Shown: positions 1 through 64,000 of the stretch, one piece after another
Numbering within the stretch: the first letter of the stretch is position 1
Layout: each line of letters starts with the position of its first letter
NCBI GenBank assembly: GCA_035546615.1
Contig: DASZWM010000005.1
Location: 1-64,000 of the forward strand
Length of the DNA: 64,000 bases
Direction of reading: 5' to 3'
Source of the DNA: Minisyncoccota bacterium
Lineage (GTDB): Bacteria > Patescibacteriota > Minisyncoccia > Phycocordibacterales > SBAW01
Notes under the pieces: generated by a model
Database searches by the model: none
The model's input: only the letters and a program-made list of their open reading frames with translations
Told to the model about the DNA's origin: nothing
Program-made: the position numbers and the translations under genes

Positions 1-123
1 CGGCAGGACGCTGCCCTGCTGGTGCTGCATCGCCTGATTGCAAGGCTCGTTGTGCCTCGGCGCGCGCTCGGCGCCCAGGGACGGCGGCTTATCGTTGCTG
101 CTGTTCACGAAGATCTCCTGTAA
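1..123 (+). CDS. Possible 3' end of a CDS running off the window start (frame 1, TAA at 121-123). Strand is ambiguous because a reverse-strand open frame (GTG at 108..106 preceded by GGAG) also covers 1-108.
   Basis: Open frame with GC-rich third positions on both strands. It is followed by an approx 120-nt AT-richer spacer before the next gene. No recognisable motif. Confidence 0.2.
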   Translation, partial: RQDAALLVLHRLIARLVVPRRALGAQGRRLIVAAVHEDLL

Positions 124-244
124 AGAATCGCCGCCCTCAAGGCAGCGACTATGAGTATACAATAGCATGATTTAACAATAAGGTCAATGCTTCCGAAGGA
201 AGCGCGGTAGGAAGTACTGAGCCTTTCTGATACCATGTCCGGGC

Positions 245-1093
245 ATGAAAATATTCCTGAAAAGCGCGCTCCAGGGGGCCGTGTATGTTTTTGCCGTCAT
301 CGGTTTCCTCTTTACGGCGGTGTTCTTCGCGATGCAGCTGGGACTCTTAAATGTTCGCGGCTCCATTGCCGAGCGCAACGCGTTCTTCCTCGGCTCCGCC
401 ACTTCCACCGTGCCGTCGCAGCCGTGCCGGGACGCGGATATGAACGTATGCGCCTGGAGCGAGACGCCTGAGTGGGAAGTTGTGAAGGGCGGGCTCAGCA
501 AAGACGCGCCCATCATCGCGCGCGTCTCGCAAGAGACCGGCGTTTCGGCGCGCATGATAGCGGCGGTCATCGTGCCGGAGCAGATGCGCTTCTTCACTTC
601 CAACCGCGAGGTGTTCAAGCGCTACTTCGAGCCGCTCAAGATCCTCGGGTCGCTCTCGCAGTTCTCGCTCGGCGTCTCTGGAATCAAGGAGGATACCGCC
701 AACGCGATAGAAGCATACGCTAACGACCCGACGTCTCCCTTTTATCCTGGCGCGGGCGTAAGCGCGCTTATCGCATATCCGGCGGGCACGGACCACGACG
801 CCGAGCTCTACAATAGGCTCACCGACGCGAAGGACCACTACTATTCGTTGCTCTATACCGCGCTCTATATAAAGGAAATCGAGTCGCAGTGGTCGCGCGC
901 CGGCTACGACATTTCAAATAATCCGGGAGCTGTTGTTACGCTCTTCAACATCGGCTTCGCGGGCTCGCATCCGAACGCATCTCCGCGCGCCGCAGGCGCC
1001 GCTATTGAGGCAGGAGGAAAGACATACGTATACGGACAATTGGGAGCGGAGTTCTACAACTCAAACGAGCTCCGTGAGGTGCTGCCGCAGTAA
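245..1093 (+). CDS. Hypothetical membrane-anchored protein, N-terminal TM helix then extracytoplasmic domain.
   Basis: 282-aa ORF. Hydrophobic segment AVYVFAVIGFLFTAVFFAMQLGLL near the N-terminus. Amino-acid composition is protein-like. No recognisable catalytic motif. Confidence 0.5.
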   Translation: MKIFLKSALQGAVYVFAVIGFLFTAVFFAMQLGLLNVRGSIAERNAFFLGSATSTVPSQPCRDADMNVCAWSETPEWEVVKGGLSKDAPIIARVSQETGVSARMIAAVIVPEQMRFFTSNREVFKRYFEPLKILGSLSQFSLGVSGIKEDTANAIEAYANDPTSPFYPGAGVSALIAYPAGTDHDAELYNRLTDAKDHYYSLLYTALYIKEIESQWSRAGYDISNNPGAVVTLFNIGFAGSHPNASPRAAGAAIEAGGKTYVYGQLGAEFYNSNELREVLPQ

Positions 1094-1113
1094 GCGGAAG
1101 CGGATATAAAAAA

Positions 1114-2223
1114 TTATTTAGCGAACGGATTCGCCGCGCCGCGGACCTCAAAGTGCAGGTGCGGGCCGGTCGCGAGGCCGGTCATGCCTTCCTTCGCGAT
1201 GACCTGTCCTTGCGTTACGCGGTCGCCGACCGATACGAGGACGGTAACGGCATGCGCGTAGAGCGTCTGGGTTCCGTTGGGGTGCTGGATGACGAGATAG
1301 TTGCCGTAGCCGCCGTTCCACGCGCCGTTGTTCTTGGCGATGATGACCGTGCCTTCGGCCGCGGCGAGTATGCTGGTGCCGCGGGGAGCCCCGATGTCGA
1401 CACCGTTCCATCCGTGGAGGCCCTGCGTTATGACGCCGCCCTGGATGGGCCACGCGAAGTAGCCGGCTATGGCCGGCCCGCCGCCGCCCAGGTACGGCTC
1501 GGTGGTCTTGCCGCTTGCGATGCTCTTTATAGTGGAGGACTTGGAGCCGGAAGGGGAAGCGGCGGGAGCGGAGGAAGGCTCCGCCTCGCCGTTGGGAATA
1601 ATGACCACGCTGCCTACCGCAAGCGCGGCGTCGCCTTCAAGCTCGTTGTAGCTGGCTATCTCGGCGGCGTCGCCCTTATACTTCTTAGCCAAAGAGGCAA
1701 GGGTCTCCCCCTTCACGACCGTGTGGCGCAGGCCGGTAACCGGAAGGATGACCAGCACGTCGCCCGGGTGGATAACGCGGCCCTTGATGTCGTTGGCCCA
1801 GATGATGGTGTTTATCGAAACGTCGAACATGGCGGCGATATTGGAGAGGGAATCGCCCTCGCGGACGGTGTAAACGCTTATTTGGGAAGACCCCGGCGCC
1901 TCCTGGGTATCCGCCGGGGTGCCGGCGGGGCTGTCGGACGGCACGAGGGCAACGCTATCCACTACCGTAACGTCGCCGCCGCCCGAAGAAGGGTTGGGAT
2001 CGGGGTTAACGGCAGGCTGAAGGAGGGGAATGGTCTGGGAATTGAGCGTCCCCCCGCTGGCGCTTGCTGAAGAAACGGTTTTTTCAAAAAAGGCGGTGAG
2101 GGCGGAAAGGACTCCCGCCTGGGCAAACAGGGGAGAGAACAGCATCGTTAAAGAAACCAAACCCGTAGAGAGCTTGAAAAATAACGCTTTTTTTGCCTTC
2201 TTCGCAGAATATGGCTCAACCAC
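1114..2223 (-). CDS. Secreted LysM-repeat / M23 family metallopeptidase (peptidoglycan hydrolase).
   Basis: Signal-peptide-like N-terminus. Two LysM-like segments (GDSLSNIAAMFDVSINTIIWAN; GETLASLAKKYKGDAAEIASYN). C-terminal M23 signature: GVDIGAPRGTSILAAAEGTV, YGNYLVIQHPNGTQTLYAH, GPHLHFEVR. Confidence 0.85.
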   Translation of the reverse strand: MVEPYSAKKAKKALFFKLSTGLVSLTMLFSPLFAQAGVLSALTAFFEKTVSSASASGGTLNSQTIPLLQPAVNPDPNPSSGGGDVTVVDSVALVPSDSPAGTPADTQEAPGSSQISVYTVREGDSLSNIAAMFDVSINTIIWANDIKGRVIHPGDVLVILPVTGLRHTVVKGETLASLAKKYKGDAAEIASYNELEGDAALAVGSVVIIPNGEAEPSSAPAASPSGSKSSTIKSIASGKTTEPYLGGGGPAIAGYFAWPIQGGVITQGLHGWNGVDIGAPRGTSILAAAEGTVIIAKNNGAWNGGYGNYLVIQHPNGTQTLYAHAVTVLVSVGDRVTQGQVIAKEGMTGLATGPHLHFEVRGAANPFAK

Positions 2224-2439
2224 CGAAGAAGGGACTATTGTATGGGACTCTATAAGCCTAAATTAACCGTGAATTGGCCTGTTTCAGTCAATAAATGGCT
2301 TAACTGAGCCATTTATTCCTCCATTCACCCTGCACCTACCAACTATACCGAAGGAGGCGGATAGGTCAATGTAGCTAGATTTCCGCTGTGGATAACCGAA
2401 ATCCGCTAAAACCGGCGAAATGCTCGGTACAATGAGGCC

Positions 2440-3294
2440 ATGAGCGCCGAAGGAATGCCGAAAATAACCAGGGATGCGGCGCCTGCGGCAGGGGCGGCGA
2501 ACGAAAACGAGAAAAATAGAGAACTTGAAATGGGAATCGCTCAGAAGACCCAGGAGAACATAGACCTGTATCTGCAGGCGAACGCAGCCGAGAAGGCGAA
2601 CAACGATCTGCTGGCGGCAAAAGCCTTGCTTGAGAAGGAAGATGCTCATTGGAAGTCCCAAGAGGCCGATCCCGCGGAAACCCCGGCCGTTACTCCGGCG
2701 GCGGACAGCGCGCCCGAAGCGGAAAGCTGGTCGCGCCAAGCGGCTGAGCTGACGGGCATAGCGCGGGAACAGGGGAAGGACCGCGCGAGTCTGAAAGGCG
2801 GCTGGCTGCCGACCCTGACTCCAGACAACGTAGGCTCGCTCTCAAACGGAGAGAGCCGGTTCATGCCTGAAGCAGCGCCGGGAGTTCCCGCGCCTGCCGC
2901 TCCGGAAGTAGTAGCCGTTCCTTCAACGCGAGAAGCTTCCGCTCCCGAGATCGGGCCTGTCACGCCTCCCGCCCCTGAAGCGAATGACGGTATGGAGCAT
3001 GTGCGCAAGCTTTTGAATACTCTCAGCGGCCAAGACCTCAAGCGATTCCGCGCCATGGTAGAGGACGTGCATGCCGGCAACCCGCTCCCCAAGAACGGCT
3101 ACGGGTTCCTCTCCCCGCAAACCGAGCGGGACATGATCGAGGAACTCAGAAGCATGCCGGAAAAAGATTTTACAAAGATACGGGAAACAATTCTTCCGCA
3201 GGAAGAAACGCGGCGCATGCAAGTGGAAAGAACGCAAGAAAAGAAAGGATTTTGGAGGCGGATTTTTGGCGGGAGCCGCCCGCATGGAGTATAG
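2440..3294 (+). CDS. Hypothetical Pro/Ala/Glu-rich protein, no TM segment.
   Basis: 284-aa ORF with low-complexity P/A-rich centre (PAPAAPEVVAVPS, PVTPPAPEA). Protein-like N- and C-terminal regions. Lies in a divergent spacer after the M23 gene. Confidence 0.4.
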   Translation: MSAEGMPKITRDAAPAAGAANENEKNRELEMGIAQKTQENIDLYLQANAAEKANNDLLAAKALLEKEDAHWKSQEADPAETPAVTPAADSAPEAESWSRQAAELTGIAREQGKDRASLKGGWLPTLTPDNVGSLSNGESRFMPEAAPGVPAPAAPEVVAVPSTREASAPEIGPVTPPAPEANDGMEHVRKLLNTLSGQDLKRFRAMVEDVHAGNPLPKNGYGFLSPQTERDMIEELRSMPEKDFTKIRETILPQEETRRMQVERTQEKKGFWRRIFGGSRPHGV

Positions 3295-3301
3295 TGCTTG
3301 A

Positions 3302-5239
3302 GTGAATCCTCTCGACGGGCTCAATGAGGCTCAAAAAGAAGCGGTGCTGACGACCGAAGGCCCCTTGCTCGTGCTCGCGGGCGCCGGCGCGGGCAAAACG
3401 CGCGTCATTACGCAGCGGATACTCGAGATAATCCGCAAAGGAGTCGCGCCGGAAAAGATACTCGCGATAACCTTCACCAACAAGGCGGCGAGCGAGATGC
3501 GCGAGCGCACGCTCAAGCTCCTGCGCGAGGACAAAGAGCTCAACCGGCCCGCAACACCGGTCCAGGGCAGGCGCTTTGCGGTGCCGTTCATCTCGACCTT
3601 TCATTCGCTCGGGCTCACCATCATAAAAGAGAACTCGAAATTGCTTGGCTACAAGCGAACGCCGGCCATTTACGACCGCGCCGACTCTTTGCGCGCCGCA
3701 AAGGAGGCGCTGAAATCGCTCGGCATGGAAGACATGGAACCCCGCGCGGCGCTTTCGGCCATCTCGCGCCAGAAAGGCGAGGGAATACTGGCGGGAGAAT
3801 ACGCCGAAAGCGCCGACACGCAGCGCGAGCGCACGGTCGCCGCCGTGTGGCTGGCATACGAGCGGCTGCTTCAGAAGGACGGAGCGGTAGACTTCGATGA
3901 CCTTCTGCTCCAGGCGGTGCGGTTTTTGAAGAACAACCCCGAGAGACGCGCCGCGTACCAGGCGCGCTGGCCCTACATACATATAGACGAGTATCAGGAC
4001 ACCAACCGCATCCAGGCGGCTATGGCGGAATTGCTGGTGGGGGAGGCGAAGAACATCTGTGCCGTAGGCGACATCGACCAGACCATCTACGGCTGGCGGG
4101 GGGCGCAGATCGCCAATATCTTTTCGTTTGAGAAAACATTTCCGGGCGGAAAGGTCGTGGTGCTTGAGGAGAATTACCGCTCGACTAAAAATATCCTCGC
4201 GGCCGCCAACGAGGTGATTTCAAAGAATGTCTACCGGCGCGAGAAGAACCTCTTCACGAAAAATCGCGACGGCGAGACTATTTCCCTCTACCAGGCGTTC
4301 GACGAGACGGACGAAGGCCAATTCATCGCGCGCGTGGTGAAAGAATTACTGCGCGAGGGAAAATCGCCGAAGGATTTCTGCGTGCTGTACCGCGCGAACT
4401 TCCAGTCCCGCGCGATAGAGGAGGCTCTGCTCGGAGCCGAGATCCCGTACCAAGTGCTCGGCACAAAGTTCTTCGAGCGGAAGGAAGTGAAGGACGCGCT
4501 TTCGCTGGTGCGAGCCGCCGTATACGGAACCTCCGCGGACATCGCGCGCATCGCCAACGTCCCGCCGCGCGGCATCGGGAAAGTGACCCTGCTCAAGATG
4601 CTGGGCGGGTTCGAGAGCGAACTCGGTGGCGCGGTGGGGGAGAAGGTCCGCTCATTCCGTATGCTGCTGACGCGAGTGAAAGAGGCGGCGGACAAGCTGC
4701 CGCCGTCAAAGCTCCTGCAATACGTTATGCAGGAAAGCGGCATGGAGCGCATGTATAAGGAAGACAAAATGGAAGGCGCGGAGCGGCTGGAGAACGTGCG
4801 CGAGCTCGTGTCGCTCGCGAGCCGCTACGACGAGGCGGCCGAAACTCCTATTGAATGCCTGGAAAAATTCCTCGAGTCCGTAGCGCTGGCCGGCGAACAG
4901 GACGAGCTTAAGGAGGAAGCTAACGCGGTCCGACTCATGACGGTGCATGCAGCGAAGGGTCTTGAATTCCCCCACGTATTCATCACGGGCCTGGAAGAAG
5001 GGCTCTTCCCCTACGAAAGGGAGGAGAACGACGCGGCGGACAAGGAAGAAGAGCGCCGGCTTATGTACGTCGCGCTCACGCGCGCCGAAGACAAAGTGTA
5101 CTTGAGCTATGCGGCATACCGCACGGTCTTCGGCTCCAAAAATGCCACCATTCCATCGCAATTCCTGACCGATATCCCCGAGGAACTTATCAGCCTCGAG
5201 GCGCCCGAGCGCCTGGGCCGCACTATATATCTCGAATAA
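3302..5239 (+). CDS. pcrA: UvrD/PcrA-type ATP-dependent DNA helicase.
   Basis: Walker A AGAGAGKT near the N-terminus. Helicase motifs DEYQDTN, TFHSLG, ENYRST and VHAAKGLEFPHVFI. 645 aa. Confidence 0.9.
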   Translation: MNPLDGLNEAQKEAVLTTEGPLLVLAGAGAGKTRVITQRILEIIRKGVAPEKILAITFTNKAASEMRERTLKLLREDKELNRPATPVQGRRFAVPFISTFHSLGLTIIKENSKLLGYKRTPAIYDRADSLRAAKEALKSLGMEDMEPRAALSAISRQKGEGILAGEYAESADTQRERTVAAVWLAYERLLQKDGAVDFDDLLLQAVRFLKNNPERRAAYQARWPYIHIDEYQDTNRIQAAMAELLVGEAKNICAVGDIDQTIYGWRGAQIANIFSFEKTFPGGKVVVLEENYRSTKNILAAANEVISKNVYRREKNLFTKNRDGETISLYQAFDETDEGQFIARVVKELLREGKSPKDFCVLYRANFQSRAIEEALLGAEIPYQVLGTKFFERKEVKDALSLVRAAVYGTSADIARIANVPPRGIGKVTLLKMLGGFESELGGAVGEKVRSFRMLLTRVKEAADKLPPSKLLQYVMQESGMERMYKEDKMEGAERLENVRELVSLASRYDEAAETPIECLEKFLESVALAGEQDELKEEANAVRLMTVHAAKGLEFPHVFITGLEEGLFPYEREENDAADKEEERRLMYVALTRAEDKVYLSYAAYRTVFGSKNATIPSQFLTDIPEELISLEAPERLGRTIYLE

Positions 5240-5240
5240 T

Positions 5241-6029
5241 ATGCTTAAGAAAAAGTCCCTGGGGCAGCACTTTTTAACCTCGCAGCACTATGTGGGGATG
5301 ATAGCGGATGCGGCAAACATAGCGCCAAATGAGACCGTGCTTGAAATAGGCCCCGGCGAAGGCGCGCTCACGCGCGAGCTTTTGGCGCGCGGGGCAAACG
5401 TTGTCGCCATAGAAAAAGACCGCCGGCTCATACCCGTGCTTCAGGAAACATTTGCAAAAGAAATAGCGGAAGAGAGACTCCTCCTCATCGAGGCAGATGT
5501 GCTTGAGTTTGATCCTGCGAATGTGCCCGGAGCGGGGCCGTACAAGCTCGTCGCGAACATTCCGTACTACATCACCGGCGCAATACTCGAAAAGTTCCTT
5601 TCTGCAAAACGCCAGCCGCAAAGCGCGACGCTCTTGGTGCAGAAGGAGGTTGCCGAGCGCATCGCGCGCGAGAAGAAAGAGTCCATACTTTCGCTGTCGG
5701 TCAAAGCCTACGGCGCTCCGAAGTATATAAAGACTGTTCCCGCAGGAGCATTTTCGCCGCCACCCTCGGTAGACTCGGCTATTCTTGCCGTCGAGGAGAT
5801 ATCGCGCAAGAACTTTTCTGACGAAGCGCACGAAAAAAGGTTTTTCGAGCTTGTGCATGCCGGATTCGCGCACAAGCGCAAGCTTCTTGCGAGCAATCTT
5901 GAAAGCACTCTTGGCGCGGGAGGGCAGACTGTGCTTGAACGCGTCGGCATACCGGAAAAAGCGCGAGCGGAAGATATTGAGCTTACACGCTGGGTGCGTC
6001 TGTCATGCCTGGGGGAGCAGGAGGGCTGA
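5241..6029 (+). CDS. rsmA: 16S rRNA (adenine1518/1519-N6)-dimethyltransferase.
   Basis: N-terminus KKSLGQHFL and SAM motif VLEIGPGEGALT are diagnostic of KsgA/RsmA. Starts 2 nt after the helicase stop. Confidence 0.9.
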   Translation: MLKKKSLGQHFLTSQHYVGMIADAANIAPNETVLEIGPGEGALTRELLARGANVVAIEKDRRLIPVLQETFAKEIAEERLLLIEADVLEFDPANVPGAGPYKLVANIPYYITGAILEKFLSAKRQPQSATLLVQKEVAERIAREKKESILSLSVKAYGAPKYIKTVPAGAFSPPPSVDSAILAVEEISRKNFSDEAHEKRFFELVHAGFAHKRKLLASNLESTLGAGGQTVLERVGIPEKARAEDIELTRWVRLSCLGEQEG

Positions 6030-6408
6030 ATCCCACGAACGTCATCCTCGTTGCGGGCACGAAGCTGAAAATGCTGAACCACAATACTGTTCGCACAAGG
6101 CTCTGGCATACGACCGGAGCGTCCGCAAAACCGAGCGCCTGCCCGCCAGGGAGGGGGATCGGCATAAGGGGCGACTGCACCAGCGTAAAAGGCGGGGTGT
6201 ACAAATAATCCTGGGGTTTTCCGAACGTCTCCGTGCGGCTGCTGATGAGCGACACCAGGAGGGAGCCGGGCGGGAAGGTGCACGGCTCTATCTTCGTTAT
6301 CCTTCCGCCGAAGGAGCCCGGCAGGCCGGGGAGCGCAAAGGCGGTCGCGGGCGAAAACAATATCGAAATAGCGAACAAAACGGCGGGAATAGCGAATAGT
6401 CTCTTCAT
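5983..6408 (-). CDS. Small secreted hypothetical protein (141 aa) with a cleavable-looking signal peptide.
   Basis: ATG at 6408..6406 gives MKRLFAIPAVLFAISILFSPATAFA followed by non-repetitive, non-Arg-rich sequence (…ITKIEPCTFPPGSLLVSL…CQSLVRTVLWFSIF…). The longer 457-aa frame upstream of it is Arg-rich antisense of the 6454-7344 gene. An AT-rich stretch lies immediately 5' (6409-6440). The 3' end overlaps rsmA by 47 nt on the opposite strand. Confidence 0.45.
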   Translation of the reverse strand: MKRLFAIPAVLFAISILFSPATAFALPGLPGSFGGRITKIEPCTFPPGSLLVSLISSRTETFGKPQDYLYTPPFTLVQSPLMPIPLPGGQALGFADAPVVCQSLVRTVLWFSIFSFVPATRMTFVGFSPPAPPGMTDAPSV

Positions 6409-6453
6409 ATATACAGTATAGCCCGAAAAATCCCTGCTATACTTTAAGGTACG

Positions 6454-7344
6454 ATGAACGCGCTTCGGTATCTCCCAAGTACGCAGTTTTTGGTCATTGT
6501 CGGCTCGATTCTTCTCTCCGGCGGACTGGTGCTCGCGGCAGAGCGATTTACGCGCGATCAATATATTCCGGGGAAAATAATGAGCGGTGTGCCCGCCCAG
6601 CCGCCGGCAGACCCGAACTGGCAGAATACGCTCAACTCCATACAGGGCGTGAGCCAGGCGCCGGACCTGACGCCGCCTAATCCGGAAACGGTCGGAAGCC
6701 TGCTGGATGCGGCTAAAAGCTCCAACCTTACGACCACGGTCGGCCGCTCGCTCCTTATAAACATATCCGCCGCCAAGTCGCAGGGGCTCGGAAGCGATAT
6801 TCCGACCCAGGACCAGGTCGTAGCGCAGGCGCGGGCGCAGATAGAAAGCACCCAGAGCGCGCCGCAGTATAAAAACGCCGACCTCGCCCTTTCTGCGCAG
6901 AATGCCGCAGCGCTTAAAGCCTATGGGAACGGCGTTATTGCCGTGCTGGCCGCGCACCCGAAAGCGAATTACGAGGATACGGTGGTGGCGGTAGGGAAGG
7001 CGACCGACTCCAACACGGCATCCGCATTGGCGGCCCTTCCGGGCATACAGGCCGAATACAAGGCCGTCGTACGCGAGCTTCTTGCACTGCCGGTGCCGCC
7101 CAATATGGCGCCGCTTCACCTGAAGGTGGTGAACGACTTCAGCATCCTCGCCGCCTCCTATGACGACATGGCCCAGACGCTGAGCGATCCGCTCCGGGGA
7201 GTGGCGGGGCTCAGCATCTACGACTCGACTACGGATGAAATCGGGCGAGTGTTCATAAATATCGCGCAGACATTCAGCCAAAACGGTATACTTTTCACTG
7301 AAGACGAGCCCGGAAGCTCCTGGAGCGCGCTCGTGCAGTCCTGA
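6454..7344 (+). CDS. Hypothetical membrane-anchored protein (N-terminal TM, extracytoplasmic Ala/Ser-rich domain).
   Basis: 296-aa ORF. TM segment FLVIVGSILLSGGLVLAA. Protein-like composition. Immediately precedes the T4SS-like cluster. Confidence 0.5.
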   Translation: MNALRYLPSTQFLVIVGSILLSGGLVLAAERFTRDQYIPGKIMSGVPAQPPADPNWQNTLNSIQGVSQAPDLTPPNPETVGSLLDAAKSSNLTTTVGRSLLINISAAKSQGLGSDIPTQDQVVAQARAQIESTQSAPQYKNADLALSAQNAAALKAYGNGVIAVLAAHPKANYEDTVVAVGKATDSNTASALAALPGIQAEYKAVVRELLALPVPPNMAPLHLKVVNDFSILAASYDDMAQTLSDPLRGVAGLSIYDSTTDEIGRVFINIAQTFSQNGILFTEDEPGSSWSALVQS

Positions 7345-7349
7345 TCGGC

Positions 7350-9191
7350 ATGACAAAAAGAATCCTGTACATAATTATCGGCTCGGCGCTCATACTCGTG
7401 CTGATTTTGGGCCTGTGGTTCTGGTTCTTTACGCGCGGCGGCTCGCAAGCGGCCAACCCTTCGGGGCTTTTCGGCACGAGCGGGGACGCGACGAACGCCG
7501 GCGCGGGAGCGGGAGATGACCAGGGCAACGGGCAGGCGCCCATCGGCCAGAACGCCTCGCAGGATACGGGGGGAGATATTTCATACATACCCCCGGCTTC
7601 AAACAGCAGCGCCGTATGGCTTGACGGCTCCGGCGCGGGCGGAGGCGGCGGAGGTGGAGGCGGCGGAGGCGGGGGAGGAACAGGCGGAGGAGGGGGCTCC
7701 GGCGGAGGCGGCGGGACGGGCGTGTTCTTTACCCCGACGCCTATCAACTCTTTCAACAGCTTCAACCCGGGCGGCACCGTATATATCGCGGCTCCGCAGG
7801 GCGGGGCGGGCGGCGGCTCCAGCCTTGTTAGCGGGCTTTTGGGCGTGGCCGGCGGCTGCGCGGCGAATTTTTTGCTCAGCAAGGCGGCCGGAGCGGGGGC
7901 CGGGCTTGCGGACCGCGCGCTTGGAATACTAAAAGTACAGGTAACCGACAGCTCAACGCATGACAATCAGGCGGCACAGGCGATAATCGACTGCATCGTG
8001 CGCGGTCTGGCCCGCGCCGCGATACAGCAGATAACCAACGACACCATCAACTGGATAAATTCCGGCTTCGACGGCAAACCGGCGTTCGTGCAGGATTTCA
8101 ACAAGTTCTTCAGCAACGTGGCCGACACCGCCGCAGGCAGCGTCATCCAGGGCGGCGACCTCGCGTTCCTCTGCAGCCCGTTCCAGCTCAAGGTGCGCAT
8201 CGCCATCGCGCAAAGTTACGCGCGCAAGTCCTCAGGGCCGTCATGCACTCTTACGCAAGTAGTGGGCAACGTGGAGAATTTCGTCAACGGCAATTTCGCC
8301 GAGGGCGGTTGGCCCGGGTTCCTGGAGTTCACGACCGAGCCGACCAATAACCCGTTCGGCGCATATATGTACGGCCAGCTCCTGGTCAACGGACGCATCG
8401 CCCAGGATACACGCGACGCCGAGCGCAAGATATCGCCCGGCGGCTTCCTGGCTCAGCAGAAGTGCGACCTAGACGCCAATGGCACCAATATTCAAGAGAC
8501 CTGCAAAGTGGTGACGCCCGGTTCGGTCATAGAGGACGAGCTCAGCCAGGCGACCAAGGCGAACTTGGACGGCCTACAGCTCGCCGACAGCATCGACGAC
8601 ATACTCAACGCTCTCATAAACGCAGTCGTCAACAAAGTGCTCTACCAGGGGCTTGCCAATATCGGCGGCAACGGCAGCGGCGCACTTGAAGGCTCGCAGG
8701 ACACGGTGGCGACCCAGCAGGCAAACGCGCTTCTTACCGAGGTGCAGAACCGCGTTACCGATACGCAAACCTATGCCAGCACCGAGCAGGGAAGCGTTGC
8801 CGACGTGCAGGCGGCGCAGGAGAACCTCAATACCCTTCAAAACTGCTGGCTTGGAAGCAACTCAACCAAGGCAAAAGGCAAGGCGGGCGACGCGGATAGC
8901 AAGATAGCGGACCTTGAGGCTCAGGTAACGCTGCACAATAACCGGATAACGTCGGCAAACAGCGTCATCGTGTCGCTGCAGGACATCCAGACGAAGCTGC
9001 TTAATTCCTCGACCATGTCCGACGTGCAGGCGGTTACGGCCGAGTACAATGCGCTCAAAGCGGGCGGCACCCTTATCACCTCGGCGCAGGTAACTTCGGC
9101 CCAGCAGGATCGCACGACGCTCCAGGCGCAGCTCAGCGGCGTCAATACCAATACCCAGAATGAACTTCAGCAATGTTATGCGGCAAGCTAG
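7350..9191 (+). CDS. Membrane-anchored Gly-rich envelope protein, first gene of the T4SS-like cluster. Has an N-terminal TM, a poly-Gly tract of about 30 residues, and a C-terminal coiled-coil-like Q/T/A-rich region.
   Basis: TM segment ILYIIIGSALILVLILGLWFWFF. The G tract GGGGGGGGGGGGGGTGGGGGSGGGGGTG is encoded by a GGN nucleotide repeat at approx 7630-7727. The C-terminal region has heptad-like periodicity. Its stop overlaps the next gene. Confidence 0.6.
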   Translation: MTKRILYIIIGSALILVLILGLWFWFFTRGGSQAANPSGLFGTSGDATNAGAGAGDDQGNGQAPIGQNASQDTGGDISYIPPASNSSAVWLDGSGAGGGGGGGGGGGGGGTGGGGGSGGGGGTGVFFTPTPINSFNSFNPGGTVYIAAPQGGAGGGSSLVSGLLGVAGGCAANFLLSKAAGAGAGLADRALGILKVQVTDSSTHDNQAAQAIIDCIVRGLARAAIQQITNDTINWINSGFDGKPAFVQDFNKFFSNVADTAAGSVIQGGDLAFLCSPFQLKVRIAIAQSYARKSSGPSCTLTQVVGNVENFVNGNFAEGGWPGFLEFTTEPTNNPFGAYMYGQLLVNGRIAQDTRDAERKISPGGFLAQQKCDLDANGTNIQETCKVVTPGSVIEDELSQATKANLDGLQLADSIDDILNALINAVVNKVLYQGLANIGGNGSGALEGSQDTVATQQANALLTEVQNRVTDTQTYASTEQGSVADVQAAQENLNTLQNCWLGSNSTKAKGKAGDADSKIADLEAQVTLHNNRITSANSVIVSLQDIQTKLLNSSTMSDVQAVTAEYNALKAGGTLITSAQVTSAQQDRTTLQAQLSGVNTNTQNELQQCYAAS

Positions 9192-11328
9192 CGGGGTGAA
9201 AAGCACTCTTCTGCGCCATGGCATGAAAGCCGCGGCGCTTTTGGTCGTGACAGTGCTAGTATTTTCTCCGCTAACTGAGCTTTTCCAGTCTTCTACAGCA
9301 TACGCAGCCGTAGGTGGAAACGCGGGACAACAAGAGGCATCTCGAGCACGCAGTGCTTGCGAAAGCGCAAACGCAGCGAACCACACAAATAATGATTGTA
9401 CTAAAGCAGCTAATGATGCGGCAGCAGCAGTCACTAACGGCGATGGCGGCACGGTATTTAACGCTATCGCTTCCTTTCTTGCGTATCCAATCTACATTTT
9501 CACTGTCGGACTTGGGGGGTTCGCTGCTTCTGTAGGCGGGTATCTTTTTAACGTTTCCATTTACCTTTCGCTCAGCAGCAGCGCATATGGGCTTGACTTT
9601 GTAACTGACGGCTGGGGTGCGGCTCGCGACCTGGCAAACATGTTCTTCATCCTCATCCTCATCTACATCGCTGTTACCGTCATGCTTGAGGCGGAAACGG
9701 GCCACACTATGAACGCGCTGGTACGGGTGCTGTTTATCGCGCTTATCATCAACTTCAGCTTCTTCGCAACGCGCGTAGTTATTGATGCAGGCAACTTTAC
9801 GGCGACCCAATTCTACAATCAGATAAAGGCGGTGGATAAAAATGGGCAACCTGAGGTTATTTTCGGCAGGAATGTAAAGGACCTAAGTGCGAGCGTCATG
9901 GGAGCGGTCGGGGCGCAGGACCTGATAGGCTCAAAGTCATTCGACGACTTCTCGAAAAGAAGCGGCGGATTCGGGGAATTCATAGTGCTTGTGGTCATTT
10001 ACCTTTTTCTCGGCGCGGCGTATTTCGTGCTTGCCGCTACCTTCGTTGCTACAGCAATCAAATTTATCATGCGTATCGCGGTACTATGGCTCACCATCGT
10101 CGCCTCGCCCTTGGCGCTGGTTGCGTATACCGTACCGAGCTTCGAAGGGCAGTTCAAAAGGTGGCAGGAAACTCTCATAAGCCATGCCTTCTTTCCTGTA
10201 GTATTTCTTTTTATATTCTGGCTGATAAGCATTTTTGCCGGCGGCTTAAACCTTTCCGAGTCCTTTACCAGCTACTTAAAGGTGACCGATCCGAACAGCG
10301 CTGCGAATGTTGGCAACGTATTCGGCCTCGTCTCTCTGGTCGGAAGCATTTGCATTAAACTCGGCTTCCTCGTAGCGCTCTTATATCTGGGACTGCGGGC
10401 CGCCGACCAGGTGGGGATTATGGGCGCGCAATGGGCTAATACTATGGGAAACAAGCTTTCTTTCGGCACGATAGGCTTTGCCGGCAGGAATACTGTTGGA
10501 CGCCTCGGGCTTGGGCTTTCGCGCAATGAGGGACTCCGCGATTGGGCATCCAAGAGCGCGGTCGGAAGTGCAGCATTGCGCGGGGCAGGCTTGTTAAGCA
10601 GAGGAAGCTTCGACTTGCGAAGCCTGCCCGGCGCTGGCAAGCTTAAGGGCCAGATAGGGGAGGCGGGTGGCAAGGGCGGTATTGCAAAATGGGAAGAAGA
10701 GCGCGATAAGAAGCGCGAACATAGGATTGAGGAGCTCGGCAAAGCTATAAAGGGCGACATAAAGAATGAGCGCATTGAGCAGGAAAAGTTCATAGCGAAA
10801 TATGAGCGGGATCACGGCGCTGGAAGTTATCAAAAAGACGTAGAGGAAATCTCTAAGAAGATTAGCGGCAGGGAAAAAGAGGCTAAAGCTTTGCGAGAGC
10901 AGGCAAAAACCGCTCCAGAAGCTCTCAGAAACCAGCTTCATAAGGATGCAAAAGTAATTGATGAGGACGTAAAGAACATTAAAAAAGATCTGACGGAAAT
11001 GACAGAGGCTGGCAAGAGTACGGTAAAACATACTAACCACGAGCGTTCAGAAGTACTTGCGGCTCGATTGTCCAACAAATGGAATGCGTTCCTTACCACT
11101 CCCTCCAGAGGAACTCTCAAGGGCATCGCGCACCTGACACACCACGAAAGCAAAGAGGAGAAATTGGCGAAGGCCGCAAAAGACTTTGCGAAGGACGATG
11201 AAGGCGGTGGGCACACTCCTCCGGCAGCTACTCCTCCCCCCGTAACACCTGCGCCTGATTCCGCGCCCCCAAGCGGCCACGCTCCTAAACCTGATGCTCC
11301 AGCAGGTGAACACCGCGCAGACCACTAA
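9178..11328 (+). CDS. VirB6/TrbL-like polytopic membrane protein. It has at least 6 TM helices, a charged Lys/Glu-rich cytoplasmic segment and a Pro-rich tail.
   Basis: Signal-like N-terminus followed by multiple long hydrophobic helices (e.g. FFILILIYIAVTVML, VLFIALIINFSFF, FIVLVVIYLFLGAAYFVLAATFVA, VLWLTIVASPLALVAY). The KWEEERDKKREHRIEELGK charged block and its position in the cluster are typical of TrbL/VirB6-family topology. Start taken at the internal ATG 9178; the longest ORF starts at 9160. Confidence 0.5.
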   Translation: MRQASGVKSTLLRHGMKAAALLVVTVLVFSPLTELFQSSTAYAAVGGNAGQQEASRARSACESANAANHTNNDCTKAANDAAAAVTNGDGGTVFNAIASFLAYPIYIFTVGLGGFAASVGGYLFNVSIYLSLSSSAYGLDFVTDGWGAARDLANMFFILILIYIAVTVMLEAETGHTMNALVRVLFIALIINFSFFATRVVIDAGNFTATQFYNQIKAVDKNGQPEVIFGRNVKDLSASVMGAVGAQDLIGSKSFDDFSKRSGGFGEFIVLVVIYLFLGAAYFVLAATFVATAIKFIMRIAVLWLTIVASPLALVAYTVPSFEGQFKRWQETLISHAFFPVVFLFIFWLISIFAGGLNLSESFTSYLKVTDPNSAANVGNVFGLVSLVGSICIKLGFLVALLYLGLRAADQVGIMGAQWANTMGNKLSFGTIGFAGRNTVGRLGLGLSRNEGLRDWASKSAVGSAALRGAGLLSRGSFDLRSLPGAGKLKGQIGEAGGKGGIAKWEEERDKKREHRIEELGKAIKGDIKNERIEQEKFIAKYERDHGAGSYQKDVEEISKKISGREKEAKALREQAKTAPEALRNQLHKDAKVIDEDVKNIKKDLTEMTEAGKSTVKHTNHERSEVLAARLSNKWNAFLTTPSRGTLKGIAHLTHHESKEEKLAKAAKDFAKDDEGGGHTPPAATPPPVTPAPDSAPPSGHAPKPDAPAGEHRADH

Positions 11329-11349
11329 TAACGAGTTAAAATAGATTAT

Positions 11350-12060
11350 ATGCCGGAACAAGATACTGCAAAACAAATCGAGGAACGGATAGCTCAGCTC
11401 CCTGTCGACGTACAAGAAGCCGTACTAGCAAGCGACTTCGATGAAAAAGTACTTGCGATAGGAAAATCCCATAACCTCCACATAGACCAATCCCAACTCC
11501 TAGGCAACGAGATATATATGGTTATGCTCGGAATGAGCGATACGGCAGACTTTGTTAATTCTATAGAGAAAGAAGTGCGGGTATCTAAGGAAGAAGCAGA
11601 AAAAATCGCAACGGATGTGAACGCGAAGATATTGGCCCCTATACGCGAATCCTTAAAAAGAATGTACGAGCAGGAGGGAGAAGCTCCTGCACCGACGGTC
11701 CCCTCATCCATGCCTTCGACGAGCCAAAAGTCCGTGGTTATGCCCTCAAGTGTGGCCGCCGCGAAGGCTGCCGTGCCTCAGGCTCCGGCGATGGCTGTTC
11801 CTGCTAAGCCCATTCCTCCGGTTTCGGTGCCGGTTCCTGCCGCTCCCATGCCTGTCCCAGCCACGCCTGCAACTCCGATAACGTCTATGATGCCGAAACC
11901 TCCTGCCGCAACGCCCGATTTACGTTCTGCTGAGCGTGTACTTACCGAAAAGACGGTCCAGGTGCCGGTTCCAACCCCTCCCCAGGTAGCATCGAGCTCG
12001 ACAGTACCCGCAAAACCCGGCGCATATAAGGCCGATCCGTATCGCGAGCCGATAGAATAA
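11350..12060 (+). CDS. Hypothetical Pro-rich protein of the T4SS-like cluster.
   Basis: 236 aa. The N-terminal 100 aa are ordinary. The C-terminal half is a PxP-rich low-complexity region (PAKPIPPVSVPVPAAPMPVPATPATP). No TM segment. Confidence 0.45.
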   Translation: MPEQDTAKQIEERIAQLPVDVQEAVLASDFDEKVLAIGKSHNLHIDQSQLLGNEIYMVMLGMSDTADFVNSIEKEVRVSKEEAEKIATDVNAKILAPIRESLKRMYEQEGEAPAPTVPSSMPSTSQKSVVMPSSVAAAKAAVPQAPAMAVPAKPIPPVSVPVPAAPMPVPATPATPITSMMPKPPAATPDLRSAERVLTEKTVQVPVPTPPQVASSSTVPAKPGAYKADPYREPIE

Positions 12061-12141
12061 CCGCTAAAGGCCTCTTACAAGTGCACCCCGAGAGTACTTG
12101 GATTTTCTAAGGCACAGGAGTCCCAAGAAAATCTCGGCGCG

Positions 12142-12612
12142 ATGTTATACTGGATAGCGATGCGCTATCAGGTCCCTCAATTCATAGAAATAGAAGACAA
12201 GATATTCGGACCGCTTACCTTAAAGCAGTTCATCTATCTGGCCGGAGGCGGCGGCTTGTGCCTTATCTTCTTTTCGCTCTTGCCCCTCTACCTTACCTTC
12301 ATACTATCCATCCCGGTCATCGTATTCGCCGCCGCGCTTGCCTTCTACCAGGTAAACGGCCGGCCGTTCATCGTGGTGCTCGAGCACGCCTTCGGCTACA
12401 TGTTCGGCCATAAGCTCTACCTCTGGAAGCAGCGGGAGGCAAAGACTCAGGCCGCCGCCGCGGAAGCGGCCGCCGCAAATGCCGCGCCCGCGCTTGGCGT
12501 GCCAAAGCTCTCGGAGAGCAGGCTGAAGGACCTTGCATGGTCGCTCAATATAAAGGACCGGGCCAAGATGGGGGTTTCCGATACCGGCGCCCGGACAGGA
12601 TTCGAAATCTGA
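12142..12612 (+). CDS. VirB3/PrgI-like small 2-TM protein.
   Basis: 156 aa. Two adjacent TM helices (FIYLAGGGGLCLIFFSLLPLYLTFILSIPVIVFAAALAF). Lies immediately upstream of the VirB4 ATPase, as VirB3/PrgI does in known T4SS. Confidence 0.5.
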   Translation: MLYWIAMRYQVPQFIEIEDKIFGPLTLKQFIYLAGGGGLCLIFFSLLPLYLTFILSIPVIVFAAALAFYQVNGRPFIVVLEHAFGYMFGHKLYLWKQREAKTQAAAAEAAAANAAPALGVPKLSESRLKDLAWSLNIKDRAKMGVSDTGARTGFEI

Positions 12613-12613
12613 T

Positions 12614-13282
12614 ATGGCTGAAGCACAAGTAAAAGCGCAGGCGACCCAGGAATTCGTACCCATCAAGGAGGTGCGCGACGGCATCGTCATACTCAAGGAC
12701 GGCAGCCTCCGCTCGCTCCTTATGGCCTCCTCCATAAACCTGGCGCTTAAAAGCAATGACGAGCAGGAAGCGACCATCGGCCAGTTCCAGAACTTCCTCA
12801 ACTCGCTGGAGTTCTCCGTGCAATTCTTCATACAGAGCCGCGACTTGGACGTCCGGCCTTACATCGCCCTCCTTGAGGAGCGCTACGCGCTCGAGCTCGA
12901 CGACCTTATGAAGATTCAGATCCGCGAATACATCGCCTTCATCAAGGACTTTACCGAGCGCGCGAACATCATGACGAAGAACTTTTTCATCGTGGTGCCG
13001 TATGACCCGGCTATCATCTCCCGGGGCGGCGGGGCGGCGATGATAGGGAACCTATTCCCGACCGGAGGGGGCGCGTCCGCGGCGGCGCTTACCGACGCGC
13101 AGTTCGAGCAGTACCGCACCCAGCTGGAGCAGCGCATCAGCGTTATAGAGCAGGGGCTCGTGCGCACCGGCGTGCGCGTCGTAAAGCTCGGGACCGAGGA
13201 GGTAATAGAGCTCTTCTACAAGCTCTTCAACCCCGGCGAGCTCGAAAAGCCTTTACAGGTAACGCAAATTGCCAAGGCATAA
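12614..13282 (+). CDS. N-terminal segment of a VirB4/TrbE-family ATPase, encoded as a separate ORF (222 aa).
   Basis: FVPIKEVRDGIVILKDGSLRSLLMASSINLALKSNDEQ matches the characteristic start of the VirB4 N-terminal domain (…YLPYIGHLSDHIVLLEDGSIMSIARIDGVAFELEE in A. tumefaciens VirB4). The stop is at 13280-13282, 7 nt before the ATG of the ATPase body, in a different frame. Confidence 0.6.
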   Translation: MAEAQVKAQATQEFVPIKEVRDGIVILKDGSLRSLLMASSINLALKSNDEQEATIGQFQNFLNSLEFSVQFFIQSRDLDVRPYIALLEERYALELDDLMKIQIREYIAFIKDFTERANIMTKNFFIVVPYDPAIISRGGGAAMIGNLFPTGGGASAAALTDAQFEQYRTQLEQRISVIEQGLVRTGVRVVKLGTEEVIELFYKLFNPGELEKPLQVTQIAKA

Positions 13283-13289
13283 TATACGT

Positions 13290-15107
13290 ATGGCATTCCT
13301 CGACTTCTTAAAATCAAAACCCAGCAACGTCTCGGCTCCGATGGCGCCCATACTTCCGGAAGCCATCTACAAGCAGGGAATACTCGAGCTCCAGGACGTC
13401 ATCGCCCCTTCGGCACTGAAGATAACGCCGCGCGAAATAAACCTCGGCGACAAGATAGCGCGCACGTTCTTCGTGATGTCCTACCCGCGCGTCCTCACCG
13501 ACTCGTGGTTCGCGCCGGTCATCAACCTCGACCGCGTGCTCGACGTTTCCATATTCATACACCCCATAGACTCCGCCGACATCCTTAAAAAGTTCCAAAA
13601 GAAGGTGGCCGAGGTACAAAGCCAGATAATGACCCGCGAGCAGAAGGGGATGGTGCGCGACCCGATGCTCGACACCGCCTACCGCGACCTTGAGGACCTG
13701 CGCGACCAGCTCCAGCAGGCGCAGGAGCGCATTTTTGACGTAGGCGTCTACATCACCATCTACGGCAAGACCGTGGAGGAACTCGATAAGACCGAAAGCG
13801 AAATAAAGTCCATGCTCGAATCGCGCCTCGTATACGTGAAGCCGGCGCTCTTCCAGCAGGAACAGGGCTTCAAGTCGGTGCTGCCGCTGGGTCATGACGT
13901 GCTCGGCGTGAACTCCAAGCTCAACTCTTCTCCCTTATCGTCCATCTTCCCGTTCGTGTCGTTCGACCTCACGTCCGACCGCGGCATACTCTACGGCGTT
14001 AACCGCCACAACGCCTCGCTCGTGCTGTTTGACCGCTTCTCTCTTGAGAACTACAACTCCGTTATCTTCGCGAAGTCCGGCTCCGGCAAGTCGTACGCCA
14101 CCAAGCTCGAAATATTGCGTACCCTCATGTTCGATACCGAGGTCATCGTCATCGACCCGGAACGCGAATATGAATTCCTCTCGCAAGCGGTCGGCGGGCG
14201 CTACTTCAACATCTCTCTTAACTCCGAGCACCACATCAACCCGTTCGACCTGGCCCCGCCCAGGGAAGACGAGTCACCGGCCGATATTCTGCGCTCCAAC
14301 ATCGTAGCGCTTGTGGGCATGTTCCGCATCATGCTCGGCGGCCTCAGCCCCGAGGAGGACGCCATTATGGACAAGGCGATAACGGAGACGTACGCGCTCA
14401 AGGATATTACGGTTGACTCCGACTTCAGCCAGATAGAGCCGCCGCTTCTGTCGGACTTCGAGCTGGTACTCGCCGGGATGGAGGGCTCTGAGTCGCTCGT
14501 ACAGCGCCTGTCCAAGTACACCAAGGGCACGTGGTCAGGATTCATCAACCAGGCGACCAACGTGGACATCAACAAGAAGTTCGTCGTGTTCTCCGTGCGC
14601 GACATGGAAGACGACCTCAAGCCTGTTGCAATGTACCTCATTACGCACTACATCTGGAACGCGGTGCGCAAGAATCTCAAGAAGCGCCTGCTCGTCATCG
14701 ACGAGGCATGGTGGATGATGAAGTCGGAGGATACCGCGAGCTTTCTGTACTCCATGGCGAAGCGCGGCCGAAAATATTACCTGGGCCTTGCAACCATTAC
14801 GCAGGACGTGGACGACTTCCTGAAGTCTCCGTACGGGCTGCCTATGATAACCAACTCCTCGCTTCAGCTGCTTCTCAAGCAATCGCCCACGACCATCGAC
14901 AACCTGCAGAAGACCTTCAACCTATCCGACGAGGAGAAATTCCTGCTGCTGGAGTCCGATGTAGGGGAGGGAATATTCTTCGCCGGCATGAAGCACGTAG
15001 CCATCAAAGTCATCGCTTCCTATACAGAAGACCAGATAATCACTTCCGACCCGAGCCAGGTGCTTGCCTTGCGCAAGCAGAAGGCCGACGCCCAATCACA
15101 GACATGA
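13290..15107 (+). CDS. virB4: VirB4/TraC/TrbE-family T4SS ATPase (central and C-terminal ATPase domains).
   Basis: Walker A FAKSGSGKSY, Walker B LLVIDEAWWMM and the TITQDVDDF motif. The N-terminal part (REINLGDKIARTFFVMSYPRVLTDSWFAPVINLDRVLDVSIFIHP) aligns with the VirB4 middle domain. Start taken at ATG 13290; the ORF track starts at TTG 13269. Confidence 0.85.
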   Translation: MAFLDFLKSKPSNVSAPMAPILPEAIYKQGILELQDVIAPSALKITPREINLGDKIARTFFVMSYPRVLTDSWFAPVINLDRVLDVSIFIHPIDSADILKKFQKKVAEVQSQIMTREQKGMVRDPMLDTAYRDLEDLRDQLQQAQERIFDVGVYITIYGKTVEELDKTESEIKSMLESRLVYVKPALFQQEQGFKSVLPLGHDVLGVNSKLNSSPLSSIFPFVSFDLTSDRGILYGVNRHNASLVLFDRFSLENYNSVIFAKSGSGKSYATKLEILRTLMFDTEVIVIDPEREYEFLSQAVGGRYFNISLNSEHHINPFDLAPPREDESPADILRSNIVALVGMFRIMLGGLSPEEDAIMDKAITETYALKDITVDSDFSQIEPPLLSDFELVLAGMEGSESLVQRLSKYTKGTWSGFINQATNVDINKKFVVFSVRDMEDDLKPVAMYLITHYIWNAVRKNLKKRLLVIDEAWWMMKSEDTASFLYSMAKRGRKYYLGLATITQDVDDFLKSPYGLPMITNSSLQLLLKQSPTTIDNLQKTFNLSDEEKFLLLESDVGEGIFFAGMKHVAIKVIASYTEDQIITSDPSQVLALRKQKADAQSQT

Positions 15108-16882
15108 TCCGGGGAATGCTGCTTATAACGCTGGCGCTTTTCATAGACATGCTACAGGCGGGCATTTCGCTTGCCATTGCATTGCTTGCGGCAGTGCCCG
15201 GCACGGCGATAGGCGCGGCGGGGGGGGCGGTGGCGGGCGCGTCGCTGTGCAGCTACGTTGGGCTGGGCGCGATCTCAGGATGGTGCTCGGCGATAGGGGG
15301 GTTTGCGGTCGGCTTCTTCGCCACGCCGCTCAACGCCTTGGCTGTTGTCACGGAGCCTGTCGGCATAGCCGTAGGGTTCGCCATAAACATGTGCCTCAGC
15401 ATCTGCCTCGGCGCCTTCCTGCTCATGCTCATGGCTTTTTTCCTTAAGAAGATATATGTAAAAAATCTCTTCTTCGGACTCGGAGAAATGATACCGGGCA
15501 TAAACAATATCCCGTTCTGGACCGCATTCGTCGTGGTATCCTTGCTTAAAAAGAGCGCGGAGGACGGCACGGGCGCGCTCTCGGGCATGGCGGCCGTAGC
15601 CACGACGGCCATGTCGCCCGGAAGCGCATTGGGCAACGCAGCCGGCGGAATTATGAGAGCAAAAGAAAAGACAACTGAGATAGCGGATCGGACAAAAGCT
15701 TTTTCGAGCCCGCTCATGCTCCAGCCGCTTAAAGGCTACAAACAACAGCAGGACAACTTGGGAGACCATCTGAATCAGGAGCAAATAAATCCCGGTAGTA
15801 CGCCCCGGGAAAGTGCATCCGCACAGGCGGCACGCAATATTTTCAATGATATCCGGCCTATCCGGAAAGCGGCGGCTGTTCTTCTCGCTTTTGCACTTTT
15901 CGGCGCAGGCGTGCAGGCGGCATACGCGCAGGCAGTAGACCCCTTGCGATTCGTTATCACGCCTGAAATCCCCACCCCGGGAGCGCAGGTAGCCATAGAA
16001 GCACAGGGCGTCGGGAACTTCCTCGGCGACGCGACCTTCACCTGGCAGCAGGACGGTAAGACCGTATTGACCGGAATGGGTGAGCGCAGGCTTACTTTCA
16101 CTGTAGGGAATGTCGGCGCCGCGACCCGCATACACGTGACAATTCAGTCTCCGACCAACGGTACGATAGACCGCGACTTCACGCTGGTGCCGAGCGTTGT
16201 GCATCTTTTGTGGGAGGCGGACACGTCCGTTCCGCCTCTCTATCGCGGTAAGGCGCTCTACAGCGCCGGCTCGACGTTCAGGGTGATAGCGCTGCCGCAG
16301 GTAGTCGCGGGCGGAGCAACCATCACTTACAACAACCTTTCATTCCAGTGGAGCCTCAACGGCGAGCCGGCGGTGAATCAATCGGGGAAGGGGCGCTCAT
16401 CGGCGGCATTCCAAGGAAGCCAACTGCGTGCCTCGGAAAACGTCAGCGTCGATGTGTATCTTGGAGCCCAGGCCGTGGGCCGTGCGAGCATTACTATCCC
16501 GGCAGTGGACCCGGAGCTGTCGCTCTATATACAGGACCCTCTGCGCGGCACGCTGTATGATCAGGCGATGCCCGCTACTATCTCTCTTCTGAATACAGAA
16601 GTGACCCTCAAGGCAGAGCCGTTCTATTTTTCAAACGACAGCATCAGAAACGGAGCCGCTGCGTATACTTGGACCTTAAATGGAACACCTGCTACCGGCC
16701 CTGATTCGGCGCGGGGCATATTGACATTGCGTCAGACCGGAAACGGCGGCGGGGAAGGGCGGCTCGGAGTAGAGCTTCAGAATACCGACCCGACCAGGTT
16801 CGTGCAGGCGGCCCGCGCTGCGCTGCGAATCCTCTTTAACGGTACGGCAAATTCCAATACCACATCGTCATTCGGCGTATGA
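15104..16882 (+). CDS. Polytopic membrane protein with a large C-terminal extracytoplasmic beta-rich domain (T4SS-like cluster, function unknown).
   Basis: ATG at 15104 overlaps the VirB4 stop (ATGA). The ORF-track start at 14531 is out-of-frame read-through of virB4. It has 4-5 N-terminal TM helices and an additional hydrophobic segment AAAVLLAFALFGAGVQAAYA. This is followed by a Thr/Ser/Gly-rich region of about 330 aa with beta-strand character. Confidence 0.55.
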   Translation: MIRGMLLITLALFIDMLQAGISLAIALLAAVPGTAIGAAGGAVAGASLCSYVGLGAISGWCSAIGGFAVGFFATPLNALAVVTEPVGIAVGFAINMCLSICLGAFLLMLMAFFLKKIYVKNLFFGLGEMIPGINNIPFWTAFVVVSLLKKSAEDGTGALSGMAAVATTAMSPGSALGNAAGGIMRAKEKTTEIADRTKAFSSPLMLQPLKGYKQQQDNLGDHLNQEQINPGSTPRESASAQAARNIFNDIRPIRKAAAVLLAFALFGAGVQAAYAQAVDPLRFVITPEIPTPGAQVAIEAQGVGNFLGDATFTWQQDGKTVLTGMGERRLTFTVGNVGAATRIHVTIQSPTNGTIDRDFTLVPSVVHLLWEADTSVPPLYRGKALYSAGSTFRVIALPQVVAGGATITYNNLSFQWSLNGEPAVNQSGKGRSSAAFQGSQLRASENVSVDVYLGAQAVGRASITIPAVDPELSLYIQDPLRGTLYDQAMPATISLLNTEVTLKAEPFYFSNDSIRNGAAAYTWTLNGTPATGPDSARGILTLRQTGNGGGEGRLGVELQNTDPTRFVQAARAALRILFNGTANSNTTSSFGV

Positions 16883-17529
16883 AAAAGACCTTCTATCTCT
16901 ACATATCGCTCATAGGGTTTGTGCTGGCGCTTTCGTTTGCCGGGAGCGTTTTGGCGCAGAACAAGCCGGGGTTTTCGTGTACGGGTCCCGGCGGTACAAA
17001 CTGCCAGTATGTTCCGCTCGAACCGCTATCAAACATGGACGAAGGCGGCAACACGACCATGGCGACGTTCATCAACTCGCTCTTCAAGATACTATTCTCC
17101 CTCAGCGCGCTTTTTGCCGTAGCGATGCTTACGATGGGAGGGATTGAATACATGATTTCGGACGTGGCGGAGCGCAAGAACGAAGGTATACGGCGTGCGA
17201 CGGCAGCCCTGTACGGCATTCTGATACTCGCCGGTTCGTATCTACTCCTGTATACGATAAATCCGCAGCTGCTGAACTTTGATCTTACATTCAAGCAGAT
17301 AGGGAGCACGGGAGCAGGGGCGCAAACAGGACAATCCGGGGTCGGGAATGCTCCTCAATCTGAGACTGAAATCACAGGACCTCAAGGAGGAGTAATATAC
17401 GATTCCGACTCGCTTTCTGTTCAGGCCAAGGCGCTCAATCAAATCAACACGTACTGCAAGGGAAAGGTCGAAAAGACCCGAGGAACAGACTCGATTGGTG
17501 ATTATACAGAGTACTCATGCGTAAAATAA
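16879..17529 (+). CDS. Pilin-like protein (VirB2/TrbC-like topology): signal peptide plus two central TM helices.
   Basis: ATGA overlap with the upstream gene. MKKTFYLYISLIGFVLALSFAGSVLAQ is a signal peptide. The mature protein has two hydrophobic helices (LFKILFSLSALFAVAMLTMGG; AALYGILILAGSYLLLYTI) separated by a short charged loop, as in T4SS pilins. The functional call is topology-based only. Confidence 0.35.
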   Translation: MKKTFYLYISLIGFVLALSFAGSVLAQNKPGFSCTGPGGTNCQYVPLEPLSNMDEGGNTTMATFINSLFKILFSLSALFAVAMLTMGGIEYMISDVAERKNEGIRRATAALYGILILAGSYLLLYTINPQLLNFDLTFKQIGSTGAGAQTGQSGVGNAPQSETEITGPQGGVIYDSDSLSVQAKALNQINTYCKGKVEKTRGTDSIGDYTEYSCVK

Positions 17530-17541
17530 ACGAAAGATTGT

Positions 17542-18771
17542 ATGGATAATCAAAGAGCAATATACACACTATCCGGAGTGGTCGGAGTCCTGATATTTGC
17601 CCTTGCAGGATGGTTTTTCCTTATCCGATCTCCTTCAAATTCAAATGTGCAGATTAATTCCGGGTTTGGAATAGGTGACAGCAGGACGGTTGCCGTACCC
17701 GCACAGAGTGGCTCAGATACCGACAATCAGACGGTTACCACTGCGCCGCAGCAGGCCGCGCAGAAGATATTCAAAATTTCTGACGGGCCGGTAACCACCG
17801 CAACACTCGTGCAGACTTCGTACCCGACGACGACCATGGCGCGATTCGTGCTGCAGGAGAATGGGCACGCATTTGACCTCGTTCTCGACAGCGCCGGCGC
17901 CATACCACGCGCGCTTTCCAACACCACTATCCCGGGCGCCATGCGCGGCATATGGGCGGATGGCGGCTGGTCGGCGATACTTCAGTACTTGGACGCAGGT
18001 GTCGTTAAAAGCGTGTTTCTCGGCTTTCCGGCTGCCACGACTACCGGCTCGGCGCCGGTGCGGATAAAATTCCTCCCGGACAATATAGGCGATGTCGCGG
18101 CATCGCCCAGCGGGAAGAATATCGTGTATATCGTACCAAATGCCGCCGGCTCGGACGCATATCTTACGAAGCCCGACGGCACGGACGGCAAAAAGCTGTT
18201 CTCGCTCCCCATGAAAGAGCTTCTGATATCCTGGCCCGCAGCAAATACGCAGCTGCTATGGACCAAGAGCGACAGCGGCGTTGCCGGAGCGGCATTTTCT
18301 GTAAATGCTTCTACCGGCGGGGTAGTGCCGCTGCTGTACGCGCCGGGCCTAACCGTAAATGCCGACCGCTTGTTTGTGCATGTTGTATATCAGAACACTA
18401 CAGTAAGTGGCGCGTCTTCATTTGTACATGATATGGGAACAGGAAATGATACAGCTATATCGTTTGATCCGATTCCTGAGAAATGCATCTGGAGCAATAT
18501 CGCTACTACTACTATGTACTGCGCGGTACCGCTTGCATACGCGTCTACAAACTACCTCGACTTATGGCATCAAGGCGCTGCATCTATGGAAGATTCCATC
18601 CTTTCCTTTAACGTAGAGAGTGGGACTAGCAATGTCGTTACAGTTCCAGGAGGAGAGGAAGGCGGAGTGGCTACAGACATCGCGGAGATGGCCGTGTCGC
18701 AGGATGACCGCTACCTGGTATTCATCAAAAAAGGCGACCGCTCCCTGTGGGGCGTTCGCCTGACGCAGTAG
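17542..18771 (+). CDS. Membrane-anchored extracytoplasmic protein, possibly beta-propeller (TolB/PD40-like repeats). Last gene of the T4SS-like cluster.
   Basis: N-terminal TM LSGVVGVLIFALAGWFFLI. Repeats resembling PD40 signatures (KPDGTDGKKLF; SQDDRYLVFIKKGDRSLWGV). 409 aa. Confidence 0.5.
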   Translation: MDNQRAIYTLSGVVGVLIFALAGWFFLIRSPSNSNVQINSGFGIGDSRTVAVPAQSGSDTDNQTVTTAPQQAAQKIFKISDGPVTTATLVQTSYPTTTMARFVLQENGHAFDLVLDSAGAIPRALSNTTIPGAMRGIWADGGWSAILQYLDAGVVKSVFLGFPAATTTGSAPVRIKFLPDNIGDVAASPSGKNIVYIVPNAAGSDAYLTKPDGTDGKKLFSLPMKELLISWPAANTQLLWTKSDSGVAGAAFSVNASTGGVVPLLYAPGLTVNADRLFVHVVYQNTTVSGASSFVHDMGTGNDTAISFDPIPEKCIWSNIATTTMYCAVPLAYASTNYLDLWHQGAASMEDSILSFNVESGTSNVVTVPGGEEGGVATDIAEMAVSQDDRYLVFIKKGDRSLWGVRLTQ

Positions 18772-18780
18772 TTTTTAAAA

Positions 18781-19242
18781 TTACGCCTTCGAGCCTTCCT
18801 TGTACTTAAGGACGATGTGGCGGAATTTTCCTTCCCCCTGGGACTCCGTCTTTATTTCCGGATCTTCCGAGAACAGCTCGTGCACCACCAGGCGCTCGTA
18901 CGCGCTCATGGGGCCGAGCTCTACGTCATGCTTGAAAAGCCGCGCGCGCTGGGCCAGCATAGAGGCATTGGCGCGCACCGCATCCATCTTTTCCTCGTAA
19001 AAGCGGTTGACGTCGATCAAGAAGCTCGCGGCCTCCTCACCGTATTTCGCCTCCACCAGGCGCTTCGCCACGGTATTGAGCGCGCGAAGGTGGTCGCCAT
19101 CCGGCCCGATGAGCTCCTTGGCGTCGGGAGAGGCAATAGCCACGACCGTGCGGTGGCCGGTCGATATGTCGAGACTGGTGACCTCTGCGCCGAGCAAGCC
19201 GATGAAGGAAGTCATAAAATCTTTCAGAGCGGCGGCATCCAT
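18781..19242 (-). CDS. khpB: KhpB/Jag-type RNA-binding protein (KH + R3H domains).
   Basis: Lies downstream of yidC as in the conserved rpmH-rnpA-yidC-jag operon. R3H-like C-terminus (…LGPMSAYERLVVHELFSEDPEIKTESQGEG…). Start taken at internal ATG 19242. Confidence 0.75.
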   Translation of the reverse strand: MDAAALKDFMTSFIGLLGAEVTSLDISTGHRTVVAIASPDAKELIGPDGDHLRALNTVAKRLVEAKYGEEAASFLIDVNRFYEEKMDAVRANASMLAQRARLFKHDVELGPMSAYERLVVHELFSEDPEIKTESQGEGKFRHIVLKYKEGSKA

Positions 19243-19304
19243 AAAGACACAATACCCCAGCGGGCGGGGCAGACGCAACTTTGAGAGTTTTTACGGCCTC
19301 CGGA

Positions 19305-20024
19305 TTAGTCTTTTCGGCTCAGCTGGCGCTTGATGACCAGCTCCTGGCCAAGCGACACAAGGTTGCCGGCGGCAAAATAGAGCCCAACGGCCGCCGGAAG
19401 CGAGTAGGAGACAACGCCCATCAGGACCGGCAGGAAGTACAGCATCATCTGGCGCTGCATGCGGTGGGCCGCCTGGCGCTCTTTAGGCAGGTTTGCGGCC
19501 CCGGGGGCGGTGCGCGCCATGGAAAGGTGCGCCACGCCGTACTGGAGGCCCGCCACGACGATGCTGAGCGCGATATTATGCGGCTGCATAAGCTCGAGAA
19601 GCCCAAAAAAGCTTATATCCACGACCGCCGGCACGTGCACGAAGGGGTAGAGGAGCTCGCTTGCCACGTGCGGCAACCCTTCGCGGAACAGGGCGAAGTA
19701 GAGGGCTAAAAATACCGGTATCTGGACAAGAAGCGCCAGGAACCCGGCGAACGGGTGGATATCCTTTTCCTTATAGAGCGCCATGGTGGCGCGGGCGCGG
19801 GCCTCCGAATCGTCCTTGTATTTCTTATTTATCTCGTCTATTTCCCCCTGCGCAGCCTGCATGCCCATTTGGGTCTTTATGGAGGCGGCAAAAGCCGGGT
19901 AGAACACGATGCGGGTTATAAGTGTCAGGGCGATGATGGCAAGGCCGACATCGCCCCCCGGCATGACGCCGATGAGGTAGATAAACCCGTTATAGAGGGG
20001 CTTTATGAGCAGTGTTTCAAACAT
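19305..20024 (-). CDS. yidC: Membrane protein insertase YidC/Oxa1 family (short, monoderm-type).
   Basis: Five TM helices. Conserved YidC segments (LLIKPLYNGFIYL; PFAGFLALLVQIPVFLALYFAL; MMLYFLPVLMGVVSYSLPAAVGLYF). Operon position matches. Confidence 0.85.
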   Translation of the reverse strand: MFETLLIKPLYNGFIYLIGVMPGGDVGLAIIALTLITRIVFYPAFAASIKTQMGMQAAQGEIDEINKKYKDDSEARARATMALYKEKDIHPFAGFLALLVQIPVFLALYFALFREGLPHVASELLYPFVHVPAVVDISFFGLLELMQPHNIALSIVVAGLQYGVAHLSMARTAPGAANLPKERQAAHRMQRQMMLYFLPVLMGVVSYSLPAAVGLYFAAGNLVSLGQELVIKRQLSRKD

Positions 20025-20331
20025 GTAATAGCTTTTTTAGGTCCTCTGCGAAGGCGGCTGCGGCGTTTTGAGGGGGCGCGGACAGTATAAACAGTACCAT
20101 GTGGCCGCTCTGGGGCAGAACAGCCCCCTGAAGAGCCCGATAGACCGCCCGCCTCAGGCTGTTGCGCCTGACCGCGCTTTTGGCAACCTTCTTGGAAACG
20201 ACGACCGCGCAGGCAAACGGACCTTGTTTTTCAATGTTTTTTGAGGAAAGCACCTCTCCCCGGCGGCCCCGCCCCCGGGCGATGACCTCCCGCACTTCGG
20301 CTGCGCTCAGGCGCCGGCGCTTGGGGAGCAT
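20017..20331 (-). CDS. rnpA: Ribonuclease P protein component.
   Basis: Basic 104-aa protein (LPKRRRLSAAEVREV…SKKVAKSAVRRNSLRR…). Located between rpmH and yidC. Confidence 0.85.
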   Translation of the reverse strand: MLPKRRRLSAAEVREVIARGRGRRGEVLSSKNIEKQGPFACAVVVSKKVAKSAVRRNSLRRAVYRALQGAVLPQSGHMVLFILSAPPQNAAAAFAEDLKKLLHV

Positions 20332-20334
20332 GGC

Positions 20335-20469
20335 TTAGACGCTCTTGCGCGCGCGGCCCTTGCGGGAGCGGCGCTGAAGGGTCTTGCGGCCCCCCGGGGA
20401 AGCGCTGCGCTTAAGGAACCCGTGGCTGCGGGCGCGTTTGCGCTTTTTTGGCTGGTAGGTAACTGACAT
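20335..20469 (-). CDS. rpmH: 50S ribosomal protein L34.
   Basis: Manual translation gives [44 protein letters not shown] (44 aa), the L34 signature. It was not in the ORF track because it is under 60 aa. Confidence 0.85.
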
Positions 20470-20553
20470 CCGTCAAATATAGCGTATCCCCAGTTTCTCC
20501 ACAACTTGTGCACAAAAAACGGTTTTTGACCGCCGTCGCCCTGAAGCGTATCC

Positions 20554-21909
20554 TTGGAGTACTTCGCGCCTCACATGACCACCACCAAAGAAATCTGGGA
20601 AAACGCGCTGACCGAGCTCGAGCTTGTCATTTCACGCCCCAATTTCAATACGTGGTTCAAGGATACTCACCTTATCCGTGTGGAGGAGGGAGCGGCCTAT
20701 CTCGGCGTCCCGTCCCAGTTCGCCCGCGACTGGCTTTCGACCAAATTCCATAAGGATATCCTCCATTCACTCCGGGGATTGTCGGAAAACATCCGCACGG
20801 TCGAATACGTGATATCGCGCGGCTCCAAAAAGCCGGTCGAGGAGGTTGCCACGGCCGCGCCGACGGAGCTTCCTCTCGAATCCGTGCACCAGAAGACAAA
20901 CCTCAATCCGCGCTTCACCCTTTCATCATTCATCGTGGGGCCGTTCAACGAGCTGGCGCACGCGGCGGCGCAGGCGGTCATCCGCAAGCCCGGCATCGCG
21001 TATAACCCGCTCCTGGTATACGGGCCGACCGGCTTGGGCAAGACCCACCTCATACAGGCGATAGGGAACCACTTTCGCGTGAATGCTCCCGATCGCAAAG
21101 TGCAGTACATGACGTCCGAGAAGTTCGCCATGGATTACGTCGCGTCGCTTTCCTCCGGAAAAGTGCAATTCTTCAAGGAAAAGTACCGCCAGTACGACGT
21201 GCTCATCATGGACGACGTGCAGTTCCTGGCAAAAATGGAAAAGACGAAGGAGGAGTTCTTTCACCTTTTCAACTTTTTGCACGACAACAACAAGCAATTG
21301 GTGTTCTCGAGCGATCAGCACCCCAACATGATACAAAACCTCGAAGACAGGCTCAAATCCAGGCTCAATGCGGGTATGATCGTGTCGGTCACCCCACCGG
21401 ACCATGAATCCAGGCTCGCCATCGTGCAGGCAAAGGCGGCACAGCATAATTTTATCGTCGCCAATGACGTGATGGAGTACTTGGCTTCGACCGTAGAGGG
21501 CAATGTGCGCGAGCTTGAAGGGGCGCTCAACACGCTTCTTATACAGTTCGAGATGCGCTCCAAGCCCATAACTTTGGCCGACGCCAAGCTGCTCCTGCGC
21601 GGGGCTGGGAATGCCACCAAAAAGGCGGTTTCGGTACAAGAGGTAGTTAAGACCATCGCCAACTTCTACGGCATCGAGGAGGCGAGCATTTATGAAAAGA
21701 CGCGCCGGAAGGAAGTTGTGCGGCCTAGGCAGGTCATCATGTTCCTTCTGCGCGAGGACTTCCATATATCCTTCCCGACAATAGGGGATAAAATGGGCGG
21801 CCGGGACCATACGACCGTCATACACTCGTGCGACAAGATAAAGAACGACCTCCACACCGATTCCGTATTGGCGCAGGAAATACACCAGATCCGGTTCATG
21901 TTGAAATGA
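20554..21909 (+). CDS. dnaA: Chromosomal replication initiator protein DnaA.
   Basis: AAA+ Walker A GPTGLGKTHL, Walker B LIMDDVQF, sensor motifs, and a C-terminal DnaA-box-binding helix-turn-helix (…FPTIGDKMGGRDHTTVIH…). An alternative start is MTTTKEIW at 20575. Confidence 0.95.
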   Translation: MEYFAPHMTTTKEIWENALTELELVISRPNFNTWFKDTHLIRVEEGAAYLGVPSQFARDWLSTKFHKDILHSLRGLSENIRTVEYVISRGSKKPVEEVATAAPTELPLESVHQKTNLNPRFTLSSFIVGPFNELAHAAAQAVIRKPGIAYNPLLVYGPTGLGKTHLIQAIGNHFRVNAPDRKVQYMTSEKFAMDYVASLSSGKVQFFKEKYRQYDVLIMDDVQFLAKMEKTKEEFFHLFNFLHDNNKQLVFSSDQHPNMIQNLEDRLKSRLNAGMIVSVTPPDHESRLAIVQAKAAQHNFIVANDVMEYLASTVEGNVRELEGALNTLLIQFEMRSKPITLADAKLLLRGAGNATKKAVSVQEVVKTIANFYGIEEASIYEKTRRKEVVRPRQVIMFLLREDFHISFPTIGDKMGGRDHTTVIHSCDKIKNDLHTDSVLAQEIHQIRFMLK

Positions 21910-22117
21910 TGTGGATTAGTACTGCGACTATTGTGGAAAAACTACCGGAAAAAAGTACAGCTATGAAAAATAAAATTACTACCAACACCAAGGCAACCAC
22001 TATACAGGAGTTGTTCTTTTTCAAAACCCTCTTTACAGCCTTATATGGCAACAGAATTACAGCTTATCCACGCAGTCCACAGGTGTAATAGTAATAGTAG
22101 TTTTTAAATAGAAAGAT
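21910..22117. promoter_or_regulatory. Candidate oriC (dnaA-dnaN intergenic region) with DnaA-box-like 9-mers and AT-rich tracts.
   Basis: Three 9-mers each have one mismatch to TTATCCACA or its complement: tgtggatta at 21910-21918, tgtggaaaa at 21932-21940 and ttatccacg at 22063-22071. AT-rich runs are at 21955-21985 and 22085-22115. Confidence 0.5.
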
Positions 22118-23215
22118 ATGAAATTCGAATCCACAACTGAACAGCTCCTCTCGGCGGTTTCGCTTGCAAGCAGGTTCGTGGAAAAGCGCGCGAATCTTCC
22201 GGTGCTTGCAAGTATTCTGCTTATCGCCGAAAAAGGCCGCCTGATACTGCGCGCTACCAATCTTGAATGCGGGGTTGAAATAACCGCGCAGGCCAAAGTA
22301 CTTGAAGAGGGTATCGCGGCCATTCCGGGGTCAGTATTGGCCGGGTTCCTTGGGAATGCCCGCGGCAAGACTGTATCAGCTCAGCTTTCCGGAGGCACGC
22401 TCAAGATGGAGACGGAACGCGCTTCAGCGTCTATAAAAACCGTGCCGCATGAGGACTTTCCGATATTGCCGCAGGTAGCGGCTACTACGTCGCTTACGGT
22501 TAAAGCGAGCGACCTTTCCAAGCTTATCCGCTCGGTAGCGTATTGCGCTTCGACTTCCGCGATAAAGCCGGAGCTTCAGAGCGTGCTTATCTACGGAGAG
22601 GGCGGCAAGCTTGTGGCTGCTGCGACCGACTCATTCCGCTTAGCCGAAAAGAACGTATCGTTGCGCTCGCAAGGCTCGGTACCGCAGCTCCTGGTACCCG
22701 CGCGCAACGCAGTCGAGCTTAATCGCATACTTGAAGCCGCCTCGGGCGATGTAGAGATCTATTACAACGAGCACCAGATATCGGCCCATATCGGCTCTGT
22801 GTACTACACCAGCCGCCTCATAGACGGCTCGTTCCCGAACTACCGCCAGATAGTGCCCAAGGAGTTCGCCACGGAAGCCGTCGTGCTGCGCGAAGATATG
22901 TCAGGCGCGCTCAAATCACTTTCCCTGTTCGCGGACAAGCTGGCGCAGGTTTCACTCGCTGTAGAGCCTTCCAAGAAGGCTGTGCTGCTTACCTCGCGCA
23001 ATCCGGACGTAGGCGAGCAGGTGTCCACCTTGCGCGCCACGATATCTGGCGAAGAGGCAGCTATGAACTTCAACGGCCGCTACCTGGCAGACAGCCTCCA
23101 AGCAATAACAGGGGAGAGCGTCAGGCTTTCTTCAAACGGCCCGGGCAAGCCGCTGTTGGTCAAAGACGCCGGAGACGATTCCTTCTTCTACCTGGCAATG
23201 CCGATGAACCGCTAA
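22118..23215 (+). CDS. dnaN: DNA polymerase III beta sliding clamp.
   Basis: 365 aa with three-domain clamp architecture. Conserved N-terminus (…LLSAVSLASRFVEKRANLPVLASILL…) and C-terminal LAMPMN-type motif (YLAMPMNR). Confidence 0.9.
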   Translation: MKFESTTEQLLSAVSLASRFVEKRANLPVLASILLIAEKGRLILRATNLECGVEITAQAKVLEEGIAAIPGSVLAGFLGNARGKTVSAQLSGGTLKMETERASASIKTVPHEDFPILPQVAATTSLTVKASDLSKLIRSVAYCASTSAIKPELQSVLIYGEGGKLVAAATDSFRLAEKNVSLRSQGSVPQLLVPARNAVELNRILEAASGDVEIYYNEHQISAHIGSVYYTSRLIDGSFPNYRQIVPKEFATEAVVLREDMSGALKSLSLFADKLAQVSLAVEPSKKAVLLTSRNPDVGEQVSTLRATISGEEAAMNFNGRYLADSLQAITGESVRLSSNGPGKPLLVKDAGDDSFFYLAMPMNR

Positions 23216-23219
23216 AAAA

Positions 23220-24101
23220 ATGTCCAAAAAAGAGAATCCTATAAAAATACCAAAAAGACCAACATCTTTTGGCACTCCTGCTGAGTGTGTTCGGTGGGTT
23301 AAAAAATCCGTATATCTTATCGCTCGAGGAAGAGCTTTAAATCCAGAAAAACCAAATGAGCTAAGCTGGTTTACTATTGGAACAGGTTGTGTGGTCGCCC
23401 CCAACCGTATGAGTACTGCAGCCCATGTAATCAATGACCCCTCAAGTCTTGAAAAAACAAAACAGCATCAGTCGGGCGACCAATACTACCTCATTAGACA
23501 TGACGACGAAGGCAACTGGCACTTTAAGGTTCTCACACTAGAACTTAATAAAAATTTATTTTTATATTCTGAGACTGACCTTGGAATCATTTATCTCGAC
23601 GAAGAATTTTATCAAATAGGAGAACAGATTCTCGCGCTAAAGGACGATTATATAAGAGTTGATCAAAAATTTAGAGTGATAGGTACAGAGGTCGCTGTTT
23701 TAGGATACCCTCTTTGTAAGTTAGATTTTATAGAAAAAGATCCAAACAGGCCTCAAGTGGGGGACATATTACTCAGGGTAGACACAGGGGTTATAAACTG
23801 TCGATACAGAATAGCGGAAAATGTTTATCGTTATGAGTTTACTATGGGGTTTAACCCAGGAAATTCAGGAGGGCCTATTTTTGATTGGAGGACAGGGCAG
23901 CTGCTCTCCCTCGTGCATGGTTATAAGGCAATCCCGGTTAATATGTCTGAGCGCGTAATAACCGACGAAGTTAAAAAAAATTTAAAGATTAAAGATTATG
24001 ATGGGAAGTCATTTATCGAAGTCGTTCACGCTAACTACTCAGTGGGCTACGCTACCCCATCTTTTGTGGAGACATTCAAAATACACGGGATAGTAAAATA
24101 G
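23220..24101 (+). CDS. Trypsin-like (chymotrypsin-fold) serine protease with no signal peptide, on a low-GC inserted gene.
   Basis: Catalytic His (STAAHVIND) and Ser (GNSGGPIFDW) motifs. GC content is visibly lower than the flanks (A/T-rich codons throughout, e.g. aaaaaagagaatcctataaaaatacc). It has a hydrophilic Lys-rich N-terminus and no TM segment. Confidence 0.6.
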   Translation: MSKKENPIKIPKRPTSFGTPAECVRWVKKSVYLIARGRALNPEKPNELSWFTIGTGCVVAPNRMSTAAHVINDPSSLEKTKQHQSGDQYYLIRHDDEGNWHFKVLTLELNKNLFLYSETDLGIIYLDEEFYQIGEQILALKDDYIRVDQKFRVIGTEVAVLGYPLCKLDFIEKDPNRPQVGDILLRVDTGVINCRYRIAENVYRYEFTMGFNPGNSGGPIFDWRTGQLLSLVHGYKAIPVNMSERVITDEVKKNLKIKDYDGKSFIEVVHANYSVGYATPSFVETFKIHGIVK

Positions 24102-24116
24102 TAAGGACCGTCCTTG

Positions 24117-26354
24117 CTACTGGGCGTCGTTTTGAGAATCGTTGTCTACTTGCTGGGGCGCATTGCCCACCGGCACTTCTACGCCGTCCTGGTAGCCGTT
24201 CTGCGCGGCCCAGACGCGCACCGGATACTCCCAGTGGTCGTACTGCGAGTCCTGGCCCGGATAGGCGGGAATAGGGCCGTTAGGATTGCTCTTATCCACC
24301 CAATTGAGTATTTCGTGCACGGACTGCTCAACGTATTCGATGCCGTTGCGGTTTGAAGTATTCTCGCCCTGCCAGATGCCGCGCAAGACCGGCTTGAGGC
24401 CGCTTTCGTTCTCGTCGCCGCGCGTGAATGATTCGTTGGGAGTGTGTGCGAGGGCGTACTGCATCACTTCGTGCCACATGGGGCCCACGATGAATCCGGA
24501 GACCTTCTTGACCATCGACGTATTGTCGTTGTTGCCGGCCCAGATGCCCACGACGATATTGGGCGTGTAGCCGATGGTCCATGCGTCCTTATAATCGTTG
24601 GTGGTACCGGTCTTTACCGCCACGTCGTATCCGGGGAAGCTCACCAGGTCGTTCTCGCCCAGCGGCGCGCGGGCGACCGGATCGGACAGCATGTCGTTTA
24701 TTTCCTCGGCCACGTTGGCAGGCAGTATCTGCGTGCCGGAAGACTCGGTGTTGTCCTCGATAACATTCCCCTGCGCGTCCTCTATCTTAAGCACCGCCGT
24801 CGGCGGATGCTTGACGCCGTTGTTGGCGAACACGCCGTAGGCGCTCGACATATCGAGCAGGGTCACTTCGCCGCCGCCGAGCACCAGGGTGAGGCCGTAG
24901 CGGTCCGGATGGGTGAGCGTCGTGATGCCCATGGACTTGGCGAGCTCAAGCGTGTCGTTGAGGCCCGCGAGATAGAGCACTTTGACCGCCGGAACGTTTA
25001 TGGACTGCGCCAGGGCGTTGCGCAGGGTCATGGGGCCGCGGAAGAGGTCGTCGTAGTTGGTCGGCGAGTAGCACGGATAGACGTTGCTGAAGTTGTCGAC
25101 CGCGCACGAGGTGGAGAACTGTGTTTTAACGTCAAAGACCACGGTATCGGGGGTATAGCCCTTCAGGAGCGCCTCCGCGTACGCGAAGGGCTTGAAGGCA
25201 GAGCCCGGCTGGCGGCCCGGGGCCGAGACCGCAGCGTTGTACGCGCCGTCGATCGCGGTGTCGAAGTAGTAGCGCGAGCCGACCATGGAAAGTATCTGCC
25301 CGGTCTTGGGGTCAAGCGCGATGAGCGCGGCATTGCTTGCGTTGAACTTGTCGGCATTGAGAAGCGCGTTGCGCTTTACTACTTCCTCGGCCTTCACCTG
25401 GAAATCCGCATCAAGCGTCGTAGTTATCTTCCAGCCGCTGGCGTCAACCGCATCGTCTCCGTATTTCTCTTCCAAATACTGCTGCACGAAGAAGACGAAA
25501 TGCGGCGCCTGTATCGACGAGTCGCGCGGCGTTGAAAAGACGACCTGCGCCTTCTCGGCTTCGTTCATCTCATCCTCGGTTATGTAGCCGTGCTCGCGCA
25601 TTTTCTGAAGCACCAGGTTCTTGCGGGCATCAAGCGCGTCCTTATGCGTGCCGAAGGGCGAATAGTAGGTAGGGGCAGGGAGCACGGCGGCCACATACGC
25701 GGCCTCGGGCAGCGTGAGGTCGCTTGCGCGCTTGCCGAAGAACGTCTGCGAGGCTTCCTCGACGCCGTACACGCTTCCGCCGAACGGCACCTGGTTGAGG
25801 TAGAGCTCAAGTATCTGGTCCTTGCTGTAGACCTGCTCTATTTTAACGGCCAATATCCATTCCTTGAGCTTACGTGCGATGGTCTGGTCATTCACCAGAA
25901 GCGAACCTTTGACGACCTGCTGGGTCAGGGTAGAGCCGCCCGAGCGGGTAAGGATGGTGCCGCCCGTCAATTGCGACAGGACGGCGCGCAGGATAGCGCG
26001 CACCGAGATGCCGCCGTGCTGGTAGAAATCCGGATCCTCAATCGCGATAATAGCGTGGCTGATGTTGGGCGATATCTGCGTAAGCGGCACCACGGTGCGG
26101 CGCTGCTCGTTGTTGAGGTCGTACAGGAGCACTGTGCCCGTGCGATCGTACATCTTGACCGACTGCTCTATTTTCCGGGTCGCGAGGGAAGAGAGGTCGG
26201 GAATCTGGAGGGTCGCCGCCCACAAAAGCATGAGGCCAAGGAGCACGAAAAAGGCGCTGACGCCCCAGACAAGGATGGCGCGCCAGTGTTTTCGGACGAA
26301 CTTCCAGGCTTGCCGCAGATACCGGCGGGCCCTCAGGAGCCATTTTTGAAGCAT
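24117..26354 (-). CDS. Class A penicillin-binding protein (glycosyltransferase GT51 + transpeptidase).
   Basis: N-terminal TM. GT51 motifs (EDPDFYQHGGIS; GGSTLTQQVVK; RKLKEWILA). Transpeptidase motifs SAFKPF and KTGTTND. 745 aa. Confidence 0.9.
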   Translation of the reverse strand: MLQKWLLRARRYLRQAWKFVRKHWRAILVWGVSAFFVLLGLMLLWAATLQIPDLSSLATRKIEQSVKMYDRTGTVLLYDLNNEQRRTVVPLTQISPNISHAIIAIEDPDFYQHGGISVRAILRAVLSQLTGGTILTRSGGSTLTQQVVKGSLLVNDQTIARKLKEWILAVKIEQVYSKDQILELYLNQVPFGGSVYGVEEASQTFFGKRASDLTLPEAAYVAAVLPAPTYYSPFGTHKDALDARKNLVLQKMREHGYITEDEMNEAEKAQVVFSTPRDSSIQAPHFVFFVQQYLEEKYGDDAVDASGWKITTTLDADFQVKAEEVVKRNALLNADKFNASNAALIALDPKTGQILSMVGSRYYFDTAIDGAYNAAVSAPGRQPGSAFKPFAYAEALLKGYTPDTVVFDVKTQFSTSCAVDNFSNVYPCYSPTNYDDLFRGPMTLRNALAQSINVPAVKVLYLAGLNDTLELAKSMGITTLTHPDRYGLTLVLGGGEVTLLDMSSAYGVFANNGVKHPPTAVLKIEDAQGNVIEDNTESSGTQILPANVAEEINDMLSDPVARAPLGENDLVSFPGYDVAVKTGTTNDYKDAWTIGYTPNIVVGIWAGNNDNTSMVKKVSGFIVGPMWHEVMQYALAHTPNESFTRGDENESGLKPVLRGIWQGENTSNRNGIEYVEQSVHEILNWVDKSNPNGPIPAYPGQDSQYDHWEYPVRVWAAQNGYQDGVEVPVGNAPQQVDNDSQNDAQ

Positions 26355-26409
26355 GAGGCAATTCTATCACGCCCGCCCGTATGCTAAAGTAGCTTCATAA
26401 TCTTACGGT

Positions 26410-27633
26410 ATGGGTTTCTTCTCTCGTACGCCAAAGGCCCCGCTCCCGAATGTTTCCGGGCCGCTTTCGCAGGTATTGCGCGAGCGCGGCTATGTCTATC
26501 AGCACTCCGCGCCGCTTGAGGAGATAACAGATGGCCCTAAGCGCACACTCTATCTCGGCGTCGATCCGACGGCCGATTCGATGCACGTGGGCCAGCTGCA
26601 AGGCATCCTCGTCCTGCGGCGGTTCCTCGAACACGGGCACAAGCTTATTATCGTTGTCGGCGCCGGCACGGGCATGGTGGGGGATCCCGGCGGAAAGTCT
26701 GCCGAGAGGAACTTGTTGAGCGACGAGGTGGTGGACGGCAATGCGTCCGCGCTCAAGAAACAGTTTGAACGCCTGTTCGGCGGCATGCAATTCAAGATGG
26801 TCAACAACGCCGACTGGCTCCGCTCTCTTAATTATATGGAGTTCTTGCGCGACATCGGCAAGCACTTCACGGTCAACGAGATGATAAAGCGCGACTCGGT
26901 GCGTCCGCGGCTGGAGACTCCCGACGCGAGCATCTCCTACACGGAGTTCTCCTACATGCTGCTGCAGGCCTACGACTATCTGCATTTGCATGGAAAATAC
27001 TCATGCGACTTGCAGGTCGGCGGCTCCGACCAGTGGGGCAATATAGTCTCCGGCGTCGATCTTATCCGCAAGAAAACGGGGGACACCGCGTATGCGCTTT
27101 CTTGGCCGCTCCTGACAACCCGCGACGGCAAGAAGTTCGGAAAGTCGGAGGGCAATGCGGTGTGGCTCGACCCAAAAAAGACGACGCCGTTCCAGTTCTA
27201 TCAATTCTGGATAAATACCAACGACGATGAAGCCGAAAAGTATCTCCTGAAGATGACGCTTCTGCCGAAAGCCGAAATAGAAAAGACCATGGAAGAGCAG
27301 CGGCAGGATCCGGCGACTCGCGCTGCGCAGAAGAAGCTCGCATTTGAAGTAACCGCGCTTGTCCACGGCATCGGGGAAGCTGAGAAGGCACGGGACGCCG
27401 CTCGGGCGCTCTTCAGCGGCGACGCATCCGCAGCGGCTGCGAATATGTCTGCTGTGCCGGGGGGAAGACTGCGCGATATCGTGAGCGATATGTCGGTAAG
27501 CGAGCTGCGGCGCCTCGTTGCGCAAGGCGCAGTGTCTTCCGTTACGACCGGCGCTAAAATTGAGAATGTCGAAACTGAGATACACGGCGATACTATTCGG
27601 ATAGGGAAGAACCGATTTATAAAGGTCGAATAG
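26410..27633 (+). CDS. tyrS: Tyrosine--tRNA ligase.
   Basis: Class I HIGH-type motif (DPTADSMHVGQL), KMSKS-type KFGKSEG, and a C-terminal S4-like domain. Confidence 0.9.
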   Translation: MGFFSRTPKAPLPNVSGPLSQVLRERGYVYQHSAPLEEITDGPKRTLYLGVDPTADSMHVGQLQGILVLRRFLEHGHKLIIVVGAGTGMVGDPGGKSAERNLLSDEVVDGNASALKKQFERLFGGMQFKMVNNADWLRSLNYMEFLRDIGKHFTVNEMIKRDSVRPRLETPDASISYTEFSYMLLQAYDYLHLHGKYSCDLQVGGSDQWGNIVSGVDLIRKKTGDTAYALSWPLLTTRDGKKFGKSEGNAVWLDPKKTTPFQFYQFWINTNDDEAEKYLLKMTLLPKAEIEKTMEEQRQDPATRAAQKKLAFEVTALVHGIGEAEKARDAARALFSGDASAAAANMSAVPGGRLRDIVSDMSVSELRRLVAQGAVSSVTTGAKIENVETEIHGDTIRIGKNRFIKVE

Positions 27634-27635
27634 CA

Positions 27636-27664
27636 AAACCCCCGGCGTACGCCGGGGGTTTTGC
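27636..27664. terminator. Bidirectional rho-independent terminator hairpin.
   Basis: aaaacccccggcg-tac-gccgggggtttt: perfect GC-rich stem flanked by A and T runs on both sides. It lies between the convergent tyrS and the small acidic ORF. Confidence 0.55.
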
Positions 27665-27832
27665 TTAGATAGCTTCTTCTTCGTCCTCTCCTTCCTCTTC
27701 CTCGTCTTCTTTCTTGTCTTCGTCCTCGGTCTCTTCCTCCTCTTCGTCTGCCTCGGCCATAAAGGTGCCGATTTCGGCGTCCTCCTTGTCCTCGTCCATC
27801 ATGAACTCGTCGTATGCGAACTCTTTTTGCAT
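27665..27832 (-). CDS. Small highly acidic protein (55 aa).
   Basis: Manual translation from ATG 27832: MQKEFAYDEFMMDEDKEDAEIGTFMAEADEEEEETEDEDKKEDEEEEGEDEEEAI. It lies on the minus strand downstream of ruvC and ends at the bidirectional terminator. It was not in the ORF track because it is under 60 aa. Confidence 0.35.
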   Translation of the reverse strand: MQKEFAYDEFMMDEDKEDAEIGTFMAEADEEEEETEDEDKKEDEEEEGEDEEEAI

Positions 27833-27954
27833 AGCTGCTTCAATTCGATAGCTTCTAATTTTCTGCGGTTAGGAACCAATGCCAGATTTGTACCAAACCT
27901 ATAGTTCTTTGCAACTCATTCTCCCGCACGGGTGTGTGGATATCGTGAAAGCGC

Positions 27955-28461
27955 CTATTTTCCGATGGGCACCCGTACTGACGCCGCACAGGTAAGGCCG
28001 ATAGCTATAGCGTCGAGCTCGTCGTCAAGGCGCTTGCGTGCGGGGAGCTTCACGAGGCGCGGCACCATCGCCGCAACGGCAGTCTTGTCGCCGCGGCCGT
28101 AGCCGGTAATGGCGACCTTAACCTCAAGCGGAGTGTACTGATATACCACAAGCCGGCGGCTTGCCGCAATGTAGTTCAGCATGCCCATGACCTGGGCCAC
28201 GTGTATGGCGGTCTTTGCGTTCTTTTCAAAATACACTTCTTCGAGCGCCAGGGCTGATGGCTTCCATTCTGTTATGAGCTTTTGCGCAGCGTCTCCCAGC
28301 AGGGCGAGGCGCTCGGGGAAAGGGAGCTTCGCCGATGTTCGCACGCATTCGGAATGCAGGAGTATATCTTTACCGCCCCGCCTTTCTACGACCGCGACGC
28401 CGAGCCGCTCGTAGCCCGGGTCAAATGCCAATACTCGCAAGGGCGTAGTCATACTGCTCAT
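27955..28461 (-). CDS. ruvC: Crossover junction endodeoxyribonuclease RuvC.
   Basis: RVLAFDPGYERLGVAVV N-terminal catalytic Asp motif; LEEVYF, KLITEW-type segments; C-terminal DDELDAIAIGL. Start at ATG 28461 or 28452; the ORF track starts at 28500. Confidence 0.85.
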   Translation of the reverse strand: MSSMTTPLRVLAFDPGYERLGVAVVERRGGKDILLHSECVRTSAKLPFPERLALLGDAAQKLITEWKPSALALEEVYFEKNAKTAIHVAQVMGMLNYIAASRRLVVYQYTPLEVKVAITGYGRGDKTAVAAMVPRLVKLPARKRLDDELDAIAIGLTCAASVRVPIGK

Positions 28462-28584
28462 GGTAGAACACTGCCGGCCGTATGCAATGCGAGGCAGCAA
28501 GGAGATAATTTCCTGAGCAATAGTCCGCTATTGTGAGGGAATTAGCGAGGAAGCTAACGAAGCAGGGAGGCGGCCTGCAGCGTT

Positions 28585-29112
28585 CTACGCGGCGTTTGTA
28601 TAGACCTCGTTAACATCATCGTTGTCCTCAAGCGCGTCGACGAGTTCGGAGAGCTTGCTGCCGTCTTCCTCGGAGATCTCGACGGTAGTTACGGGTTCGA
28701 GCTTGCCTTCGGCTCCTTTGGCGAAAGCCCATGACGCCGCGCCGGGCTGGGCGAGCGCGGAGCCATGCAAAGAAAGTATATGTTTTATTTCCTGCGCGGT
28801 GCGGTTGCGCGAGTCGGTGTAGCCTTCAATGACAAGCGCCACGCCGCCGGGGCCGTACGCCTCGTAGGAGACCGGCTCAAGCTCGCCGGTGGTCGACGCC
28901 TTGTCTATCGCGCGCTCGATATTGTCCGCCGGCATGTTCGCCGCTCGCGCTTTCTCGACGGCCGCGCGCACGCCGGGGGCGGTGCGGTCGCCCTTGGCCT
29001 TCTTAGCCTCTATAGAAATGAATCGCACGAGCTTGGAGAAAAGCTTCGCTTTCTGCGCGTCGGTCTTGCCTTTAGTATGTTTTAGTTTTGCCCACTTAGA
29101 ATGTCCGGCCAT
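28585..29112 (-). CDS. YebC/PmpR family DNA-binding regulator (short form).
   Basis: MAGHSKWAKLKHTKGKTDAQKAKLFSKL is the diagnostic YebC N-terminus. 175 aa. Adjacent to ruvC as in many bacteria. Confidence 0.8.
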   Translation of the reverse strand: MAGHSKWAKLKHTKGKTDAQKAKLFSKLVRFISIEAKKAKGDRTAPGVRAAVEKARAANMPADNIERAIDKASTTGELEPVSYEAYGPGGVALVIEGYTDSRNRTAQEIKHILSLHGSALAQPGAASWAFAKGAEGKLEPVTTVEISEEDGSKLSELVDALEDNDDVNEVYTNAA

Positions 29113-29215
29113 ATATCAAGACTATATACGAATCCCTATCTAAATTCCAAGAGATCGAACTGCTCTCCTAAAACCCTCTTTTTTAGGCTATATTTACCGC
29201 GATGTTGACATCTCC

Positions 29216-29245
29216 TTGACAGATGTAAACTTAAAGGGGTATTAT
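29216..29245 (+). promoter_or_regulatory. Sigma70-like promoter for the fic gene.
   Basis: TTGACA (29216-29221), 18-nt spacer, TATTAT (29240-29245). It is about 27 nt upstream of ATG 29273, in an AT-rich spacer. Confidence 0.4.
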
Positions 29246-29272
29246 CTTTACATCCTGTAGAGGGTAAAATAT

Positions 29273-30409
29273 ATGAAAATAGGAGAATTCATTCAGCAAC
29301 CCCAAGGTTTTAAAACCTTTGTGCCCGATAAGTTTCCTCACAAGGATTTATCAAGCGTTATATTAAATCCGCAAACCTCTCAGCTTCACGCCCGGGCCGC
29401 TTTTTTGCTTGGGAAGTTGGATGGCATCACTCAACTTCTGCCAGATTTGGATTTTTTCATCTTCATGTATGTAAGAAAAGAAGCGGCGTTCTCAAGCGAA
29501 ATAGAGGGCACAAGAGCGACAATGATTGACGCTATCAGAGCGGAAGTAGAACTTACTCGCGATCTGCCTAATGACGTGGAGAACATTCTAAAATACATTG
29601 ACGCAATGAACTATGGTCTTAAGAGACTCGAGAACTTTCCACTCTCTCTGCGCCTCATTCGAGAGGTACATAAGACCCTTCTTGAACAGACGCAAGGCGG
29701 TATAGGCAAAACACCAGGAGAGTTTAGAACTTCTCAAAATTGGATCGGGGGTGCCTCGCCCGCAACGGCACGCTTCGTACCACCCCCTGTCGCAGCTATG
29801 CATGACGCCCTAGGGGACTTAGAGAAGTTTCTACATAATAGTGCGGATATTCCACCTCTTATCAAAACCGCTCTTGCACACTCTCAGTTCGAAACAATAC
29901 ATCCTTTTCTGGATGGTAATGGCCGCACAGGTAGACTTCTCGTCACCTTTTACCTCTGCCAACAGGAAGTACTTGAACGTCCGGTATTGTATCTCTCTGC
30001 CTATTTTAAGAAGCATCGAGACACCTATTTTGATCTGCTTAACGGCTACCATAACAAAGGCGAAATAGTCCCGTGGCTGAACTTCTTTTTAGAAGGAGTG
30101 GCTGAAGTGGCAGAGGCAGCAATTAAGGTTTCTCAAGCCATTAATATCTTACGTGAGGAAGACCAAATGAAAATTCAGGCTTTTGGTAGGTCGGCTGGCG
30201 TAGCGATGAAAGTGCTAAGAGCGCTTTACAAACTTCCTATTGTAGACGTACGCAAAATTCAGGAGTTGACAGGCTATTCCAGAACAGCCGCGAACAACTT
30301 TGTGAAAAAGCTTGTGGATCTGGAGATTCTTGTTCAGCGTAATAAAAAAGCTACCTATGGGCGACAATTCGAATACGCACGCTATTTAAAACTCTTTGCA
30401 AAAGAGTAA
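29273..30409 (+). CDS. fic: Fic family protein (putative AMPylase) with an N-terminal inhibitory motif and a C-terminal winged-helix-like domain, on a low-GC gene.
   Basis: Fic active-site motif HPFLDGNGRTGR. SxxxEG inhibitory motif (AAFSSEIEGT) upstream in the same polypeptide (class II arrangement). GC is clearly lower than the flanks. Inserted between yebC and ruvB. Confidence 0.85.
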   Translation: MKIGEFIQQPQGFKTFVPDKFPHKDLSSVILNPQTSQLHARAAFLLGKLDGITQLLPDLDFFIFMYVRKEAAFSSEIEGTRATMIDAIRAEVELTRDLPNDVENILKYIDAMNYGLKRLENFPLSLRLIREVHKTLLEQTQGGIGKTPGEFRTSQNWIGGASPATARFVPPPVAAMHDALGDLEKFLHNSADIPPLIKTALAHSQFETIHPFLDGNGRTGRLLVTFYLCQQEVLERPVLYLSAYFKKHRDTYFDLLNGYHNKGEIVPWLNFFLEGVAEVAEAAIKVSQAINILREEDQMKIQAFGRSAGVAMKVLRALYKLPIVDVRKIQELTGYSRTAANNFVKKLVDLEILVQRNKKATYGRQFEYARYLKLFAKE

Positions 30410-30413
30410 TCGC

Positions 30414-31469
30414 CTACAACAGCTTTTGGTTCAAATCCCCGGGCACCTCGAAGCCCAAGTGCTCGTAGGCTTTGCGGGTGGCCACGCGGCCGCGCTGCGT
30501 GCGCTCGATAAGCCCCAACTGGAGCAGGAAGGGCTCATGCACTTCCGAAAGGGTATTGGGCTCCTCAGCAAGCGCCGCAGCAAGCGCGTTCACGCCGGCA
30601 GGGCCGCCGTTAAAGCGCTCAATCAAAACACTAAGAAGCTTGCGGTCCAAAGGGCTGAGGCCAAGCTCGTCTACCTCAAGCATCCCAAGCGCGGCTGAAA
30701 CCGCTTTTGCGGTAAGGGGAGTGCGCTTGAGCTGCGCGTAGTCGCGGGCGCGCTTGAGCAGGTAATTGGCCGTGCGCGGAGTGGCGCGGCTGCGCTTGGC
30801 TATTTCGCGCACGCCGCTTTCCTCTATGTCTACGCCGAGGATCTTTGCGGAGCGGCTTACTATCTGTGCAATGTCGTCTTCCGAGTAAAACTCAAGCCGG
30901 AAGACCCCGCCGGAGAACCGTGAGCGCAGCGGAGCGGAAAGATCGGCCACGCGGGTGGTGGCGGCCACCAGCGTGAACGGCGGCAGCGGGAGTTCCAGCG
31001 TGCGGGCGGATGGCCCCTTGCCGATGATGATATTGAGCACGCCCGATTCCATGGCGGGGTAGAGCACTTCTTCTATTGAATGCGAGAGGCGATGGATCTC
31101 GTCTATGAAAAGGATGTCGCCGGGCTGAAGGTTGCTGAGAAGGGCTGCGAGGTCGCCCACGCGCTCGATAGCGGGCCCCGAGGTGCTCCTGAGTGCCGCG
31201 CCCTGCTCGCGCGCTATCAAATGCGCGAGGGTGGTCTTGCCTAAACCGGGCGGGCCGTAAAAAAGGATGTGTTCCGGCGGGTTGCCGCGCTCGCGGGCGG
31301 CCGAAATGAGGATATTCAGGTTGTTCTTTACCGCCTCCTGGCCGACATATTCGTCCCACGATGCGGGCCTGAGGGTCTGGTCGAGAAAGTCCTCCTTTTT
31401 TGCATCGATAGGAGCATCCTCCGGCGTGATTTCCGGACCAAGTTCGCTCTCCTCAGGGTTGCTTGACAT
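30414..31469 (-). CDS. ruvB: Holliday junction branch migration helicase RuvB.
   Basis: AAA+ Walker A GPPGLGKTTLA, Walker B ILFIDEIHRL, sensor RSRF, and a C-terminal winged helix. Confidence 0.9.
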   Translation of the reverse strand: MSSNPEESELGPEITPEDAPIDAKKEDFLDQTLRPASWDEYVGQEAVKNNLNILISAARERGNPPEHILFYGPPGLGKTTLAHLIAREQGAALRSTSGPAIERVGDLAALLSNLQPGDILFIDEIHRLSHSIEEVLYPAMESGVLNIIIGKGPSARTLELPLPPFTLVAATTRVADLSAPLRSRFSGGVFRLEFYSEDDIAQIVSRSAKILGVDIEESGVREIAKRSRATPRTANYLLKRARDYAQLKRTPLTAKAVSAALGMLEVDELGLSPLDRKLLSVLIERFNGGPAGVNALAAALAEEPNTLSEVHEPFLLQLGLIERTQRGRVATRKAYEHLGFEVPGDLNQKLL

Positions 31470-31544
31470 ATAGTAAGTAGTATGCTAGGCTTAATGTAGA
31501 ACTTCCTGTACAGGGGAGTTTTTTCTTTTGATATGTTCGGGTGA

Positions 31545-31695
31545 GTGTATCTCTAAGCAATATAAATCTGCAAGGATTTTTGGAGCCGTTTTAAGGACAT
31601 TCCGGCTGCTGGCCTCCGGGCCAGCGTGCGGGGGTTATCCTCAGATGCGGTTTCCGCCTTTCGACACGTTCGAATTGTTTATTGCTTAGAGATAC
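31545..31695. repeat. Perfect 16-bp inverted repeat pair flanking a 119-nt GC-rich structured spacer. Candidate MITE or structured ncRNA.
   Basis: tgtatctctaagcaat (31545-31560) and attgcttagagataca (31680-31695) are exact reverse complements. The spacer contains an internal hairpin ctggcc-tccg-ggccag. It lies in the intergenic region between pilB and ruvB. Confidence 0.45.
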
Positions 31696-31779
31696 AGTCC
31701 CCCCAACTCCACAGCCGAGGTGATCTTCCCCAATTGTACTCCCCTAAAAACGCTCTGTCAGGATTGACGCGGCGTTGTT

Positions 31780-33462
31780 TTAGTTTACGGAGTCGATGTC
31801 GATGACGCGCCTGAGCTCGTCAAGCGAAGTAACACCCCGCAACACTTTCAGTATTCCGTCCTGCTGGAGGGTAGGGATGCCCTGCGGCTTCGCCGCCTCG
31901 GCAACCTCGCGCTCCGAAGGCTTGCTGCGCAGAATCTCCTCTATCGCCCTATCCATGAATATGGCCTCGAATATGCCGATGCGGCCCTTATAGCCGCTGC
32001 CGTGGCATTCAGGGCAGCCTTCGGGGCTGGCATCGTATATGGTGCCGGTCTGGGGAGGTAGCAGCGCCTTGTTGGTAAGGTCCGCGAGCACGCGGTCTAT
32101 TATTTGCTGCTCGCCGGGGGTGGCCGGCCTGGTCTTGCGGCACTGCGCGCACAGCTTGCGCACGAGGCGCTGTGCCATCGCGACATTTACCGATGATGAA
32201 AGCACCTTTTCGGAAATCCCGAGGTCGATGAGGCGGGGGAATGTCCCGGCCGCGTCGTTGGTGTGGAGCGTCGAGAATACGAGGTGGCCGGTCAGCGCCG
32301 CGTTAATGGCGGTCGAGGCGACCTCTTCGTCGCGGATCTCGCCGATCATGATGATGTCCGGGTCCTGGCGGAGCGCGGAGCGCAGGCCCGCGGCGAACGT
32401 GTATGTCTTTTTGTCCACCTGCGTCTGCACGACGCCCTGAAGGTGGTACTCGATAGGGTCCTCTATCGTGATAATTTTGCTGCCCGGAGAGTTCACCTTG
32501 CGCAAAAAGGCGTAGAGCGTCGTCGTCTTGCCCGAACCCGTGGGGCCGGTGTTGAGTATCATGCCGTTTGGCTTCGTTATTTCGCGCTCGATGCGCGCGC
32601 GCAGTTCGGGCTCGAGCCCCAGCTCCTCAAGCGGCACGCCGATGGATTTCGGATTCAGAATGCGCAGCACCATGGTCTCGGCGTAATTGCCGGGCAGCAC
32701 CGAGGTGCGCAGCTCGATTTCCGCGCCTTTAATCTTTATGGAAAACCGGCCGTCCTGCGCTTCGTCGGCGACGTTGAGCTTGAGGCCGGAGAGAAGCTTG
32801 AGGCGCGAGAGCACCTGCTTGTACGTTTCGTGGTCGAAAGTGAGCACGTCGACAAGCACGCCGTCGAGCCGATAGCGCAAACGCACGGCCGCCTCTTCCG
32901 GCTCGAAGTGCACGTCGGATGCGTTGGTGGAGAGCCCGCCGGCAAGTATGACCTCCAGGATGCGCGTGATGCGGTAGGCGCGCTTGAGGTCTATCGCGTC
33001 TTTCACGAGCGCGCTGATGTCGGAGAGGCCTTTTACTTTCGAAAGCAGGTCTTCCAGCTCCTGGTTGGAGAGCTCGAACACGCCGGCCTTCGATTCGGTC
33101 GCGTAGGAGAGGTCCGCGTAGCGGGTGAATGCGCGCTTGAGGCTCTCGCTTGAGGTGATGAACACCGTTACCTCGTAGCCGAGGTCCTTGAGCTTTTGTA
33201 TCATGGCCTTCGCCTTCGGGTTCTCCGGCGAGCGGGCCGCGACGGTAACGCGCTTGCCCACGCGGCCGAAAGCGACGATTTCCGCGTCGTGCGCCTCGTC
33301 CTCGGTGAGGAGCCTCAGCGCGTCTGTGTTGACGGCCACCAGGGAAAGGTCCACATACTCCACTCCGTACTTGCCGGCGAGCATCTGCGCGAGTTCCTCT
33401 TCCTCGCGCTTGCGCAGAAAGTCGATGCGCTTTGTCTCTTCCGTGTCGTTAAAGACCACCAT
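31780..33462 (-). CDS. pilB: Type II secretion / type IV pilus assembly ATPase (GspE/PilB family).
   Basis: Walker A GPTGSGKTTT. Asp and His boxes (IITIEDPIEYH; IMIGEIRDEEVA; LVFSTLHTNDAAG). Tetracysteine motif CPECHGSGYKGR. N-terminal T2SE_N-like region. Start taken at ATG 33462; the ORF-track start at 33693 overlaps tsaE. Confidence 0.85.
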   Translation of the reverse strand: MVVFNDTEETKRIDFLRKREEEELAQMLAGKYGVEYVDLSLVAVNTDALRLLTEDEAHDAEIVAFGRVGKRVTVAARSPENPKAKAMIQKLKDLGYEVTVFITSSESLKRAFTRYADLSYATESKAGVFELSNQELEDLLSKVKGLSDISALVKDAIDLKRAYRITRILEVILAGGLSTNASDVHFEPEEAAVRLRYRLDGVLVDVLTFDHETYKQVLSRLKLLSGLKLNVADEAQDGRFSIKIKGAEIELRTSVLPGNYAETMVLRILNPKSIGVPLEELGLEPELRARIEREITKPNGMILNTGPTGSGKTTTLYAFLRKVNSPGSKIITIEDPIEYHLQGVVQTQVDKKTYTFAAGLRSALRQDPDIIMIGEIRDEEVASTAINAALTGHLVFSTLHTNDAAGTFPRLIDLGISEKVLSSSVNVAMAQRLVRKLCAQCRKTRPATPGEQQIIDRVLADLTNKALLPPQTGTIYDASPEGCPECHGSGYKGRIGIFEAIFMDRAIEEILRSKPSEREVAEAAKPQGIPTLQQDGILKVLRGVTSLDELRRVIDIDSVN

Positions 33463-33484
33463 GCATATATTGTACACTAGCTCT

Positions 33485-33925
33485 ATGGAGAGAATTACGC
33501 TCAGCGGTCTGCCAGAGACGGCAAAAACGGTGCTCGAGAAGATCCCGGAGAAAACGGACGGCGCCGCGGTGCTGGCGCTCTCGGGCGACCTCGGAGCAGG
33601 GAAGACCACTTTCGTGCAGGCGCTTGCCCGCGAGCTTGGCATACAGGAGACCGTGCAGAGTCCGACGTATGTGTTGATGAAGTCGTACCCCATAGCCTAC
33701 AAACAGTTCACGACCCTTATACATATAGATGCGTATCGTCTGGAGAAGCCTGAGGAGTTCGCGGCGCTGAAGCCCGATATATTCTTGGCCGACCCAACGA
33801 ACCTGGTATGCATCGAGTGGCCGGAGAAGGCAGGTACGGCGCTTGCGAAGCCTGACCTGCTGCTGAAGTTCTCTTCCGAAGGCGCACAAGAAGGGGAGCG
33901 GTACATTTCGATCGAACAGGAGTAA
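33485..33925 (+). CDS. tsaE: tRNA threonylcarbamoyladenosine biosynthesis protein TsaE (YjeE).
   Basis: P-loop LSGDLGAGKTTFVQALAREL followed by SPTY(V/T)L, characteristic of TsaE. 146 aa. Confidence 0.75.
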   Translation: MERITLSGLPETAKTVLEKIPEKTDGAAVLALSGDLGAGKTTFVQALARELGIQETVQSPTYVLMKSYPIAYKQFTTLIHIDAYRLEKPEEFAALKPDIFLADPTNLVCIEWPEKAGTALAKPDLLLKFSSEGAQEGERYISIEQE

Positions 33926-33942
33926 ACTCTCTTAGACAAACC

Positions 33943-36324
33943 ATGGAAAAGAGCAAAAAACGGCTGGTGATACTCGATACGCACGCGATACTGCATCGCG
34001 CGTTCCACGCGCTGCCGGACTTCGCTTCGAGCAAGGGGGTGCCGACCGGCGCCCTGTACGGCCTTGTGTCTATGCTGGTGCGCATCGCGAGCGACCTCAA
34101 GCCCGACTACATCGCCGCGGCGTTCGACCTCCCCAAGCCGACCCACCGCCACCTGGCGTACGACAAATATAAATCGCACCGGCCCAAGACAGACGACGCA
34201 CTCGTGGCGCAGATAGAGCAGTCGCGCGAGGTGCTGAAAGCGTTCGGCATTCCGCTGTATGAGAACGAAGGATTCGAGGCGGACGACGTCATCGGGACCA
34301 TCGTGGAGGAAATGAAGGGCAGGAAGGACGTGGACCTCATTATTGCCTCCGGCGACATGGATATTCTCCAGCTGGTTGACGATGCGCGGGTGCGCGCGTT
34401 CATGCCGAAAAAAGGGCTTTCAGAGACAATGCTGTACGACGAAGACGCGGTCATTGCCCGCTACGGCTTCGGGCCTTCGCTCATTCCCGACTACAAGGGC
34501 CTGCGCGGCGATACAAGCGATAACATCCCGGGCGTGAAGGGCATAGGAGAAAAGACCGCCACAACGCTTATCACTACCTTCGGCACTGTGGAGGATATGT
34601 ACAAGGCGCTCAAGAAAAGCCCAAAGAAGTTCGAGGATGCGGGTATCAAGGGCGCGATGCTCGAAAAATTAAAGGCAGGAGAAGAGGAGGCGGAGTTTTC
34701 CAAGATGCTTGCGACGATACAGCGCGACGCGCCTATCGACTTTAAGCTCCCTGAGCGCAGCTGGCGCGAAAGCGCGCAGGTGGAGACCGTGCTCGATATG
34801 CTCGCGCAGTACGAGTTCCGTTCGCTAAGCCCTCGCGTGCGCGAGCTCTTCAACGGCAATACGCAGGACAAGGACTATGTGGCGGGCGACGAGCTGTTCG
34901 CGGAAGCGGCAGAGGTAGTTCCTGAGGACGAATTCAACAAGATAGCGCTGGCGGTATCAGTGCTGGACTCCAACATCGCGGAGCCGACGCTTGAGGATAT
35001 CTATCGCCTCGGGCGCTCGCGCGTGTTCGAAGAGGCCAAGAAGAACATTCTCGCCGAGATAAAGGAGAAGGAGCTTTCGTTCGTGTACGAGGCGATAGAG
35101 CTGCCGCTCATGCCGGTACTGCGGGCGATGGAGCGCAAGGGCGTGTGCATCGACAAGAAATTCCTGGCGGAGCTTTCGAAGGAATATCACGCCGAGCTCA
35201 AGAAAATAAGCGCGCGGATATTCGAAGCGGCGGGGGAGGAGTTCAATATCAATTCGCCGAAGCAATTGGGCGACATTCTTTTCGACAAGCTCGGGCTCAA
35301 GCCCGAGAAGCAGAAGAAGACCGCGGGGGGCGCCCGCTCGACGCGCGAGTCGGAACTCGAGAAGATGCGCCTGATGCATCCTATCGTTGCCGACATTTTG
35401 GCCTTCCGCGAGCTTTCAAAATTGCTTGGAACCTATATCGACAACCTGCCGACGCTTTTGGACGAGCATAACCGCGTGCATACGCACTTTATCCAGATGG
35501 GCGCCGCCACGGGACGCCTGGCGACCAAGGACCCGGGCCTCCAGAATATTCCCATCAAGACCGAGCTCGGCCGCGCTATACGCCGCGCATTCATCGCCGA
35601 GAAAGGCTACGAGCTTGTCGCGTTCGATTACAGCCAGATAGAGCTGCGCATCGCCGCGTGGCTCTCGGGTGACCCGGGCCTTATGGAGATATTCCGCGAC
35701 GGACGCGACGCGCATACCGAAGTCGCTTCGCGCGTGTTCCATGTGCGCGCCGAGGACGTGAGCTACGAGCAGCGACGCCGCGCCAAGGTCATCAACTTCG
35801 GTATCCTCTACGGCATGGGCGTTACCGCGCTCCAGCAGTCGCTCGGGACCTCCCGAAAAGAGGCGCAGGAGTTCTACAATCAGTACTTTGAAGCATTTCC
35901 CCGGCTGGCTGCATATATAGACGAGATAAAAATAAGCGTGAGCAAGCTCGGGTATGTCAAAACGTATTTCGGCCGACGCCGGTACATGGACGCCATCCAG
36001 TCGCCGATACCGTACGTGCGCGCGGCCGCCGAGCGCATGGCGGTCAATGCGCCGATGCAAGGGACGCAGGCAGACATCGTGAAGCTCGCCATGGTCGAGA
36101 TAGTGAAATATTTGAAGGACCAGGGCGCGCATGACAGCGCCCATATGCTGCTTCAGGTCCACGACGAACTCGTGTTCGAGATAGAAGAGGGGAGAGTAGC
36201 TGAGCTGGCGCCGAAAATAAAAGGCATCATGGAGAACATCGTACCGAGCGAGGAGCGAAACGGCATTCCGTTCATTGCCGAAGGGAAGGTCGGCAAGAAC
36301 TGGGGCGAGATGGAAAAACTATAA
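33943..36324 (+). CDS. polA: DNA polymerase I (5'-3' exonuclease + polymerase domains).
   Basis: N-terminal FEN domain (LVILDTHAILHRAFHAL; GFEADDVIGT). Pol A motifs DYSQIELRI (motif A), RRRAKVINFGILYG (motif B) and VHDELVFE (motif C). Confidence 0.9.
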   Translation: MEKSKKRLVILDTHAILHRAFHALPDFASSKGVPTGALYGLVSMLVRIASDLKPDYIAAAFDLPKPTHRHLAYDKYKSHRPKTDDALVAQIEQSREVLKAFGIPLYENEGFEADDVIGTIVEEMKGRKDVDLIIASGDMDILQLVDDARVRAFMPKKGLSETMLYDEDAVIARYGFGPSLIPDYKGLRGDTSDNIPGVKGIGEKTATTLITTFGTVEDMYKALKKSPKKFEDAGIKGAMLEKLKAGEEEAEFSKMLATIQRDAPIDFKLPERSWRESAQVETVLDMLAQYEFRSLSPRVRELFNGNTQDKDYVAGDELFAEAAEVVPEDEFNKIALAVSVLDSNIAEPTLEDIYRLGRSRVFEEAKKNILAEIKEKELSFVYEAIELPLMPVLRAMERKGVCIDKKFLAELSKEYHAELKKISARIFEAAGEEFNINSPKQLGDILFDKLGLKPEKQKKTAGGARSTRESELEKMRLMHPIVADILAFRELSKLLGTYIDNLPTLLDEHNRVHTHFIQMGAATGRLATKDPGLQNIPIKTELGRAIRRAFIAEKGYELVAFDYSQIELRIAAWLSGDPGLMEIFRDGRDAHTEVASRVFHVRAEDVSYEQRRRAKVINFGILYGMGVTALQQSLGTSRKEAQEFYNQYFEAFPRLAAYIDEIKISVSKLGYVKTYFGRRRYMDAIQSPIPYVRAAAERMAVNAPMQGTQADIVKLAMVEIVKYLKDQGAHDSAHMLLQVHDELVFEIEEGRVAELAPKIKGIMENIVPSEERNGIPFIAEGKVGKNWGEMEKL

Positions 36325-36326
36325 TC

Positions 36327-36887
36327 ATGCTTACTGTCGTCGTCGGAAAATCAGCAAAGAAAAAGGGAGCCGAAGAGCTCAAGTGGGAGGCGCTCGCTCC
36401 TGAGGAGCTTTCGATACTTGCTTCTACCGAAGCGCTCTTCGGGGGTGCCAAGACGTATGTATTGATGGGAGCATTGGCGGGGGAGCGGATGGAAGAATTT
36501 TTAGATATCGCAGAGGTGCTCGCGGAATCCCCGCATACATTTATTTTCGAGGAAGAGAAGCTCCTCAAGCGCGAGACGGATATTCTCACTAAAGCGGGGG
36601 CAAAGATAGAAAAAAAGGAGAAAGCAGCAGCTGGGAAGTCGGGTTTTGACCCGTTCGGCATTACCTTCGCGCTCGGCAGCCGCGACAAAAAGAAGCTGTG
36701 GTTGGGGCTCACCCAAGCCATCCGCGCCGGCGAGAAGCCGGAAGCGCTCGCGGGCCTGCTCGCCTGGAAGGCGCGGCAGATGAAAGACGCAAAGCTGAGT
36801 CGCGAACTGGTCTGGATGTATCACGACTCGCACAGGGGAGCGGGGGATTTGGAACTGTTGCTCGAGCGGTTCGCTCTAAAACTCTAA
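36327..36887 (+). CDS. Hypothetical protein (186 aa) translationally coupled to polA.
   Basis: ORF starts 3 nt after the polA stop. Lys/Glu-rich. No recognisable motif. Confidence 0.4.
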   Translation: MLTVVVGKSAKKKGAEELKWEALAPEELSILASTEALFGGAKTYVLMGALAGERMEEFLDIAEVLAESPHTFIFEEEKLLKRETDILTKAGAKIEKKEKAAAGKSGFDPFGITFALGSRDKKKLWLGLTQAIRAGEKPEALAGLLAWKARQMKDAKLSRELVWMYHDSHRGAGDLELLLERFALKL

Positions 36888-37495
36888 TGAACCTTAAAGA
36901 TACATACAACAAAATCGCGCGTGATTGGTTTAAGGATCACAACGACGATACGTGGTGGATTGAGCGGACGGACAAGTTGATCTCGCTACTGCCGCCCCAT
37001 GCAAAAGTTTTGGATATCGGCTGCGGGGCCGGACACAAATCGGCATATTTCGCAGGTAAGGGATTTGAAGTCGTAGGAGGAGATTTTTCCGAGGAGATGA
37101 TAAAGATTGCGCGCGAGCAAGTTCCCGGCGCAGAATTTAAGGTCCTAGATCTCTATGAGCTGGATACACTTACGGAAAAATTTGACTGCGTCTTTGCGCA
37201 AGCGGTATTTCTCCATATCCCGAAAAAAGACGTTCTAGGGATTTTCAGAAAAGTAAAAGAGATATTGCGGGAGGGCGGGCTGTTTTACATCGCGGTTAAG
37301 GAAGCGAGAGAAGGCAGCCCCGACGAAGCGGTTCTGACCGAAAATGGATACGGATACGAGTATCAAAGATTTTTCAGCTACTTTTCCGCCGCCGAGATCC
37401 ATGAGTATCTTTCAGAAGCAGGGTTCGAGGTTGTGGACTCCGGAGTAACTGATGTAGGCCATACTCGCTGGGTACAAGTAATAGCAAAACTCTAG
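36887..37495 (+). CDS. Class I SAM-dependent methyltransferase.
   Basis: Motif I VLDIGCGAGHKS, motif post-I EVVGGDFSEEM, motif II CVFAQAVFLHI. Start ATG overlaps the upstream stop (TAATG). Confidence 0.7.
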   Translation: MNLKDTYNKIARDWFKDHNDDTWWIERTDKLISLLPPHAKVLDIGCGAGHKSAYFAGKGFEVVGGDFSEEMIKIAREQVPGAEFKVLDLYELDTLTEKFDCVFAQAVFLHIPKKDVLGIFRKVKEILREGGLFYIAVKEAREGSPDEAVLTENGYGYEYQRFFSYFSAAEIHEYLSEAGFEVVDSGVTDVGHTRWVQVIAKL

Positions 37496-37530
37496 TAATT
37501 TAGGCGTTTTCGTTGTATTTTGTTGATATT

Positions 37531-37603
37531 CCGCCCATAGCTCAGTCGGTAGAGCGGCTCCCTTTTAAGGAGATGGTCCTTGGTTCGAATCCAAGTGGGC
37601 GGA
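37531..37603 (+). tRNA. tRNA-Lys (anticodon TTT).
   Basis: Cloverleaf: acceptor CCGCCCA/UGGGCGG, D-arm GCUCAGUCGGUAGAGC, anticodon loop CUUUUAA, T-arm CUUGGUUCGAAUCCAAG, discriminator A. No encoded CCA. Confidence 0.85.
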
Positions 37604-37615
37604 CACGGATACTGC

Positions 37616-38569
37616 ATGAGCATATTTCCTAAAGCAAAATCTCTGATACGCAGAGGACTGGCGAGTATCGCCCGGCTCCTGCCGGCTTCGGCGCAATCCC
37701 TGCTGATTAATGTCCTTTCCGAAACCGCAGGCTCATATTCTTTGTTTCAGTCCATGGCTCGCACATATCATGTCACGGACATCCGCGTGGAGGGGAGCTA
37801 CGGCACAATCATCGGCTCTCCAGAAGATGGCGCGGTGCTTGCGGCCTATGCCCGCACCGGCGCCTGGGCGGAGGAATTCAACAGCTATTTTGGGGACTTT
37901 TTTGAAAAGAGCGGAGGCGGCACGTATATAGATATCGGAGCGAACATCGGCCTTACTACCATACCTATTGGCCGCAACGCTGCAGTTGTCTGCAAAGCGT
38001 TCGAACCCGAGCCGAGGAATTTGGCGTATCTGCAAGAGAACGTGCGGGAAAATTGTCCGGCAGGAAATGTCGAGATATTTAATACCGCTCTTTTTGACGC
38101 GAAAACCACCATCGAATTCGAGCTTGCCGAGCGCAACTTAGGCGACCACCGGATTCGCTTCAGCGGCGAGGACGGCGCATATGGGGAAAAAGGGCGTACC
38201 CAAATTGTCGTAGAGGCGGATCTGCTGGACAATGTGCTCGATCTGAAAACGCTGCCGCAGCCCATAGCGGTGAAGATAGACACGCAGGGCGCAGAGGCCC
38301 ATGTCTTTGCCGGAGGCCGCACTGTTCTCGCATCCGCCCGGCTTGTGGCCTTCGAGTTCTGGCCTTATGGTCTTGCGCGGGCGCAGGGGGACACAGCTTC
38401 CGTGCGGCGATTCTTGGAGAAGAATTTTACGGAAGGGGCCGCTGCAGCGGAATCCCAGAACGAGCCCCTGGTCTGGCAGCCAGTACGCGCTATTACGCAG
38501 CTCATGGAGGAGCTGGAGAAGGATGCGGCCAATCCGAAAGTGTACAAGAATATCTTCGTAAGAAAGTAG
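37616..38569 (+). CDS. FkbM-family methyltransferase.
   Basis: GTYIDIGANIGLTT SAM-binding motif and a KIDTQGAE catalytic-region motif typical of the FkbM family. Start taken at ATG 37616; the upstream part of the tracked ORF overlaps the tRNA. Confidence 0.65.
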   Translation: MSIFPKAKSLIRRGLASIARLLPASAQSLLINVLSETAGSYSLFQSMARTYHVTDIRVEGSYGTIIGSPEDGAVLAAYARTGAWAEEFNSYFGDFFEKSGGGTYIDIGANIGLTTIPIGRNAAVVCKAFEPEPRNLAYLQENVRENCPAGNVEIFNTALFDAKTTIEFELAERNLGDHRIRFSGEDGAYGEKGRTQIVVEADLLDNVLDLKTLPQPIAVKIDTQGAEAHVFAGGRTVLASARLVAFEFWPYGLARAQGDTASVRRFLEKNFTEGAAAAESQNEPLVWQPVRAITQLMEELEKDAANPKVYKNIFVRK

Positions 38570-38574
38570 ATTTG

Positions 38575-39045
38575 CTATTGTAGCAGCACAAACGTTGCGA
38601 TTCCTGCTGCTACCGAAACATTCAGCGATTCTTTTTTGCCGCGCATGGGGATTTCTACTATCGCGTCGACTAGCTTGAGCGATTGTTTGGAAACGCCGCG
38701 CACTTCGTTGCCGAGCACGAGCGCCAGCGGCTTATCCTTCGGACCTTTGAATTCGAATAGGGAACTGGAGCTTTTGTCTTGCTCAACCGCAACGATGTAG
38801 AAGCCTTCTTTTTTAAGCCGGCTTACCGCTGCCGCAAGCGTTTTTGTCTGCTCCCAAGGAATCGTTTTTTCTGCGCCGAGCGACACTTTTGAAAAGTCTT
38901 TGCGCGGCAGGTTGAATCGATCCACCGGCGCGGGCGTATAGCCCGAGAGAAGTACCTTGGATACGCCGGCCGCATCCGCCGTGCGGAAAATGCTCCCGAC
39001 GTTATGGACGCTGCGGATGTTATGGAGAATGAGGGCGGAGGCCAC
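38575..39045 (-). CDS. SpoU/TrmH-family RNA 2'-O-methyltransferase (TrmL-size).
   Basis: SPOUT motifs HNVGSIFRTADAAG, LVLGNEVRG and ESLNVSVAAGI. 156 aa. Confidence 0.8.
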   Translation of the reverse strand: MASALILHNIRSVHNVGSIFRTADAAGVSKVLLSGYTPAPVDRFNLPRKDFSKVSLGAEKTIPWEQTKTLAAAVSRLKKEGFYIVAVEQDKSSSSLFEFKGPKDKPLALVLGNEVRGVSKQSLKLVDAIVEIPMRGKKESLNVSVAAGIATFVLLQ

Positions 39046-39054
39046 CCTTCCGTT

Positions 39055-39462
39055 TTACAGCCCCGGCGTGTCGAATGCAAAGATGCCCGCGCCCGTAAGC
39101 ATAAGCGACGCGCAGATGACGAGGATGAGGAAGTACGTGGAGCGAGAGAAGAGGAATACTGTCGGATATCGTTTGCCGAGCAGGAGCCCCTTGATGGCGC
39201 CAAGCGTTCCCAGAAGCGCCGCTATCTGCGTATAGTAGCCCAGGAAGAGCATGAGGCCCGCGACGAAGTGGAACAGTACCGCGAGCCAAGCCACCCATTC
39301 GCCCCTGCCAACAAGAGGAAAGGAGAGCTGTGCCGTGGCTTCGCGTGCTTTCCAGTGCCTGTATCCCGCGTACAAAAACATGGCGGCAATCGCCAGGCGC
39401 AGCAGGGTAGGGGCGAATATGCGGAAATCGAACAGATGCGGGAAAGGCATAAAGATATCCAT
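39055..39462 (-). CDS. DoxX-family membrane protein.
   Basis: Four TM helices; LRLAIAAMFLYAGYRHW resembles the DoxX signature. 135 aa. Confidence 0.7.
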   Translation of the reverse strand: MDIFMPFPHLFDFRIFAPTLLRLAIAAMFLYAGYRHWKAREATAQLSFPLVGRGEWVAWLAVLFHFVAGLMLFLGYYTQIAALLGTLGAIKGLLLGKRYPTVFLFSRSTYFLILVICASLMLTGAGIFAFDTPGL

Positions 39463-39466
39463 AAGC

Positions 39467-39709
39467 TTATTGGCCTTGATTATTATTAGTAGTGCTGTCG
39501 TCGGGATTGGAAACGGTCTGCGGATGTCCTATTTGCGGGCCGTATCCGCCGCCGGGGCCAAGCGGCGCGGGGGGAGCAAGGAATACGCCGCGCAGGTCGG
39601 CGTTCTTATACGCGCCGCTTGCGAACCAGAGGAAGACCAGAATGGCCATCCCGCCGAGCACCATAAGGAGCAGCTGCATCGGATCGTGGTGCGGTTTCTC
39701 GTCTGCCAT
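39467..39709 (-). CDS. Small hypothetical membrane protein (80 aa).
   Basis: One TM segment (LLLMVLGGMAILVFLWFA) and a Gly/Pro-rich tail. Tightly packed between the DoxX and Mur ligase genes on the same strand. Confidence 0.4.
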   Translation of the reverse strand: MADEKPHHDPMQLLLMVLGGMAILVFLWFASGAYKNADLRGVFLAPPAPLGPGGGYGPQIGHPQTVSNPDDSTTNNNQGQ

Positions 39710-39729
39710 GGGTTTATTCTACCACCCCT

Positions 39730-41004
39730 CTACTTCTTCTTTCTTGTTCCTTCGCCTTCGTAGCCAAGCTTTGCGAGCTCTTCCTGAGCGACCCTCCGGT
39801 CGCTCCAGACTTCCTTGGTTCCCTTGGGGCCCATGATGTACGGGTCGGTGCCTTTGCCGGTTATGAGCACCGCGTCGTTCTGCTTTGCCTCGCGCAAGGC
39901 CTCGCGTATGGCGGCGTGGCGGTTGAGAATAATGTGCGGTTTCTTTTTAGAAAATCCTTTGGCGATTTCAGACACTATCTTCTGCGGGTCCTCGTCATAC
40001 GGGTCCTCGTTGGTGAGTATCGCAACGTCGCAATATTCGTCGGCTATTTTGCCCATTTCCGCGCGCTTCCACGTGTCGCGGCCGCCGCCGGTTGAGCCCA
40101 GGACGCCGATGATGCGGTGGTCTTTGTGGTAGGTCTCGTACAGGGCCTTGAGCGAATCCGGCGTGTGCGCGTAATCAACGACGACAAGATAGGGCTGCGG
40201 TCCCGGCACGCGCTCCGCGCGGCCGGCGATGGGCGCCTGGTGCTCGAGCGCGCGCTTGGCCGCCTTCATGGGGACTCCCATGGCGTTGGCGAGCGTAAGC
40301 GCGGCGAGGATGTTGCGCAGGTTAAATACTCCCGGCAGCGGCACGGTGAACAGCTCGCCGCGCTTCCATACGAAGCGCACGGAAGAGTCGTCGGTGTTGT
40401 ACGGCTCGGCGTCGCGCAGGGAAAACGGCTCCTTCACCTCGATATCGATGTCCATGAACTTCTCGCCGTACTTGTCGTCGGCGTTGGCGACGATATAGCG
40501 CGGGCGCTTGCGCGAGGATTCCAAGTGCTTCGCGAGCGAAAGCTTCGCCTCCGCGTACTTCTCGAAGCTGCCGTGGCTTTCGATGTGCTCCGGCTGGAGG
40601 TTGGTGAACACGAGGGCGTCGAGCTCGATGCCTTTGTGGCGGAACTGGCGCGCGCCCTCGGACGTCATTTCGATGACCGCGTGCGTGCAGCCGGCCTCGA
40701 CCGCGCGGCGCAGGAACTTCTGGAGGAAGAGCCGCCCCGGCATCGTCATCTTGAACAGGTTCGGCTCAGATTCGGCGCCTATCGAGAAGCGGATGGTGCT
40801 TGCGGCCGCGACATTGTGGCCGGCTTCCATAAGTATGGAGCGAATGAGCTCGACGGTCGTGGACTTTCCCTTGGTGCCGGTGACGGCGATGACGAAGAGC
40901 TTGCGGGAAGGGAAGCGGTAGACGATGCTGCCGAGCATGGCGAACGAACGGTAGTACAGCTCGAAGACGGGAGCGGGGACTATTTTTTTAAGCAGGCGTT
41001 TCAT
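39730..41004 (-). CDS. Mur ligase family protein (MurE/MurF-like, lacking the N-terminal domain).
   Basis: ATP-binding VTGTKGKSTT. Mur ligase middle-domain motifs (DALVFTNLQPEHIESH; VVVDYAHTPDSL). C-terminal domain GKGTDPY. Confidence 0.75.
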   Translation of the reverse strand: MKRLLKKIVPAPVFELYYRSFAMLGSIVYRFPSRKLFVIAVTGTKGKSTTVELIRSILMEAGHNVAAASTIRFSIGAESEPNLFKMTMPGRLFLQKFLRRAVEAGCTHAVIEMTSEGARQFRHKGIELDALVFTNLQPEHIESHGSFEKYAEAKLSLAKHLESSRKRPRYIVANADDKYGEKFMDIDIEVKEPFSLRDAEPYNTDDSSVRFVWKRGELFTVPLPGVFNLRNILAALTLANAMGVPMKAAKRALEHQAPIAGRAERVPGPQPYLVVVDYAHTPDSLKALYETYHKDHRIIGVLGSTGGGRDTWKRAEMGKIADEYCDVAILTNEDPYDEDPQKIVSEIAKGFSKKKPHIILNRHAAIREALREAKQNDAVLITGKGTDPYIMGPKGTKEVWSDRRVAQEELAKLGYEGEGTRKKK

Positions 41005-41009
41005 AGTAA

Positions 41010-41606
41010 TTATTTCATTGAACCCAGATGTTTAAGCGCGGCGGCCAGGCGTTCGCGCACCGCGGCGGCCTCGGGCGCATCCTTCGCACTTTCTTTTACC
41101 GCTTTGCGGGATTCGGACGCGGAGTACCCGAGCGCCATAAGCGCTTCAATCACTTCGCCGTCGCCTCCGGCACCCACGGCTTCGCCCCGCGCGGCCGCCT
41201 GGTCCGCCAGCTTATCGCGCAGTTCCACCACGATACGCTCCGCGCTCTTTTTGCCGATGCCAAACACTTTGGTGAGTATCGTGCTGTCGCCTTGCGCGAT
41301 GGAGCGCTTAAGCGTTGAGGCTTCGGCGACATTGAGTATGCCGAGCGCCGATTTCGGGCCGATGCCCGAGACGCTCGTGAGCTCCCGGAAGAAGGCGAGG
41401 TCGTCGCCGGTTGCAAAACCGTACAGGTCTATCGCGTCCTCGCGCACCGCCGTATGTATAAATAGAGAGATGTCGCCCGCGCGGCCGCTCATGGAAGATA
41501 TAAGGAGCGCCGGTACGCGCACGCAGTAGCCTACGCCGCCTACCTCCACTATGAGCGTCCCGTCTCCCGCCGTTCCCCCGTATCGTCCGGTCAGTTTGCC
41601 AATCAT
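41010..41606 (-). CDS. ruvA: Holliday junction DNA helicase RuvA.
   Basis: MIGKLTG N-terminus, OB-fold, two HhH motifs (VSGIGPKSALGIL; VFGIGKKSAERIV), and a C-terminal RuvB-interacting domain. Confidence 0.9.
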   Translation of the reverse strand: MIGKLTGRYGGTAGDGTLIVEVGGVGYCVRVPALLISSMSGRAGDISLFIHTAVREDAIDLYGFATGDDLAFFRELTSVSGIGPKSALGILNVAEASTLKRSIAQGDSTILTKVFGIGKKSAERIVVELRDKLADQAAARGEAVGAGGDGEVIEALMALGYSASESRKAVKESAKDAPEAAAVRERLAAALKHLGSMK

Positions 41607-41630
41607 GTAGTATTAGAGTACTATCTTCGC

Positions 41631-41873
41631 ATGGCAATTACCAAATCCGCCAAGAAAGCCCACCGCCAAAGCCTTCGCCGGAAGGTTATGAACGATGCGC
41701 GCAAGGACGCTTTGCGCGGGGCATTCAAGGGTATCCGCACGGCGGCCAAGGGTGACACCAAGGCTATCGCGGCGGCATACAAGGCTATCGATAAGGCGCT
41801 CAAGGGCGGCCTTATCAAGAAGAACACTGCCGCTCGCCGCAAATCAAAGGTTGCGCGGGCGCTTAAGGCCTAA
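41631..41873 (+). CDS. rpsT: 30S ribosomal protein S20.
   Basis: MAITKSAKKAHRQSLRRKVMN… is the typical S20 N-terminus. 80 aa, basic. Confidence 0.9.
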   Translation: MAITKSAKKAHRQSLRRKVMNDARKDALRGAFKGIRTAAKGDTKAIAAAYKAIDKALKGGLIKKNTAARRKSKVARALKA

Positions 41874-41888
41874 CTCTTTAGGCCACCC

Positions 41889-41960
41889 CCTCTCGTCGTT
41901 CAATGGATAGGACGCCTCCCTCCGAAGGAGGCGATGCAGGTTCGATTCCTGCCGAGAGGA
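41889..41960 (+). tRNA. tRNA-Arg (anticodon CCG), with an unusual C1:G72 first pair.
   Basis: Acceptor CCUCUCG/CGAGAGG, D-arm GUUCAAUGGAUAGGAC, anticodon stem CCUCC/GGAGG with loop CUCCGAA, T-arm GCAGGUUCGAUUCCUGC, discriminator A. The D and T arms are near-identical to the tRNA at 49626-49697. Confidence 0.6.
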
Positions 41961-42083
41961 CAAATTTCACGAAGTGAAATGTGCCTCTCGGAGCGCGCCA
42001 ACTGCTTGGCGCGAGTAAGGAATCGAAAGGCTTTTCGTTGCTTCGTCTAATAAAGTCGAAAAGCACCCGCGACGGGAGTCGAG

Positions 42084-42105
42084 ATTCCTGCCGAGAGGAC
42101 AAATT
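42084..42105 (+). repeat. Direct repeat copy of the tRNA-Arg 3' end (T-arm + acceptor + 6 nt downstream).
   Basis: gattcctgccgagaggacaaat is identical to 41945-41966 inside and just after the tRNA. A third, degenerate copy (ttcctgccgagagaacggatttt) is at 45645-45667 upstream of the second paralog. Confidence 0.55.
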
Positions 42106-42131
42106 GTGCATAAACAGCCTGGCGGAAAAAA

Positions 42132-43961
42132 ATGCGCTACTATGTATGCATGGTTCTACACCGCTCTTTGTCCGGCCTGACGTTCATCATCAGCATATTT
42201 GTATTTCTCTTCGCGCTTGCGATATTTTTTCCGCCTTCGTTCGCCAGTGCCGGAGGAGGGGGTGGGGGAAGCGGCGGGGGAGGCGCATCCTGCCCGCCGT
42301 TCGCGACGGACCCCCCTGCGGTGGCAGCTGTGCCGGGATATAAGCCTGCAGGCCCCACCCTCTACGAGATGCCGGGAAGCCTGGGATATTTCGACGCCGT
42401 CGTTCCCACCGTTGTAAAGCGGGCCTGGTACAACAAGATGCCGTCGGCCGGCGTATGTGGCGGGCAACAGATGGGCCTATGCATGACCGACAATTTTTCC
42501 GTTATCCAAGGAACGAAGATAGCGGCTCTCACCGCCTCTATGAATATCAAGCTCGGCAAGCCGGCGGCGTCGCAGGTGAGCATAGACGCTGTTACCAAGC
42601 CAATCAGCAATAACTGCGGACAAACTTCGACGCTCTGGTCGTACGTGCTTACCCCTTCGGCGGGGGACTTTACGATGAAGGTCCCCAAAGGCGTTTCGAT
42701 AGACCTGACCTACAGCTGTCAGCCGAACCAGACCTATACCTGGGAGACGCACACCAGCTGCTTTTTGGGCATCGGCAACTGCAACGTCCGGCAGCATGCG
42801 CGCTCGTTCATGTTCGCGGACCGCGCGGTAAGCAACATTCCCTCGGGCTCTTCCGGCCTTTCAGGCACCAAGACCTTCGTGCCCCAGGAAGGCACGTCCT
42901 ATTCGCTCGCCTGCGGCGGCTACCGTCCCGAGAACGGCAGCGCGACTCCTCCCACCTACGGCTCAGCGAGCAGCGCCGGAGGCGTATGCTTCCTCGGCAT
43001 CGACTGCGACAGCGGCGGCGACTTCTCCTCCTACAACGTCAAGGACTCCTCCTACCAGCAGCCCCCGCTGGCCATGTCTGTGGAGGCCTGCACCGGCGAC
43101 GACGAGGTAGTCGTCAATAACGTTTGCACCCCATGCTCGCAGGTGCTCCCGGGGAGCTGGCGCATCGAGAACATATGCGTCACTTCCTTGCCCGTGGTTT
43201 CCATTGACGCGTTCGTGAACGGAAAGTCGGTGAGCACCACGACTCCCGGCATCCCGGTTACCATACGCGCCACGTACGTTTCCACCACGTCCGACCCGAT
43301 AGCCGGCGCCGTCATCAATGGCGGGACCAAGGGCAAGGATACGCCGGCGTGCACCGGCTCGTGCATGCAGACTACCTATAGCCGCACCAAGGCCACCGCT
43401 ACCACTACGTACACATTCACGCCGAGCGCTTCGGGCGTTTTCACCTTCTATCCCTCGGTGCAGACCAAGCTGCTTGCCGCCTGGAGCAATTATGGCGATG
43501 TGTCGAAGACGCTCATCGTGGGCAACGCGTGTCCGGCTAACGCCACGCCCTCGGGCTCGAGCTGCACGTGCAACGACAAGTACTCCGCCTATATCGGCAA
43601 CGCGTGCGTGCTGACGTGCCCCGCGACCATGCATCCAAACATGAGCGGCAGCACCTGCATCGCCAACCTTCCCACGAGCGCGATGCTGGACTTCACCGCC
43701 CTGCGCGTGCGCGAAGGCGCCAGGTCCACCCTGTCATGGACGATACGAGGCATGCAGAGCGGCATCGCCTGCGACATCGCGCCGCGCGAGCTGCTTGAGA
43801 GTCCCATGCCGGCCTACCCCGGAGGCTCCACGTGGAGCGGCGCTCTCGGGACCACCCCCATCAAGGATCCCACGCGCTATACCCTGAGCTGCACCAACGG
43901 GGAGGAGACGGTTAGCAAGACAACGACCGTGCAGCTTATCCCCGAGTACCAGGAAATCTAA
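42132..43961 (+). CDS. Cys-rich secreted/surface protein, short paralog of the 45716-49552 gene.
   Basis: N-terminal hydrophobic anchor or signal (LTFIISIFVFLFALAIFFPPSFASA) and a short Gly run. Numerous Cys residues. The C-terminal ~90 aa are clearly homologous to the larger paralog (…STLSWTIRGMQSGIACDIAPRELLESPMPAYPGGSTW…YTLSCTNGEE…IPEYQEI). An alternative start is ATG 42150. Confidence 0.6.
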   Translation: MRYYVCMVLHRSLSGLTFIISIFVFLFALAIFFPPSFASAGGGGGGSGGGGASCPPFATDPPAVAAVPGYKPAGPTLYEMPGSLGYFDAVVPTVVKRAWYNKMPSAGVCGGQQMGLCMTDNFSVIQGTKIAALTASMNIKLGKPAASQVSIDAVTKPISNNCGQTSTLWSYVLTPSAGDFTMKVPKGVSIDLTYSCQPNQTYTWETHTSCFLGIGNCNVRQHARSFMFADRAVSNIPSGSSGLSGTKTFVPQEGTSYSLACGGYRPENGSATPPTYGSASSAGGVCFLGIDCDSGGDFSSYNVKDSSYQQPPLAMSVEACTGDDEVVVNNVCTPCSQVLPGSWRIENICVTSLPVVSIDAFVNGKSVSTTTPGIPVTIRATYVSTTSDPIAGAVINGGTKGKDTPACTGSCMQTTYSRTKATATTTYTFTPSASGVFTFYPSVQTKLLAAWSNYGDVSKTLIVGNACPANATPSGSSCTCNDKYSAYIGNACVLTCPATMHPNMSGSTCIANLPTSAMLDFTALRVREGARSTLSWTIRGMQSGIACDIAPRELLESPMPAYPGGSTWSGALGTTPIKDPTRYTLSCTNGEETVSKTTTVQLIPEYQEI

Positions 43962-45498
43962 TGTTTTTCTTGCGCGCGTACGCGGCCAGGAAAAGCGCCG
44001 CAATGGCCGCGTAGAGCGGATAGCTTCCCGCGAGCGAGTACAGCGTCGCGCGTCGCGCTTCGGGGATCTCGAGCGTGCCCTGAAGCAGGCCCTGCTGTCT
44101 GAAGCCGAGCGACTTCACCACGGCGCCGCGTGCGTCTATGAGCGCCGACGGCCCTTCTATAGAGGCCCGCACGGCGGGAATATTGTTCTCGGCGGCGCGG
44201 TAGCGGGCGGCCGTGAGGCTGTATGCCTCGCCGGCGTCTTCGGGCAGTATCCACTCGAACCCCATATTAAGGAAGAAGCCGGCGCCCTTGGCGTCGCGGC
44301 GGGCAAGGCCCGCCAGGTGTATTTCCGAGCACTGGAGGCTTGCGGCGACAACGCCGCTTTCAAGCTCGACAACGCCGCTTCCGGTGCCGGCGCTCAGGGG
44401 AGCGGGCGTCGGCCCGAAGCCGAAAGAAGCGTACGCAGGCGCGTATTCTGTAAATGCGAATAAGTTGCGTTTATCGTAAGCGGCGGCCAGCGTCCCCGAA
44501 TGCCAGAAGTGATATGTCTGGAAGTATTCGCCGCCCCGGTACGCGAGGTCCCAGGTAACCACCGTGCTCGAGGCGGGCGCGTTCTCGCGCATCCAGTCAT
44601 CGAGCGCCCGGCGCGGGAAGAACCGCAATTCTCCATAGCCGTCCGCGGGCGGCGCGCCCTCGTAGGCGACCTCGTTCGCCACTGCCGCCGGATAGACGAC
44701 GAGTTCATTCCCTTGCGCTCCGGCTTCGCGCAGCGCCGCGGCGAGCGCCGGGAACGTGAGGCGGTCCTGGTATACGTTGGCGAACGGGAGCGCGTCGCGC
44801 GGTCCCGCCTGCACCACGGCGACGCGCATCTCCCGCGGCGCGGGAGCGCCCCCGAGGTACCGCTCGTGCGCGAAGCACAGGAGCCATGCCGCCAGCGCGA
44901 GATATGCGGCCAGCGCGAGGGCCCGCCTGCGCTGGCCGCGCGGTGCGGCCAGCAGTTCTCCCGCGAGCGCTCCCGCGAGCGCAACCGTGAACGAGACGAG
45001 AGCCTCTCCTCCCAGCGCCGCTCCCGCGAAGGAGGCTGGCAGGAAGCCCGTCGTGTACGCCAGCGCGCCGAGATAATAATGGCCGGTCACCCACTGGAGG
45101 GCGCTTTCAAGCGTGACATACGCTCCCGCGAACAGCGCCGCATTGAGGAGAATCGAATCAAAGCGAAACGCGCGGTAGAGAACGATGCAGCCGCCCCCCA
45201 CGCATCCGAACAGGAGCGCCCACAGGACGGGGCTGCAGTGTATGAGCTCCAGGACGAACGGCGCGTCGGAGGGCCATGCGAAGCCCGTAAAGATAAAAGC
45301 GGAAAGCGATGCGCCGGGCAGGGCGCCGGCAATAAAACCCGCGACGAACAGGTGTTTTGCGGGGATGGGGGCCCTTCGCGCGGCGACAAAGACCACCGGC
45401 GCGAACGCCATAAGGGAGAAAAGGGGAGCGGAAAAAGGCGGCAGGGCCAGTGCAAGCAATACTCCCGAGGCGGCCGCAAAAACAAGGCTCATGACCAT
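43936..45498 (-). CDS. lnt: Apolipoprotein N-acyltransferase-like protein (Lnt family: polytopic N-terminal domain + CN-hydrolase domain).
   Basis: 6-7 N-terminal TM helices, then a nitrilase-fold region with a Cys motif LQCSEIHLAG (corresponding to the ICYE catalytic Cys region of Lnt). Start taken at ATG 45498; the ORF-track start at 45804 would overlap the downstream paralog. Confidence 0.65.
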   Translation of the reverse strand: MVMSLVFAAASGVLLALALPPFSAPLFSLMAFAPVVFVAARRAPIPAKHLFVAGFIAGALPGASLSAFIFTGFAWPSDAPFVLELIHCSPVLWALLFGCVGGGCIVLYRAFRFDSILLNAALFAGAYVTLESALQWVTGHYYLGALAYTTGFLPASFAGAALGGEALVSFTVALAGALAGELLAAPRGQRRRALALAAYLALAAWLLCFAHERYLGGAPAPREMRVAVVQAGPRDALPFANVYQDRLTFPALAAALREAGAQGNELVVYPAAVANEVAYEGAPPADGYGELRFFPRRALDDWMRENAPASSTVVTWDLAYRGGEYFQTYHFWHSGTLAAAYDKRNLFAFTEYAPAYASFGFGPTPAPLSAGTGSGVVELESGVVAASLQCSEIHLAGLARRDAKGAGFFLNMGFEWILPEDAGEAYSLTAARYRAAENNIPAVRASIEGPSALIDARGAVVKSLGFRQQGLLQGTLEIPEARRATLYSLAGSYPLYAAIAALFLAAYARKKNIRFPGTRG

Positions 45499-45715
45499 GA
45501 CGCAAGTATACTGTCTCCGCGCTGACCCTGCTTGCGGCATCCTTGCTGCCGGCATTCGGGCAGGCGTTCGTCTATTTCTGCAAACAGTCCTCCCGCCTCG
45601 GGGGCCTGGGCCGCATCCAGCGACGGCGAGAGGAGAGCCGAAGGCGTTTCCTGCCGAGAGAACGGATTTTGTGGACAAAATATTATGTAGCGAATTCTCG
45701 GGGTAGTATAGAAGA

Positions 45716-48700
45716 GTGAGCTTCAAGTGCTTGAAGAAATATTTTTTTCTCCTTCCGCTGCTTGTTTTTATAGGTCCTGCGCCCTTTGTCATGGCCGCCC
45801 CCACGTTTCAAGTGGGGCCGATTTACCTCACTACGACAAGCGCGTCAAACCAAACCTGGCCCGTGCCTTCTGACTGGAACAATGCGAGCAACATCGTGCA
45901 GGTTATTGCGGCTGGAGGAGGCGGGGGCGGAGTCGCCAGCAACACGACGGGGAGCGGCGGGGGCGGCGGGGGCGGCGGATATTCAAAATCGACAAATATT
46001 ACCCTTTCCGGTTCATCGGTAACGTATCGTCTTGCGCCCGGCGGCGCCGGCGGAGGATCGTCGGCTGCGGTTGCCGGAGGCGATGCATGGTTTAACGGCA
46101 CCACATGCGCGGCTGCCTCCGTCTGCGCGAAAGGCGGAGGGGCAGGGGGCGCAGGCACAGGCGGAGGGGGAGGCGCCGCGGGCGCAGGCGGGCCGGCTAC
46201 AGGAGGAGTCGCGTCAGGCACCGGCTCAATAAAAAATAACGGCGGCGCAGGCGGGGCAGGCACAGGTGTTTCCGCCGGCGGCGGAGGGGGCGGCGCGGGC
46301 GGCCCAAACGCCGCCGGCGGGACTGGCAATCGCACCAATGGCGGGCAAGGGGACGGCACTGCAGGCGGCGCCGGCGGGATGACAAGCCTCATCAGGGCCG
46401 CGTCTGCTGGAAGCCCAGGAACTGAATTTTCATCCTCGCCCGCGTACGGGTCCGGCGGCGGCGGCGGAGGTTCTAGATACGCAGCGGACGCGGCAGCGGG
46501 AGGCACGTACGGCGCGGGCGGCGGCGGAGCTTTTGCTGCCTCCTCCGGTACCCTCCGCCGCGGAGGAGCCGGCGCTCCCGGGCTTATTGTGATTAATTAC
46601 AGCGCACCTCTTACCGTTTCCATTACCGCGCCGACCAACAGCGGCAACGCATGTATTGGCACGCCCGGTGCATTTACCATCAGCCGCAACGGGCCGGCAA
46701 CTTGGCCTGCAGTGCCGGTTGATCTTATATACGGCGGAAGCGGGAGCACCGCGGCTGCGGGGATAGACTACTCCGCTGCTGCGACAACGGTCACCATACC
46801 GGCAAATACCATGTCTATAACGCTTCCCATTACCGCGCTTCAAAAAACATCGGGCGGCAGCACTACGCTCAAGGCGACCATAGCCGCATCCTCGGCCTAT
46901 TCCGTCGGTACGCCAGCGAGCGCCACAATAGTTATTAACAATGGGACTCCGGCGATTGAGACAGTCGCCCCCTACACGATCGCTCCTTTTGCTGCTTACC
47001 CATTGCCCTACAATGGCTACATTTATCACCAAAATGGCGGTTCCGGCTACACTAATCCATTTGCCACTCCCGCAAGCATTCTTAATACATGGATCAGCAA
47101 TAGCCCTTCGCCCCAACTATGCGGCGCCAACGGCGGTACGGCCGGTATATCGCTTCCTAGTGACACGGCACAGGGCGTATGCATGGGTCCTAATTTCTCC
47201 GGCACTGTAGCAGGCACCCGGGTTGCGGTCCTGCAGGCGGTAGCGCAGACTGCAGGCATTCCTCCGGTTAATGTCGGCCTCGATCTCACGAATGTCAAAA
47301 AAACAAATCCTTGCAACACTTCAACAACGCACTGGGCGTACGCTACTGCGCCGACACAAAATACGCCCGCCGCGACGCTTAAGGTCCCTAAATACACACC
47401 GGTCCAGTTCTCTTATCAATGTTTGCCGAACCAGAATTATGTTTGGTTTAACGCCGCATGCCAAGGCGCTTACATTATTAGCTGCCTTAGCTGGACGCTT
47501 GTTACCGATGGCGACCTCAATGTCCAGACAGCGGATCGAGCGTGGTACAAGGGCACTGAAACGGCGAACCTTATCGACAGTTCTACGCAGACATTCAGCA
47601 ATTCGCAGAGCGTTACGCTCCAATGCGGCGGCTATCAGCCTCAAGAAGGGATTCCCGCAAACGGCGGTTCTCCGCCAGCTGCATCCTCCGGCACTGCTCC
47701 TACTGGAGGCAGCTACACGGTATACGGTATGCAGAATCCTTCCTATCGGCAGCCGCAAATACAAGTTGACGTACAGACATGCTCGGATCCTACCGCTATC
47801 GTACAGGGCGGTGCGTGCGTTCCGTGCAATACGGTAACTTCGGGCAGTTATCGTTCGGGTAATACCTGCGTCTTGTATCCGCCCCCGACGGCGACTATCC
47901 AAGCCAATAACGCCGGTTTTCAAGCGGCAGACAGCAGCGGCAACAAGAACGGAAAATTAGTTTCAGTTGGGGCGGGACAGCAAGTAACTGTAGCCGCCAC
48001 GTATGCTGGCAGTACCAATCAAACTCAAAAAACCGTCTTTATTACTGCCGCAGGTTCTGGCGTATGGACCGTGCCAAGCGATTGGAACAGCGCCAATAAC
48101 AGCATCGAGGTTATAGGCGGCGGCGGCACGGCGGCTTTTACGGGAGGCCGAGGCGGCGGGGGCGGCGGCGGCGCGTATTCAAAAAAGACTAATATTTCCC
48201 TCACGCCTGGCGCGCCTGTGACATATAGGGTGGGTCAAGGTGCGGCCCAAGGGAGTCCGGCCGCTCCGGGTGACGATACTTTTTTTAACCGGACCGCCGG
48301 TTCCTCAAATACCTGCGCCGATACGGTTTCGGTATGTGCCAAGGGCGGAAACAGCGGCAATGGCAACAATGGTGGAGCTGGAGGCGCTGCGAGTGGCGGC
48401 GTCGGCACTGTTAAATATTCGGGGGGCGCCGGCGCTTACGGCGATAATAACAATTCCGGCAACGGCGGCGGCGCAGGAGGTCCCAACGGGAATGGTCAAG
48501 CGGGAGACAGTGGCGGCGCAGGGGATGCGGGGCTTGGCGGCGCGGGCAGCGGTTGTGGCAACCCACCTGCGGCTGGGGGGAATGGTGCCGAGTGGATTGC
48601 TACCAATGTGTGGAGTGGCACTGCATACACGGGCGCAACGCCGACGGGCGGCTCCGGCGGGGGCGGCGGGTGCCGCTCATCCATTGCCGCTCCGGGCGGT

Positions 48701-49552
48701 AACGGCGGTTTGTATGGCGGCGGAGGCGGCTCCGGCGGAGGCAGCCAGAGCAATGAAGGAGTCGGGGCTCAGGGCATTATCGTAATCAAATATACCTCAA
48801 CCGGCGACCCTCTTGAGGCTACCGCTATCAATTGCGACTCGGGATGCGATTCACAGGACGGTGATACTGTTAACTGTAACCTTGTTGCTCCTCCCAATCC
48901 GCCGGCGGCTCCTGATCCAAACTGTTGGCGGAAACCCGATGCGACAAAGACGTATACCTTTACGCCGGCATCAGCAGACGCGGGAAAGACGTTTGTATTT
49001 TCCGCACAGGCAAAAACTTTTAACTACATCAACTATAACGGCTACGCTACCGTGCAGGTGCGGGTATGCCCGATCGGTCAGGGAACGGACGGCAACGGCG
49101 GATGTATTGCGGACGCATGCACCAACAATATCGTATTCCCAGGCAGCCAGACGACAGTACCCGCAGGATGTACGGGTAATCCGGACAATACGTGCAGCGT
49201 GCCCACCGGCTATGCGTTCAACGGCGCGGCCTGCGTCCCTTCAGCTCCGTCGGTTCCGACCCTTAGCCAAAACTCATTTACCGCCACCCGCGTACGTATG
49301 GGGGCGGCATCGACGCTTTCATGGAACATACCGGGTATGGCGAGCGGCATTACATGCGATATCAGTCCTGCGGATAAATTGCAGAGCCCGATGCCTGCCT
49401 GGACAAGCGGCTCTACTTGGATCGGCTCGGTACAGACGACCAGCATATACGGGCCCACCAAATATACGCTCACGTGCACTAACAGCACGACCGACCCGCC
49501 GGCCACCCGCAGCGTCATCGTCAACATCATCCCTGCGTATCAGGAGATATAG
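45716..49552 (+). CDS. Giant (1278 aa) secreted glycine-rich / Cys-rich surface protein with two internally duplicated Gly-rich modules and a C-terminal domain shared with the 42132 paralog.
   Basis: Signal peptide MSFKCLKKYFFLLPLLVFIGPAPFVMAAP. Module 1 (aa about 40-300) and module 2 (aa about 770-1010) both begin W(P/T)VPSDWN…IEVIGGGG…YSK(K)TNI(T/S)L…VTYR… and end …G(A/G)(P/Q)G(L/I)IVI(N/K)Y. The C-terminus …STLSWNIPGMASGITCDISPADKLQSPMPAWTSGSTW…YTLTCTN…IPAYQEI matches the paralog. Confidence 0.7.
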   Translation: MSFKCLKKYFFLLPLLVFIGPAPFVMAAPTFQVGPIYLTTTSASNQTWPVPSDWNNASNIVQVIAAGGGGGGVASNTTGSGGGGGGGGYSKSTNITLSGSSVTYRLAPGGAGGGSSAAVAGGDAWFNGTTCAAASVCAKGGGAGGAGTGGGGGAAGAGGPATGGVASGTGSIKNNGGAGGAGTGVSAGGGGGGAGGPNAAGGTGNRTNGGQGDGTAGGAGGMTSLIRAASAGSPGTEFSSSPAYGSGGGGGGSRYAADAAAGGTYGAGGGGAFAASSGTLRRGGAGAPGLIVINYSAPLTVSITAPTNSGNACIGTPGAFTISRNGPATWPAVPVDLIYGGSGSTAAAGIDYSAAATTVTIPANTMSITLPITALQKTSGGSTTLKATIAASSAYSVGTPASATIVINNGTPAIETVAPYTIAPFAAYPLPYNGYIYHQNGGSGYTNPFATPASILNTWISNSPSPQLCGANGGTAGISLPSDTAQGVCMGPNFSGTVAGTRVAVLQAVAQTAGIPPVNVGLDLTNVKKTNPCNTSTTHWAYATAPTQNTPAATLKVPKYTPVQFSYQCLPNQNYVWFNAACQGAYIISCLSWTLVTDGDLNVQTADRAWYKGTETANLIDSSTQTFSNSQSVTLQCGGYQPQEGIPANGGSPPAASSGTAPTGGSYTVYGMQNPSYRQPQIQVDVQTCSDPTAIVQGGACVPCNTVTSGSYRSGNTCVLYPPPTATIQANNAGFQAADSSGNKNGKLVSVGAGQQVTVAATYAGSTNQTQKTVFITAAGSGVWTVPSDWNSANNSIEVIGGGGTAAFTGGRGGGGGGGAYSKKTNISLTPGAPVTYRVGQGAAQGSPAAPGDDTFFNRTAGSSNTCADTVSVCAKGGNSGNGNNGGAGGAASGGVGTVKYSGGAGAYGDNNNSGNGGGAGGPNGNGQAGDSGGAGDAGLGGAGSGCGNPPAAGGNGAEWIATNVWSGTAYTGATPTGGSGGGGGCRSSIAAPGGNGGLYGGGGGSGGGSQSNEGVGAQGIIVIKYTSTGDPLEATAINCDSGCDSQDGDTVNCNLVAPPNPPAAPDPNCWRKPDATKTYTFTPASADAGKTFVFSAQAKTFNYINYNGYATVQVRVCPIGQGTDGNGGCIADACTNNIVFPGSQTTVPAGCTGNPDNTCSVPTGYAFNGAACVPSAPSVPTLSQNSFTATRVRMGAASTLSWNIPGMASGITCDISPADKLQSPMPAWTSGSTWIGSVQTTSIYGPTKYTLTCTNSTTDPPATRSVIVNIIPAYQEI

Positions 49553-49590
49553 CGGGAGGAGGAATTTTGCTCCGCTTAGCACACAAGCGC

Positions 49591-49618
49591 AAAACCTGCC
49601 GCAGGGCAGGTTGTTGCG
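49591..49618 (+). terminator. Rho-independent terminator after the giant surface-protein gene.
   Basis: aacctgcc-gcag-ggcaggtt is an 8-bp perfect stem, followed by a T-rich run (ttgttgcg). Confidence 0.5.
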
Positions 49619-49625
49619 TCTAGTG

Positions 49626-49697
49626 TGCTCCCGGTAGGAATCGAACCTACATCACGAACTCCGCAAGCTCGTGTCCTATCCATTGAACGACGGGAGC
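49626..49697 (-). tRNA. tRNA-Arg (anticodon read as GCG).
   Basis: Reverse complement folds as acceptor GCUCCCG/CGGGAGC, D-arm GUUCAAUGGAUAGGAC, anticodon stem CGAGC/GUUCG with loop UUGCGGA, T-arm GUAGGUUCGAUUCCUAC, discriminator A. The isotype call rests on the loop register. Confidence 0.6.
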
Positions 49698-49739
49698 GCT
49701 CAATAACTCCTTGAGCTTACAACGAAAATTAGCTTTTTT

Positions 49740-50210
49740 CTAGAGGCCGAAGATCTCGGCTACGTGCTCGCCCACGTGCGGGCCCTGCTCCTCTTCCTGC
49801 ACCCGGGTTTTGAGATGCTCGCGCACGTCGGCGCCCTGCTGGGCGCTGTCGAGTATCAAAGAGAAGTGGGGAGCAAGAACTCCGCGCATTGTCATGAAAA
49901 GCCGGGGATTTTCCTGGTCATGCTCGACCCAGAACGTGTGTATGGCTGAATAGGGGTAGCGCGTGCCGTCTACCGACAGGCCGCGGTCGTCCATATGGAC
50001 CGAGTGCTCGCGGGGGCCGCGCGCGGCGAGAAAGCCTATCGACAGCGCGCCTATTGCGATAATAACGGCGAAAAGAAAGTTGCCGAAGAATACCGCAGCT
50101 ACTCCGCCCGCGAGCGCGATAACGCCCAAGCCCCAGTACCAGTCGGTGCTGCGCTCGCGGTGCTCGTGCGTCGTAACGCTCCATTCCATGCGCTCCGTAG
50201 TGCCTGGCAT
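49740..50210 (-). CDS. Hypothetical membrane protein with 2 TM helices and a cytoplasmic PH-like (YdbS/YdbT-type) domain.
   Basis: TM pair WGLGVIALAGGVAAVFFGNFLFAVIIAIGALSIGFL, followed by an approx 90-aa soluble domain. 156 aa. Confidence 0.45.
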   Translation of the reverse strand: MPGTTERMEWSVTTHEHRERSTDWYWGLGVIALAGGVAAVFFGNFLFAVIIAIGALSIGFLAARGPREHSVHMDDRGLSVDGTRYPYSAIHTFWVEHDQENPRLFMTMRGVLAPHFSLILDSAQQGADVREHLKTRVQEEEQGPHVGEHVAEIFGL

Positions 50211-50254
50211 ATCGTCTTCAGTATACCATCACGCAACTGGTATACTTTTAAGAT

Positions 50255-51067
50255 ATGAAGACAATCAAACTAAACGAGGATGCGAATATCCCCGTGCTCG
50301 GCCTGGGCACGTGGCAGCTGACGGGGGATGCGTGCACGGAAGCCGTCCGCTACGCGCTTGAGCTCGGCTACACGCATATCGATACCGCCGATGTGTATGG
50401 TAATCATGCGGAAGTGGCGAGCGGCGCTAAAGCCTCCGGCGTCGCACGGGAGAAGTTCTTCCTTACCACCAAGGTGTGGCGCACCGACTTGGCGCACGAC
50501 CCGCTTGTGGAGAGCGCGGACCGCTTTCTTGAAGAGCTCGCTACCGACTATATCGACCTCCTCCTTATTCACTGGCCTAACAGCGAGATTCCTGTCGAGG
50601 CCAGTCTTAGGGCGATGGAGGAGCTTAAGCGCGCCGGAAAGGTGCGCGCGATAGGCGTTTCTAACTTTACTGTTCATCACCTTAAGGACGCACTTGAAGC
50701 CGGGGTTGAAATAACCAACAACCAAGTAGAGATACGTCCCGCCTTCGCGCAAAAAGAACTGCGTGATTTCTGTGCTTCCAAGGATATTTCCGTAACCGCG
50801 TACTCGAGCCTGCGCGGCGGTGCTAATGAATTGCCGCTTATCGTGGAATTGGCAGGGAAGTACGGCAAGACTGCTTCGCAGATAATCCTCAACTGGGTTG
50901 TGGCTCGCGGCATGATAGCGATACCTAAGAGCTCGCACCCGGAGCGCATTAAAGAGAATTTCGAGTCAGTAGATTTCGAAATGGAAGAAGCGGACCTCGC
51001 GCGCATAGATGCGCTGCCGGAAGGGAAGCGGGTTAATACGCCGGCCTTCGGGGAATTCGATTATTGA
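50255..51067 (+). CDS. Aldo/keto reductase (2,5-diketo-D-gluconate reductase-like).
   Basis: AKR motifs IPVLGLGTW, GYTHIDTADVYGNH, LLLIHWP and IGVSNF. 270 aa. Confidence 0.85.
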   Translation: MKTIKLNEDANIPVLGLGTWQLTGDACTEAVRYALELGYTHIDTADVYGNHAEVASGAKASGVAREKFFLTTKVWRTDLAHDPLVESADRFLEELATDYIDLLLIHWPNSEIPVEASLRAMEELKRAGKVRAIGVSNFTVHHLKDALEAGVEITNNQVEIRPAFAQKELRDFCASKDISVTAYSSLRGGANELPLIVELAGKYGKTASQIILNWVVARGMIAIPKSSHPERIKENFESVDFEMEEADLARIDALPEGKRVNTPAFGEFDY

Positions 51068-51414
51068 GAAAAGTTTTTGCCGATGGCATTCCACGGCAGT
51101 TTCATGCCTGATTCCGGAAACTTGTCGAGAATCCATTGTACGTAAGTATTACTGTTGGGACCACGCAAGCCGTATTTCTCTTTAAAAGGATATTGATCTA
51201 CAGAAGAAGTAATACAGTCAGCCATTCGCTCCGCAGTGGAACCATCTGCACCTTCGACAGTATCTACTATTGCAGAATTCCAGTGGAAGTAATGAACAAA
51301 AGCGAATGTCTGTATCCCGTCGGTAGGGGAAAGTAAGTCTGCGTCGAGATGGCCCCAGCTTTTGTCGCGAATCTGTCGTCCGAATCCTATTTCCCAGCGT
51401 GATATAGCGCCTTT
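51061..51414 (-). pseudogene. 5'-truncated gene remnant (117 codons open, no start codon), low GC.
   Basis: Minus-strand frame is open from a TAA at 51417..51415 to a TAA at 51063..51061. It encodes a protein-like sequence (…WGHLDADLLSPTDGIQTFAFVHYFHWNSAIVDTVEGADGS…YGLRGPNSNTYVQWILDKFPESGMKLPW…) but has no ATG/GTG/TTG near its 5' end. It lies adjacent to the HNH endonuclease and tRNA-Ser. Confidence 0.35.
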
Positions 51415-51544
51415 TTATTCACGACGAACCAAGGATGGATAGCAAAGTTAAAAGGGATACAGGCAGGACATGCAAAAAGAAATACCTGATATAAGTCTTT
51501 CTTTAAGAGTTTCTGGAACTCGGCTTCGGTCATATTTCCAAACT

Positions 51545-51631
51545 TTGGCGGAGGGGGTGAGATTCGAACTCACGGTACCTTGCGGTACTCTTGTTTTCAA
51601 GACAAGTGCACTCGGCCTCTATGCGACCCCT
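51545..51631 (-). tRNA. tRNA-Ser (anticodon TGA), long variable arm, CCA encoded.
   Basis: Reverse complement: acceptor GGAGGGG/CCCCUCC, anticodon stem CUUGU/ACAAG with loop CUUGAAA, long variable arm AGUACCGCAAGGUACC, T-arm GUGAGUUCGAAUCUCAC, then G + CCA. Confidence 0.8.
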
Positions 51632-52113
51632 CCCTGGCGATTTTGTATCTTACCACTGTACCAGTTATTTTCTAGGTAATGTTCCTCTGAGTGACAATTT
51701 GGACAAAGTAGTTCCAGGTTATCCAGCGTATTGTGTTGCCGGTTTCTGTCTTTGTGATGTACGTTTAATATCTCATACCTTGCATATCCGCATCGTTCGC
51801 AAATGGGGCCTCGCAGTTTCAACAGACGAAGTTTCAAGCCTCGCTGGTATACAACTTTGTCCTTAGGCGCTCGACCTTTGTATTTTATTCCTGCACGGTT
51901 GGTATTGGCGCAGCCTCTGCTACATGTATTTTTGTTTGCACTAGAGAGAATAGGTTTACCGCAGACAACACAAGGGTGTTCTTTTCGAGTAGCTAGTCCA
52001 TAACAGGTTTGACTGCAAAATACTCGACCTTGTTTAATTTGACCCGGTCGTCTATAGATTGGTTTGCCACAAACTGTGCATGCAGTATTGGGATTTCTTT
52101 TATACTCATCCAC
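51619..52113 (-). CDS. HNH endonuclease, on a low-GC gene.
   Basis: Zn-finger-like CxxC pairs (CTVCGKP; CVVCGKP; CERCGYARY). HNH motif ILNVHHKDRNRQHNTLDNLELLCPNCH. GC is lower than the genome average. The last 13 nt overlap the 5' end of tRNA-Ser. Confidence 0.75.
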   Translation of the reverse strand: MDEYKRNPNTACTVCGKPIYRRPGQIKQGRVFCSQTCYGLATRKEHPCVVCGKPILSSANKNTCSRGCANTNRAGIKYKGRAPKDKVVYQRGLKLRLLKLRGPICERCGYARYEILNVHHKDRNRQHNTLDNLELLCPNCHSEEHYLENNWYSGKIQNRQGGVA

Positions 52114-52172
52114 TAATCCAGTATACCAATTCTTAGTATGGCAGGCAATACACTTTTTCCTGTCCGTAGGCT

Positions 52173-52847
52173 ATGCTCGAAGGGAACATGGATATCCAGA
52201 TTGAGCGGCTGAAGAAAAATATAGACAAATTACAGAAGACGCATGGCCACCCGGACTATACAGCCTTGTACGGGACTGGCTGTATCGATCATCCGGACCT
52301 TTTTCTTATTCTTATGAATCCGACCGCACGCAATATATCCGTGCACAAGGATTGGAAGGGTCTTAAGGCTTCCTGGCTCGGGACAAAGAACTTTTGGAAG
52401 ATACTCTATAAACTCGAACTGATCTCGGCCAAAACTTTTGCAGCTACCCAGGAACGCGCCCCGGCCGAATGGGACAATGATTTCTGCGTCGCGGTGTATA
52501 CGGAGCTGGCGCGCAACAAGGTTTTTATCACCAACTTAGGCCGTTCAACCCAGCCTGACGCTCGACCACTCCCTGACGCGGTATATAAAGCGTGCGTTGC
52601 GCTCACCCAGGAAGAGATAAACGCAGTGAAGCCTAAAGTGGTCGTTCTCTTCGGGAATCAAGTAAGCTCAGCTTTGCTTGAAACACCGATCAAGGTTTCT
52701 GAAACCCGCAAGAAACGTTTTGATCTTGAGATAGGCGGTACGGTGTATCCCGTATATGCCACCTATTACCCGGTCGGCATGGGATTTATGAATGCCGATA
52801 AGACGATCGAAGATGTTCGCTGGATTCGCAAGGCGCATTCACGATAG
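52173..52847 (+). CDS. Putative uracil-DNA glycosylase superfamily protein (family 4/5-like).
   Basis: 224 aa with UDG-like layout (…LFLILMNPTARN…, …VFITNLGRST…, …VVVLFGNQVSS…). The motif match is approximate. Confidence 0.4.
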   Translation: MLEGNMDIQIERLKKNIDKLQKTHGHPDYTALYGTGCIDHPDLFLILMNPTARNISVHKDWKGLKASWLGTKNFWKILYKLELISAKTFAATQERAPAEWDNDFCVAVYTELARNKVFITNLGRSTQPDARPLPDAVYKACVALTQEEINAVKPKVVVLFGNQVSSALLETPIKVSETRKKRFDLEIGGTVYPVYATYYPVGMGFMNADKTIEDVRWIRKAHSR

Positions 52848-52858
52848 ACTTACTTAGC

Positions 52859-53281
52859 ATGAAATATCTCGGCATAGATTACGGGACCAAGCGCATCGGC
52901 GTAGCTGTCTCTGATGATGGGGGCGTGGTAGCATTTCCCCTCACGACCCTGAAGAGCGATAGGGACGCGGCAGGGGAGGTTGCCGCGCTTGCCAAGAGCC
53001 GCGAGGTCGGAACAATCGTCATCGGCGAGTCTCGCAATTTTCAGAACGAGCCCAACCCTGTGATGGAGGATATTGAGCAGTTCAAAAAAGACATTGCCAA
53101 CCTGACAGGTCTGCCTGTGGAATACGAACGGGAGTTTTTTACCAGCACGCAGGCGGCGCGGCAGTTTGCGCCCGACGGCTCGCGCAAAGACAATCCTTCG
53201 CAGGAAAAGCTGGATGCATCGGCTGCAGCCTTGATTTTACAGGGGTATTTAGACAGAATAGGTGCTAAGAAGCCCATATAG
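52859..53281 (+). CDS. ruvX: Putative pre-16S rRNA nuclease / Holliday junction resolvase-like YqgF (RuvX).
   Basis: MKYLGIDYGTKRIGVAVSD is the canonical YqgF N-terminus. 140 aa. Confidence 0.85.
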   Translation: MKYLGIDYGTKRIGVAVSDDGGVVAFPLTTLKSDRDAAGEVAALAKSREVGTIVIGESRNFQNEPNPVMEDIEQFKKDIANLTGLPVEYEREFFTSTQAARQFAPDGSRKDNPSQEKLDASAAALILQGYLDRIGAKKPI

Positions 53282-53345
53282 TCGTCGCTCGCTCGGAAAT
53301 TAAAGTAAAACTTTATTTCTCTCACTCGCTAGACTATTAAAAACA

Positions 53346-53675
53346 ATGGAACCAATTAGCATAGACGATTTCAAAAAGATAGAGATCCGCATCGGAGAGA
53401 TAAAGAGCGCGGAGAAGATAGAAGGGAGCGACAAGCTCCTGAAGCTTAAGGTTATGTTCGGCGAAGAAGAGCGTCAGGTGCTTTCCGGCATCTCGGCGTA
53501 TTTTCCCAACCCGGAGGACTTGGTGGGGAAGAAGTGCCCGTTCGTTACCAACCTGGCGCCGCGCACCATGATGGGGCTTGAGAGCCAGGCGATGATATTG
53601 GCAACCGGCGGCGACGGCGAAACGCCGTTCGCTCTGTTCGAAACCTCGGGCGCTTCCGGCGCGCGCGTCCGCTAA
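53346..53675 (+). CDS. tRNA-binding protein (CsaA/Trbp111/EMAP-like OB-fold domain).
   Basis: DFKKIEIRIGEIKSAEKIEGSDKLLKLKV…GEEERQVLSGI is the classic tRNA-binding domain signature. 109 aa. Confidence 0.75.
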   Translation: MEPISIDDFKKIEIRIGEIKSAEKIEGSDKLLKLKVMFGEEERQVLSGISAYFPNPEDLVGKKCPFVTNLAPRTMMGLESQAMILATGGDGETPFALFETSGASGARVR

Positions 53676-53678
53676 TTC

Positions 53679-54269
53679 ATGCTTGAGCGACTGCATGAGT
53701 GGAAGGATTCTGCATGGCAGAAATTCATAGTGCTGGCGCAAGGCCCGCATGCGCTCTTCTGGCTCGGCGTATGCGCGCTGACCGATCCGATATTCTTTCC
53801 CATACCGCCGGAGGCATACCTTGCCGCGCTGATCTTGGCTCACCCCAAACGTTTTAATCTATATTTGGGTATTGCCGCCGTCTTTTCGGTACTGGGTGCG
53901 GCACTCGGCTATTTTGTAGGAGCATTTGTATTCCACCAGTTCGGGATGCCGCTCCTCCATTTCTATCACCTGGAGCCCGCATTCCTGCAGGCGCAGGAGC
54001 TTATAAAGGGCGGCGTGTTCGTCGGCATGATATTGGTGGCCTTCCAGCTGATTCCGGAGAAGGTATTCGTGCTCGCGGCGGGCTTCTTGGGAGCGCCGTT
54101 CTTTCCGTTTTTAGCGGGATTCCTGGTGGGCCGCGTGGCGCGTCTTGCCCTTATCGCATATCTCACGAAACGGTTCGGCGCGGACGTAGTGCTGCTTATA
54201 AAGCGGTACTTCCTCGCCGCGACTGTTTTGTTCTTGCTCGCAATAGCGTATTATTTCCTAGTGAAGTGA
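53679..54269 (+). CDS. DedA/YqaA-like membrane protein.
   Basis: Four to five TM helices. FFPIPPEAYLAALIL resembles the conserved YqaA/DedA N-terminal motif. 196 aa. Confidence 0.45.
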   Translation: MLERLHEWKDSAWQKFIVLAQGPHALFWLGVCALTDPIFFPIPPEAYLAALILAHPKRFNLYLGIAAVFSVLGAALGYFVGAFVFHQFGMPLLHFYHLEPAFLQAQELIKGGVFVGMILVAFQLIPEKVFVLAAGFLGAPFFPFLAGFLVGRVARLALIAYLTKRFGADVVLLIKRYFLAATVLFLLAIAYYFLVK

Positions 54270-54374
54270 GTGAAGGAAAGCTCGCTTTATTTCCGAACGA
54301 AAGGACGGAAATATGAATGTACTCGTTCATATGCTATTGTGCATTTCCGCCTGCTGCTTTTGTAGGGGGACAAT

Positions 54375-54446
54375 GCCTTCGTAGCTCAACGGATAGAGCC
54401 GCGCTCTTCTAAGGCGTTGATGTAGGTTCGATTCCTACCGAAGGCA
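54375..54446 (+). tRNA. tRNA-Arg (anticodon TCT).
   Basis: Acceptor GCCUUCG/CGAAGGC, D-arm GCUCAACGGAUAGAGC, anticodon loop CUUCUAA, T-arm GUAGGUUCGAUUCCUAC, discriminator A. Confidence 0.8.
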
Positions 54447-54563
54447 CAAATAGTGCGGGGCACTATTTGTGAGCCGCAGGCGCGACGGCGCCGAGGCGGG
54501 GTCGCGGAAATTTTCAGCAGAAAATTATCTGTGACCAAATAGCGGAGAATAAGATAACAGCAC

Positions 54564-54636
54564 GGGCGATTAGCTCAGTTGGTAGAGCAACTCTTTTACA
54601 CAGAGAAGGTCACAGGTTCGAGTCCTGTATCGCCCA
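54564..54636 (+). tRNA. tRNA-Val (anticodon TAC).
   Basis: Acceptor GGGCGAU/AUCGCCC, D-arm GCUCAGUUGGUAGAGC, anticodon loop UUUACAC, T-arm ACAGGUUCGAGUCCUGU, discriminator A. Confidence 0.8.
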
Positions 54637-54640
54637 CACT

Positions 54641-55312
54641 ATGGAAGGTCCTGCCAAACCCAGTAACAACACTAAGGAAAGCTCTCCTAAGCCTTCTGTT
54701 GAAGTTGAATCAGAGTTTGCCGAATTCGTGCCACAGGACTTCCTTAATGACCCTGTAGGATATTTTGAACGTGGAGGAAAGAATATAAAAACAGGAGAAG
54801 TTAAATATGATGAGGCTGGTGCGCTTCGTGAGGATCCAACTGCTGTAAAAGATTTACCAGTCTGGACGAATAGCAATGGAATAGAAATTCTTACGGTAGG
54901 AAGAAGGGTAAATACGATTAAGGGCGCTGTAGGAGAATCAGGAGATCCTTTCTACGAGTACAAAATCCTTGAGAAGCTTATGGAAATCGGGTTACCCGCT
55001 GCGAGGCCTATTGCGAAAGCAGAACAGGGCGGTACTCATATCATTGTCATGGAGCGTATTCCGGGGGTTAGGTGGTCTGAAAGAGAAAGTCTGAATCTCA
55101 AAGAAAAAGGATACTCTGACGAAGACATTGCAACTCTAATAAGTGAAGCAGAACAGAAAATGGATGGCCTGAAAACTCGCTTTGACGAAGCGGGAGTTAT
55201 TCGCAGTTGGAAACTGAAGGATATGGTATTTGAGATAGACATTGAGAATAAGAAAGTTATTTCTATAGTCCCCACAGATTGGGAAAGGACGAAGATTATT
55301 GAAAAGCAATAG
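54641..55312 (+). CDS. Hypothetical protein with weak protein-kinase-like-fold features, on a low-GC gene starting 5 nt after tRNA-Val.
   Basis: Hinge-like THIIVMERIPG and C-terminal SWKLKDMVFEIDIENKKVISIVPTDWE resemble small Kdo/RIO-type kinase-like proteins. Lower GC than the flanks. 223 aa. Confidence 0.4.
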   Translation: MEGPAKPSNNTKESSPKPSVEVESEFAEFVPQDFLNDPVGYFERGGKNIKTGEVKYDEAGALREDPTAVKDLPVWTNSNGIEILTVGRRVNTIKGAVGESGDPFYEYKILEKLMEIGLPAARPIAKAEQGGTHIIVMERIPGVRWSERESLNLKEKGYSDEDIATLISEAEQKMDGLKTRFDEAGVIRSWKLKDMVFEIDIENKKVISIVPTDWERTKIIEKQ

Positions 55313-55381
55313 AGGTTCTAATATCGTGTACTTCTGACCACAGAAGACGTCTTTATTCAAGTCTTGTGCTATAACACTTCC

Positions 55382-56098
55382 ATGGAGCCGACAGTTATAT
55401 ATGAAGACGATTCCGTTATCGTCGTTAACAAGCCATCGGGCCTGCCTGTGCATGCGGACGGACGGCATGACCGCGCCACGCTTGTGGACTGGCTCGCCGT
55501 GCACTATCCGGAACTCAAAGGAGTGGGGGAGGAGCAGCGGCTCGCCGACGGCACGATAATAGACCGGCCCGGCATCGTGCACCGCATCGACCGCGAGACG
55601 TCCGGCGTGCTTGTCGTGGCGCGCACGCAGGCGTCTTTTGAGCATTTAAAGGAGCAGTTCCAGAACAGGGAAGTGAGAAAGGTGTACCGCGCCTTCGTGT
55701 ACGGCGCCCTTAAAGACGAGCGCGGCACGATAGACAGGCCGATAGGCTCCTCGCGCGGAGGCCACGGTCCGCGTTCGGCGACGCGCCCGCACGGTGTCAT
55801 GCGCGAAGCGCAGACGCTCTACCGCGTCATACATAACGGCAAGGACGCCGCATATGTGGAGGCGTTTCCGAAAACCGGCCGCACGCACCAGATCCGCGTG
55901 CATTTCTCCGCCATTCAGCATCCGATAGTAAATGACACTTTGTATGCGCCCAGCCGCAAGCCGATACTGGGCTTCACCCGGCTCGCGCTCCACGCGTATT
56001 CCATCTCCTTTATCCATCCCGACGGGCGGGAGGTCCTTTTTGAGGCTCCGCTGCCGGCCGATTTTGCCGAAGCCGAGCGGCAATTGCGGGCTAATTAA
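55382..56098 (+). CDS. RluA-family pseudouridine synthase.
   Basis: Catalytic motif HRIDRETSGVLVVAR. Conserved C-terminal RTHQIRVH and LHAYSISF motifs. Start at MEPTVIY; the tracked ORF begins 18 nt earlier. Confidence 0.85.
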   Translation: MEPTVIYEDDSVIVVNKPSGLPVHADGRHDRATLVDWLAVHYPELKGVGEEQRLADGTIIDRPGIVHRIDRETSGVLVVARTQASFEHLKEQFQNREVRKVYRAFVYGALKDERGTIDRPIGSSRGGHGPRSATRPHGVMREAQTLYRVIHNGKDAAYVEAFPKTGRTHQIRVHFSAIQHPIVNDTLYAPSRKPILGFTRLALHAYSISFIHPDGREVLFEAPLPADFAEAERQLRAN

Positions 56099-56130
56099 AG
56101 CCGTGTTAGAGTGTTCAGGCATTAAATCAT

Positions 56131-56634
56131 ATGAAATCCGCAGTTAAAATCTCTCCGGTCGACATGGAAGCCCGCGTAGCCCTTGGGGTGCGTCCGGGCG
56201 ATACTGTCCGTGTCTGGCAGAAGATAGTCGAGCTCAAGAAGGGCAAGGCAGCCAATAAGAAGGAGGTGACGACGAAAAATGTCCGCCGCCAGGCCTTTGA
56301 GGGCCTCGTGCTCGCGGTTAAGCACGGCTCCGAGGCGGGAGGCATGTTCACGGTCCGCCGGGTCGCTTCCGGCGTAGGTGTCGAGAAGATTTTCCCGCTC
56401 TATTCTCCCAATATCGAATCTATCGAGGTACTGCGCCGCACCCGCACCCGCCGCGCAAAGCTCTACTTCATCCGCGACAAGGCCGCCCGCGACCAGAAGC
56501 GCGCGATGCGCAAGGCCCGCGAGTATGTCGCCCCCGCGGCAGCGGCAGCCGACGCCGAAGTTCCCGCGGAAGAGCCTGTTGTTGAGGCTCCGGCTGCAGA
56601 GGAGGCTGCCGCTCCGGAAGTCGCAGCGGAATAA
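56131..56634 (+). CDS. rplS: 50S ribosomal protein L19 with an Ala/Glu/Pro-rich C-terminal extension.
   Basis: Core L19 motifs ([13 protein letters not shown]; [11 protein letters not shown]; [20 protein letters not shown]). About 45 extra low-complexity residues at the C-terminus. Confidence 0.85.
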
Positions 56635-56692
56635 GAAAACGAGCTCACGCTCGTTTTTCGTTTTGGCGTTTTCGTTGTAGGTTTATAGACAT

Positions 56693-56776
56693 GCCCAGGT
56701 GGCGAAATTGGTAGACGCACTACCTTGAGGTGGTAGCTCCCGCAAGGGATTGGAGGTTCGAGTCCTCTCCTGGGCA
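56693..56776 (+). tRNA. tRNA-Leu (anticodon GAG), long variable arm.
   Basis: Acceptor GCCCAGG/CCUGGGC, D-arm GGCGAAAUUGGUAGACGC, anticodon stem CUACC/GGUAG with loop UUGAGGU, variable arm CUCCCGCAAGGGAUU, T-arm GGAGGUUCGAGUCCUCU, discriminator A. Confidence 0.8.
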
Positions 56777-56785
56777 CAAAAAAGA

Positions 56786-56823
56786 CAGAATAATCTGCCC
56801 TGCGGCAGATTATCTGCTTTTTG
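56786..56823 (+). terminator. Rho-independent terminator after tRNA-Leu.
   Basis: cagaataatctgcc-ctgc-ggcagattatctg stem-loop followed by ctttttg. Confidence 0.55.
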
Positions 56824-56978
56824 TGAGCCGGAGCGATGTTTCGCGAGTACGCGAAACCGCGAGGCAGGGTCGTGCGGCCGCATTCGCGACGGCGAATGCG
56901 GAACGCCTGACCAAAAGGATTTGTAGATGTGACGCAGACCCTAGATTAAGGGTATTTCCGACGGTTCCCACGGAGGTC

Positions 56979-57007
56979 TTGACAAAGTACCCGAAAGGGT
57001 ATACACT
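56979..57007 (+). promoter_or_regulatory. Sigma70-like promoter heading a leader of about 330 nt upstream of the TerC-family gene.
   Basis: TTGACA (56979-56984), 17-nt spacer, TACACT (57002-57007). The downstream 57010-57340 has no convincing ORF but several stable hairpins, including a terminator-like ggcccccc…gggggcc-ttttt at 57268-57315. Confidence 0.35.
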
Positions 57008-57340
57008 ATACTTAGTTGTGAGGGAGCCAGCCTACGGTGTGTCATCGTGCACCGAAGGTGGGACCGGAAAGTGGCAACCTCGCGCCGGGACGATCGCAAA
57101 AGTCCCTTCTGTTCTTTCAGCGCGGAACGCGCAACGTGGTCTACTGTTTAGATGGTCTTGGGTCGCGAGGAGGTCAAAAATAACCCGCGACACTGCAAAA
57201 GTGATTGGCAATCTCAATCATGAAGGACCGTCACACGTAAGAATGGAAAAACCAAGGTCCTCGGACCAGTGGCCCCCCAGCACAACTGCATTGACAGTTG
57301 AGTGGGGGCCTTTTTACATTCAATGTAGTATTCTGTAACA

Positions 57341-58342
57341 ATGAAACTTTTCATCGCCCCCATCGTCATTTCGTTCATAGCGCTTATCGCCGTATTCCTG
57401 TGGGGCGGTACGGCAGCCCTGCTTCTTGCCGCAACGCTGGCGGTGCTCGAAGTGACGCTTTCTTTCGACAACGCGGTCGTCAACGCGAAGGTGCTCGAGG
57501 AAATGGACGCGCGCTGGCAGCGCAGGTTCCTTACCTGGGGCATCATCCTTTCGGTATTCGGCACGCGCCTGGTGCTGCCGATACTTATCGTCAGCGCCGT
57601 GGCATTTACTTCGCCGTTCACCATTACGACGCTGGCCCTCTACGAGCCCGACCAGTATTCTGCGCTTCTTACTTCGGCCGAGGCGGCTATCAAGGCGTTC
57701 GGCGGCGCATTCCTGCTCATGGTGTCGCTCAAGTATTTCTTCGACGTCGGCAAGAGCGTGCACTGGTTCGCGCCGCTTGAGCGCCGCTTGTCGCGGTGGG
57801 GAAGGGTGGAGGCGATTGAGATCGCTTTGGCGCTCGCCATGCTGCTCGGCATCTCCTACGTGTCGCACGACTCGGTTGAGACGATACTCCATGCCGGCAT
57901 TATCGGCATCATCCTCTTTACGCTGACGGAAGGCATCGCGCACGGCCTCGGGGTGGAAACCAAAGGCGCGGTCCGCTCGGGCCTCATGCTCTTCGTCTAT
58001 CTCAATATCCTCGACTCGGCCTTTTCTCTGGACGGCGTCATCGGCGCGTTCGCGCTCACGACCTCGCTCCCGATAATCGTGGCGGGCCTTGGCATCGGCG
58101 CGTATTTCGTCCGCTCGCTCACGGTCTACCTGGTACGACAGAAGACGCTTGCGGCGTTGAAGTACCTGGAGCACGGCGCGCACTGGGCGATATTCGGCCT
58201 GGCGCTCTCGATGTTCGCCGGCCTGATAATCCGCGTGCCGGAAGTGGTGATAGCGGGCATTGGGCTCGGCTTCATCACGCTTGCGTACATTTCGTCCCGC
58301 CGCGCCCTGCGCGCGGACGAAGTGGCCGAGTCGCTCGGCTAG
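57341..58342 (+). CDS. TerC-family integral membrane protein.
   Basis: Multiple TM helices. The conserved LSFDNAVV (LSxDN) motif of the TerC/Alx family. 333 aa. Confidence 0.8.
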   Translation: MKLFIAPIVISFIALIAVFLWGGTAALLLAATLAVLEVTLSFDNAVVNAKVLEEMDARWQRRFLTWGIILSVFGTRLVLPILIVSAVAFTSPFTITTLALYEPDQYSALLTSAEAAIKAFGGAFLLMVSLKYFFDVGKSVHWFAPLERRLSRWGRVEAIEIALALAMLLGISYVSHDSVETILHAGIIGIILFTLTEGIAHGLGVETKGAVRSGLMLFVYLNILDSAFSLDGVIGAFALTTSLPIIVAGLGIGAYFVRSLTVYLVRQKTLAALKYLEHGAHWAIFGLALSMFAGLIIRVPEVVIAGIGLGFITLAYISSRRALRADEVAESLG

Positions 58343-58386
58343 CCTCATCGCTTCTCCTTTGGTATATTGACTTCGTTGTTCGATAT

Positions 58387-58460
58387 GGTGGTCGTAGCTC
58401 AATCGGTAGAGCCCTGGTTTGTGGTACCAGTTGTTGTGGGTTCGAGTCCCATCGACCACC
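58387..58460 (+). tRNA. tRNA-His (anticodon GTG) with genomically encoded G-1 and C73 discriminator.
   Basis: G-1 + acceptor GUGGUCG/CGACCAC, D-arm GCUCAAUCGGUAGAGC, anticodon stem CUGGU/ACCAG with loop UUGUGGU, T-arm GUGGGUUCGAGUCCCAU, C73. Confidence 0.8.
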
Positions 58461-58464
58461 CAAG

Positions 58465-58998
58465 ATGGAGGAATTTAAAAAATCTAAGGAAGCCGCGACA
58501 AGGAGCCTCAACCTTGCCGGCACTTTGCAGAAGCTTTTTCGCCCTGTCCTGATTAAAGGCATGGAGGGCGAAAAAACAGAGGATCCGATAGCTCGAGTAA
58601 TAGCGGAAGCAGGCCCTAAAAACCTAAGCGATATAGAATCGTATCTTACAGCGCAGAGCATTGATGCCCTTGCTCCTCTTGAGCACGGCTATGGCTTTAG
58701 TGCCGTAGTGCTTGACGCAGGCGATCGGGTGGTGCGCTTAAGCAGACTGAAGCCTACGCATAAACCCGGTATTCCCCTTGTCCTCCAGCCTCTTGCGGAG
58801 GAAATAGTGGGAAAAATTTCTGTGCAGATCTTCAAAAAGCTTCAGACGGCGGGAATTACGGACGCCGATGTACAGAATGTTAAGGACCAATTGGGGATGG
58901 AAGGGTATAGGTGGGATGACGCCGGTACCGACAACCTTGGGCGGGACGAGAACGGCCAACTTTTTATACTCGACGGTTCGGTGCATACACTCGCATGA
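58465..58998 (+). CDS. Hypothetical protein with protein-kinase-like catalytic-loop features, on a lower-GC gene starting 4 nt after tRNA-His.
   Basis: Gly-rich loop-like GYGFSAVVLDAG…VVRLSR, and catalytic-loop/DFG-like GYRWDDAGTDNLGRDENGQLFILDGSV. 177 aa. Confidence 0.4.
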   Translation: MEEFKKSKEAATRSLNLAGTLQKLFRPVLIKGMEGEKTEDPIARVIAEAGPKNLSDIESYLTAQSIDALAPLEHGYGFSAVVLDAGDRVVRLSRLKPTHKPGIPLVLQPLAEEIVGKISVQIFKKLQTAGITDADVQNVKDQLGMEGYRWDDAGTDNLGRDENGQLFILDGSVHTLA

Positions 58999-60194
58999 GC
59001 AATGCTCCCATAACCTTCGTTATCTTCGGCGCCACGGGCGATCTGGCTCAGCGCAAGATAGTGCCCGCGCTCTGCGCGCTGTACGCAAGCGGGGCGCTTC
59101 CTGAAGGCTCAGATATAGTCGCTTTTTCGCGCCGGCCGTGGGGCGACGCGGAGTATCGCTCCTTCATACAGCCCTCCCTCAAGGCTTTTCCGGAAGAAAA
59201 GGCGGTTAAATTCCTGGAGCGTATCCGCTATGTGCAAGGTACGTTCGGCGATCCCGCATCGTTCGCTGCATTGAAAGATGCATTACGCACGCAGAATATC
59301 TTCTTCCACCTCGCAGTCCAGCCTGAGTTTTACGAATCCATCGTGCATGGGCTGGGGGATGCGGGCTTGCAGGGCTCGCTCCTTATCGAGAAGCCGTTCG
59401 GCCACAACTACGCCTCCGCCGCATCGCTTGAGCGAGGTCTTGAGAAGTACTTTTCGCCCGAGCATATTTTCCGCGTCGATCATTACTTGGGGAAGGAAGG
59501 ACTCGAGGTGCTTCTGAATCGCCGCCGCACGGATGCCGATTTTGAAAAGTCACTAAGCAGCGAGCGCATCGCGTCCGTCGCGGTCCGCCTGCTTGAGACG
59601 TTCGACGTAGAGGGTAGGGGAGAGTTCTACGACGCGGCGGGCGCGCTTAAGGACGTGGGCCAAAATCATCTGCTTGAGATGCTCGCGACACTTCTTATGA
59701 ATATTCCGGAAGATGCTCGCGGCATTCCGCAGGCGCGCGCTGAAGCGATAGCGGGACTGGCCCCGAAGATGTCCGTTCAGGGGGCGGTGGCTGCCGTGCG
59801 CGGCCAATACGAGGGGTACCATGCCGATCCGGAAATTCCGGACGGCTCGCAAACGGAAACGTATTTTAAAGTCGAATTGCGCAGCGCAATTCCGCGCTGG
59901 CAGGATGTCCCGCTCGTGCTTGAAGCGGGGAAAGCCCTGCGCGAAAAGAAAAGCGATATCGAGATCTCATATAAGGACGGCTCGAAGCAGGTATTCGACA
60001 TGGATATCCCCGGCGCGCGCGACGCATACGAGCACATGATAGAAGCGGCACTGCGCGGCGACGCGACGCGCTTTGCCGGAAGCGAAGAAGTGTTCGCCGC
60101 GTGGAAGCTTATCGACCCGCTGCGGGAGCAGCTCCTGAAATTGCCGCTTCACAGGTACGACCGCGGCGGCGACGGCGCGGGGCGGTTTTTGTAA
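58995..60194 (+). CDS. zwf: Glucose-6-phosphate 1-dehydrogenase (short form).
   Basis: NADP-binding FVIFGATGDLAQRKIVPAL and the active-site nonapeptide RVDHYLGKE (canonical RIDHYLGKE). 399 aa. Overlaps the upstream ORF by 4 nt. Confidence 0.85.
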   Translation: MSNAPITFVIFGATGDLAQRKIVPALCALYASGALPEGSDIVAFSRRPWGDAEYRSFIQPSLKAFPEEKAVKFLERIRYVQGTFGDPASFAALKDALRTQNIFFHLAVQPEFYESIVHGLGDAGLQGSLLIEKPFGHNYASAASLERGLEKYFSPEHIFRVDHYLGKEGLEVLLNRRRTDADFEKSLSSERIASVAVRLLETFDVEGRGEFYDAAGALKDVGQNHLLEMLATLLMNIPEDARGIPQARAEAIAGLAPKMSVQGAVAAVRGQYEGYHADPEIPDGSQTETYFKVELRSAIPRWQDVPLVLEAGKALREKKSDIEISYKDGSKQVFDMDIPGARDAYEHMIEAALRGDATRFAGSEEVFAAWKLIDPLREQLLKLPLHRYDRGGDGAGRFL

Positions 60195-60211
60195 AGTGAT
60201 ACAATTGCCGC

Positions 60212-60619
60212 ATGCCTATGCTGCCGAAGCCCAAAACCAAGCTTGAAGAGATAGCGCTCGGCTTTACCAGCTGGGTAGGGTCCATCCAGTCGGTCGCGGT
60301 GCATACCGTCGCCTTCGTCGCGAGCTTCCTGGCGGTGGCGTTCGACCTCATTACCTTCGACCGGATGCTCCTCGTGCTCACCACCGTAGTGTCGCTTGAA
60401 GCAATTTATCTCGCCATATTCATACAGATGAGCCTCAACCTGACGCGCGAAAGCCTGGCGGAGGTTGAGCAGGACATAGACGAGATCCAGGAGGACGTGG
60501 GCGAAATTCAGGAGGATGTCGACGAGATACAGCAGGACGTCGATGAGATCCAGGAAGACGTTGACGAGATACAGGAGGAAATAGTAGAAGAGGAGGATGG
60601 AGAATCGGCGCATGCTTAA
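60212..60619 (+). CDS. DUF1003-like small membrane protein with a C-terminal acidic heptad-repeat tail.
   Basis: Two TM helices (VAFVASFLAVAFDLITF; LLVLTTVVSLEAIYLAIFIQM). The C-terminus is five tandem D(V/I)(D/G)EIQ(E/Q) heptads. Confidence 0.5.
   Translation: MPMLPKPKTKLEEIALGFTSWVGSIQSVAVHTVAFVASFLAVAFDLITFDRMLLVLTTVVSLEAIYLAIFIQMSLNLTRESLAEVEQDIDEIQEDVGEIQEDVDEIQQDVDEIQEDVDEIQEEIVEEEDGESAHA
60472..60576 (+). repeat. Tandem 21-nt repeat (5 copies) encoding DVDEIQE heptads inside the 60212-60619 CDS.
   Basis: gacgagatccaggaggacgtg-like units repeated head-to-tail with a few synonymous or near-synonymous changes. Confidence 0.7.
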
Positions 60620-61037
60620 GGAAAAGGTCGGCGGCTTTTTTTCGGAGTTCAGGAACTTCGCCGTCAAAGGCAACGCCTTCGACCTCGCGGTCGCGGTCGT
60701 CATCGGCAACGCCTTTACCGCCATCGTGAACTCGCTCGTGGGCGACATCATCACCCCCTTCCTCGGGCTCGTGACCGGGAATGTTGACTTCAAGAGCCTC
60801 TCGTATGCGGTCCGGCCCGACCTCGTCATAAAATACGGCGCGTTCATCCAGGCGATATTCAATTTCCTGCTCATTTCGCTGTCGATATTCGTCGTTTTCA
60901 AGCTGCTCTCGGTCGCGCGCAGAAAGGTCTTCCGCGAAGGGGAGAAGGCGGTGCCGGAGCACGAAAAGCCCGCTCAGGAGCGCCTCCTTGAGGAGATCCG
61001 CGACCTTTTGAAGGAAAAGAAGGAGGAAGTGGTATAG
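60612..61037 (+). CDS. mscL: Large-conductance mechanosensitive channel MscL.
   Basis: Conserved N-terminus …EFRNFAVKGNAFDLAVAVVIGNAFTAIVNSLVGDIITP. Two TM helices. 141 aa. Start at the internal ATG of the tracked ORF. Confidence 0.85.
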   Translation: MLKEKVGGFFSEFRNFAVKGNAFDLAVAVVIGNAFTAIVNSLVGDIITPFLGLVTGNVDFKSLSYAVRPDLVIKYGAFIQAIFNFLLISLSIFVVFKLLSVARRKVFREGEKAVPEHEKPAQERLLEEIRDLLKEKKEEVV

Positions 61038-61044
61038 TTAGCGC

Positions 61045-61734
61045 ATGCCTGACATAAAAAAGTTCGAGCTTTCTCCCTCGATAGCCATACTCGTGTGCGG
61101 CGTGCTCATCGCCGGCTCGATTATTTTCGTGAATCTCCATCCCGGCCAGCCCGCGGTTGCCGCAGACCCGAATCAGCTTCCGGCGAATGCCAACGTGCCG
61201 GCGCCGAACGCCAACGACCACATCCGCGGCTCATTGAGCGCGCCCATTGTGCTGGTCGAGTATTCGGACTTCCAATGTCCGTATTGCCAGATGGTGCATC
61301 CGACGCTCAAGCGCCTTGTGGACGAATCCAACGGCAAGATAGCGTGGGTATACCGCGAGTATCCGCTCACGAGTCTCCACCCGCAGGCCCGCCCCGCAGC
61401 GCTCGCCGCCGAATGCATCGAGGAGCAGCTCGGCAATGACGGGTTCTGGAAGTTCGCCGACACCATATTCGCCGACCAGACCAAAATGAGCCCCGAGTAC
61501 TATGCCCAGCTTGCCGCGCAGTTCGGCGCGGACCCGGCGCAGTTCGCCTCGTGCGTCTCGAGCGAGAAATATGCGGGGAAGATAGCGTCGCAGTCGCTTG
61601 AGGCGCAAAGCAACGGCGGCAACGGCACGCCGTTCACGGTCATCGTGGGTGCAGGCGTGCAGGTGCCGGTGTCGGGCGCGCAGCCGTACGAGAACTTCAA
61701 GGCTGTAATAGACGCGATGCTCGCGCGTCAGTAA
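61045..61734 (+). CDS. DsbA-family thiol:disulfide oxidoreductase, membrane-anchored.
   Basis: N-terminal TM anchor. Thioredoxin-fold active site CPYC (FQCPYCQ). 229 aa. Confidence 0.8.
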   Translation: MPDIKKFELSPSIAILVCGVLIAGSIIFVNLHPGQPAVAADPNQLPANANVPAPNANDHIRGSLSAPIVLVEYSDFQCPYCQMVHPTLKRLVDESNGKIAWVYREYPLTSLHPQARPAALAAECIEEQLGNDGFWKFADTIFADQTKMSPEYYAQLAAQFGADPAQFASCVSSEKYAGKIASQSLEAQSNGGNGTPFTVIVGAGVQVPVSGAQPYENFKAVIDAMLARQ

Positions 61735-61777
61735 CAGGATAGCTATTAGTTATTAATGTTTTTTATAATCACTACGT

Positions 61778-62620
61778 ATGAACGGCTTGTTTGAGGGTTC
61801 TCAGGGCGTGTGGCTTAGGCGCGCCATTATCGCGTCGGTAGCATTGCTTGCTTTGTTCCTGGCGGTCCAGGTCATCGCCGGCGTTAAGGAATGGCGCTAC
61901 ATAGGCGCTGGGCTTTCCGCCACCAACACCATTACCGTATCCGGCCACGGCGAGGCGCTCGCGGTGCCCGACATTGCAACGTTCTCGTTCTCGGTCGTCT
62001 CCGACAAGGCGACGGTCGCCGCCGCGCAGGAAGACGCGACTGCAAAGATCAACGCAATAACCGCGTATCTTAAGGATGCGGGCATCGACGAGAAGGATAT
62101 CCAGACCAGCGACTACTCGGTCTATCCGCAGTACGAATACCAGAACGCGGTATGTCCCACCGTCGCGCCGACCTATTCGGGAGCTTCGGCAAGCGCTATC
62201 TACTGCCCGTCCGGCAAGCAGGTGCTCAAGGGCTACGAGGTGCGCCAGACCACCGCTATCAAGGTGCGCGATACCGAGAAGGCGGGCGATCTCCTCTCCG
62301 GCGTAGGAACCAAGGGCGCCACCGAGGTTTCGGGCCTGACATTCACGTTCGACAAGCCCGATATGGTTCAGGATGAGGCCCGCGATAAGGCTATCCAGAA
62401 CGCGAAGGAGAAGGCGGATACGCTCGCGAAGTCCCTCGGCGTCCACCTGGTGCGCGTCGTCTCCTACAACGAGAACGGCAACTACTCGCCGATGTACGCC
62501 CGCGACGTGGCGTACGGCAGCGCAGGCCTCGCCAACGAAACCAAGGCTGCCGCTCCGGAGATCTCCATAGGCCAGAACAAGGTCACCTCGGATGTCGCGG
62601 TAACCTACGAGATTAGGTAA
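61778..62620 (+). CDS. SIMPL-domain (DUF541) protein, membrane-anchored.
   Basis: N-terminal TM. The SIMPL-family pattern (…TITVSGHGEALAVPDIATFSFSV…, …VLKGYEVRQTTAIKVRDTEKAGDLL…). 280 aa. Confidence 0.75.
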   Translation: MNGLFEGSQGVWLRRAIIASVALLALFLAVQVIAGVKEWRYIGAGLSATNTITVSGHGEALAVPDIATFSFSVVSDKATVAAAQEDATAKINAITAYLKDAGIDEKDIQTSDYSVYPQYEYQNAVCPTVAPTYSGASASAIYCPSGKQVLKGYEVRQTTAIKVRDTEKAGDLLSGVGTKGATEVSGLTFTFDKPDMVQDEARDKAIQNAKEKADTLAKSLGVHLVRVVSYNENGNYSPMYARDVAYGSAGLANETKAAAPEISIGQNKVTSDVAVTYEIR

Positions 62621-62682
62621 GCCTATGCAGAGCTAGGTAAGCCTAGGGTTGACTCCAGCCTTAAATAGGGTAGTATAAGAAA

Positions 62683-62708
62683 AAGCCCCGGGAGGGGTTT
62701 TTTCTTAG
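62683..62708 (+). terminator. Probable weak rho-independent terminator after the SIMPL gene.
   Basis: aaaaagcccc-ggga-ggggtttttt is a short GC stem followed by a T6 run. A second imperfect 14-bp hairpin follows at 62711-62746, just upstream of secE. Confidence 0.4.
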
Positions 62709-62765
62709 GCAACCGTCTTGCCTGTCGGCAGACAGGGAAGACGGAAAGTTAAATAGAACTAAATT

Positions 62766-62936
62766 ATGCCCCAATACTTTAAAGACGTCCGCAGCGAGCT
62801 GAACCATGTAAGCTGGCCCACGCGCAGTCAGATAATCGCGTATACCGTCGTGGTCATTCTCGTGTCGCTCGGCACGTCCGTGTACCTCGGGCTTCTGGAC
62901 TACGTCTTCTCCGCGATTATCCGCAGCGTTGTTTAG
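62766..62936 (+). CDS. secE: Preprotein translocase subunit SecE (56 aa).
   Basis: Manual translation MPQYFKDVRSELNHVSWPTRSQIIAYTVVVILVSLGTSVYLGLLDYVFSAIIRSVV. It is a single-TM protein with a conserved start and lies immediately upstream of nusG. It was not in the ORF track because it is under 60 aa. Confidence 0.75.
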   Translation: MPQYFKDVRSELNHVSWPTRSQIIAYTVVVILVSLGTSVYLGLLDYVFSAIIRSVV

Positions 62937-62997
62937 TAATTAGCTACTTGGGTGTAGCCACTAGTCGCTATACCCCAAACCCTAACACCTAACTAAT

Positions 62998-63549
62998 ATG
63001 GCAAAACAAGATGCAAGCGTCGGAAGGGCATGGTACGCGATACACACGTACGCGGGCTACGAGAACGCGGTCGCGCGCAACCTGCGCCAGCGCATCGAGA
63101 GCCTCGGCCTCACCGATAAGATATTCCAGGTGGTCGTGCCGACCGAGCGCACGGTAAAGATAAAGGGCGGCAAGCGCGTGGAGGAAGAGGAGAAGGTGTA
63201 TCCGGGCTACGTGCTCGTCGAGATGACCGTGGACGACCAGTCATGGTACGTGGTGCGCAATACGCCCCGCGTGACCGGCTTCGTGGGCTCCGGCGTCAAT
63301 CCGGTCCCGCTCCAGCAGAAGGAAGTGGACGAGCTCTTGGGCCGCATGCAGGCGACCGAAGGCTCCATCAAGCACGCCATCGACCTTTCGGTGGGCGACT
63401 CGGTCGTCATCGTGGACGGTCCGTTCAAAGAGCTCGACGGCAAGGTGGGCGAGGTGGACGAGGCCCGCGGCAAGGTGAAGGTTCTCGTGCCGATGTTCGG
63501 CCGCGAGACGCCGGTGGAACTCGACTTCCTTCAAATTAAGCGTATATAG
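62998..63549 (+). CDS. nusG: Transcription termination/antitermination factor NusG.
   Basis: NGN domain WYAIHTYAGYENAV… and C-terminal KOW motif (GDSVVIVDGPFKELDGKVGEVD). 183 aa. Confidence 0.9.
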   Translation: MAKQDASVGRAWYAIHTYAGYENAVARNLRQRIESLGLTDKIFQVVVPTERTVKIKGGKRVEEEEKVYPGYVLVEMTVDDQSWYVVRNTPRVTGFVGSGVNPVPLQQKEVDELLGRMQATEGSIKHAIDLSVGDSVVIVDGPFKELDGKVGEVDEARGKVKVLVPMFGRETPVELDFLQIKRI

Positions 63550-63589
63550 CCAAAAACAATAAACTAAGGTATTCTCTTAATCTCGATAT

Positions 63590-64000
63590 ATGGCAAAGAA
63601 AATCGTTAAAAAGATAAAGATCATCGCGAACGGCGGCGCCGCGGCGATGACCCCTGCCATGGGCCAGGTGCTCGGCCCGGCCGGCATCAACATCGGCGAA
63701 TTCATCAAGAAGTTCAACGACGCATCCAAGGAGATGCGCGGCGACATGGTACCGGCAGAGATCTCCGTCTACGAGGACCGCTCATACGATTTCATCCTCA
63801 AAACCCCGCCGGTATCGAGCCTCATCCTTAAGGCCCTCGGCAAGGAGAAGGGGAGCGGCAAGCCCAATACCCAGAAGGTAGGCGCGCTCACGAAGGCCCA
63901 GGTAAAGGAAATCGCAGAGAAGAAGATGCCCGACCTCAATGCCCACGACCTCGACCAGGCAATGAAGACCGTCGCCGGCTCCGCCCGGAGCATGGGCGTT
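63590..64000 (+). CDS. rplK: 50S ribosomal protein L11, 3'-partial (runs off the window end).
   Basis: Manual translation MAKKIVKKIKIIANGGAAAMTPAMGQVLGPAGINIGEFIKKFND… is the canonical L11 N-terminus. The frame is open to position 64000. Confidence 0.85.
   Translation, partial: MAKKIVKKIKIIANGGAAAMTPAMGQVLGPAGINIGEFIKKFNDASKEMRGDMVPAEISVYEDRSYDFILKTPPVSSLILKALGKEKGSGKPNTQKVGALTKAQVKEIAEKKMPDLNAHDLDQAMKTVAGSARSMGV

Follow-up and report, generated by a model that had tools for sequence, protein, structure and literature searches.

Ten same-strand genes (positions 6454-18771, + strand), about 1.8 kb from dnaA in the genome of an ultrasmall Paceibacteria (Parcubacteria; CPR) bacterium, make up a genuine type IV secretion gene cluster next to the origin of replication. 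This cluster very probably encodes a chromosomal, vertically inherited T4SS of the "Patescibacteria clade", derived from monoderm MPF_FATA conjugation machinery and used for obligatory exchange with a host cell. The system was already published in 2023-2025; the present locus is a further example, and its accessory proteins are still uncharacterised. The initial annotation of this DNA had mentioned reports of T4SS-like gene sets in CPR-type bacteria, and the same inferences are indeed found in the literature (PMC12102498; PMC10633639).

Gene layout and chromosomal setting

The initial annotation described nine + strand ORFs, beginning at 7350, as one cluster. All nine were confirmed in position, but the cluster extends further: a tenth gene (6454-7344), syntenic in related genomes, ends with a gap of 5 nt to the next. 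We refer to the ten genes, in order, as G0 to G9. The reported overlaps of 1-14 nt were only partly borne out. Two 4-nt ATGA overlaps occur, between G6 and G7 (15104-15107) and between G7 and G8 (16879-16882), and G1 and G2 overlap by at most 32 nt if the longest ORF is assumed, but several other junctions are gaps of 1-81 nt (G2/G3, 21 nt; G3/G4, 81 nt; G4/G5, 1 nt; G8/G9, 12 nt). The supposed 14-nt overlap at 13269-13282 rests on a TTG start at 13269, where the longest ORF of G6 opens. The true start is likely ATG 13290, which lies 7 nt past the G5 stop and is favoured by related loci: in most of 80 such loci, the ATPase gene starts with an ATG 1-15 nt past the upstream stop.

From spacing and conserved gene order, we infer that the cluster is one operon. 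Consensus scans for promoters and terminators gave sites no commoner than in shuffled sequence. All cluster ORFs are intact, and for each one dozens to hundreds of genomes contain a conserved homologue, which marks them as real genes and not chance ORFs. The GC content (0.53-0.61) is like that of the flanks, with no compositional island.

Housekeeping genes bound the cluster on both sides. Upstream are a pcrA/uvrD-type helicase gene (3302-5239, +; Pfam UvrD-helicase) and rsmA/ksgA (5241-6029, +; RrnaAD), both syntenic in related loci. Downstream, on the - strand, are jag (18781-19278; R3H), yidC (19305-20024; 60KD_IMP), rnpA (20017-20331; Ribonuclease_P) and rpmH (20335-20469; Ribosomal_L34), followed by dnaA (20554-21909, +; Bac_DnaA) as a chromosomal anchor. 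The order from jag to dnaA is kept in related loci.

Relatives occur in at least 587 GTDB species representatives. We compared the 80 loci with the best VirB4 matches, all of which are from CPR/Patescibacteria (76-94% VirB4 identity, a range that this selection inflates relative to an unbiased sample). In 74 of the 80 loci, rsmA, G0-G9, jag, yidC and dnaA are colinear. The span from rsmA to yidC is 10.9-17.7 kb (median 13.9 kb; 13.3 kb here), which is so short that a coupling protein plus relaxase would not fit. Among these loci, chosen by VirB4 match, the percentage identity of VirB4 is higher than that of DnaA in 58 of 59 genomes and higher than that of PcrA in all 38 genomes compared. VirB4 appears to be under stronger constraint than DnaA, with the proviso that sampling by best VirB4 match inflates VirB4 identity.

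In the window (the whole 64-kb stretch that was analysed), no ORF of about 180 aa or more encodes a VirD4/T4CP, relaxase or integrase, in agreement with the initial annotation as regards VirD4 and relaxase. Most Patescibacteria genomes are reported to carry VirD4-like T4CP homologues at a great distance from virB4 (PMC12102498), so a coupling protein could lie outside the window. Since the cluster lacks relaxase and coupling protein and its position is fixed like that of housekeeping genes, the machine is apparently not for conjugation. The non-conjugative use proposed earlier is thus supported, as the relatives' clusters also lie between housekeeping genes and not in a conjugative element.

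These observations bear on whether the cluster is merely a fragment or decaying remnant of a Gram-positive-type integrative conjugative element or plasmid that either lost VirD4, relaxase and integrase or carries them immediately beyond the cluster. The best VirB4 scores are to families from conjugative elements, namely CD1110 (CTn2) and Mbov_0397 (ICE), and also to pGO1-type TrsD, and the combination of PrgI and VirB6-like genes is typical of conjugative MPF_FATA systems. However, a remnant would not be expected to have intact ORFs and flank-like composition at one place, flanked by rsmA and jag-yidC-rnpA-rpmH-dnaA, in 74 of 80 species, and a VirB4 more conserved than DnaA is the opposite of decay. 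The uniform chromosomal synteny in effect refutes this explanation.

Core components

The initial annotation recognised three core components. We find five families instead, including a TrsD-like protein that was missed. The VirB4 ATPase itself was correctly identified: G6 (13290-15107, +) matches the NCBIfam CD1110 family over model positions 185-734 (E=5.2e-116, 388.7 bits, cut-off 325) and Pfam P-loop_TraG (E=5e-26), and its translation contains Walker A (AKSGSGKS) and Walker B (LLVIDE) motifs. Its score against TIGR00929 VirB4_CagE is 129.6 bits (cut-off 643).

The TrsD-like protein G5 (12614-13282, +) corresponds to the N-terminal domain of VirB4. It matches NCBIfam TrsD/TraD with E=1e-9 (38.5 bits, under the family cut-off of 200) and aligns with residues 100-233 of the Mbov_0397 VirB4 and residues 2-115 of the CD1110 VirB4 (NCBIfam). 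An orthologue on the related locus L081 matches PF26593 (TraC-like). In the loci examined, the TrsD-like gene is a separate ORF directly 5' of the ATPase gene, and no fused TrsD-VirB4 gene was seen among them. Judging from these alignments, VirB4 is split between a gene for the TrsD-like N-terminal domain and a gene for the ATPase, i.e., the C-terminal motor part.

Profile searches also found the VirB3, VirB6 and pilin families that had been proposed. G4 (12142-12612, +) is a PrgI/VirB3-like protein (PF12666, E=2.9e-11, 44.2 bits, cut-off 27) whose two TM segments form a hairpin at residues 29-73 by hydropathy. Its identity is 44-81% across 76 loci. G8 (16879-17529, +) has the pilin-like topology noted previously, with a signal peptide and two hydrophobic helices that have a basic loop between them (hydropathy), and its C-terminus is extended by about 90 aa. 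It matches the T4SS_pilin family PF18895 (E=2.9e-8, 34.1 bits, cut-off 26.6), i.e., it is a VirB2-like pilin, and a search of the six-frame translation with an HMM built from orthologues found no other pilin gene in the window.

The case for G2 (9160-11328, +) as a VirB6/TrbL-like polytopic protein is indirect. The protein itself has no significant match in Pfam, and its match to the NCBIfam CD3337/EF1877 mobilome membrane protein is sub-threshold (E=0.005). However, 7 of 46 syntenic orthologues match TrbL (PF04610, best E=6.5e-7), and hydropathy gives at least six TM segments (a signal/TM segment plus about six). The C-terminal tail is long and charged ("extended VirB6"). These data favour a VirB6-like protein, as annotated. 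Its real start may be an internal Met at 9178 or 9223.

Accessory proteins

Five further proteins of the cluster are lineage-specific: three are bitopic with ectodomains, one is a fusion, and one is cytoplasmic and Pro-rich. Conserved synteny suggests that these five (G0, G1, G3, G7 and G9) belong to the machine. Not all of the proteins first classed as envelope proteins fit that description, as G3 and G5 have no TM segment.

G0 (6454-7344, +) has an N-terminal TM segment at residues 9-32 and an ectodomain of about 260 aa (hydropathy). Its syntenic homologues, in 33 loci, are 22-54% identical. It has no match in Pfam or NCBIfam, and a profile search against PDB sequences gave nothing with E<0.2. 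G1 (7350-9191, +) has an N-terminal TM anchor and a poly-Gly linker ahead of a conserved, Cys-rich helical core with the motif W-I-N-S-G-F-x-G-x-P-x-F-V, and a four-helix bundle at its C-terminus; no structural match was found. The G1 family comprises at least 2,358 clusters at 50% identity, without annotation, and a distant member sits in the same gene architecture. For G1 and G9, hydropathy agrees with the N-terminal anchors proposed earlier. In G3 (11350-12060, +), which is syntenic in 55 loci, the N-terminal domain (about 100 aa) is conserved and is joined by a Pro-rich linker to a C-terminus with the motif D-P-Y-R-E-P, which hardly varies. Searches of Pfam and NCBIfam and a PDB profile search gave no match.

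G7 (15104-16882, +) had been described as one polytopic protein with a large beta-rich ectodomain. The ectodomain does contain Ig-like repeats, but the protein is a fusion and not a single unit. Residues 1-250 are a clade-specific polytopic module, and residues ~250-592 are a TM anchor followed by three Ig-like repeats of about 105 aa each. In most related loci, the second module is a conserved gene of about 340 aa located 3' of virB4. According to tblastn, the modules are two separate ORFs in seven loci (L001, L002, L004, L009, L012, L013 and L021), including close relatives, and are fused in four (L005, L006, L010 and L011), whereas more distant loci have the C-module alone. The motif W-x-x-N-G is repeated, at residues 68, 170 and 277. 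The PDB profile search gave Hoc (E=0.007) and Ig domains, and orthologues match BiPBP_C (8 of 37), Ig_3 (3 of 37) and, in some cases, PKD. G7 is 100% identical to P0241 (NCBI VHD55_02205).

G9 (17542-18771, +; 100% identical to P0121, NCBI VHD55_02215) has an N-terminal TM helix, a disordered linker and an ectodomain that is predicted to be a seven-bladed beta-propeller, in keeping with its earlier description as propeller-like. The AF2 model (mean pLDDT 90.3, pTM 0.81) has 27 strands in 7 blades. Foldseek gave 966 PDB matches at E<=1e-3 (best 5e-10), including WD40, TolB, tricorn and oligogalacturonate lyase, and the PDB profile search gave TolB (E=0.003).

Possible function and comparison with known systems

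In the machine that we envisage, the TrsD/VirB4 ATPase would dock on PrgI and VirB6 in a single membrane and supply the power to extract the VirB2-like pilin and polymerise it into a pilus or tube reaching the host cell surface. The TM-anchored Ig-repeat, beta-propeller and helical-bundle proteins would form the wall-spanning or host-contacting part, and might replace the missing VirB8, VirB1 and adhesin components. The machine would serve obligatory exchange with the host cell instead of conjugation. As a rough division, import of host macromolecules, especially nucleic acid, is the foremost candidate although short of an even chance, export of effector proteins is somewhat less probable, and attachment only or other roles make up the rest. 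In a cultivated member of the phylum, feeding on host RNA was reported, along with tubular structures that may be T4SS pili (bioRxiv 10.64898/2026.06.21.733656).

A machine dedicated to exporting effectors or toxins into a host bacterium for nutrient release could work without a coupling protein, as in Bordetella Ptl and Brucella VirB. In view of the absence of coupling protein and relaxase, Wang et al. prefer protein export or some alternative role, and a gene 10 kb from the cluster (29273-30409) codes for a Fic-domain protein. However, no candidate effector was found in the cluster, whose only soluble non-ATPase product is G3, with its conserved C-terminal motif. We regard this as possible but unlikely.

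Less likely still is a dedicated DNA-uptake (competence) machine like Helicobacter ComB or archaeal Ced, bringing in DNA from the environment or the host as a nucleotide source or for recombination. Patescibacteria lack nucleotide synthesis, import was hypothesised (PMC12102498), and the T4SS adjoins comF, recG and radA in class ABY1. The match to NCBIfam CedB (E=9e-10, 37.8 bits), however, falls far short of the 700-bit cut-off and reflects the general resemblance among ATPases, and no competence genes were found adjoining the cluster. In Southlakia, Tn-seq showed that the T4SS, including pilins, PrgI and the TrsD-like gene, is essential for epibiotic growth, whereas comEC, which transformation needs, is not (Wang et al. 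2023, Cell; PMC10633639).

A purely adhesive pilus for host attachment, with no substrate channel, might explain the VirB2-like pilin, which is unusual in a monoderm T4SS, and three surface-exposed ectodomain proteins with typical binding folds such as Ig-like repeats and a beta-propeller. We consider it very unlikely, given that the locus keeps a conserved VirB6 channel subunit, and that type IV pili, which mediate host adhesion in Saccharibacteria, are also encoded (PilB-like ATPase, 31780-33693).

Agrobacterium VirB/VirD4 (MPF_T) shares the VirB2-type pilin topology and equivalents of VirB3, VirB4 and VirB6, but the present locus lacks VirB5, the VirB7-VirB10 outer-membrane core, VirB11 and VirD4, and the envelope is monoderm. 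The C. difficile CTn2 and Enterococcus pCF10 Prg/Pcf systems share PrgI-family and CD3337/EF1877-type VirB6-like membrane proteins with our locus, and the present VirB4 passes the CD1110 equivalog cut-off. However, those systems are mobile and conjugative, with PcfC/VirD4, relaxase, the PrgK hydrolase, VirB8-like PrgL and the PrgB adhesin, none of which was detected here, and they have no pilin. Staphylococcal pGO1/pSK41 Trs (Tra) resembles our locus in having a small, separate TrsD just 5' of the VirB4 ATPase gene and beside a VirB3-like gene; MPF_FATA TrsC-TrsD-TrsE is the only classical subclass with a separate TrsD homologous to the VirB4 N-terminus (PMC12102498). By contrast, pGO1 is a conjugative plasmid with relaxase and coupling protein, and has neither a VirB2-like pilin nor a VirB6 homologue (the latter from PMC12102498).

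The cluster of Southlakia epibionticum (Saccharimonadia; SEML1_0006-0019) is a closer counterpart. It contains VirB6-like, PrgI, TrsD-like and VirB4 genes, in that order as here, followed by exported accessory proteins, has PF18895 pilins, lies at the chromosome start near dnaA and lacks coupling protein and relaxase (PMC10633639). An essential exported Ig-like (PEGA) protein, SEML1_0005, adjoins it and is reminiscent of the G7 C-module. Southlakia has six tandem pilins, and lysozyme or peptidase genes right after virB4, whereas the present cluster has one pilin and no hydrolase. The hydrolase gene nearest to our cluster is a LysM-M23 gene (1114-2223). Among the Southlakia genes compared, which are part of the set, no beta-propeller or G1-like protein was seen. 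The demonstration of essentiality concerns Southlakia only.

The Patescibacteria-clade T4SS, whose VirB4 proteins form a clade within MPF_FATA (Quinonero-Coronel et al. 2025, Microb Genom 11:001409; PMC12102498), shows no substantive difference from our locus. Its set consists of TrsD, PrgI, VirB6 and VirB2-like pilins without a relaxase, and in Paceibacteria its neighbourhood includes dnaA, ksgA, rnpA, rpmH and also dnaN. Both have VirB4 with adjacent TrsD, PrgI/VirB3, VirB6 and a PF18895 pilin (here a single gene, not an array), no relaxase or T4CP beside virB4, a chromosomal position near these genes, and relatives only in Patescibacteria (among our best 80). Beyond that study, we add the seven-bladed propeller, the protein with three Ig-like repeats, the helical-bundle family, the Pro-rich protein ending in DPYREP, and a gene-by-gene ranking of conservation.

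Layout and recognizable components of the cluster

The T4SS cluster consists of ten closely spaced ORFs on the + strand of the window at 6454-18771, which we number G0 to G9 from 5′ to 3′. All nine ORFs reported in the initial annotation were found. The tenth, G0 (6454-7344), lies 5 nt upstream of 7350 and travels together with G1-G9 in related genomes. Both of the ATGA overlaps that had been described are real, and occur at 15104-15107 and 16879-16882. A reported 14-nt overlap at 13269-13282, however, exists only if the ATPase gene starts at a TTG codon. Most related loci start this gene at an ATG located 1-15 nt past the upstream stop, and the equivalent position in the window is 13290. The remaining junctions have gaps of 1, 5, 12, 21 and 81 nt, and G1 and G2 overlap by at most 32 nt if the longest ORF is taken. 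A single operon had been proposed for these genes. The spacing and the conserved gene order favor this proposal, but consensus scans for promoters and terminators across the cluster found no signal above that of shuffled sequence. Because these scans are uninformative, we infer one operon from spacing and order.

Five of the genes, all on the + strand, are recognizable as T4SS components. G6 (13290-15107) is a VirB4 ATPase. It matches the NCBIfam CD1110 VirB4-like model (E=5.2e-116, 388.7 bits, curated cut-off 325) and the Pfam family P-loop_TraG (91.6 bits, cut-off 25.8), and its translation contains the Walker A motif AKSGSGKS and the Walker B motif LLVIDE. G4 (12142-12612) is a PrgI/VirB3 protein that scores above the Pfam gathering score of PF12666 (44.2 bits, cut-off 27), with a hairpin of two TM segments predicted by hydropathy. 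G8 (16879-17529) is a VirB2-like pilin, scores 34.1 bits against PF18895 (gathering score 26.6), and has a signal peptide followed by two hydrophobic helices. We searched for further pilin genes across the window and found none, leaving G8 as the sole pilin. The ATPase, the 2-TM VirB3/PrgI-like protein and the pilin-like topology had all been called from sequence alone, and these calls hold.

The other two components have weaker profile matches. G2 (9160-11328) is a putative VirB6-like polytopic protein. The protein itself is below threshold for NCBIfam CD3337/EF1877 (E=0.005, 15.6 bits, cut-off 120) and does not match Pfam TrbL at E≤0.1. Its topology fits VirB6/TrbL, and TrbL (PF04610) is matched by seven of the 46 syntenic G2 orthologues, with a best E-value of 6.5e-7. 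G5 (12614-13282), a gene for which the initial annotation gave no description, is a separate N-terminal VirB4 domain. It matches NCBIfam TrsD/TraD (E=1e-9, 38.5 bits, strict TrsD cut-off 200) and also the N-terminal region of each of two models that represent full-length VirB4.

The division of VirB4 into G5 and G6 raises the question of a frameshifted or pseudogenized virB4. This explanation was rejected, as the related loci examined have two genes and an intervening stop. One apparent VirB4 fusion of 838 aa (locus L016) contains an in-frame stop, and there is no G5/G6 fusion in the loci examined. Since the two-gene arrangement holds in related loci and fusions are absent, comparison of these loci indicates that the split is not a frameshift artefact.

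Accessory genes lacking a family assignment

The remaining proteins of the cluster are less easily classified. In G9 (17542-18771), a disordered linker joins a TM helix to a seven-bladed β-propeller, and the AF2 model is confident (pLDDT 90.3). A Foldseek search of this model against the PDB gave 966 matches at E≤1e-3 to generic propellers of the WD40, TolB and tricorn types. We considered whether G9 is specifically a homologue of TolB, and rejected this idea: WD40, tricorn and TolB proteins as well as lyases match equally well in the fold search. The precomputed annotation of some G9 homologues includes Pfam PF26549, a family newer than our local copy of Pfam.

G7 (15104-16882) is a fusion of two modules. 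Residues 1-250 form a polytopic module that occurs only in the nearest relatives, where it is either fused or a separate gene. Residues ~250-592 comprise a TM anchor and three ~105-aa repeats that share a W-x-x-N-G signature. The counterpart of this C-terminal part, which we call G7c, is a gene of ~340 aa that follows virB4 in most related loci. Its profile matches are weak and are to β-sandwiches of the Ig-like, PKD or BiPBP_C kinds, which suggests that G7c is an Ig-like repeat module. The products of G7 and G9 match VHD55_02205 and VHD55_02215, respectively, of an NCBI Paceibacterota MAG with 100% identity.

The N-terminal anchor of G1 (7350-9191) is followed by a poly-Gly linker, a strongly conserved helical core containing Cys, and a C-terminal four-helix bundle. 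In the AF2 model, the four-helix bundle is very confident and the helical core is poor. The 120 homologues that were listed all lack both a Pfam domain and a name. The family is large: clustering at 50% identity gives 5,557 clusters for matches at E≤1e-3, of which 2,358 reach E≤1e-30. We placed one distant member in its genomic context (L081, a JGI metagenome contig), and found the same cluster architecture. This G1-family protein has additional Ig-like and F5/F8 type C domains, and heads a cluster that is otherwise identical. It is followed by a VirB6-size protein, a 226-aa protein, PrgI, a protein annotated as PF26593 “TraC-like” and VirB4, and then by a 121-aa protein, a 341-aa protein, a pilin, a 425-aa protein and jag. 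The PF26593 label on the TrsD-like gene of this contig comes from precomputed annotation, and this Pfam family is also newer than our local copy.

Neither G0 nor G3 (11350-12060) has a Pfam, NCBIfam or PDB-profile match. G3 is Pro-rich and soluble, with no TM segment by hydropathy. At its C terminus (~12034-12057), the sequence D-P-Y-R-E-P is nearly invariant across 40 orthologues whose identity is otherwise 22-56%. Three related loci (L030, L055 and L058) have Pro-rich C-terminal tails on VirB4, whose ends are loosely similar (...NPDRPA, ...NPDRLV and ...YHEPIEP). The G3 sequence and these tails might be a shared docking peptide. Searches of G0, G1, G7 and G9 against Pfam, NCBIfam and PDB profiles revealed no match to VirB8-like proteins or lytic enzymes.

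Genomic surroundings and conservation

The cluster is flanked by housekeeping genes. Upstream are pcrA and rsmA, and downstream are jag, yidC, rnpA and rpmH, all on the - strand, followed by dnaA and dnaN. The GC content of the cluster is like that of its flanks. The lowest-GC stretch of the window is 22001-24000 (0.485, versus ~0.57 overall), which spans dnaN and a gene for a trypsin-like serine protease (23220-24101).

Among the GTDB species representatives scanned, VirB4 has at least 587 relatives. The best 80 of these are all from Patescibacteria, with 76-94% identity, and carry the labels Paceibacterota, Kaiser-, Adler-, Nomura-, Campbell-, Taylor-, Wolfe- and Zambryskibacteria. In 74 of these 80 loci, rsmA, G0-G9, yidC and dnaA are colinear. 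The other six (L032, L035, L043, L055, L063 and L069) differ by a swap of G8 and G9. The distance from rsmA to yidC is 10.9-17.7 kb in related loci, and therefore leaves no room for a coupling protein of the VirD4/TcpA type in these relatives.

These observations bear on whether the cluster could be the remnant of an integrative conjugative element (ICE) or plasmid. Pfam scans of the larger ORFs throughout the window (64 kb) detected no relaxase family and no coupling protein (T4SS-DNA_transf, TraG-D_C or TrwB), in agreement with the earlier statement that VirD4 and relaxase are absent from the window, and there is also no integrase among the larger ORFs. Given this absence, the uniform synteny among housekeeping genes and the normal GC content, we rejected the remnant reading, which is effectively excluded.

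The median identity of related proteins to those of the window is 78% for VirB4, 62% for the TrsD-like G5, 55% for DnaA, 52% for RsmA, 51% for PrgI and 26-34% for the accessory genes. In these loci, which were selected by VirB4, conservation within the neighborhood is highest for VirB4, which exceeds DnaA, PcrA, RsmA and YidC of the same genomes. VirB4 identities are 76-94%, versus 48-93% for DnaA, and VirB4 is higher in 58 of 59 genomes, a comparison that is biased by the selection of loci. On these alignments, and with the bias of VirB4-based locus choice, such conservation is unusual for a secretion ATPase and suggests unusually strong constraint.

Several other features of the window are worth recording. 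A gene encoding LysM and M23 peptidase domains is located at 1114-2223 (- strand), 5 kb upstream of the cluster. Adjoining it is a gene for a TM-anchored protein (245-1093, + strand) with a sub-threshold match to DUF1402. The apparently intergenic 424-nt stretch between rsmA and G0 contains a 141-aa ORF (5983-6408, - strand) with a textbook signal peptide (MKRLFAIPAVLFAISILFSPATAFA). This ORF has no Pfam match and sits within a long, spurious-looking antisense ORF (5983-7356). Only the three nearest relatives (L001, L003 and L009) have a conserved counterpart at this position, with 35-37% identity. Because of the high GC content, many long antisense ORFs in the window are spurious, e.g., a poly-Pro ORF (7295-7966, - strand) that lies antisense to the poly-Gly linker of G1. 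Any list of ORFs in this window needs a conservation filter. Less than 15 kb downstream of the T4SS are genes for a Fic/DOC-domain protein (29273-30409, + strand) and a PilB-like T2SSE/MshEN ATPase, i.e., a type IV pilus motor (31780-33693, - strand). Further downstream, a 609-aa ORF (42132-43961, + strand) has no Pfam match, and a 1,278-aa protein (45716-49552, + strand) has an N-terminal Gly_rich_2 domain (PF21722).

Possible function and comparison with known systems

The component list, topology and conserved order are established, as is the lack of DNA-processing genes in the locus. Beyond these, TrsD and VirB4 may dock on PrgI and VirB6, and could supply the power to assemble a VirB2-like pilus or conduit. 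The proteins with Ig-repeat, propeller and helical-bundle ectodomains may have wall-spanning or host-binding functions, and the system as a whole would mediate an obligatory exchange with the host. As to what is exchanged, import of host macromolecules is a plausible reading, though we would put it below even odds. Export of effectors is somewhat less probable, and adhesion only or other roles account for the remaining likelihood.

Five unannotated genes or modules (G0, G1, G3, G7c and G9) travel with virB4 throughout Paceibacteria. They could be structural components of a T4SS with a new monoderm architecture that operates in reverse as a feeding tube, but this joint proposal is rather unlikely. 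Under it, the Ig-repeat stalk, anchored propeller and helical bundle would replace VirB8, VirB1 and adhesins, and the helical-bundle protein might be a VirB5-like factor of the pilus tip or base. Host RNA or DNA would then be imported into a cell unable to make nucleotides.

Few machines have been shown to be essential to CPR bacteria living as epibionts, and the Patescibacteria T4SS is one of them: the Southlakia T4SS (SEML1_0006-0019) was found by Tn-seq to be essential for epibiotic growth (Wang et al. 2023, PMC10633639). In the supplement of that study, the core genes of the Southlakia cluster follow the order found here, and the cluster adjoins a gene for an exported Ig-like protein that is essential as well. 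DNA, RNA, proteins or none of these are candidate substrates. According to a 2026 preprint (bioRxiv 10.64898/2026.06.21.733656), a cultivated member of the phylum feeds on host RNA and has tubular structures, possibly pili of the T4SS. Although the window does not hold a new kind of system, its conserved unannotated accessory genes and the strong constraint on VirB4 remain of value. In Paceibacteria, the largest CPR class, proteins without family assignment make up roughly half of the conserved locus. Among these, the propeller, Ig repeats and helical bundle are definable folds, which together with the constant VirB4 would make concrete targets for AlphaFold-multimer, cryo-ET and genetics when a Paceibacteria-host pair becomes amenable to manipulation.

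DNA importers of the archaeal Ced type or the Helicobacter ComB type have a specific ATPase family and partner genes. By contrast, the ATPase of the G0-G9 cluster scores only 37.8 bits against CedB (cut-off 700) and 17.1 bits against CedD (cut-off 600), and no partner families (CedA/CedA1/CedA2 or ComB2-ComB10) were detected in the cluster using Pfam and NCBIfam. Conjugative MPF_FATA systems and ICEs differ from the locus in the window in having a relaxase, a VirD4/TcpA coupling protein and mobile-element hallmarks such as an integrase, a patchy distribution and an atypical composition.

The closest resemblance is to the T4SSs found in a survey of 3,035 Patescibacteria genomes (Quinonero-Coronel et al. 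2025, PMC12102498), which a 2025 FEMS review lists among the superfamily's members as distinct and newly added. In the survey, Patescibacteria VirB4 proteins form a monophyletic clade nested in MPF_FATA, and TrsD, PrgI/VirB3, VirB6 and VirB2-like (PF18895) pilins are widespread near virB4. Relaxases are nearly absent from the genomes surveyed, and homologues of T4CP, common across Patescibacteria, lie at distal sites and rarely near virB4. In Paceibacteria, the T4SS is close to dnaA, dnaN, ksgA, rnpA and rpmH, and LysM/M23 proteins, viewed as VirB1 analogues, are associated with virB4. We tested the membership of the window's VirB4 in the Patescibacteria MPF_FATA clade by proxy, and both its best 80 relatives and its match to CD1110, an MPF_FATA prototype, point to this clade. 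Like the systems of the survey, the cluster has a TrsD gene (G5) beside virB4, a PF18895 pilin (G8) nearby, no adjacent relaxase or T4CP, and a fixed position near dnaA. The initial annotation's view of a monoderm-type, non-conjugative machinery of CPR bacteria agrees with the published one. The cluster is a real feature that had been correctly interpreted, and is a further instance of this already described system.

Follow-up and report, generated by a model that had tools for sequence, protein, structure and literature searches.

Two consecutive open reading frames in a 64,000-nucleotide stretch of DNA (hereafter, the window) resemble the two parts of one VirB4 ATPase and raise the question of whether a single gene is interrupted here or two genes are placed side by side. 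ORF1, the translation of which includes ...VPIKEVRDGIVILKDGSLRSL... and ends with ...QIAKA*, is closed by TAA at 13280-13282, while ORF2, opened by ATG GCA TTC, lies in the +1 frame relatively to it and brings the summed length to 827 aa (222 + 605). The initial annotation had reported the same coordinates and lengths together with the stop and the frame change near 13282-13290, all of which are confirmed from the sequence, and had left three options for their interpretation: a gene truly split into two polypeptides that interact, a frameshift for which recoding is required, and an error that is either inactivating or due to assembly. The first is retained, the interaction itself being presumed, and the other two are abandoned in view of the split found in all 79 related loci compared, of variable spacing and frame at the junction and of purifying selection. 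With a probability of about 0.88, a chromosomal T4SS operon of monoderm type (MPF_FATA-like) contains ORF1 and ORF2 as two genuine genes that are translated separately, ORF1 encoding exactly the sub-domain that is missing from the TrsE-type ORF2, and this two-gene state is ancient, with the breakpoint common with that of TrsD/TrsE from pSK41.

The locus (Table 1) lies on the chromosome next to dnaA in a Paceibacterota genome and forms an operon for PrgI, a TrsD-like protein, VirB4, a membrane protein and a pilin; a Candidatus Paceibacterota MAG is the source of a deposited 222-aa protein identical to ORF1 (P0001). As in Patescibacteria MPF_FATA-like T4SS clusters, PrgI, TrsD-like protein, VirB4 and T4SS_pilin are all encoded within 12142-17529 of chromosomal DNA with dnaA nearby (R3H/Jag, YidC, DnaA, and DnaN are encoded at 18781-23215). 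The Pfam search assigned the 592-aa membrane protein to no family, and neither relaxase nor T4CP domain was found among the 28 window ORFs scanned, which represent a part of the ORFs of the window. Since TAA terminates translation under genetic code 11 as well as 25, codon reassignment was rejected as an explanation. The change of frame between ORF1 and ORF2 is without significance of its own: these are adjacent cistrons packed as the other junctions of the operon, with a 1-nt gap (the PrgI-family gene ends 1 nt upstream of ORF1) or with ATGA overlaps.

Table 1. Features of the operon containing ORF1 and ORF2 (positions are given in the window).
Feature	Position	Strand	Evidence
PrgI-family (VirB3-like) small membrane protein, 156 aa	12142..12612	+	Pfam PF12666 PrgI, E 2.9e-11, 44.2 bits vs cutoff 27
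ORF1, TrsD-like stand-alone protein, 222 aa; first sub-domain of VirB4 N-terminal region	12614..13282	+	HMM, fused relative, AF2/Foldseek, pN/pS
Gly/Ala-rich loop of ORF1, residues ~131-160, low predicted order	13004..13093	+	pLDDT 57-71
Intergenic spacer TATACGT, 7 nt, without SD-like motif	13283..13289	+	Sequence
ORF2, TrsE-type VirB4 ATPase, 605 aa, without first ~185 model positions of full-length VirB4	13290..15107	+	NCBIfam, Pfam, PDB matches
N-terminal octapeptide MAFLDFLK of ORF2, followed by variable linker	13290..13313	+	Position-wise counts over 79 loci
Walker A of ORF2, AKSGSGKS, residues 261-268	14070..14093	+	Translation and alignment
Walker B of ORF2, LLVIDE, residues 467-472	14688..14705	+	Translation and alignment
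Predicted membrane protein, 592 aa; ATG overlaps ORF2 stop (ATGA)	15104..16882	+	Sequence at 15080-15140; same operon
T4SS pilin (VirB2-like), 216 aa; overlaps preceding gene by 4 nt	16879..17529	+	Pfam PF18895 T4SS_pilin, E 2.9e-8, 34.1 bits vs cutoff 26.6

ORF2 passes the curated threshold of a VirB4-family HMM by its whole-protein score (388.8 bits vs cutoff 325 for NCBIfam NF045971, VirB4-like, CD1110 family), with the match extending over model positions 185-734 of 752, and it is matched in Pfam by P-loop_TraG (91.7 bits vs 25.8), AAA_10, DUF87, and TraC_F_IV (positions 280-374). Among the PDB entries it aligns to the C-terminal domain of VirB4 (4AG5, E 3e-41) and to TrwK (E 5e-9), residues 286-735 of the latter corresponding to residues 112-552 of ORF2, and both Walker motifs are intact in the C-terminal domain homologous to solved VirB4 structures. 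The assignment of ORF2 as the remainder of VirB4 including the ATPase is thereby substantiated. A complete N-terminal region of VirB4 is not contained in this polypeptide, its first sub-domain being in ORF1; since ORF2 starts at CD1110 position 185 and its residue 112 equals TrwK residue 286, it should be classified as a short VirB4 of TrsE type.

The initial annotation further held that ORF1 is the extreme N-terminal part of VirB4, and this proved correct: homology was detected with NCBIfam VirB4 models, with PF11130 for relatives of ORF1, with the naturally fused relative considered below and, by Foldseek search with the AF2 model, with TrwK/VirB4 structures. ORF1 matches positions 100-233 of the NCBIfam VirB4_plasma model and positions 2-115 of the CD1110 VirB4 model. 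Its score against the NCBIfam TrsD/TraD profile NF041427 (E 1e-9, with residues 8-128 matching positions 12-142 of the 201-position profile) is 38.5 bits, that is far under the curated cutoff of 200, and ORF1 is therefore a remote TrsD homologue and not a threshold member of this family. All NCBIfam matches end at residue 128, and the loop of residues ~131-160 is unaligned to VirB4 and TrsD models and falls into the gap region of hhalign alignments. The AF2 model (pLDDT 86, pTM 0.76) predicts that ORF1 folds as an autonomous domain; in the Foldseek search of this model against PDB the top 14 matches are all TrwK/VirB4 chains with probability 1.0, whereas the next match is below 0.2. Only this structure-based search was productive, as the single-sequence search with ORF1 and the search with its family profile against PDB gave nothing meaningful. 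The hhalign comparison of the family profile with TrwK of R388 is not significant (probability 1%), and its sole local match, between residues 115-144 of ORF1 and 112-138 of TrwK, is positionally consistent but is not taken as evidence. Because Foldseek gives no residue range in TrwK and hhalign to TrwK is not significant, the N-terminal placement of ORF1 is based on HMM coordinates and on the fused relative.

On the CD1110 model, the segments covered by ORF1 and ORF2 are complementary and collinear. On the PF11130 profile, relatives of ORF1 span, with sub-threshold scores, positions ~19-183 of 375, and ORF2 spans positions 280-374; PF11130 coordinates were used for placing ORF1-type proteins instead of PF26593 ("TraC-like"), which is the precomputed annotation on all ORF1 homologues. 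The fused Patescibacteria relative (P0206, 797 aa) contains both parts in one chain, where residues 4-214 correspond to ORF1 7-212 and residues 217-795 to ORF2 24-598, leaving a junction of 2 residues. Compared to this protein, ORF1 has a C-terminal tail of ~10 extra aa and ORF2 has ~23 extra aa at the N-terminus, including the conserved motif MA(L/F)LDFLK. Full-length VirB4 proteins, such as TrwK, members of the CD1110 family from Firmicutes ICEs and P0206, consist of the same domains in the same order as ORF1 plus ORF2, but have them in one polypeptide instead of two. The question raised by the initial annotation, whether VirB4 HMMs would recognize ORF1 and where the junction would fall, is answered by similarity of ORF1 to the VirB4 N-terminal region and by the start of ORF2 near position 185 of full-length models.

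Comparison of orthologous loci, split versus fused, was carried out over 79 informative GTDB species-level loci, and an uninterrupted ORF was found in none of them: in 79/79 cases the first piece ends in a stop and ATG opens the next one, the gap between them ranging from -14 to 442 nt (most commonly spacers of 1-6 nt, 55 loci) and relative frames 0, 1, and 2 all being present. In 73 loci a PrgI homologue lies upstream of the ORF1 homologue at a distance of no more than 200 nt, the ORF1 and ORF2 pieces are tightly adjacent in 78, and an SD-like motif precedes ORF2 in a single one. In two loci (L052 and L060) a 23S_rRNA_IVP gene is inserted between the pieces, and the sole "truncated" ORF2 (L050) is due to a run of N. 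Variability of this kind bears directly on the supposition that a single VirB4 polypeptide is synthesized when ribosomes at 13280-13290 bypass the stop or undergo a programmed +1 frameshift; only the local geometry speaks for this, i.e., the short stop-to-start distance and the +1 position of ORF2. A conserved slippery context is impossible given that both frame and spacing of the junction vary so widely among the relatives, sometimes with a whole gene inside; the frame relation at the ORF1/ORF2 junction is not conserved, and ORF2 always starts from an ATG of its own with a conserved motif at its N-terminus. We consider recoding most improbable.

The sizes of both products are tightly conserved: ORF1 comprises 210-228 aa and ORF2 has a median of 607 aa among the 79 loci, the best 120 of more than 7,700 ORF1 homologues have 207-235 aa, and the ORF1-type protein is stand-alone in 149 of the 150 best 50%-identity cluster representatives. 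Comparison of the window with 25 loci gave pN of 0.13 for ORF1 and 0.08 for ORF2 against pS of ~0.7, the resulting pN/pS of 0.17 and 0.11, respectively, being upper-bound-like indications instead of precise values because dS is saturated. By these substitution patterns, both genes are under strong purifying selection. For any metagenome-assembled genome it is possible a priori that sequencing or assembly went wrong, or that a pseudogene arose through a recent inactivating mutation, but the same split recurs in thousands of independent assemblies obtained with different pipelines, the lengths and Walker motifs are preserved, and neither a single ORF in any of the 79 loci nor signs of relaxed selection were encountered, which makes this explanation hardly credible.

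A VirB4 composed of two polypeptides is already known as the TrsD plus TrsE-type architecture of Patescibacteria and Gram-positive conjugation systems; on these grounds the ORF1/ORF2 pair is ordinary, and the split VirB4 described here brings no new principle. The staphylococcal conjugative plasmids pSK41/pGO1 (TrsD and TrsE, or TraD and TraE; MPF_FATA, pGO1 subclass) have the same order of a VirB3-like gene, a stand-alone protein of ~225 aa and a DUF87/VirB4 ATPase of ~600-670 aa; in pSK41 TrsC is followed by TrsD of 227 aa and, after a gap of 14 nt compared to 7 nt here, by TrsE of 672 aa. In the window, in the 79 loci and in pSK41 a stand-alone protein of ~200-230 aa is situated between a VirB3-like gene and a short VirB4/DUF87 ATPase. 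The family profile of ORF1 aligns by hhalign with pSK41 TrsD over 175 columns (7-202 vs 32-217; probability 80%, E 1.4e-5) and with a homologue from a Geobacillus plasmid at a probability of 99.7% (E 2e-26). The breakpoint is the same in TrsE, as residues 36-574 of ORF2 align to TrsE residues 36-617, so that residue 36 faces residue 36, although the sequences are very remote (24% identity of the ATPases). Another difference is that pSK41 is a conjugative plasmid with relaxase and VirD4-like coupling protein, while here the operon is chromosomal, next to dnaA, and neither component was seen among the scanned ORFs. Plasmids of Geobacillus, B. thuringiensis, C. sporogenes, and the haloarchaeon Haloterrigena also have VirB4 split in this way.

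For Patescibacteria, TrsD has been described as the commonest T4SS component, 1,664 of its 2,272 copies adjoining virB4 (Quinonero-Coronel et al., 2025, PMC12102498); in Ca. Southlakia epibionticum ML1, the sole strain tested, it is counted among the essential genes (PMC12102498; Wang et al., 2023, PMC10633639); essentiality of the T4SS cluster is likewise reported only for this strain (PMC10633639). The systems surveyed in these works share with the window PrgI/VirB3, TrsD adjoining VirB4, a VirB2-like pilin, chromosomal location near dnaA and the lack of an associated relaxase (PMC12102498; PMC10633639). No substantive difference from them was noticed, and the window is a further instance, from Paceibacterota. 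What the present analysis adds to the published picture is the start of the VirB4 piece at the TrsE breakpoint, the rare fused form and the TrwK-like fold predicted for ORF1. VirB3-VirB4 fusion proteins of some conjugative systems, none of which were found in Patescibacteria (PMC12102498), illustrate that VirB3, VirB4 N-terminus and ATPase modules may be separated and joined in a linear order identical to that of the genes in the window, although in them fusion takes the place of separation, while PrgI is here a separate gene.

Both polypeptides are presumably made from one tightly packed transcript and assemble non-covalently, ORF1 taking the position of the first ~175-215 residues of fused VirB4, where it would link the ATPase hexamer to the PrgI/VirB3 membrane anchor, the gene for which lies immediately upstream. 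The data show homology, complementary coverage, a conserved split and selection on both genes, while we infer, rather than observe, the physical association, its stoichiometry and the bridging role. According to PMC12102498, no TrsD has an experimentally assigned function, and the TrsD-like protein might also have descended from the VirB4 N-terminus and now act independently of the ATPase, for instance, as a regulator, chaperone, or assembly factor. Consistent with such autonomy, Gracilibacteria homologues of TrsD are mostly not adjacent to virB4 (PMC12102498), the two pieces in Haloterrigena are separated by a gene on the opposite strand, and many ORF1 representatives are extended by long disordered C-terminal tails that add up to ~220 residues, and therefore have diversified as independent proteins. 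However, the tight adjacency of the two pieces in nearly all loci, the order PrgI, TrsD, VirB4 collinear with the domains of VirB3-VirB4, the natural fusion with so short a junction and the exact correspondence between the part missing from ORF2 and that supplied by ORF1 make an ATPase-independent role unlikely.

With ORF1 and ORF2 taken as two parts of one ATPase, VirB4 of Patescibacteria, as well as of Firmicutes or archaeal MPF_FATA systems, should not be flagged as frameshifted or truncated in genome annotation, and the "hypothetical protein" of ~220 aa upstream should be named TrsD-like N-terminal module of VirB4. Since the Patescibacteria T4SS is essential for epibiotic growth in the sole strain tested, the two-chain composition of the ATPase matters for structural and biochemical reconstitution, in which both chains, and probably PrgI as well, therefore need to be co-expressed.

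The N-terminus of ORF2 deserves separate mention. The family motif M-[AG]-[LI]-[LF]-D-F-[LF]-K opens the ORF2 equivalents in 79/79 relatives in agreement with ATG 13290, and it is missing from P0206, the alignment of which starts at ORF2 residue 24. One may speculate, with considerable doubt, that encoding the first VirB4 sub-domain apart is not neutral but could bring a functional advantage: the free octapeptide would be a putative docking element for the TrsD-like protein or PrgI, so that in the essential T4SS of these epibionts, which lacks a relaxase, the ATPase might be attached to the membrane platform reversibly and under regulation. The TTG at 13269, which the mechanical ORF list offers as another start and which overlaps ORF1, was rejected on account of conservation of both ATG 13290 and the motif.

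The initial annotation had described a VirB4 ATPase divided between two ORFs at a frame change and had proposed a genuine split gene, a frameshift requiring recoding, or an inactivating or assembly error. Re-reading of the coordinates confirmed the layout and the frame change, and comparative data leave the first reading, a genuine two-gene arrangement of a TrsD-like protein (ORF1) and a TrsE-type VirB4 ATPase (ORF2). A protein identical to ORF1 is on deposit from a Candidatus Paceibacterota MAG. For ORF2 the mechanical ORF list offers an alternative TTG start at 13269; the conserved start is the ATG at 13290, because every relative opens there with M-[AG]-[LI]-[LF]-D-F-[LF]-K.

Features of the T4SS operon and other genes of the window
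Feature	Position	Strand	Remarks
613-aa protein	7350-9191	+	N-terminal TM segment; poly-Gly run of ~30 residues, nearly all G
722-aa polytopic membrane protein	9160-11328	+	charged, Pro-rich C-terminal tail
PrgI (VirB3-like)	12142-12612	+	ends 1 nt before ORF1
ORF1	12614-13282	+	222 aa, stop TAA
Spacer ORF1-ORF2	13283-13289	+	7 nt, TATACGT
ORF2	13290-15107	+	605 aa, ATG start, +1 frame relative to ORF1
592-aa membrane protein		+	ATG overlaps ORF2 stop (ATGA, 15104-15107)
T4SS pilin	16879-17529	+	4-nt overlap with gene of 592-aa protein
R3H/Jag	18781-19278	-	3' of T4SS operon
YidC	19305-20024	-	3' of T4SS operon
DnaA	20554-21909		replication-origin gene set
DnaN	22118-23215		replication-origin gene set
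Fic/DOC protein	29273-30409		
PilB-like T2SSE ATPase	31780-33693		MshEN domain (type IV pilus)
1,278-aa protein	45716-49552		Gly_rich_2 domain

Judged by its sequence, ORF2 is a VirB4-type ATPase, reaching 388.8 bits (cutoff 325) on the CD1110 VirB4-like model of NCBIfam, matching also Pfam P-loop_TraG, AAA_10 and DUF87, and retaining intact Walker A (AKSGSGKS, 261-268) and Walker B (LLVIDE, 467-472) motifs. Against solved structures, its residues 230-586 resemble the VirB4 C-terminal domain 4AG5 (E 3e-41), and residues 112-552 match 286-735 of TrwK, the VirB4 of R388. ORF2 enters the 752-position CD1110 model no earlier than position 185, and ORF1 falls in the N-terminal part of VirB4 models (2-115 in CD1110, 100-233 in VirB4_plasma), scoring similarly against the stand-alone TrsD/TraD family (E 1e-9, far under the curated cutoff). 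On the 375-position PF11130 TraC/VirB4 N-terminal profile, ORF1 relatives occupy ~19-183 and ORF2 280-374; this complementary coverage therefore places the break between two sub-domains of the classical VirB4 N-terminal region. The AlphaFold2 model of ORF1, built on an alignment of 98 sequences, is confident (pLDDT 86, pTM 0.76) except at a Gly/Ala-rich loop (131-160) and the termini. Every one of its top 14 Foldseek matches in the PDB is a TrwK/VirB4 chain from the R388 T4SS (probability 1.0, query-normalised TM-score 0.5-0.58), subsequent ones staying below a probability of 0.2, and the predicted fold of ORF1 is TrwK-like.

The search for ORF1 homologues gave over 7,700, of which the best 120 all measure 207-235 aa, and in an exhaustive search stand-alone proteins made up 149 of the 150 best 50%-identity cluster representatives, several of them with long disordered C-terminal tails. 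The junction was surveyed in 80 species-level GTDB loci, and in all 79 informative ones a stop and then an ATG separate the two homologues, with spacers between -14 and 442 nt, 55 of them measuring 1-6 nt, relative frames of 0, 1 or 2, and lengths of 210-228 aa for ORF1 and a median of 607 aa for ORF2. Both genes are under selection, pN being 0.13 for ORF1 and 0.08 for ORF2 versus a pS of ~0.7 at saturated synonymous sites. Together, the conserved split, the variable spacers and frames, the lengths and pN far below pS exclude programmed frameshifting as well as pseudogenisation and assembly error. The sole "truncated" ORF2 homologue, virB4 of related locus L050 (~6950-6975), results from a run of 10 N beyond which the reading frame resumes; this is a scaffold gap or masking, and a real lesion is excluded. 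In two separate lineages (loci L052, 4315-4756, and L060, 6634-7054) a complete gene of the four-helix-bundle 23S_rRNA_IVP family (Pfam E 4e-30 and 6e-27) lies between the TrsD-like gene and virB4. Intermediate spacers of 60-98 nt in loci L010 (6614-6673), L040 (5463-5539), L066 (6634-6716) and L073 (6631-6728) contain short palindromic or repeated motifs, e.g., CTAG-rich repeat units in the case of L010 and inverted repeats of ACGTAGTACGTAG in that of L073.

The only fusion among the 150 representatives is P0206, a 797-aa protein encoded on one contig of a Patescibacteria MAG (L083, 544-2937, GCA_964615945.1), 3' of PrgI and near rnpA-yidC-dnaA-dnaN. Its residues 4-214 correspond to ORF1 7-212 and 217-795 to ORF2 24-598; therefore, ORF1 and ORF2 are exactly collinear and complementary. 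The junction in P0206 takes just 2 residues, and relative to it ORF1 has ~10 extra C-terminal residues and ORF2 ~23 extra N-terminal ones including the conserved octapeptide, the fusion being devoid of the MA(L/F)LDFLK motif. Across the 79 loci this octapeptide (window 13290-13313 and equivalents) is strongly conserved at the N-terminus of the ATPase piece, ahead of a variable linker of 10-15 aa and the conserved PILPEQIYKQGVLELQD; it may serve as a docking element.

In the staphylococcal conjugative plasmid pSK41, TrsC is followed by TrsD (227 aa) and, after a gap of 14 nt, by TrsE (DUF87, 672 aa). TrsE residues 36-617 align to ORF2 36-574, so both ATPases begin at the same point; the ORF1 family profile gives a tentative end-to-end alignment with TrsD (probability 80%, E 1.4e-5) and a strong match to a Geobacillus plasmid protein (99.7%). 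The same split, PrgI followed by a 257-328-aa protein and a DUF87 ATPase, occurs on plasmids of Geobacillus, B. thuringiensis and C. sporogenes, and also in the archaeon Haloterrigena, where an opposite-strand gene separates the two pieces. Quinonero-Coronel et al. (PMC12102498) give TrsD as the most frequent T4SS component of Patescibacteria, with 1,664 of 2,272 copies adjoining virB4, and list it among the essential genes of Ca. S. epibionticum ML1; epibiotic growth requires the T4SS cluster (Wang et al. 2023, PMC10633639). The ORF1/ORF2 pair is an ordinary, already described gene architecture without novelty, to which modest additions are made here: the breakpoint common with TrsE, the rare natural fusion, the TrwK-like fold predicted for ORF1 and the free, conserved N-terminal octapeptide of the ATPase piece. 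The 477-position NCBIfam profile NF042935 of the actinobacterial SCO6880 family gives two weak matches, both far under cutoff: its positions 12-80 with the PrgI-like protein and 362-476 with ORF2 residues 85-201. These sequence matches hint that in Actinobacteria a VirB3-like module may be joined to a VirB4 N-terminal one at a different breakpoint.

Packing is tight throughout the operon, and thus the ORF1/ORF2 junction resembles any other there. SD-like motifs (-20 to -3 of the start) precede 7 of 79 ORF1 homologues and 1 of 79 ORF2 homologues, and stop-start spacings of 1-6 nt predominate, TAATATG being the commonest junction; SD-independent initiation or termination-reinitiation coupling is suggested for this lineage. 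Both polypeptides would be translated together from a single transcript and would bind each other non-covalently, with ORF1 in place of the first ~175-215 residues of a fused VirB4, where it would connect the ATPase with the PrgI/VirB3 anchor. In VirB3-VirB4 fusions the domains stand in the same order as the genes PrgI, TrsD and VirB4.

The replication-origin gene set (18781-23215) directly adjoins the T4SS operon, the L083 neighbourhood is alike, and a T4SS beside dnaA-region genes has been reported for the phylum (PMC12102498). Neither relaxase nor coupling protein was found among the window ORFs scanned; such Patescibacteria clusters are usually without relaxase and often near dnaA (Quinonero-Coronel et al., PMC12102498). 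The remaining window is housekeeping (PBP1, aminoacyl-tRNA synthetase, PolA, Mur ligase, PilB-like T2SSE ATPase, G6PD). The 613-aa and 722-aa proteins encoded upstream of ORF1 gave no Pfam match, the latter possibly being VirB6-like.

Follow-up and report, generated by a model that had tools for sequence, protein, structure and literature searches.

In the window, the whole 64,000-nt stretch of contig DASZWM010000005.1 analyzed here, one AT-rich open reading frame for a trypsin-like serine protease lies between dnaN and the gene for PBP1a, and the evidence strongly supports its being an insertion of one ORF, gained horizontally and specific to the strain, in a high-GC genome of the Paceibacterota (CPR). 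The protein belongs to a small, rare family that is restricted to CPR lineages and moves horizontally. We tentatively read this family as a conflict or defence gene, an abortive-infection or stress-suicide effector that the window genome captured alone, and give this reading a little less than an even chance.

Table 1 Features of the protease locus, the protease protein and the other AT-rich singletons of the window
Feature	Position	Strand	Basis or remark
dnaN (DNA polymerase III beta clamp), upstream host gene	22118..23215	+	stop codon TAA
Left junction, 4-nt spacer AAAA, dnaN stop to protease ATG	23216..23219	+	
Protease CDS (293 aa, ATG start)	23220..24101	+	ORF call, alignment and AlphaFold model
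Basic N-terminal tail	residues 1-18		
Catalytic His69 (TAAHV)	nt 23424-23426	+	invariant in 23 aligned members
Family-specific insert	residues ~75-105		invariant H83, D87, D95, D96, H101
Catalytic Asp120 (DLxxxYL)	nt 23577-23579	+	invariant in 23 aligned members
Catalytic Ser216 (GNSGGP)	nt 23865-23867	+	invariant in 23 aligned members
C-terminal beta-hairpin and helix extension	residues ~227-293		
Right junction, 15-nt spacer TAAGGACCGTCCTTG, protease stop to PBP1a stop codon	24102..24116	+	
PBP1a (Transgly and Transpeptidase), convergent, downstream host gene	24117..26354	-	
SoFic (Fic_N and Fic), full length	29273-30409		PADLOC E 2.4e-109; GC 0.447; 5 kb from protease
HNH endonuclease	51619-52113		abuts tRNA-Ser
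Gene without assigned family	54641-55312		starts 3 nt after tRNA-Val

The original prediction described an A/T-rich gene 4 nt behind dnaN, with about 40% GC against about 60% in its flanks, and both points were borne out. The junction reads TAA-AAAA-ATG, and GC was 0.39-0.40 within the protease gene versus 0.55-0.60 in both flanks, the low-GC tract coinciding exactly with the ORF. Third codon positions gave the same picture, with a GC3 of 0.357 in the protease gene (total GC 0.398) compared with 0.66 in dnaN, 0.75 in dnaA and 0.80 in the PBP1a gene. Among the 58 ORFs of the window the protease gene ranks lowest in GC, and its GC3 falls about 2.6 standard deviations below their mean (0.664, s.d. 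0.118). Neither a promoter of its own nor a Shine-Dalgarno sequence was found for the gene, and promoter and terminator scans around it returned such elements no more commonly than in shuffled sequence. Its expression would presumably depend on read-through transcription from dnaN and on translational coupling.

DnaN relatives (82–96% identical) were retrieved and their loci were read for the content of the slot between dnaN and the PBP1a gene. The order R3H-yidC-rnpA-rpmH / dnaA-dnaN / slot / PBP1a-tRNA synthetase-RuvC-YebC was kept in the three relatives with long enough contigs (L050, L051 and L053). The slot is empty in L050 (DnaN 88% identical), where dnaN and the PBP1a gene overlap by 4 nt; it holds DUF5680 and NUDIX genes in L051 (88%) and a 102-aa ORF on the other strand in L053 (82%). 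In L049, whose DnaN is 96% identical at the amino acid level (86% at the nucleotide level), it is occupied by a low-GC (0.42) gene for a 2H/LigT-like phosphoesterase unrelated to the protease. No family member other than that of the window adjoins dnaN. Given that slot content varies among relatives and that no other member stands beside dnaN, the protease gene is a strain-level insertion in a hypervariable slot and not a core dnaN neighbour. Inspection of the orthologous regions downstream of dnaN had been set beforehand as the check on recent horizontal acquisition; the gene is absent from the slot in related lineages, and the claim is now supported beyond base composition. Even near the origin, then, the core of these reduced genomes includes a slot whose content changes from one close relative to the next, which bears on how streamlined symbionts gain accessory genes.

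The protease is not the only such insertion. The high-GC genome is peppered with single AT-rich foreign ORFs (Table 1), at least one of which, SoFic, is a known defence gene. SoFic is a recognized single-gene defence system, experimentally tested according to the methods of PMC12259885. What it shares with the protease is the style of insertion, a lone foreign AT-rich ORF squeezed in among housekeeping genes; the fold and chemistry of the two are unrelated.

By profile, catalytic triad and fold, the window gene is a member of the Trypsin_2 superfamily of the PA clan. The protein scored 39 bits with Pfam Trypsin_2 (cut-off 27.6) and 22.7 bits with Trypsin (cut-off 20.6), and its AlphaFold model, which is confident (pLDDT 82.6, pTM 0.80), has the two-beta-barrel fold of that clan. 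The chymotrypsin fold with intact His and Ser motifs, as first proposed from the translation, was thereby confirmed and extended to a full triad, which is among the 58 invariant columns of the 23-member alignment. Approximately 110 residues are peculiar to the family, i.e., the basic N-terminal tail, the insert and the C-terminal hairpin plus helix. The insert, rich in His and Asp, follows the catalytic His and appears to sit where trypsins carry their metal-binding loop. The N-terminus is hydrophilic with a strongly basic character, and no segment hydrophobic enough to fit a signal peptide or a TM helix was detected in the window protein (maximum 19-residue Kyte-Doolittle mean 1.31) or in the family (at most 1.36), both by a hydropathy test only. 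This agrees with the cytoplasmic location predicted initially and leaves a secreted, HtrA-like housekeeping protease unsupported. Judged from its sequence, the protein is predicted to be a single-domain S1-type serine endopeptidase that is catalytically competent and most probably cytoplasmic.

The nearest folds were those of the HtrA/Deg quality-control proteases (S1C), and S1B proteases (V8, Spl, exfoliative-toxin-like) were also among the relatives. HtrA/DegS/Deg and the S1B Glu-endopeptidases share with the window protease the double beta-barrel, the His-Asp-Ser order, the GNSGGP motif and the Pfam Trypsin_2 domain, but identity is just 15–21%. HtrA, DegP and DegS have one or more PDZ domains and a signal peptide or membrane anchor, whereas the window protease has no PDZ match in Pfam and neither of the latter by hydropathy; in addition, the family is accessory and mobile, unlike the core HtrA/Deg proteins. 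The NCBIfam HtrA/DegP models gave 11–12 bits against cut-offs of 416–470, and the MarP model was likewise far under its cut-off. An HtrA/DegP identity was rejected on the missing PDZ domain and export signal and on these sub-threshold scores.

Two known defence modules with trypsin-like proteases were compared as well. In the trypsin-MBL module, a trypsin-like domain fused to Hachiman, AVAST, Argonaute or retron parts activates an adjacent MBL nuclease (bioRxiv 10.1101/2025.09.03.673762). The likeness lies in a cytoplasmic trypsin-like protease on mobile or defence DNA, and the module provides a precedent for an infection-triggered initiator. However, it has a fused sensor (HamA, Avs, Ago or a retron component), whereas members of the window family are free-standing single domains. 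No MBL gene adjoins the protease in the window, where the neighbours are dnaN and the PBP1a gene, or appears among the 25 most frequent neighbour Pfam families listed; one Lactamase_B gene occurs 3.8 kb from the protease, in L001 only. This candidate was rejected for the missing MBL partner and sensor fusion. A search of defence models, suggested with the original prediction, did return PADLOC matches to RT-Protease_XI (E 4e-7) and PDC-M35A (E 3.9e-5), but they are weak and confined to the protease domain. The match to the retron type XI RT-Protease covers profile positions 334–483 of 510 and is no stronger than that to the generic Trypsin_2. Type XI retrons have a reverse transcriptase and an ncRNA; neither accompanies the window protease (no Rfam family matched in 19000-31000), and a retron RT-protease was rejected on both counts.

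A search of 5.8 billion clusters retrieved 222 relatives. Those listed are approximately 290–300 aa long, save some truncated ones, and 51–71% identical, and wherever the source names an organism it is one of the Patescibacteria (Paceibacterota, Nomurabacteria, Buchananbacteria and similar). Among 1.84 billion representatives, a search by profile yielded 38 clusters at E ≤ 1e-30, all single-domain and about 270–320 aa or fragments thereof, and no domain fusion hinting at function was present among these strong relatives. Across 185,579 species genomes (one genome per species), we detected approximately 29 true loci, all in CPR lineages; some MAGs that carry the protease under a Gammaproteobacteria or Flavobacteriales label are probably mis-binned. 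The same scan recovered a distant branch with 31–38% identity, mostly from Saccharimonadia. Gene GC in the core family is 0.29–0.44 irrespective of that of the host flanks (0.31–0.57), reaching 0.49 in the distant branch, and in other high-GC hosts (L001, L008, L020, L025) the protease gene looks as foreign as in the window. The nearest relative of the window protein (71% amino acid identity), at locus L043, comes from a genome with a GC of 0.33. Where dS was unsaturated, dN/dS was 0.03–0.11, indicating that the family is under strong purifying selection; dS is saturated when the window gene is compared with its nearest relatives, so this measure does not date the transfer into the window genome. 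As a gauge of horizontal transfer, housekeeping versus protease identity rested on two shared orthologues only, too few to be of use (36% versus 54% for L012 and 44% versus 45% for L028).

Prophage, plasmid or integron cargo was rejected as an explanation for the window gene. No family member was found in IMG/VR viral contigs, tblastn against INPHARED GenBank phages gave a single match (25%), and neither PHROGs nor the PLSDB plasmids had a match, leaving no viral or plasmid record of use. The window locus has no flanking repeats or att sites, there is no tRNA near the gene, and serine recombinases occur near the protease at some other loci only. Our literature search found no paper on the protease family and nothing specific on CPR trypsin-like defence genes or LexA-methyltransferase fusions.

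Genomic context differs at every family locus. Approximately two-thirds of the loci, including that of the window, have purely housekeeping neighbours, and at several loci the protease gene is co-directional and follows the last gene of an operon after a short gap (after nrdAB, gyrA, groEL or glmS). The remaining loci are in island-like regions. An ordinary accessory housekeeping protease with no conflict role, serving cytoplasmic quality control or breaking down imported peptides for amino acids in an auxotrophic episymbiont, would fit the many positions at operon 3' ends (dnaN included), as well as the constant architecture, the strong purifying selection and the HtrA/Deg-like fold. On the other hand, the family is very sparse for such a role, its presence varies among close relatives, its codon usage is foreign in several hosts, and the protein has no PDZ or chaperone domain and scores with HtrA/DegP at a small fraction of the cut-offs. 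We consider a housekeeping function unlikely, if the best placed of the alternatives.

At 31 distinct loci we surveyed the 121 proteins encoded no more than two genes away from the protease. Peptidase_S24 (n = 8) and LexA_DNA_bind (n = 7) were the commonest neighbour domains, and there were DNA methyltransferase domains of the N6_N4_Mtase (n = 5), N6_Mtase (n = 3) and Eco57I (n = 3) types. Restriction enzymes of the TaqI, MvaI/BcnI and DpnII families were also among the neighbours, as were a HARE-HTH plus PD-(D/E)XK nuclease, DUF3800, DUF6602, Fic, IS1595 transposases and serine recombinases. The S24 and LexA matches correspond to a LexA-like repressor fused to the DNA methyltransferase of a type II R-M system, and such fusions adjoin the protease in 8 of the 31 loci, nearly always divergently. 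In a neighbour-joining tree, members linked to LexA are spread over at least five separate branches, deep ones included, which speaks for a functional link that is old or has recurred and not for one inherited accident. The subclade of the window is 'solo' on this tree: its members have no R-M genes beside the protease gene, which they nonetheless keep intact and conserved. In five LexA-linked loci a TTATCCACA box lies 16–28 nt before the protease ATG, and in two of these an inverted copy stands beside the start of the LexA-methyltransferase gene; the background frequency of the box is 0.046 per kb. Promoter-like elements were found in the same intergenic regions. Apart from the LexA-methyltransferase gene in its 8 loci, no neighbour family is common to the loci, and the window has none; a toxin-antitoxin module was rejected, as there is no conserved adjacent small partner gene.

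We favour a conflict or defence role for the family because of its recurrent LexA-methyltransferase/R-M and island context, the SoFic-like style of insertion, and the precedent of cytoplasmic trypsin-like proteases as defence triggers. The common and probably ancestral arrangement would be a protease gene divergent from the repressor-methyltransferase fusion. Since the partner is a LexA-like repressor, DNA damage or the stress of infection may turn on the protease, which could then cleave cellular or invader proteins, with abortive infection or stress suicide as the outcome. The window copy, captured alone and without a promoter, is probably transcribed together with dnaN and coupled to it in translation. 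If the protease is harmful, such co-expression would imply that its activity is restrained post-translationally. The His/Asp-rich insert peculiar to the family, or the terminal extensions, might provide this restraint.

Several observations speak against a defence role. In the window the protease comes with neither a sensor domain nor a partner, antitoxin or MBL gene; about two-thirds of the family loci have housekeeping neighbours only; 50–71% identity and constant length are atypical of fast-evolving immune sensors; and for a toxic effector, sharing a transcript with dnaN would be dangerous. Guilt by association also carries little weight in CPR genomes, where R-M genes abound. The assignment of the gene to toxin, abortive-infection or anti-phage effectors, made in the original prediction, is circumstantial: R-M and conflict genes neighbour other family members and SoFic lies close by in the window, but no specific defence family was matched. 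A more specific version is possible though on balance doubtful, namely a CPR-specific conflict gene in which a sensor-less, free-standing protease, ancestrally paired with a divergent LexA(S24)-methyltransferase, acts in an SOS-like switch to proteolytic suicide or restriction alleviation, and which also travels as a promoter-less single-ORF cassette into operon 3' ends, among them the dnaN/PBP1a junction as a hot spot for small conflict-type cargo in this lineage of Paceibacterota. Nothing in the data points to a categorically new kind of system. CPR bacteria (Patescibacteria) have tiny genomes with few recognized defence systems beyond R-M, and a mobile, conserved protease family near their R-M islands is a candidate new component of immunity or of R-M control. 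The family is compact (a single gene for 293 aa in the window) and thus easily synthesized and tested, and the LexA-methyltransferase fusions with their operator-like boxes offer a testable regulatory model.

The same linkage may instead reflect a protease that serves the R-M system itself. After DNA damage, cleavage of the LexA-like repressor would induce the protease, which would degrade the restriction enzyme or another part of the module, and the copy in the window would be an orphan left without its module. The alleviation of EcoKI restriction through ClpXP offers a known parallel. The divergent LexA(S24)-methyltransferase gene immediately upstream, recurring across the tree, and the conserved boxes and promoter-like elements of the shared intergenic region are consistent with such regulation. 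However, the linked restriction enzymes (TaqI, MvaI/BcnI, DpnII and HNH) come from unrelated families, so a common substrate is unlikely, and the whole subclade of the window keeps the gene intact with no R-M genes beside it. Regulation or alleviation of restriction is, in our estimate, rather improbable, somewhat more so than a housekeeping function.

A further rival places the target of the protease outside the cell. CPR bacteria are epibionts, relatives of the window genome carry T4SS-pilin-like genes upstream of the dnaA region, and many S1B relatives are secreted effectors; database records name family proteins simply 'serine protease', and JGI labels some 'V8-like Glu-specific endopeptidase'. 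The conserved basic N-terminal tail could then act as a non-canonical targeting signal for non-classical export (by a type IV pilus, a T4SS-like or a contact-dependent route) against the host cell or competitors. In contrast, none of the 23 members has a Sec, Tat or lipoprotein signal, the family loci are not linked to secretion genes, and no immunity gene is adjacent. We regard an exported effector as improbable.

A replication-linked, FAM111A-like protease acting with the beta clamp, for which the position 4 nt after dnaN would be functional and the loci after nrdAB and gyrA suggestive, is very improbable and was rejected as the main explanation: dnaN adjacency is confined to the window, with close relatives lacking the gene at the slot, dozens of other S1 proteases rank at least as well as FAM111A, and no clamp-binding motif of the QL[SD]LF type was seen when the conserved termini were inspected by eye in the alignment. 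An assembly or binning artefact, with a low-GC fragment of another organism joined into a high-GC contig, might be suspected from the sharp compositional contrast in a metagenome-assembled genome but is scarcely credible, given that an independent Logan contig matches 22762-24210 at 100% identity across both junctions, so that the locus is no assembly chimera, that the foreign tract is exactly one ORF set 4 nt and 15 nt from host genes, and that the same pattern recurs in the four other high-GC hosts.

The insertion accepted here as genuine has one further feature at its right edge. The spacer between the protease and PBP1a stop codons contains the palindrome AAGGAC-c-GTCCTT, and the different cargo found at the same slot in L051 is closed by a motif that resembles it, TAAGGAnnnTCCTTGCT.

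The convergent dnaN/PBP1a junction that holds the AT-rich protease gene is a hypervariable cargo slot in the window's Paceibacterota lineage. The slot was compared with the orthologous intervals around dnaN in relatives with 82–96% DnaN identity, which carry a 2H/LigT-like phosphoesterase (L049), DUF5680 and NUDIX (L051), a 102-aa ORF (L053) or no cargo at all (L050). The window and L051 have the motif TAAGGAnnnTCCTTGCT in common at the right edge of the slot, although their cargo differs.

Coordinates of the slots, low-GC window genes and features at loci of the protease family
Feature	Locus	Position	Strand	Remarks
Slot	Window	23216-24116		Protease
Slot	L049	1206-1625
Slot	L051	6071-6954
Slot	L053	6199-6507
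SoFic gene	Window	29273-30409	+	GC 0.447, GC3 0.43
tRNA-Ser(tga)	Window	51546-51633
HNH endonuclease gene	Window	51619-52113	minus	GC 0.436
tRNA-Val(tac) and 223-aa ORF	Window	54564-55312		ORF GC 0.426
DnaA-box-like 9-mer	L012	7884-7973
DnaA-box-like 9-mer	L027	7845-7934
DnaA-box-like 9-mer	L017	1237-1245
DnaA-box-like 9-mer	L022	7928-7936
DnaA-box-like 9-mer	L023	2564-2572
643-aa protein gene	L004	4030-5958
Hairpin	L017	2160-2220
Hairpin	L021	5840-5880
Hairpin	L022	8860-8900
Hairpin	L023	3490-3560
Hairpin	L014	7785-7830
Hairpin	L004	6910-6950

Alongside the protease gene, the window has a second AT-rich singleton, immediately 3' of a YebC-like gene. Judged by its matches to PADLOC PDLC03963 (E 2.4e-109) and to Pfam Fic_N and Fic, its product is a full-length SoFic, a single-gene defence protein. 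Two other low-GC genes adjoin tRNAs. The first, for an HNH endonuclease, abuts tRNA-Ser(tga) or overlaps it, and has the look of an insertion next to a tRNA or of a homing-type endonuclease. The 223-aa ORF, starting 3 nt after tRNA-Val(tac) and matching nothing in Pfam or PADLOC, is one more foreign-looking singleton.

A scan of the full 64-kb window for the DnaA box TTATNCACA found only two matches, at 2387 and 42105, and none near dnaA (region 20331-22117) or dnaN. Because of this, and given the AT-rich 208-nt spacer between dnaA and dnaN (about 0.43 GC), either the oriC boxes of this lineage differ or oriC sits elsewhere.

At loci of the protease family in other CPR genomes (L012, L014, L017, L019, L021, L022, L023, L027 and L028), the gene just upstream of the protease encodes a DNA methyltransferase, of N6_N4, Eco57I/MmeI-like or another type, fused to a LexA DNA-binding domain and an S24 autopeptidase, except in L019, where the LexA-S24 part is a free-standing 219-aa protein. 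The fusions lie in type II R-M cassettes, together with restriction enzymes of various kinds and a small gene of the HTH_3 family, and literature searches found nothing on this architecture. At five loci the protease ATG is preceded, at a distance of 16-28 nt, by a DnaA-box-like 9-mer, TTATCCACA (variant TTATACACA in L012), and an inverted copy, TGTGGATAA, adjoins the start of the divergent fusion gene in L012 and L027. The 9-mer could serve the LexA-like domain as its operator, or be a true DnaA box.

In L004 and L018, the gene directly upstream of the protease encodes a 643-aa protein, which has a GHKL-type ATPase N-box (ELITNCDDS) and no Pfam match, and may be a further uncharacterised island gene. 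The surrounding island contains a serine recombinase, an HTH_3 gene and an N6_N4 methyltransferase.

GC-rich hairpins follow the protease stop at six loci in otherwise AT-rich genomes; they may serve as terminators, REP-like elements or recombination sites. Their stems differ in sequence, with a conserved C-rich loop, TTCCTCCCC..CCCCTC, which has an inverted, G-rich form in L023.
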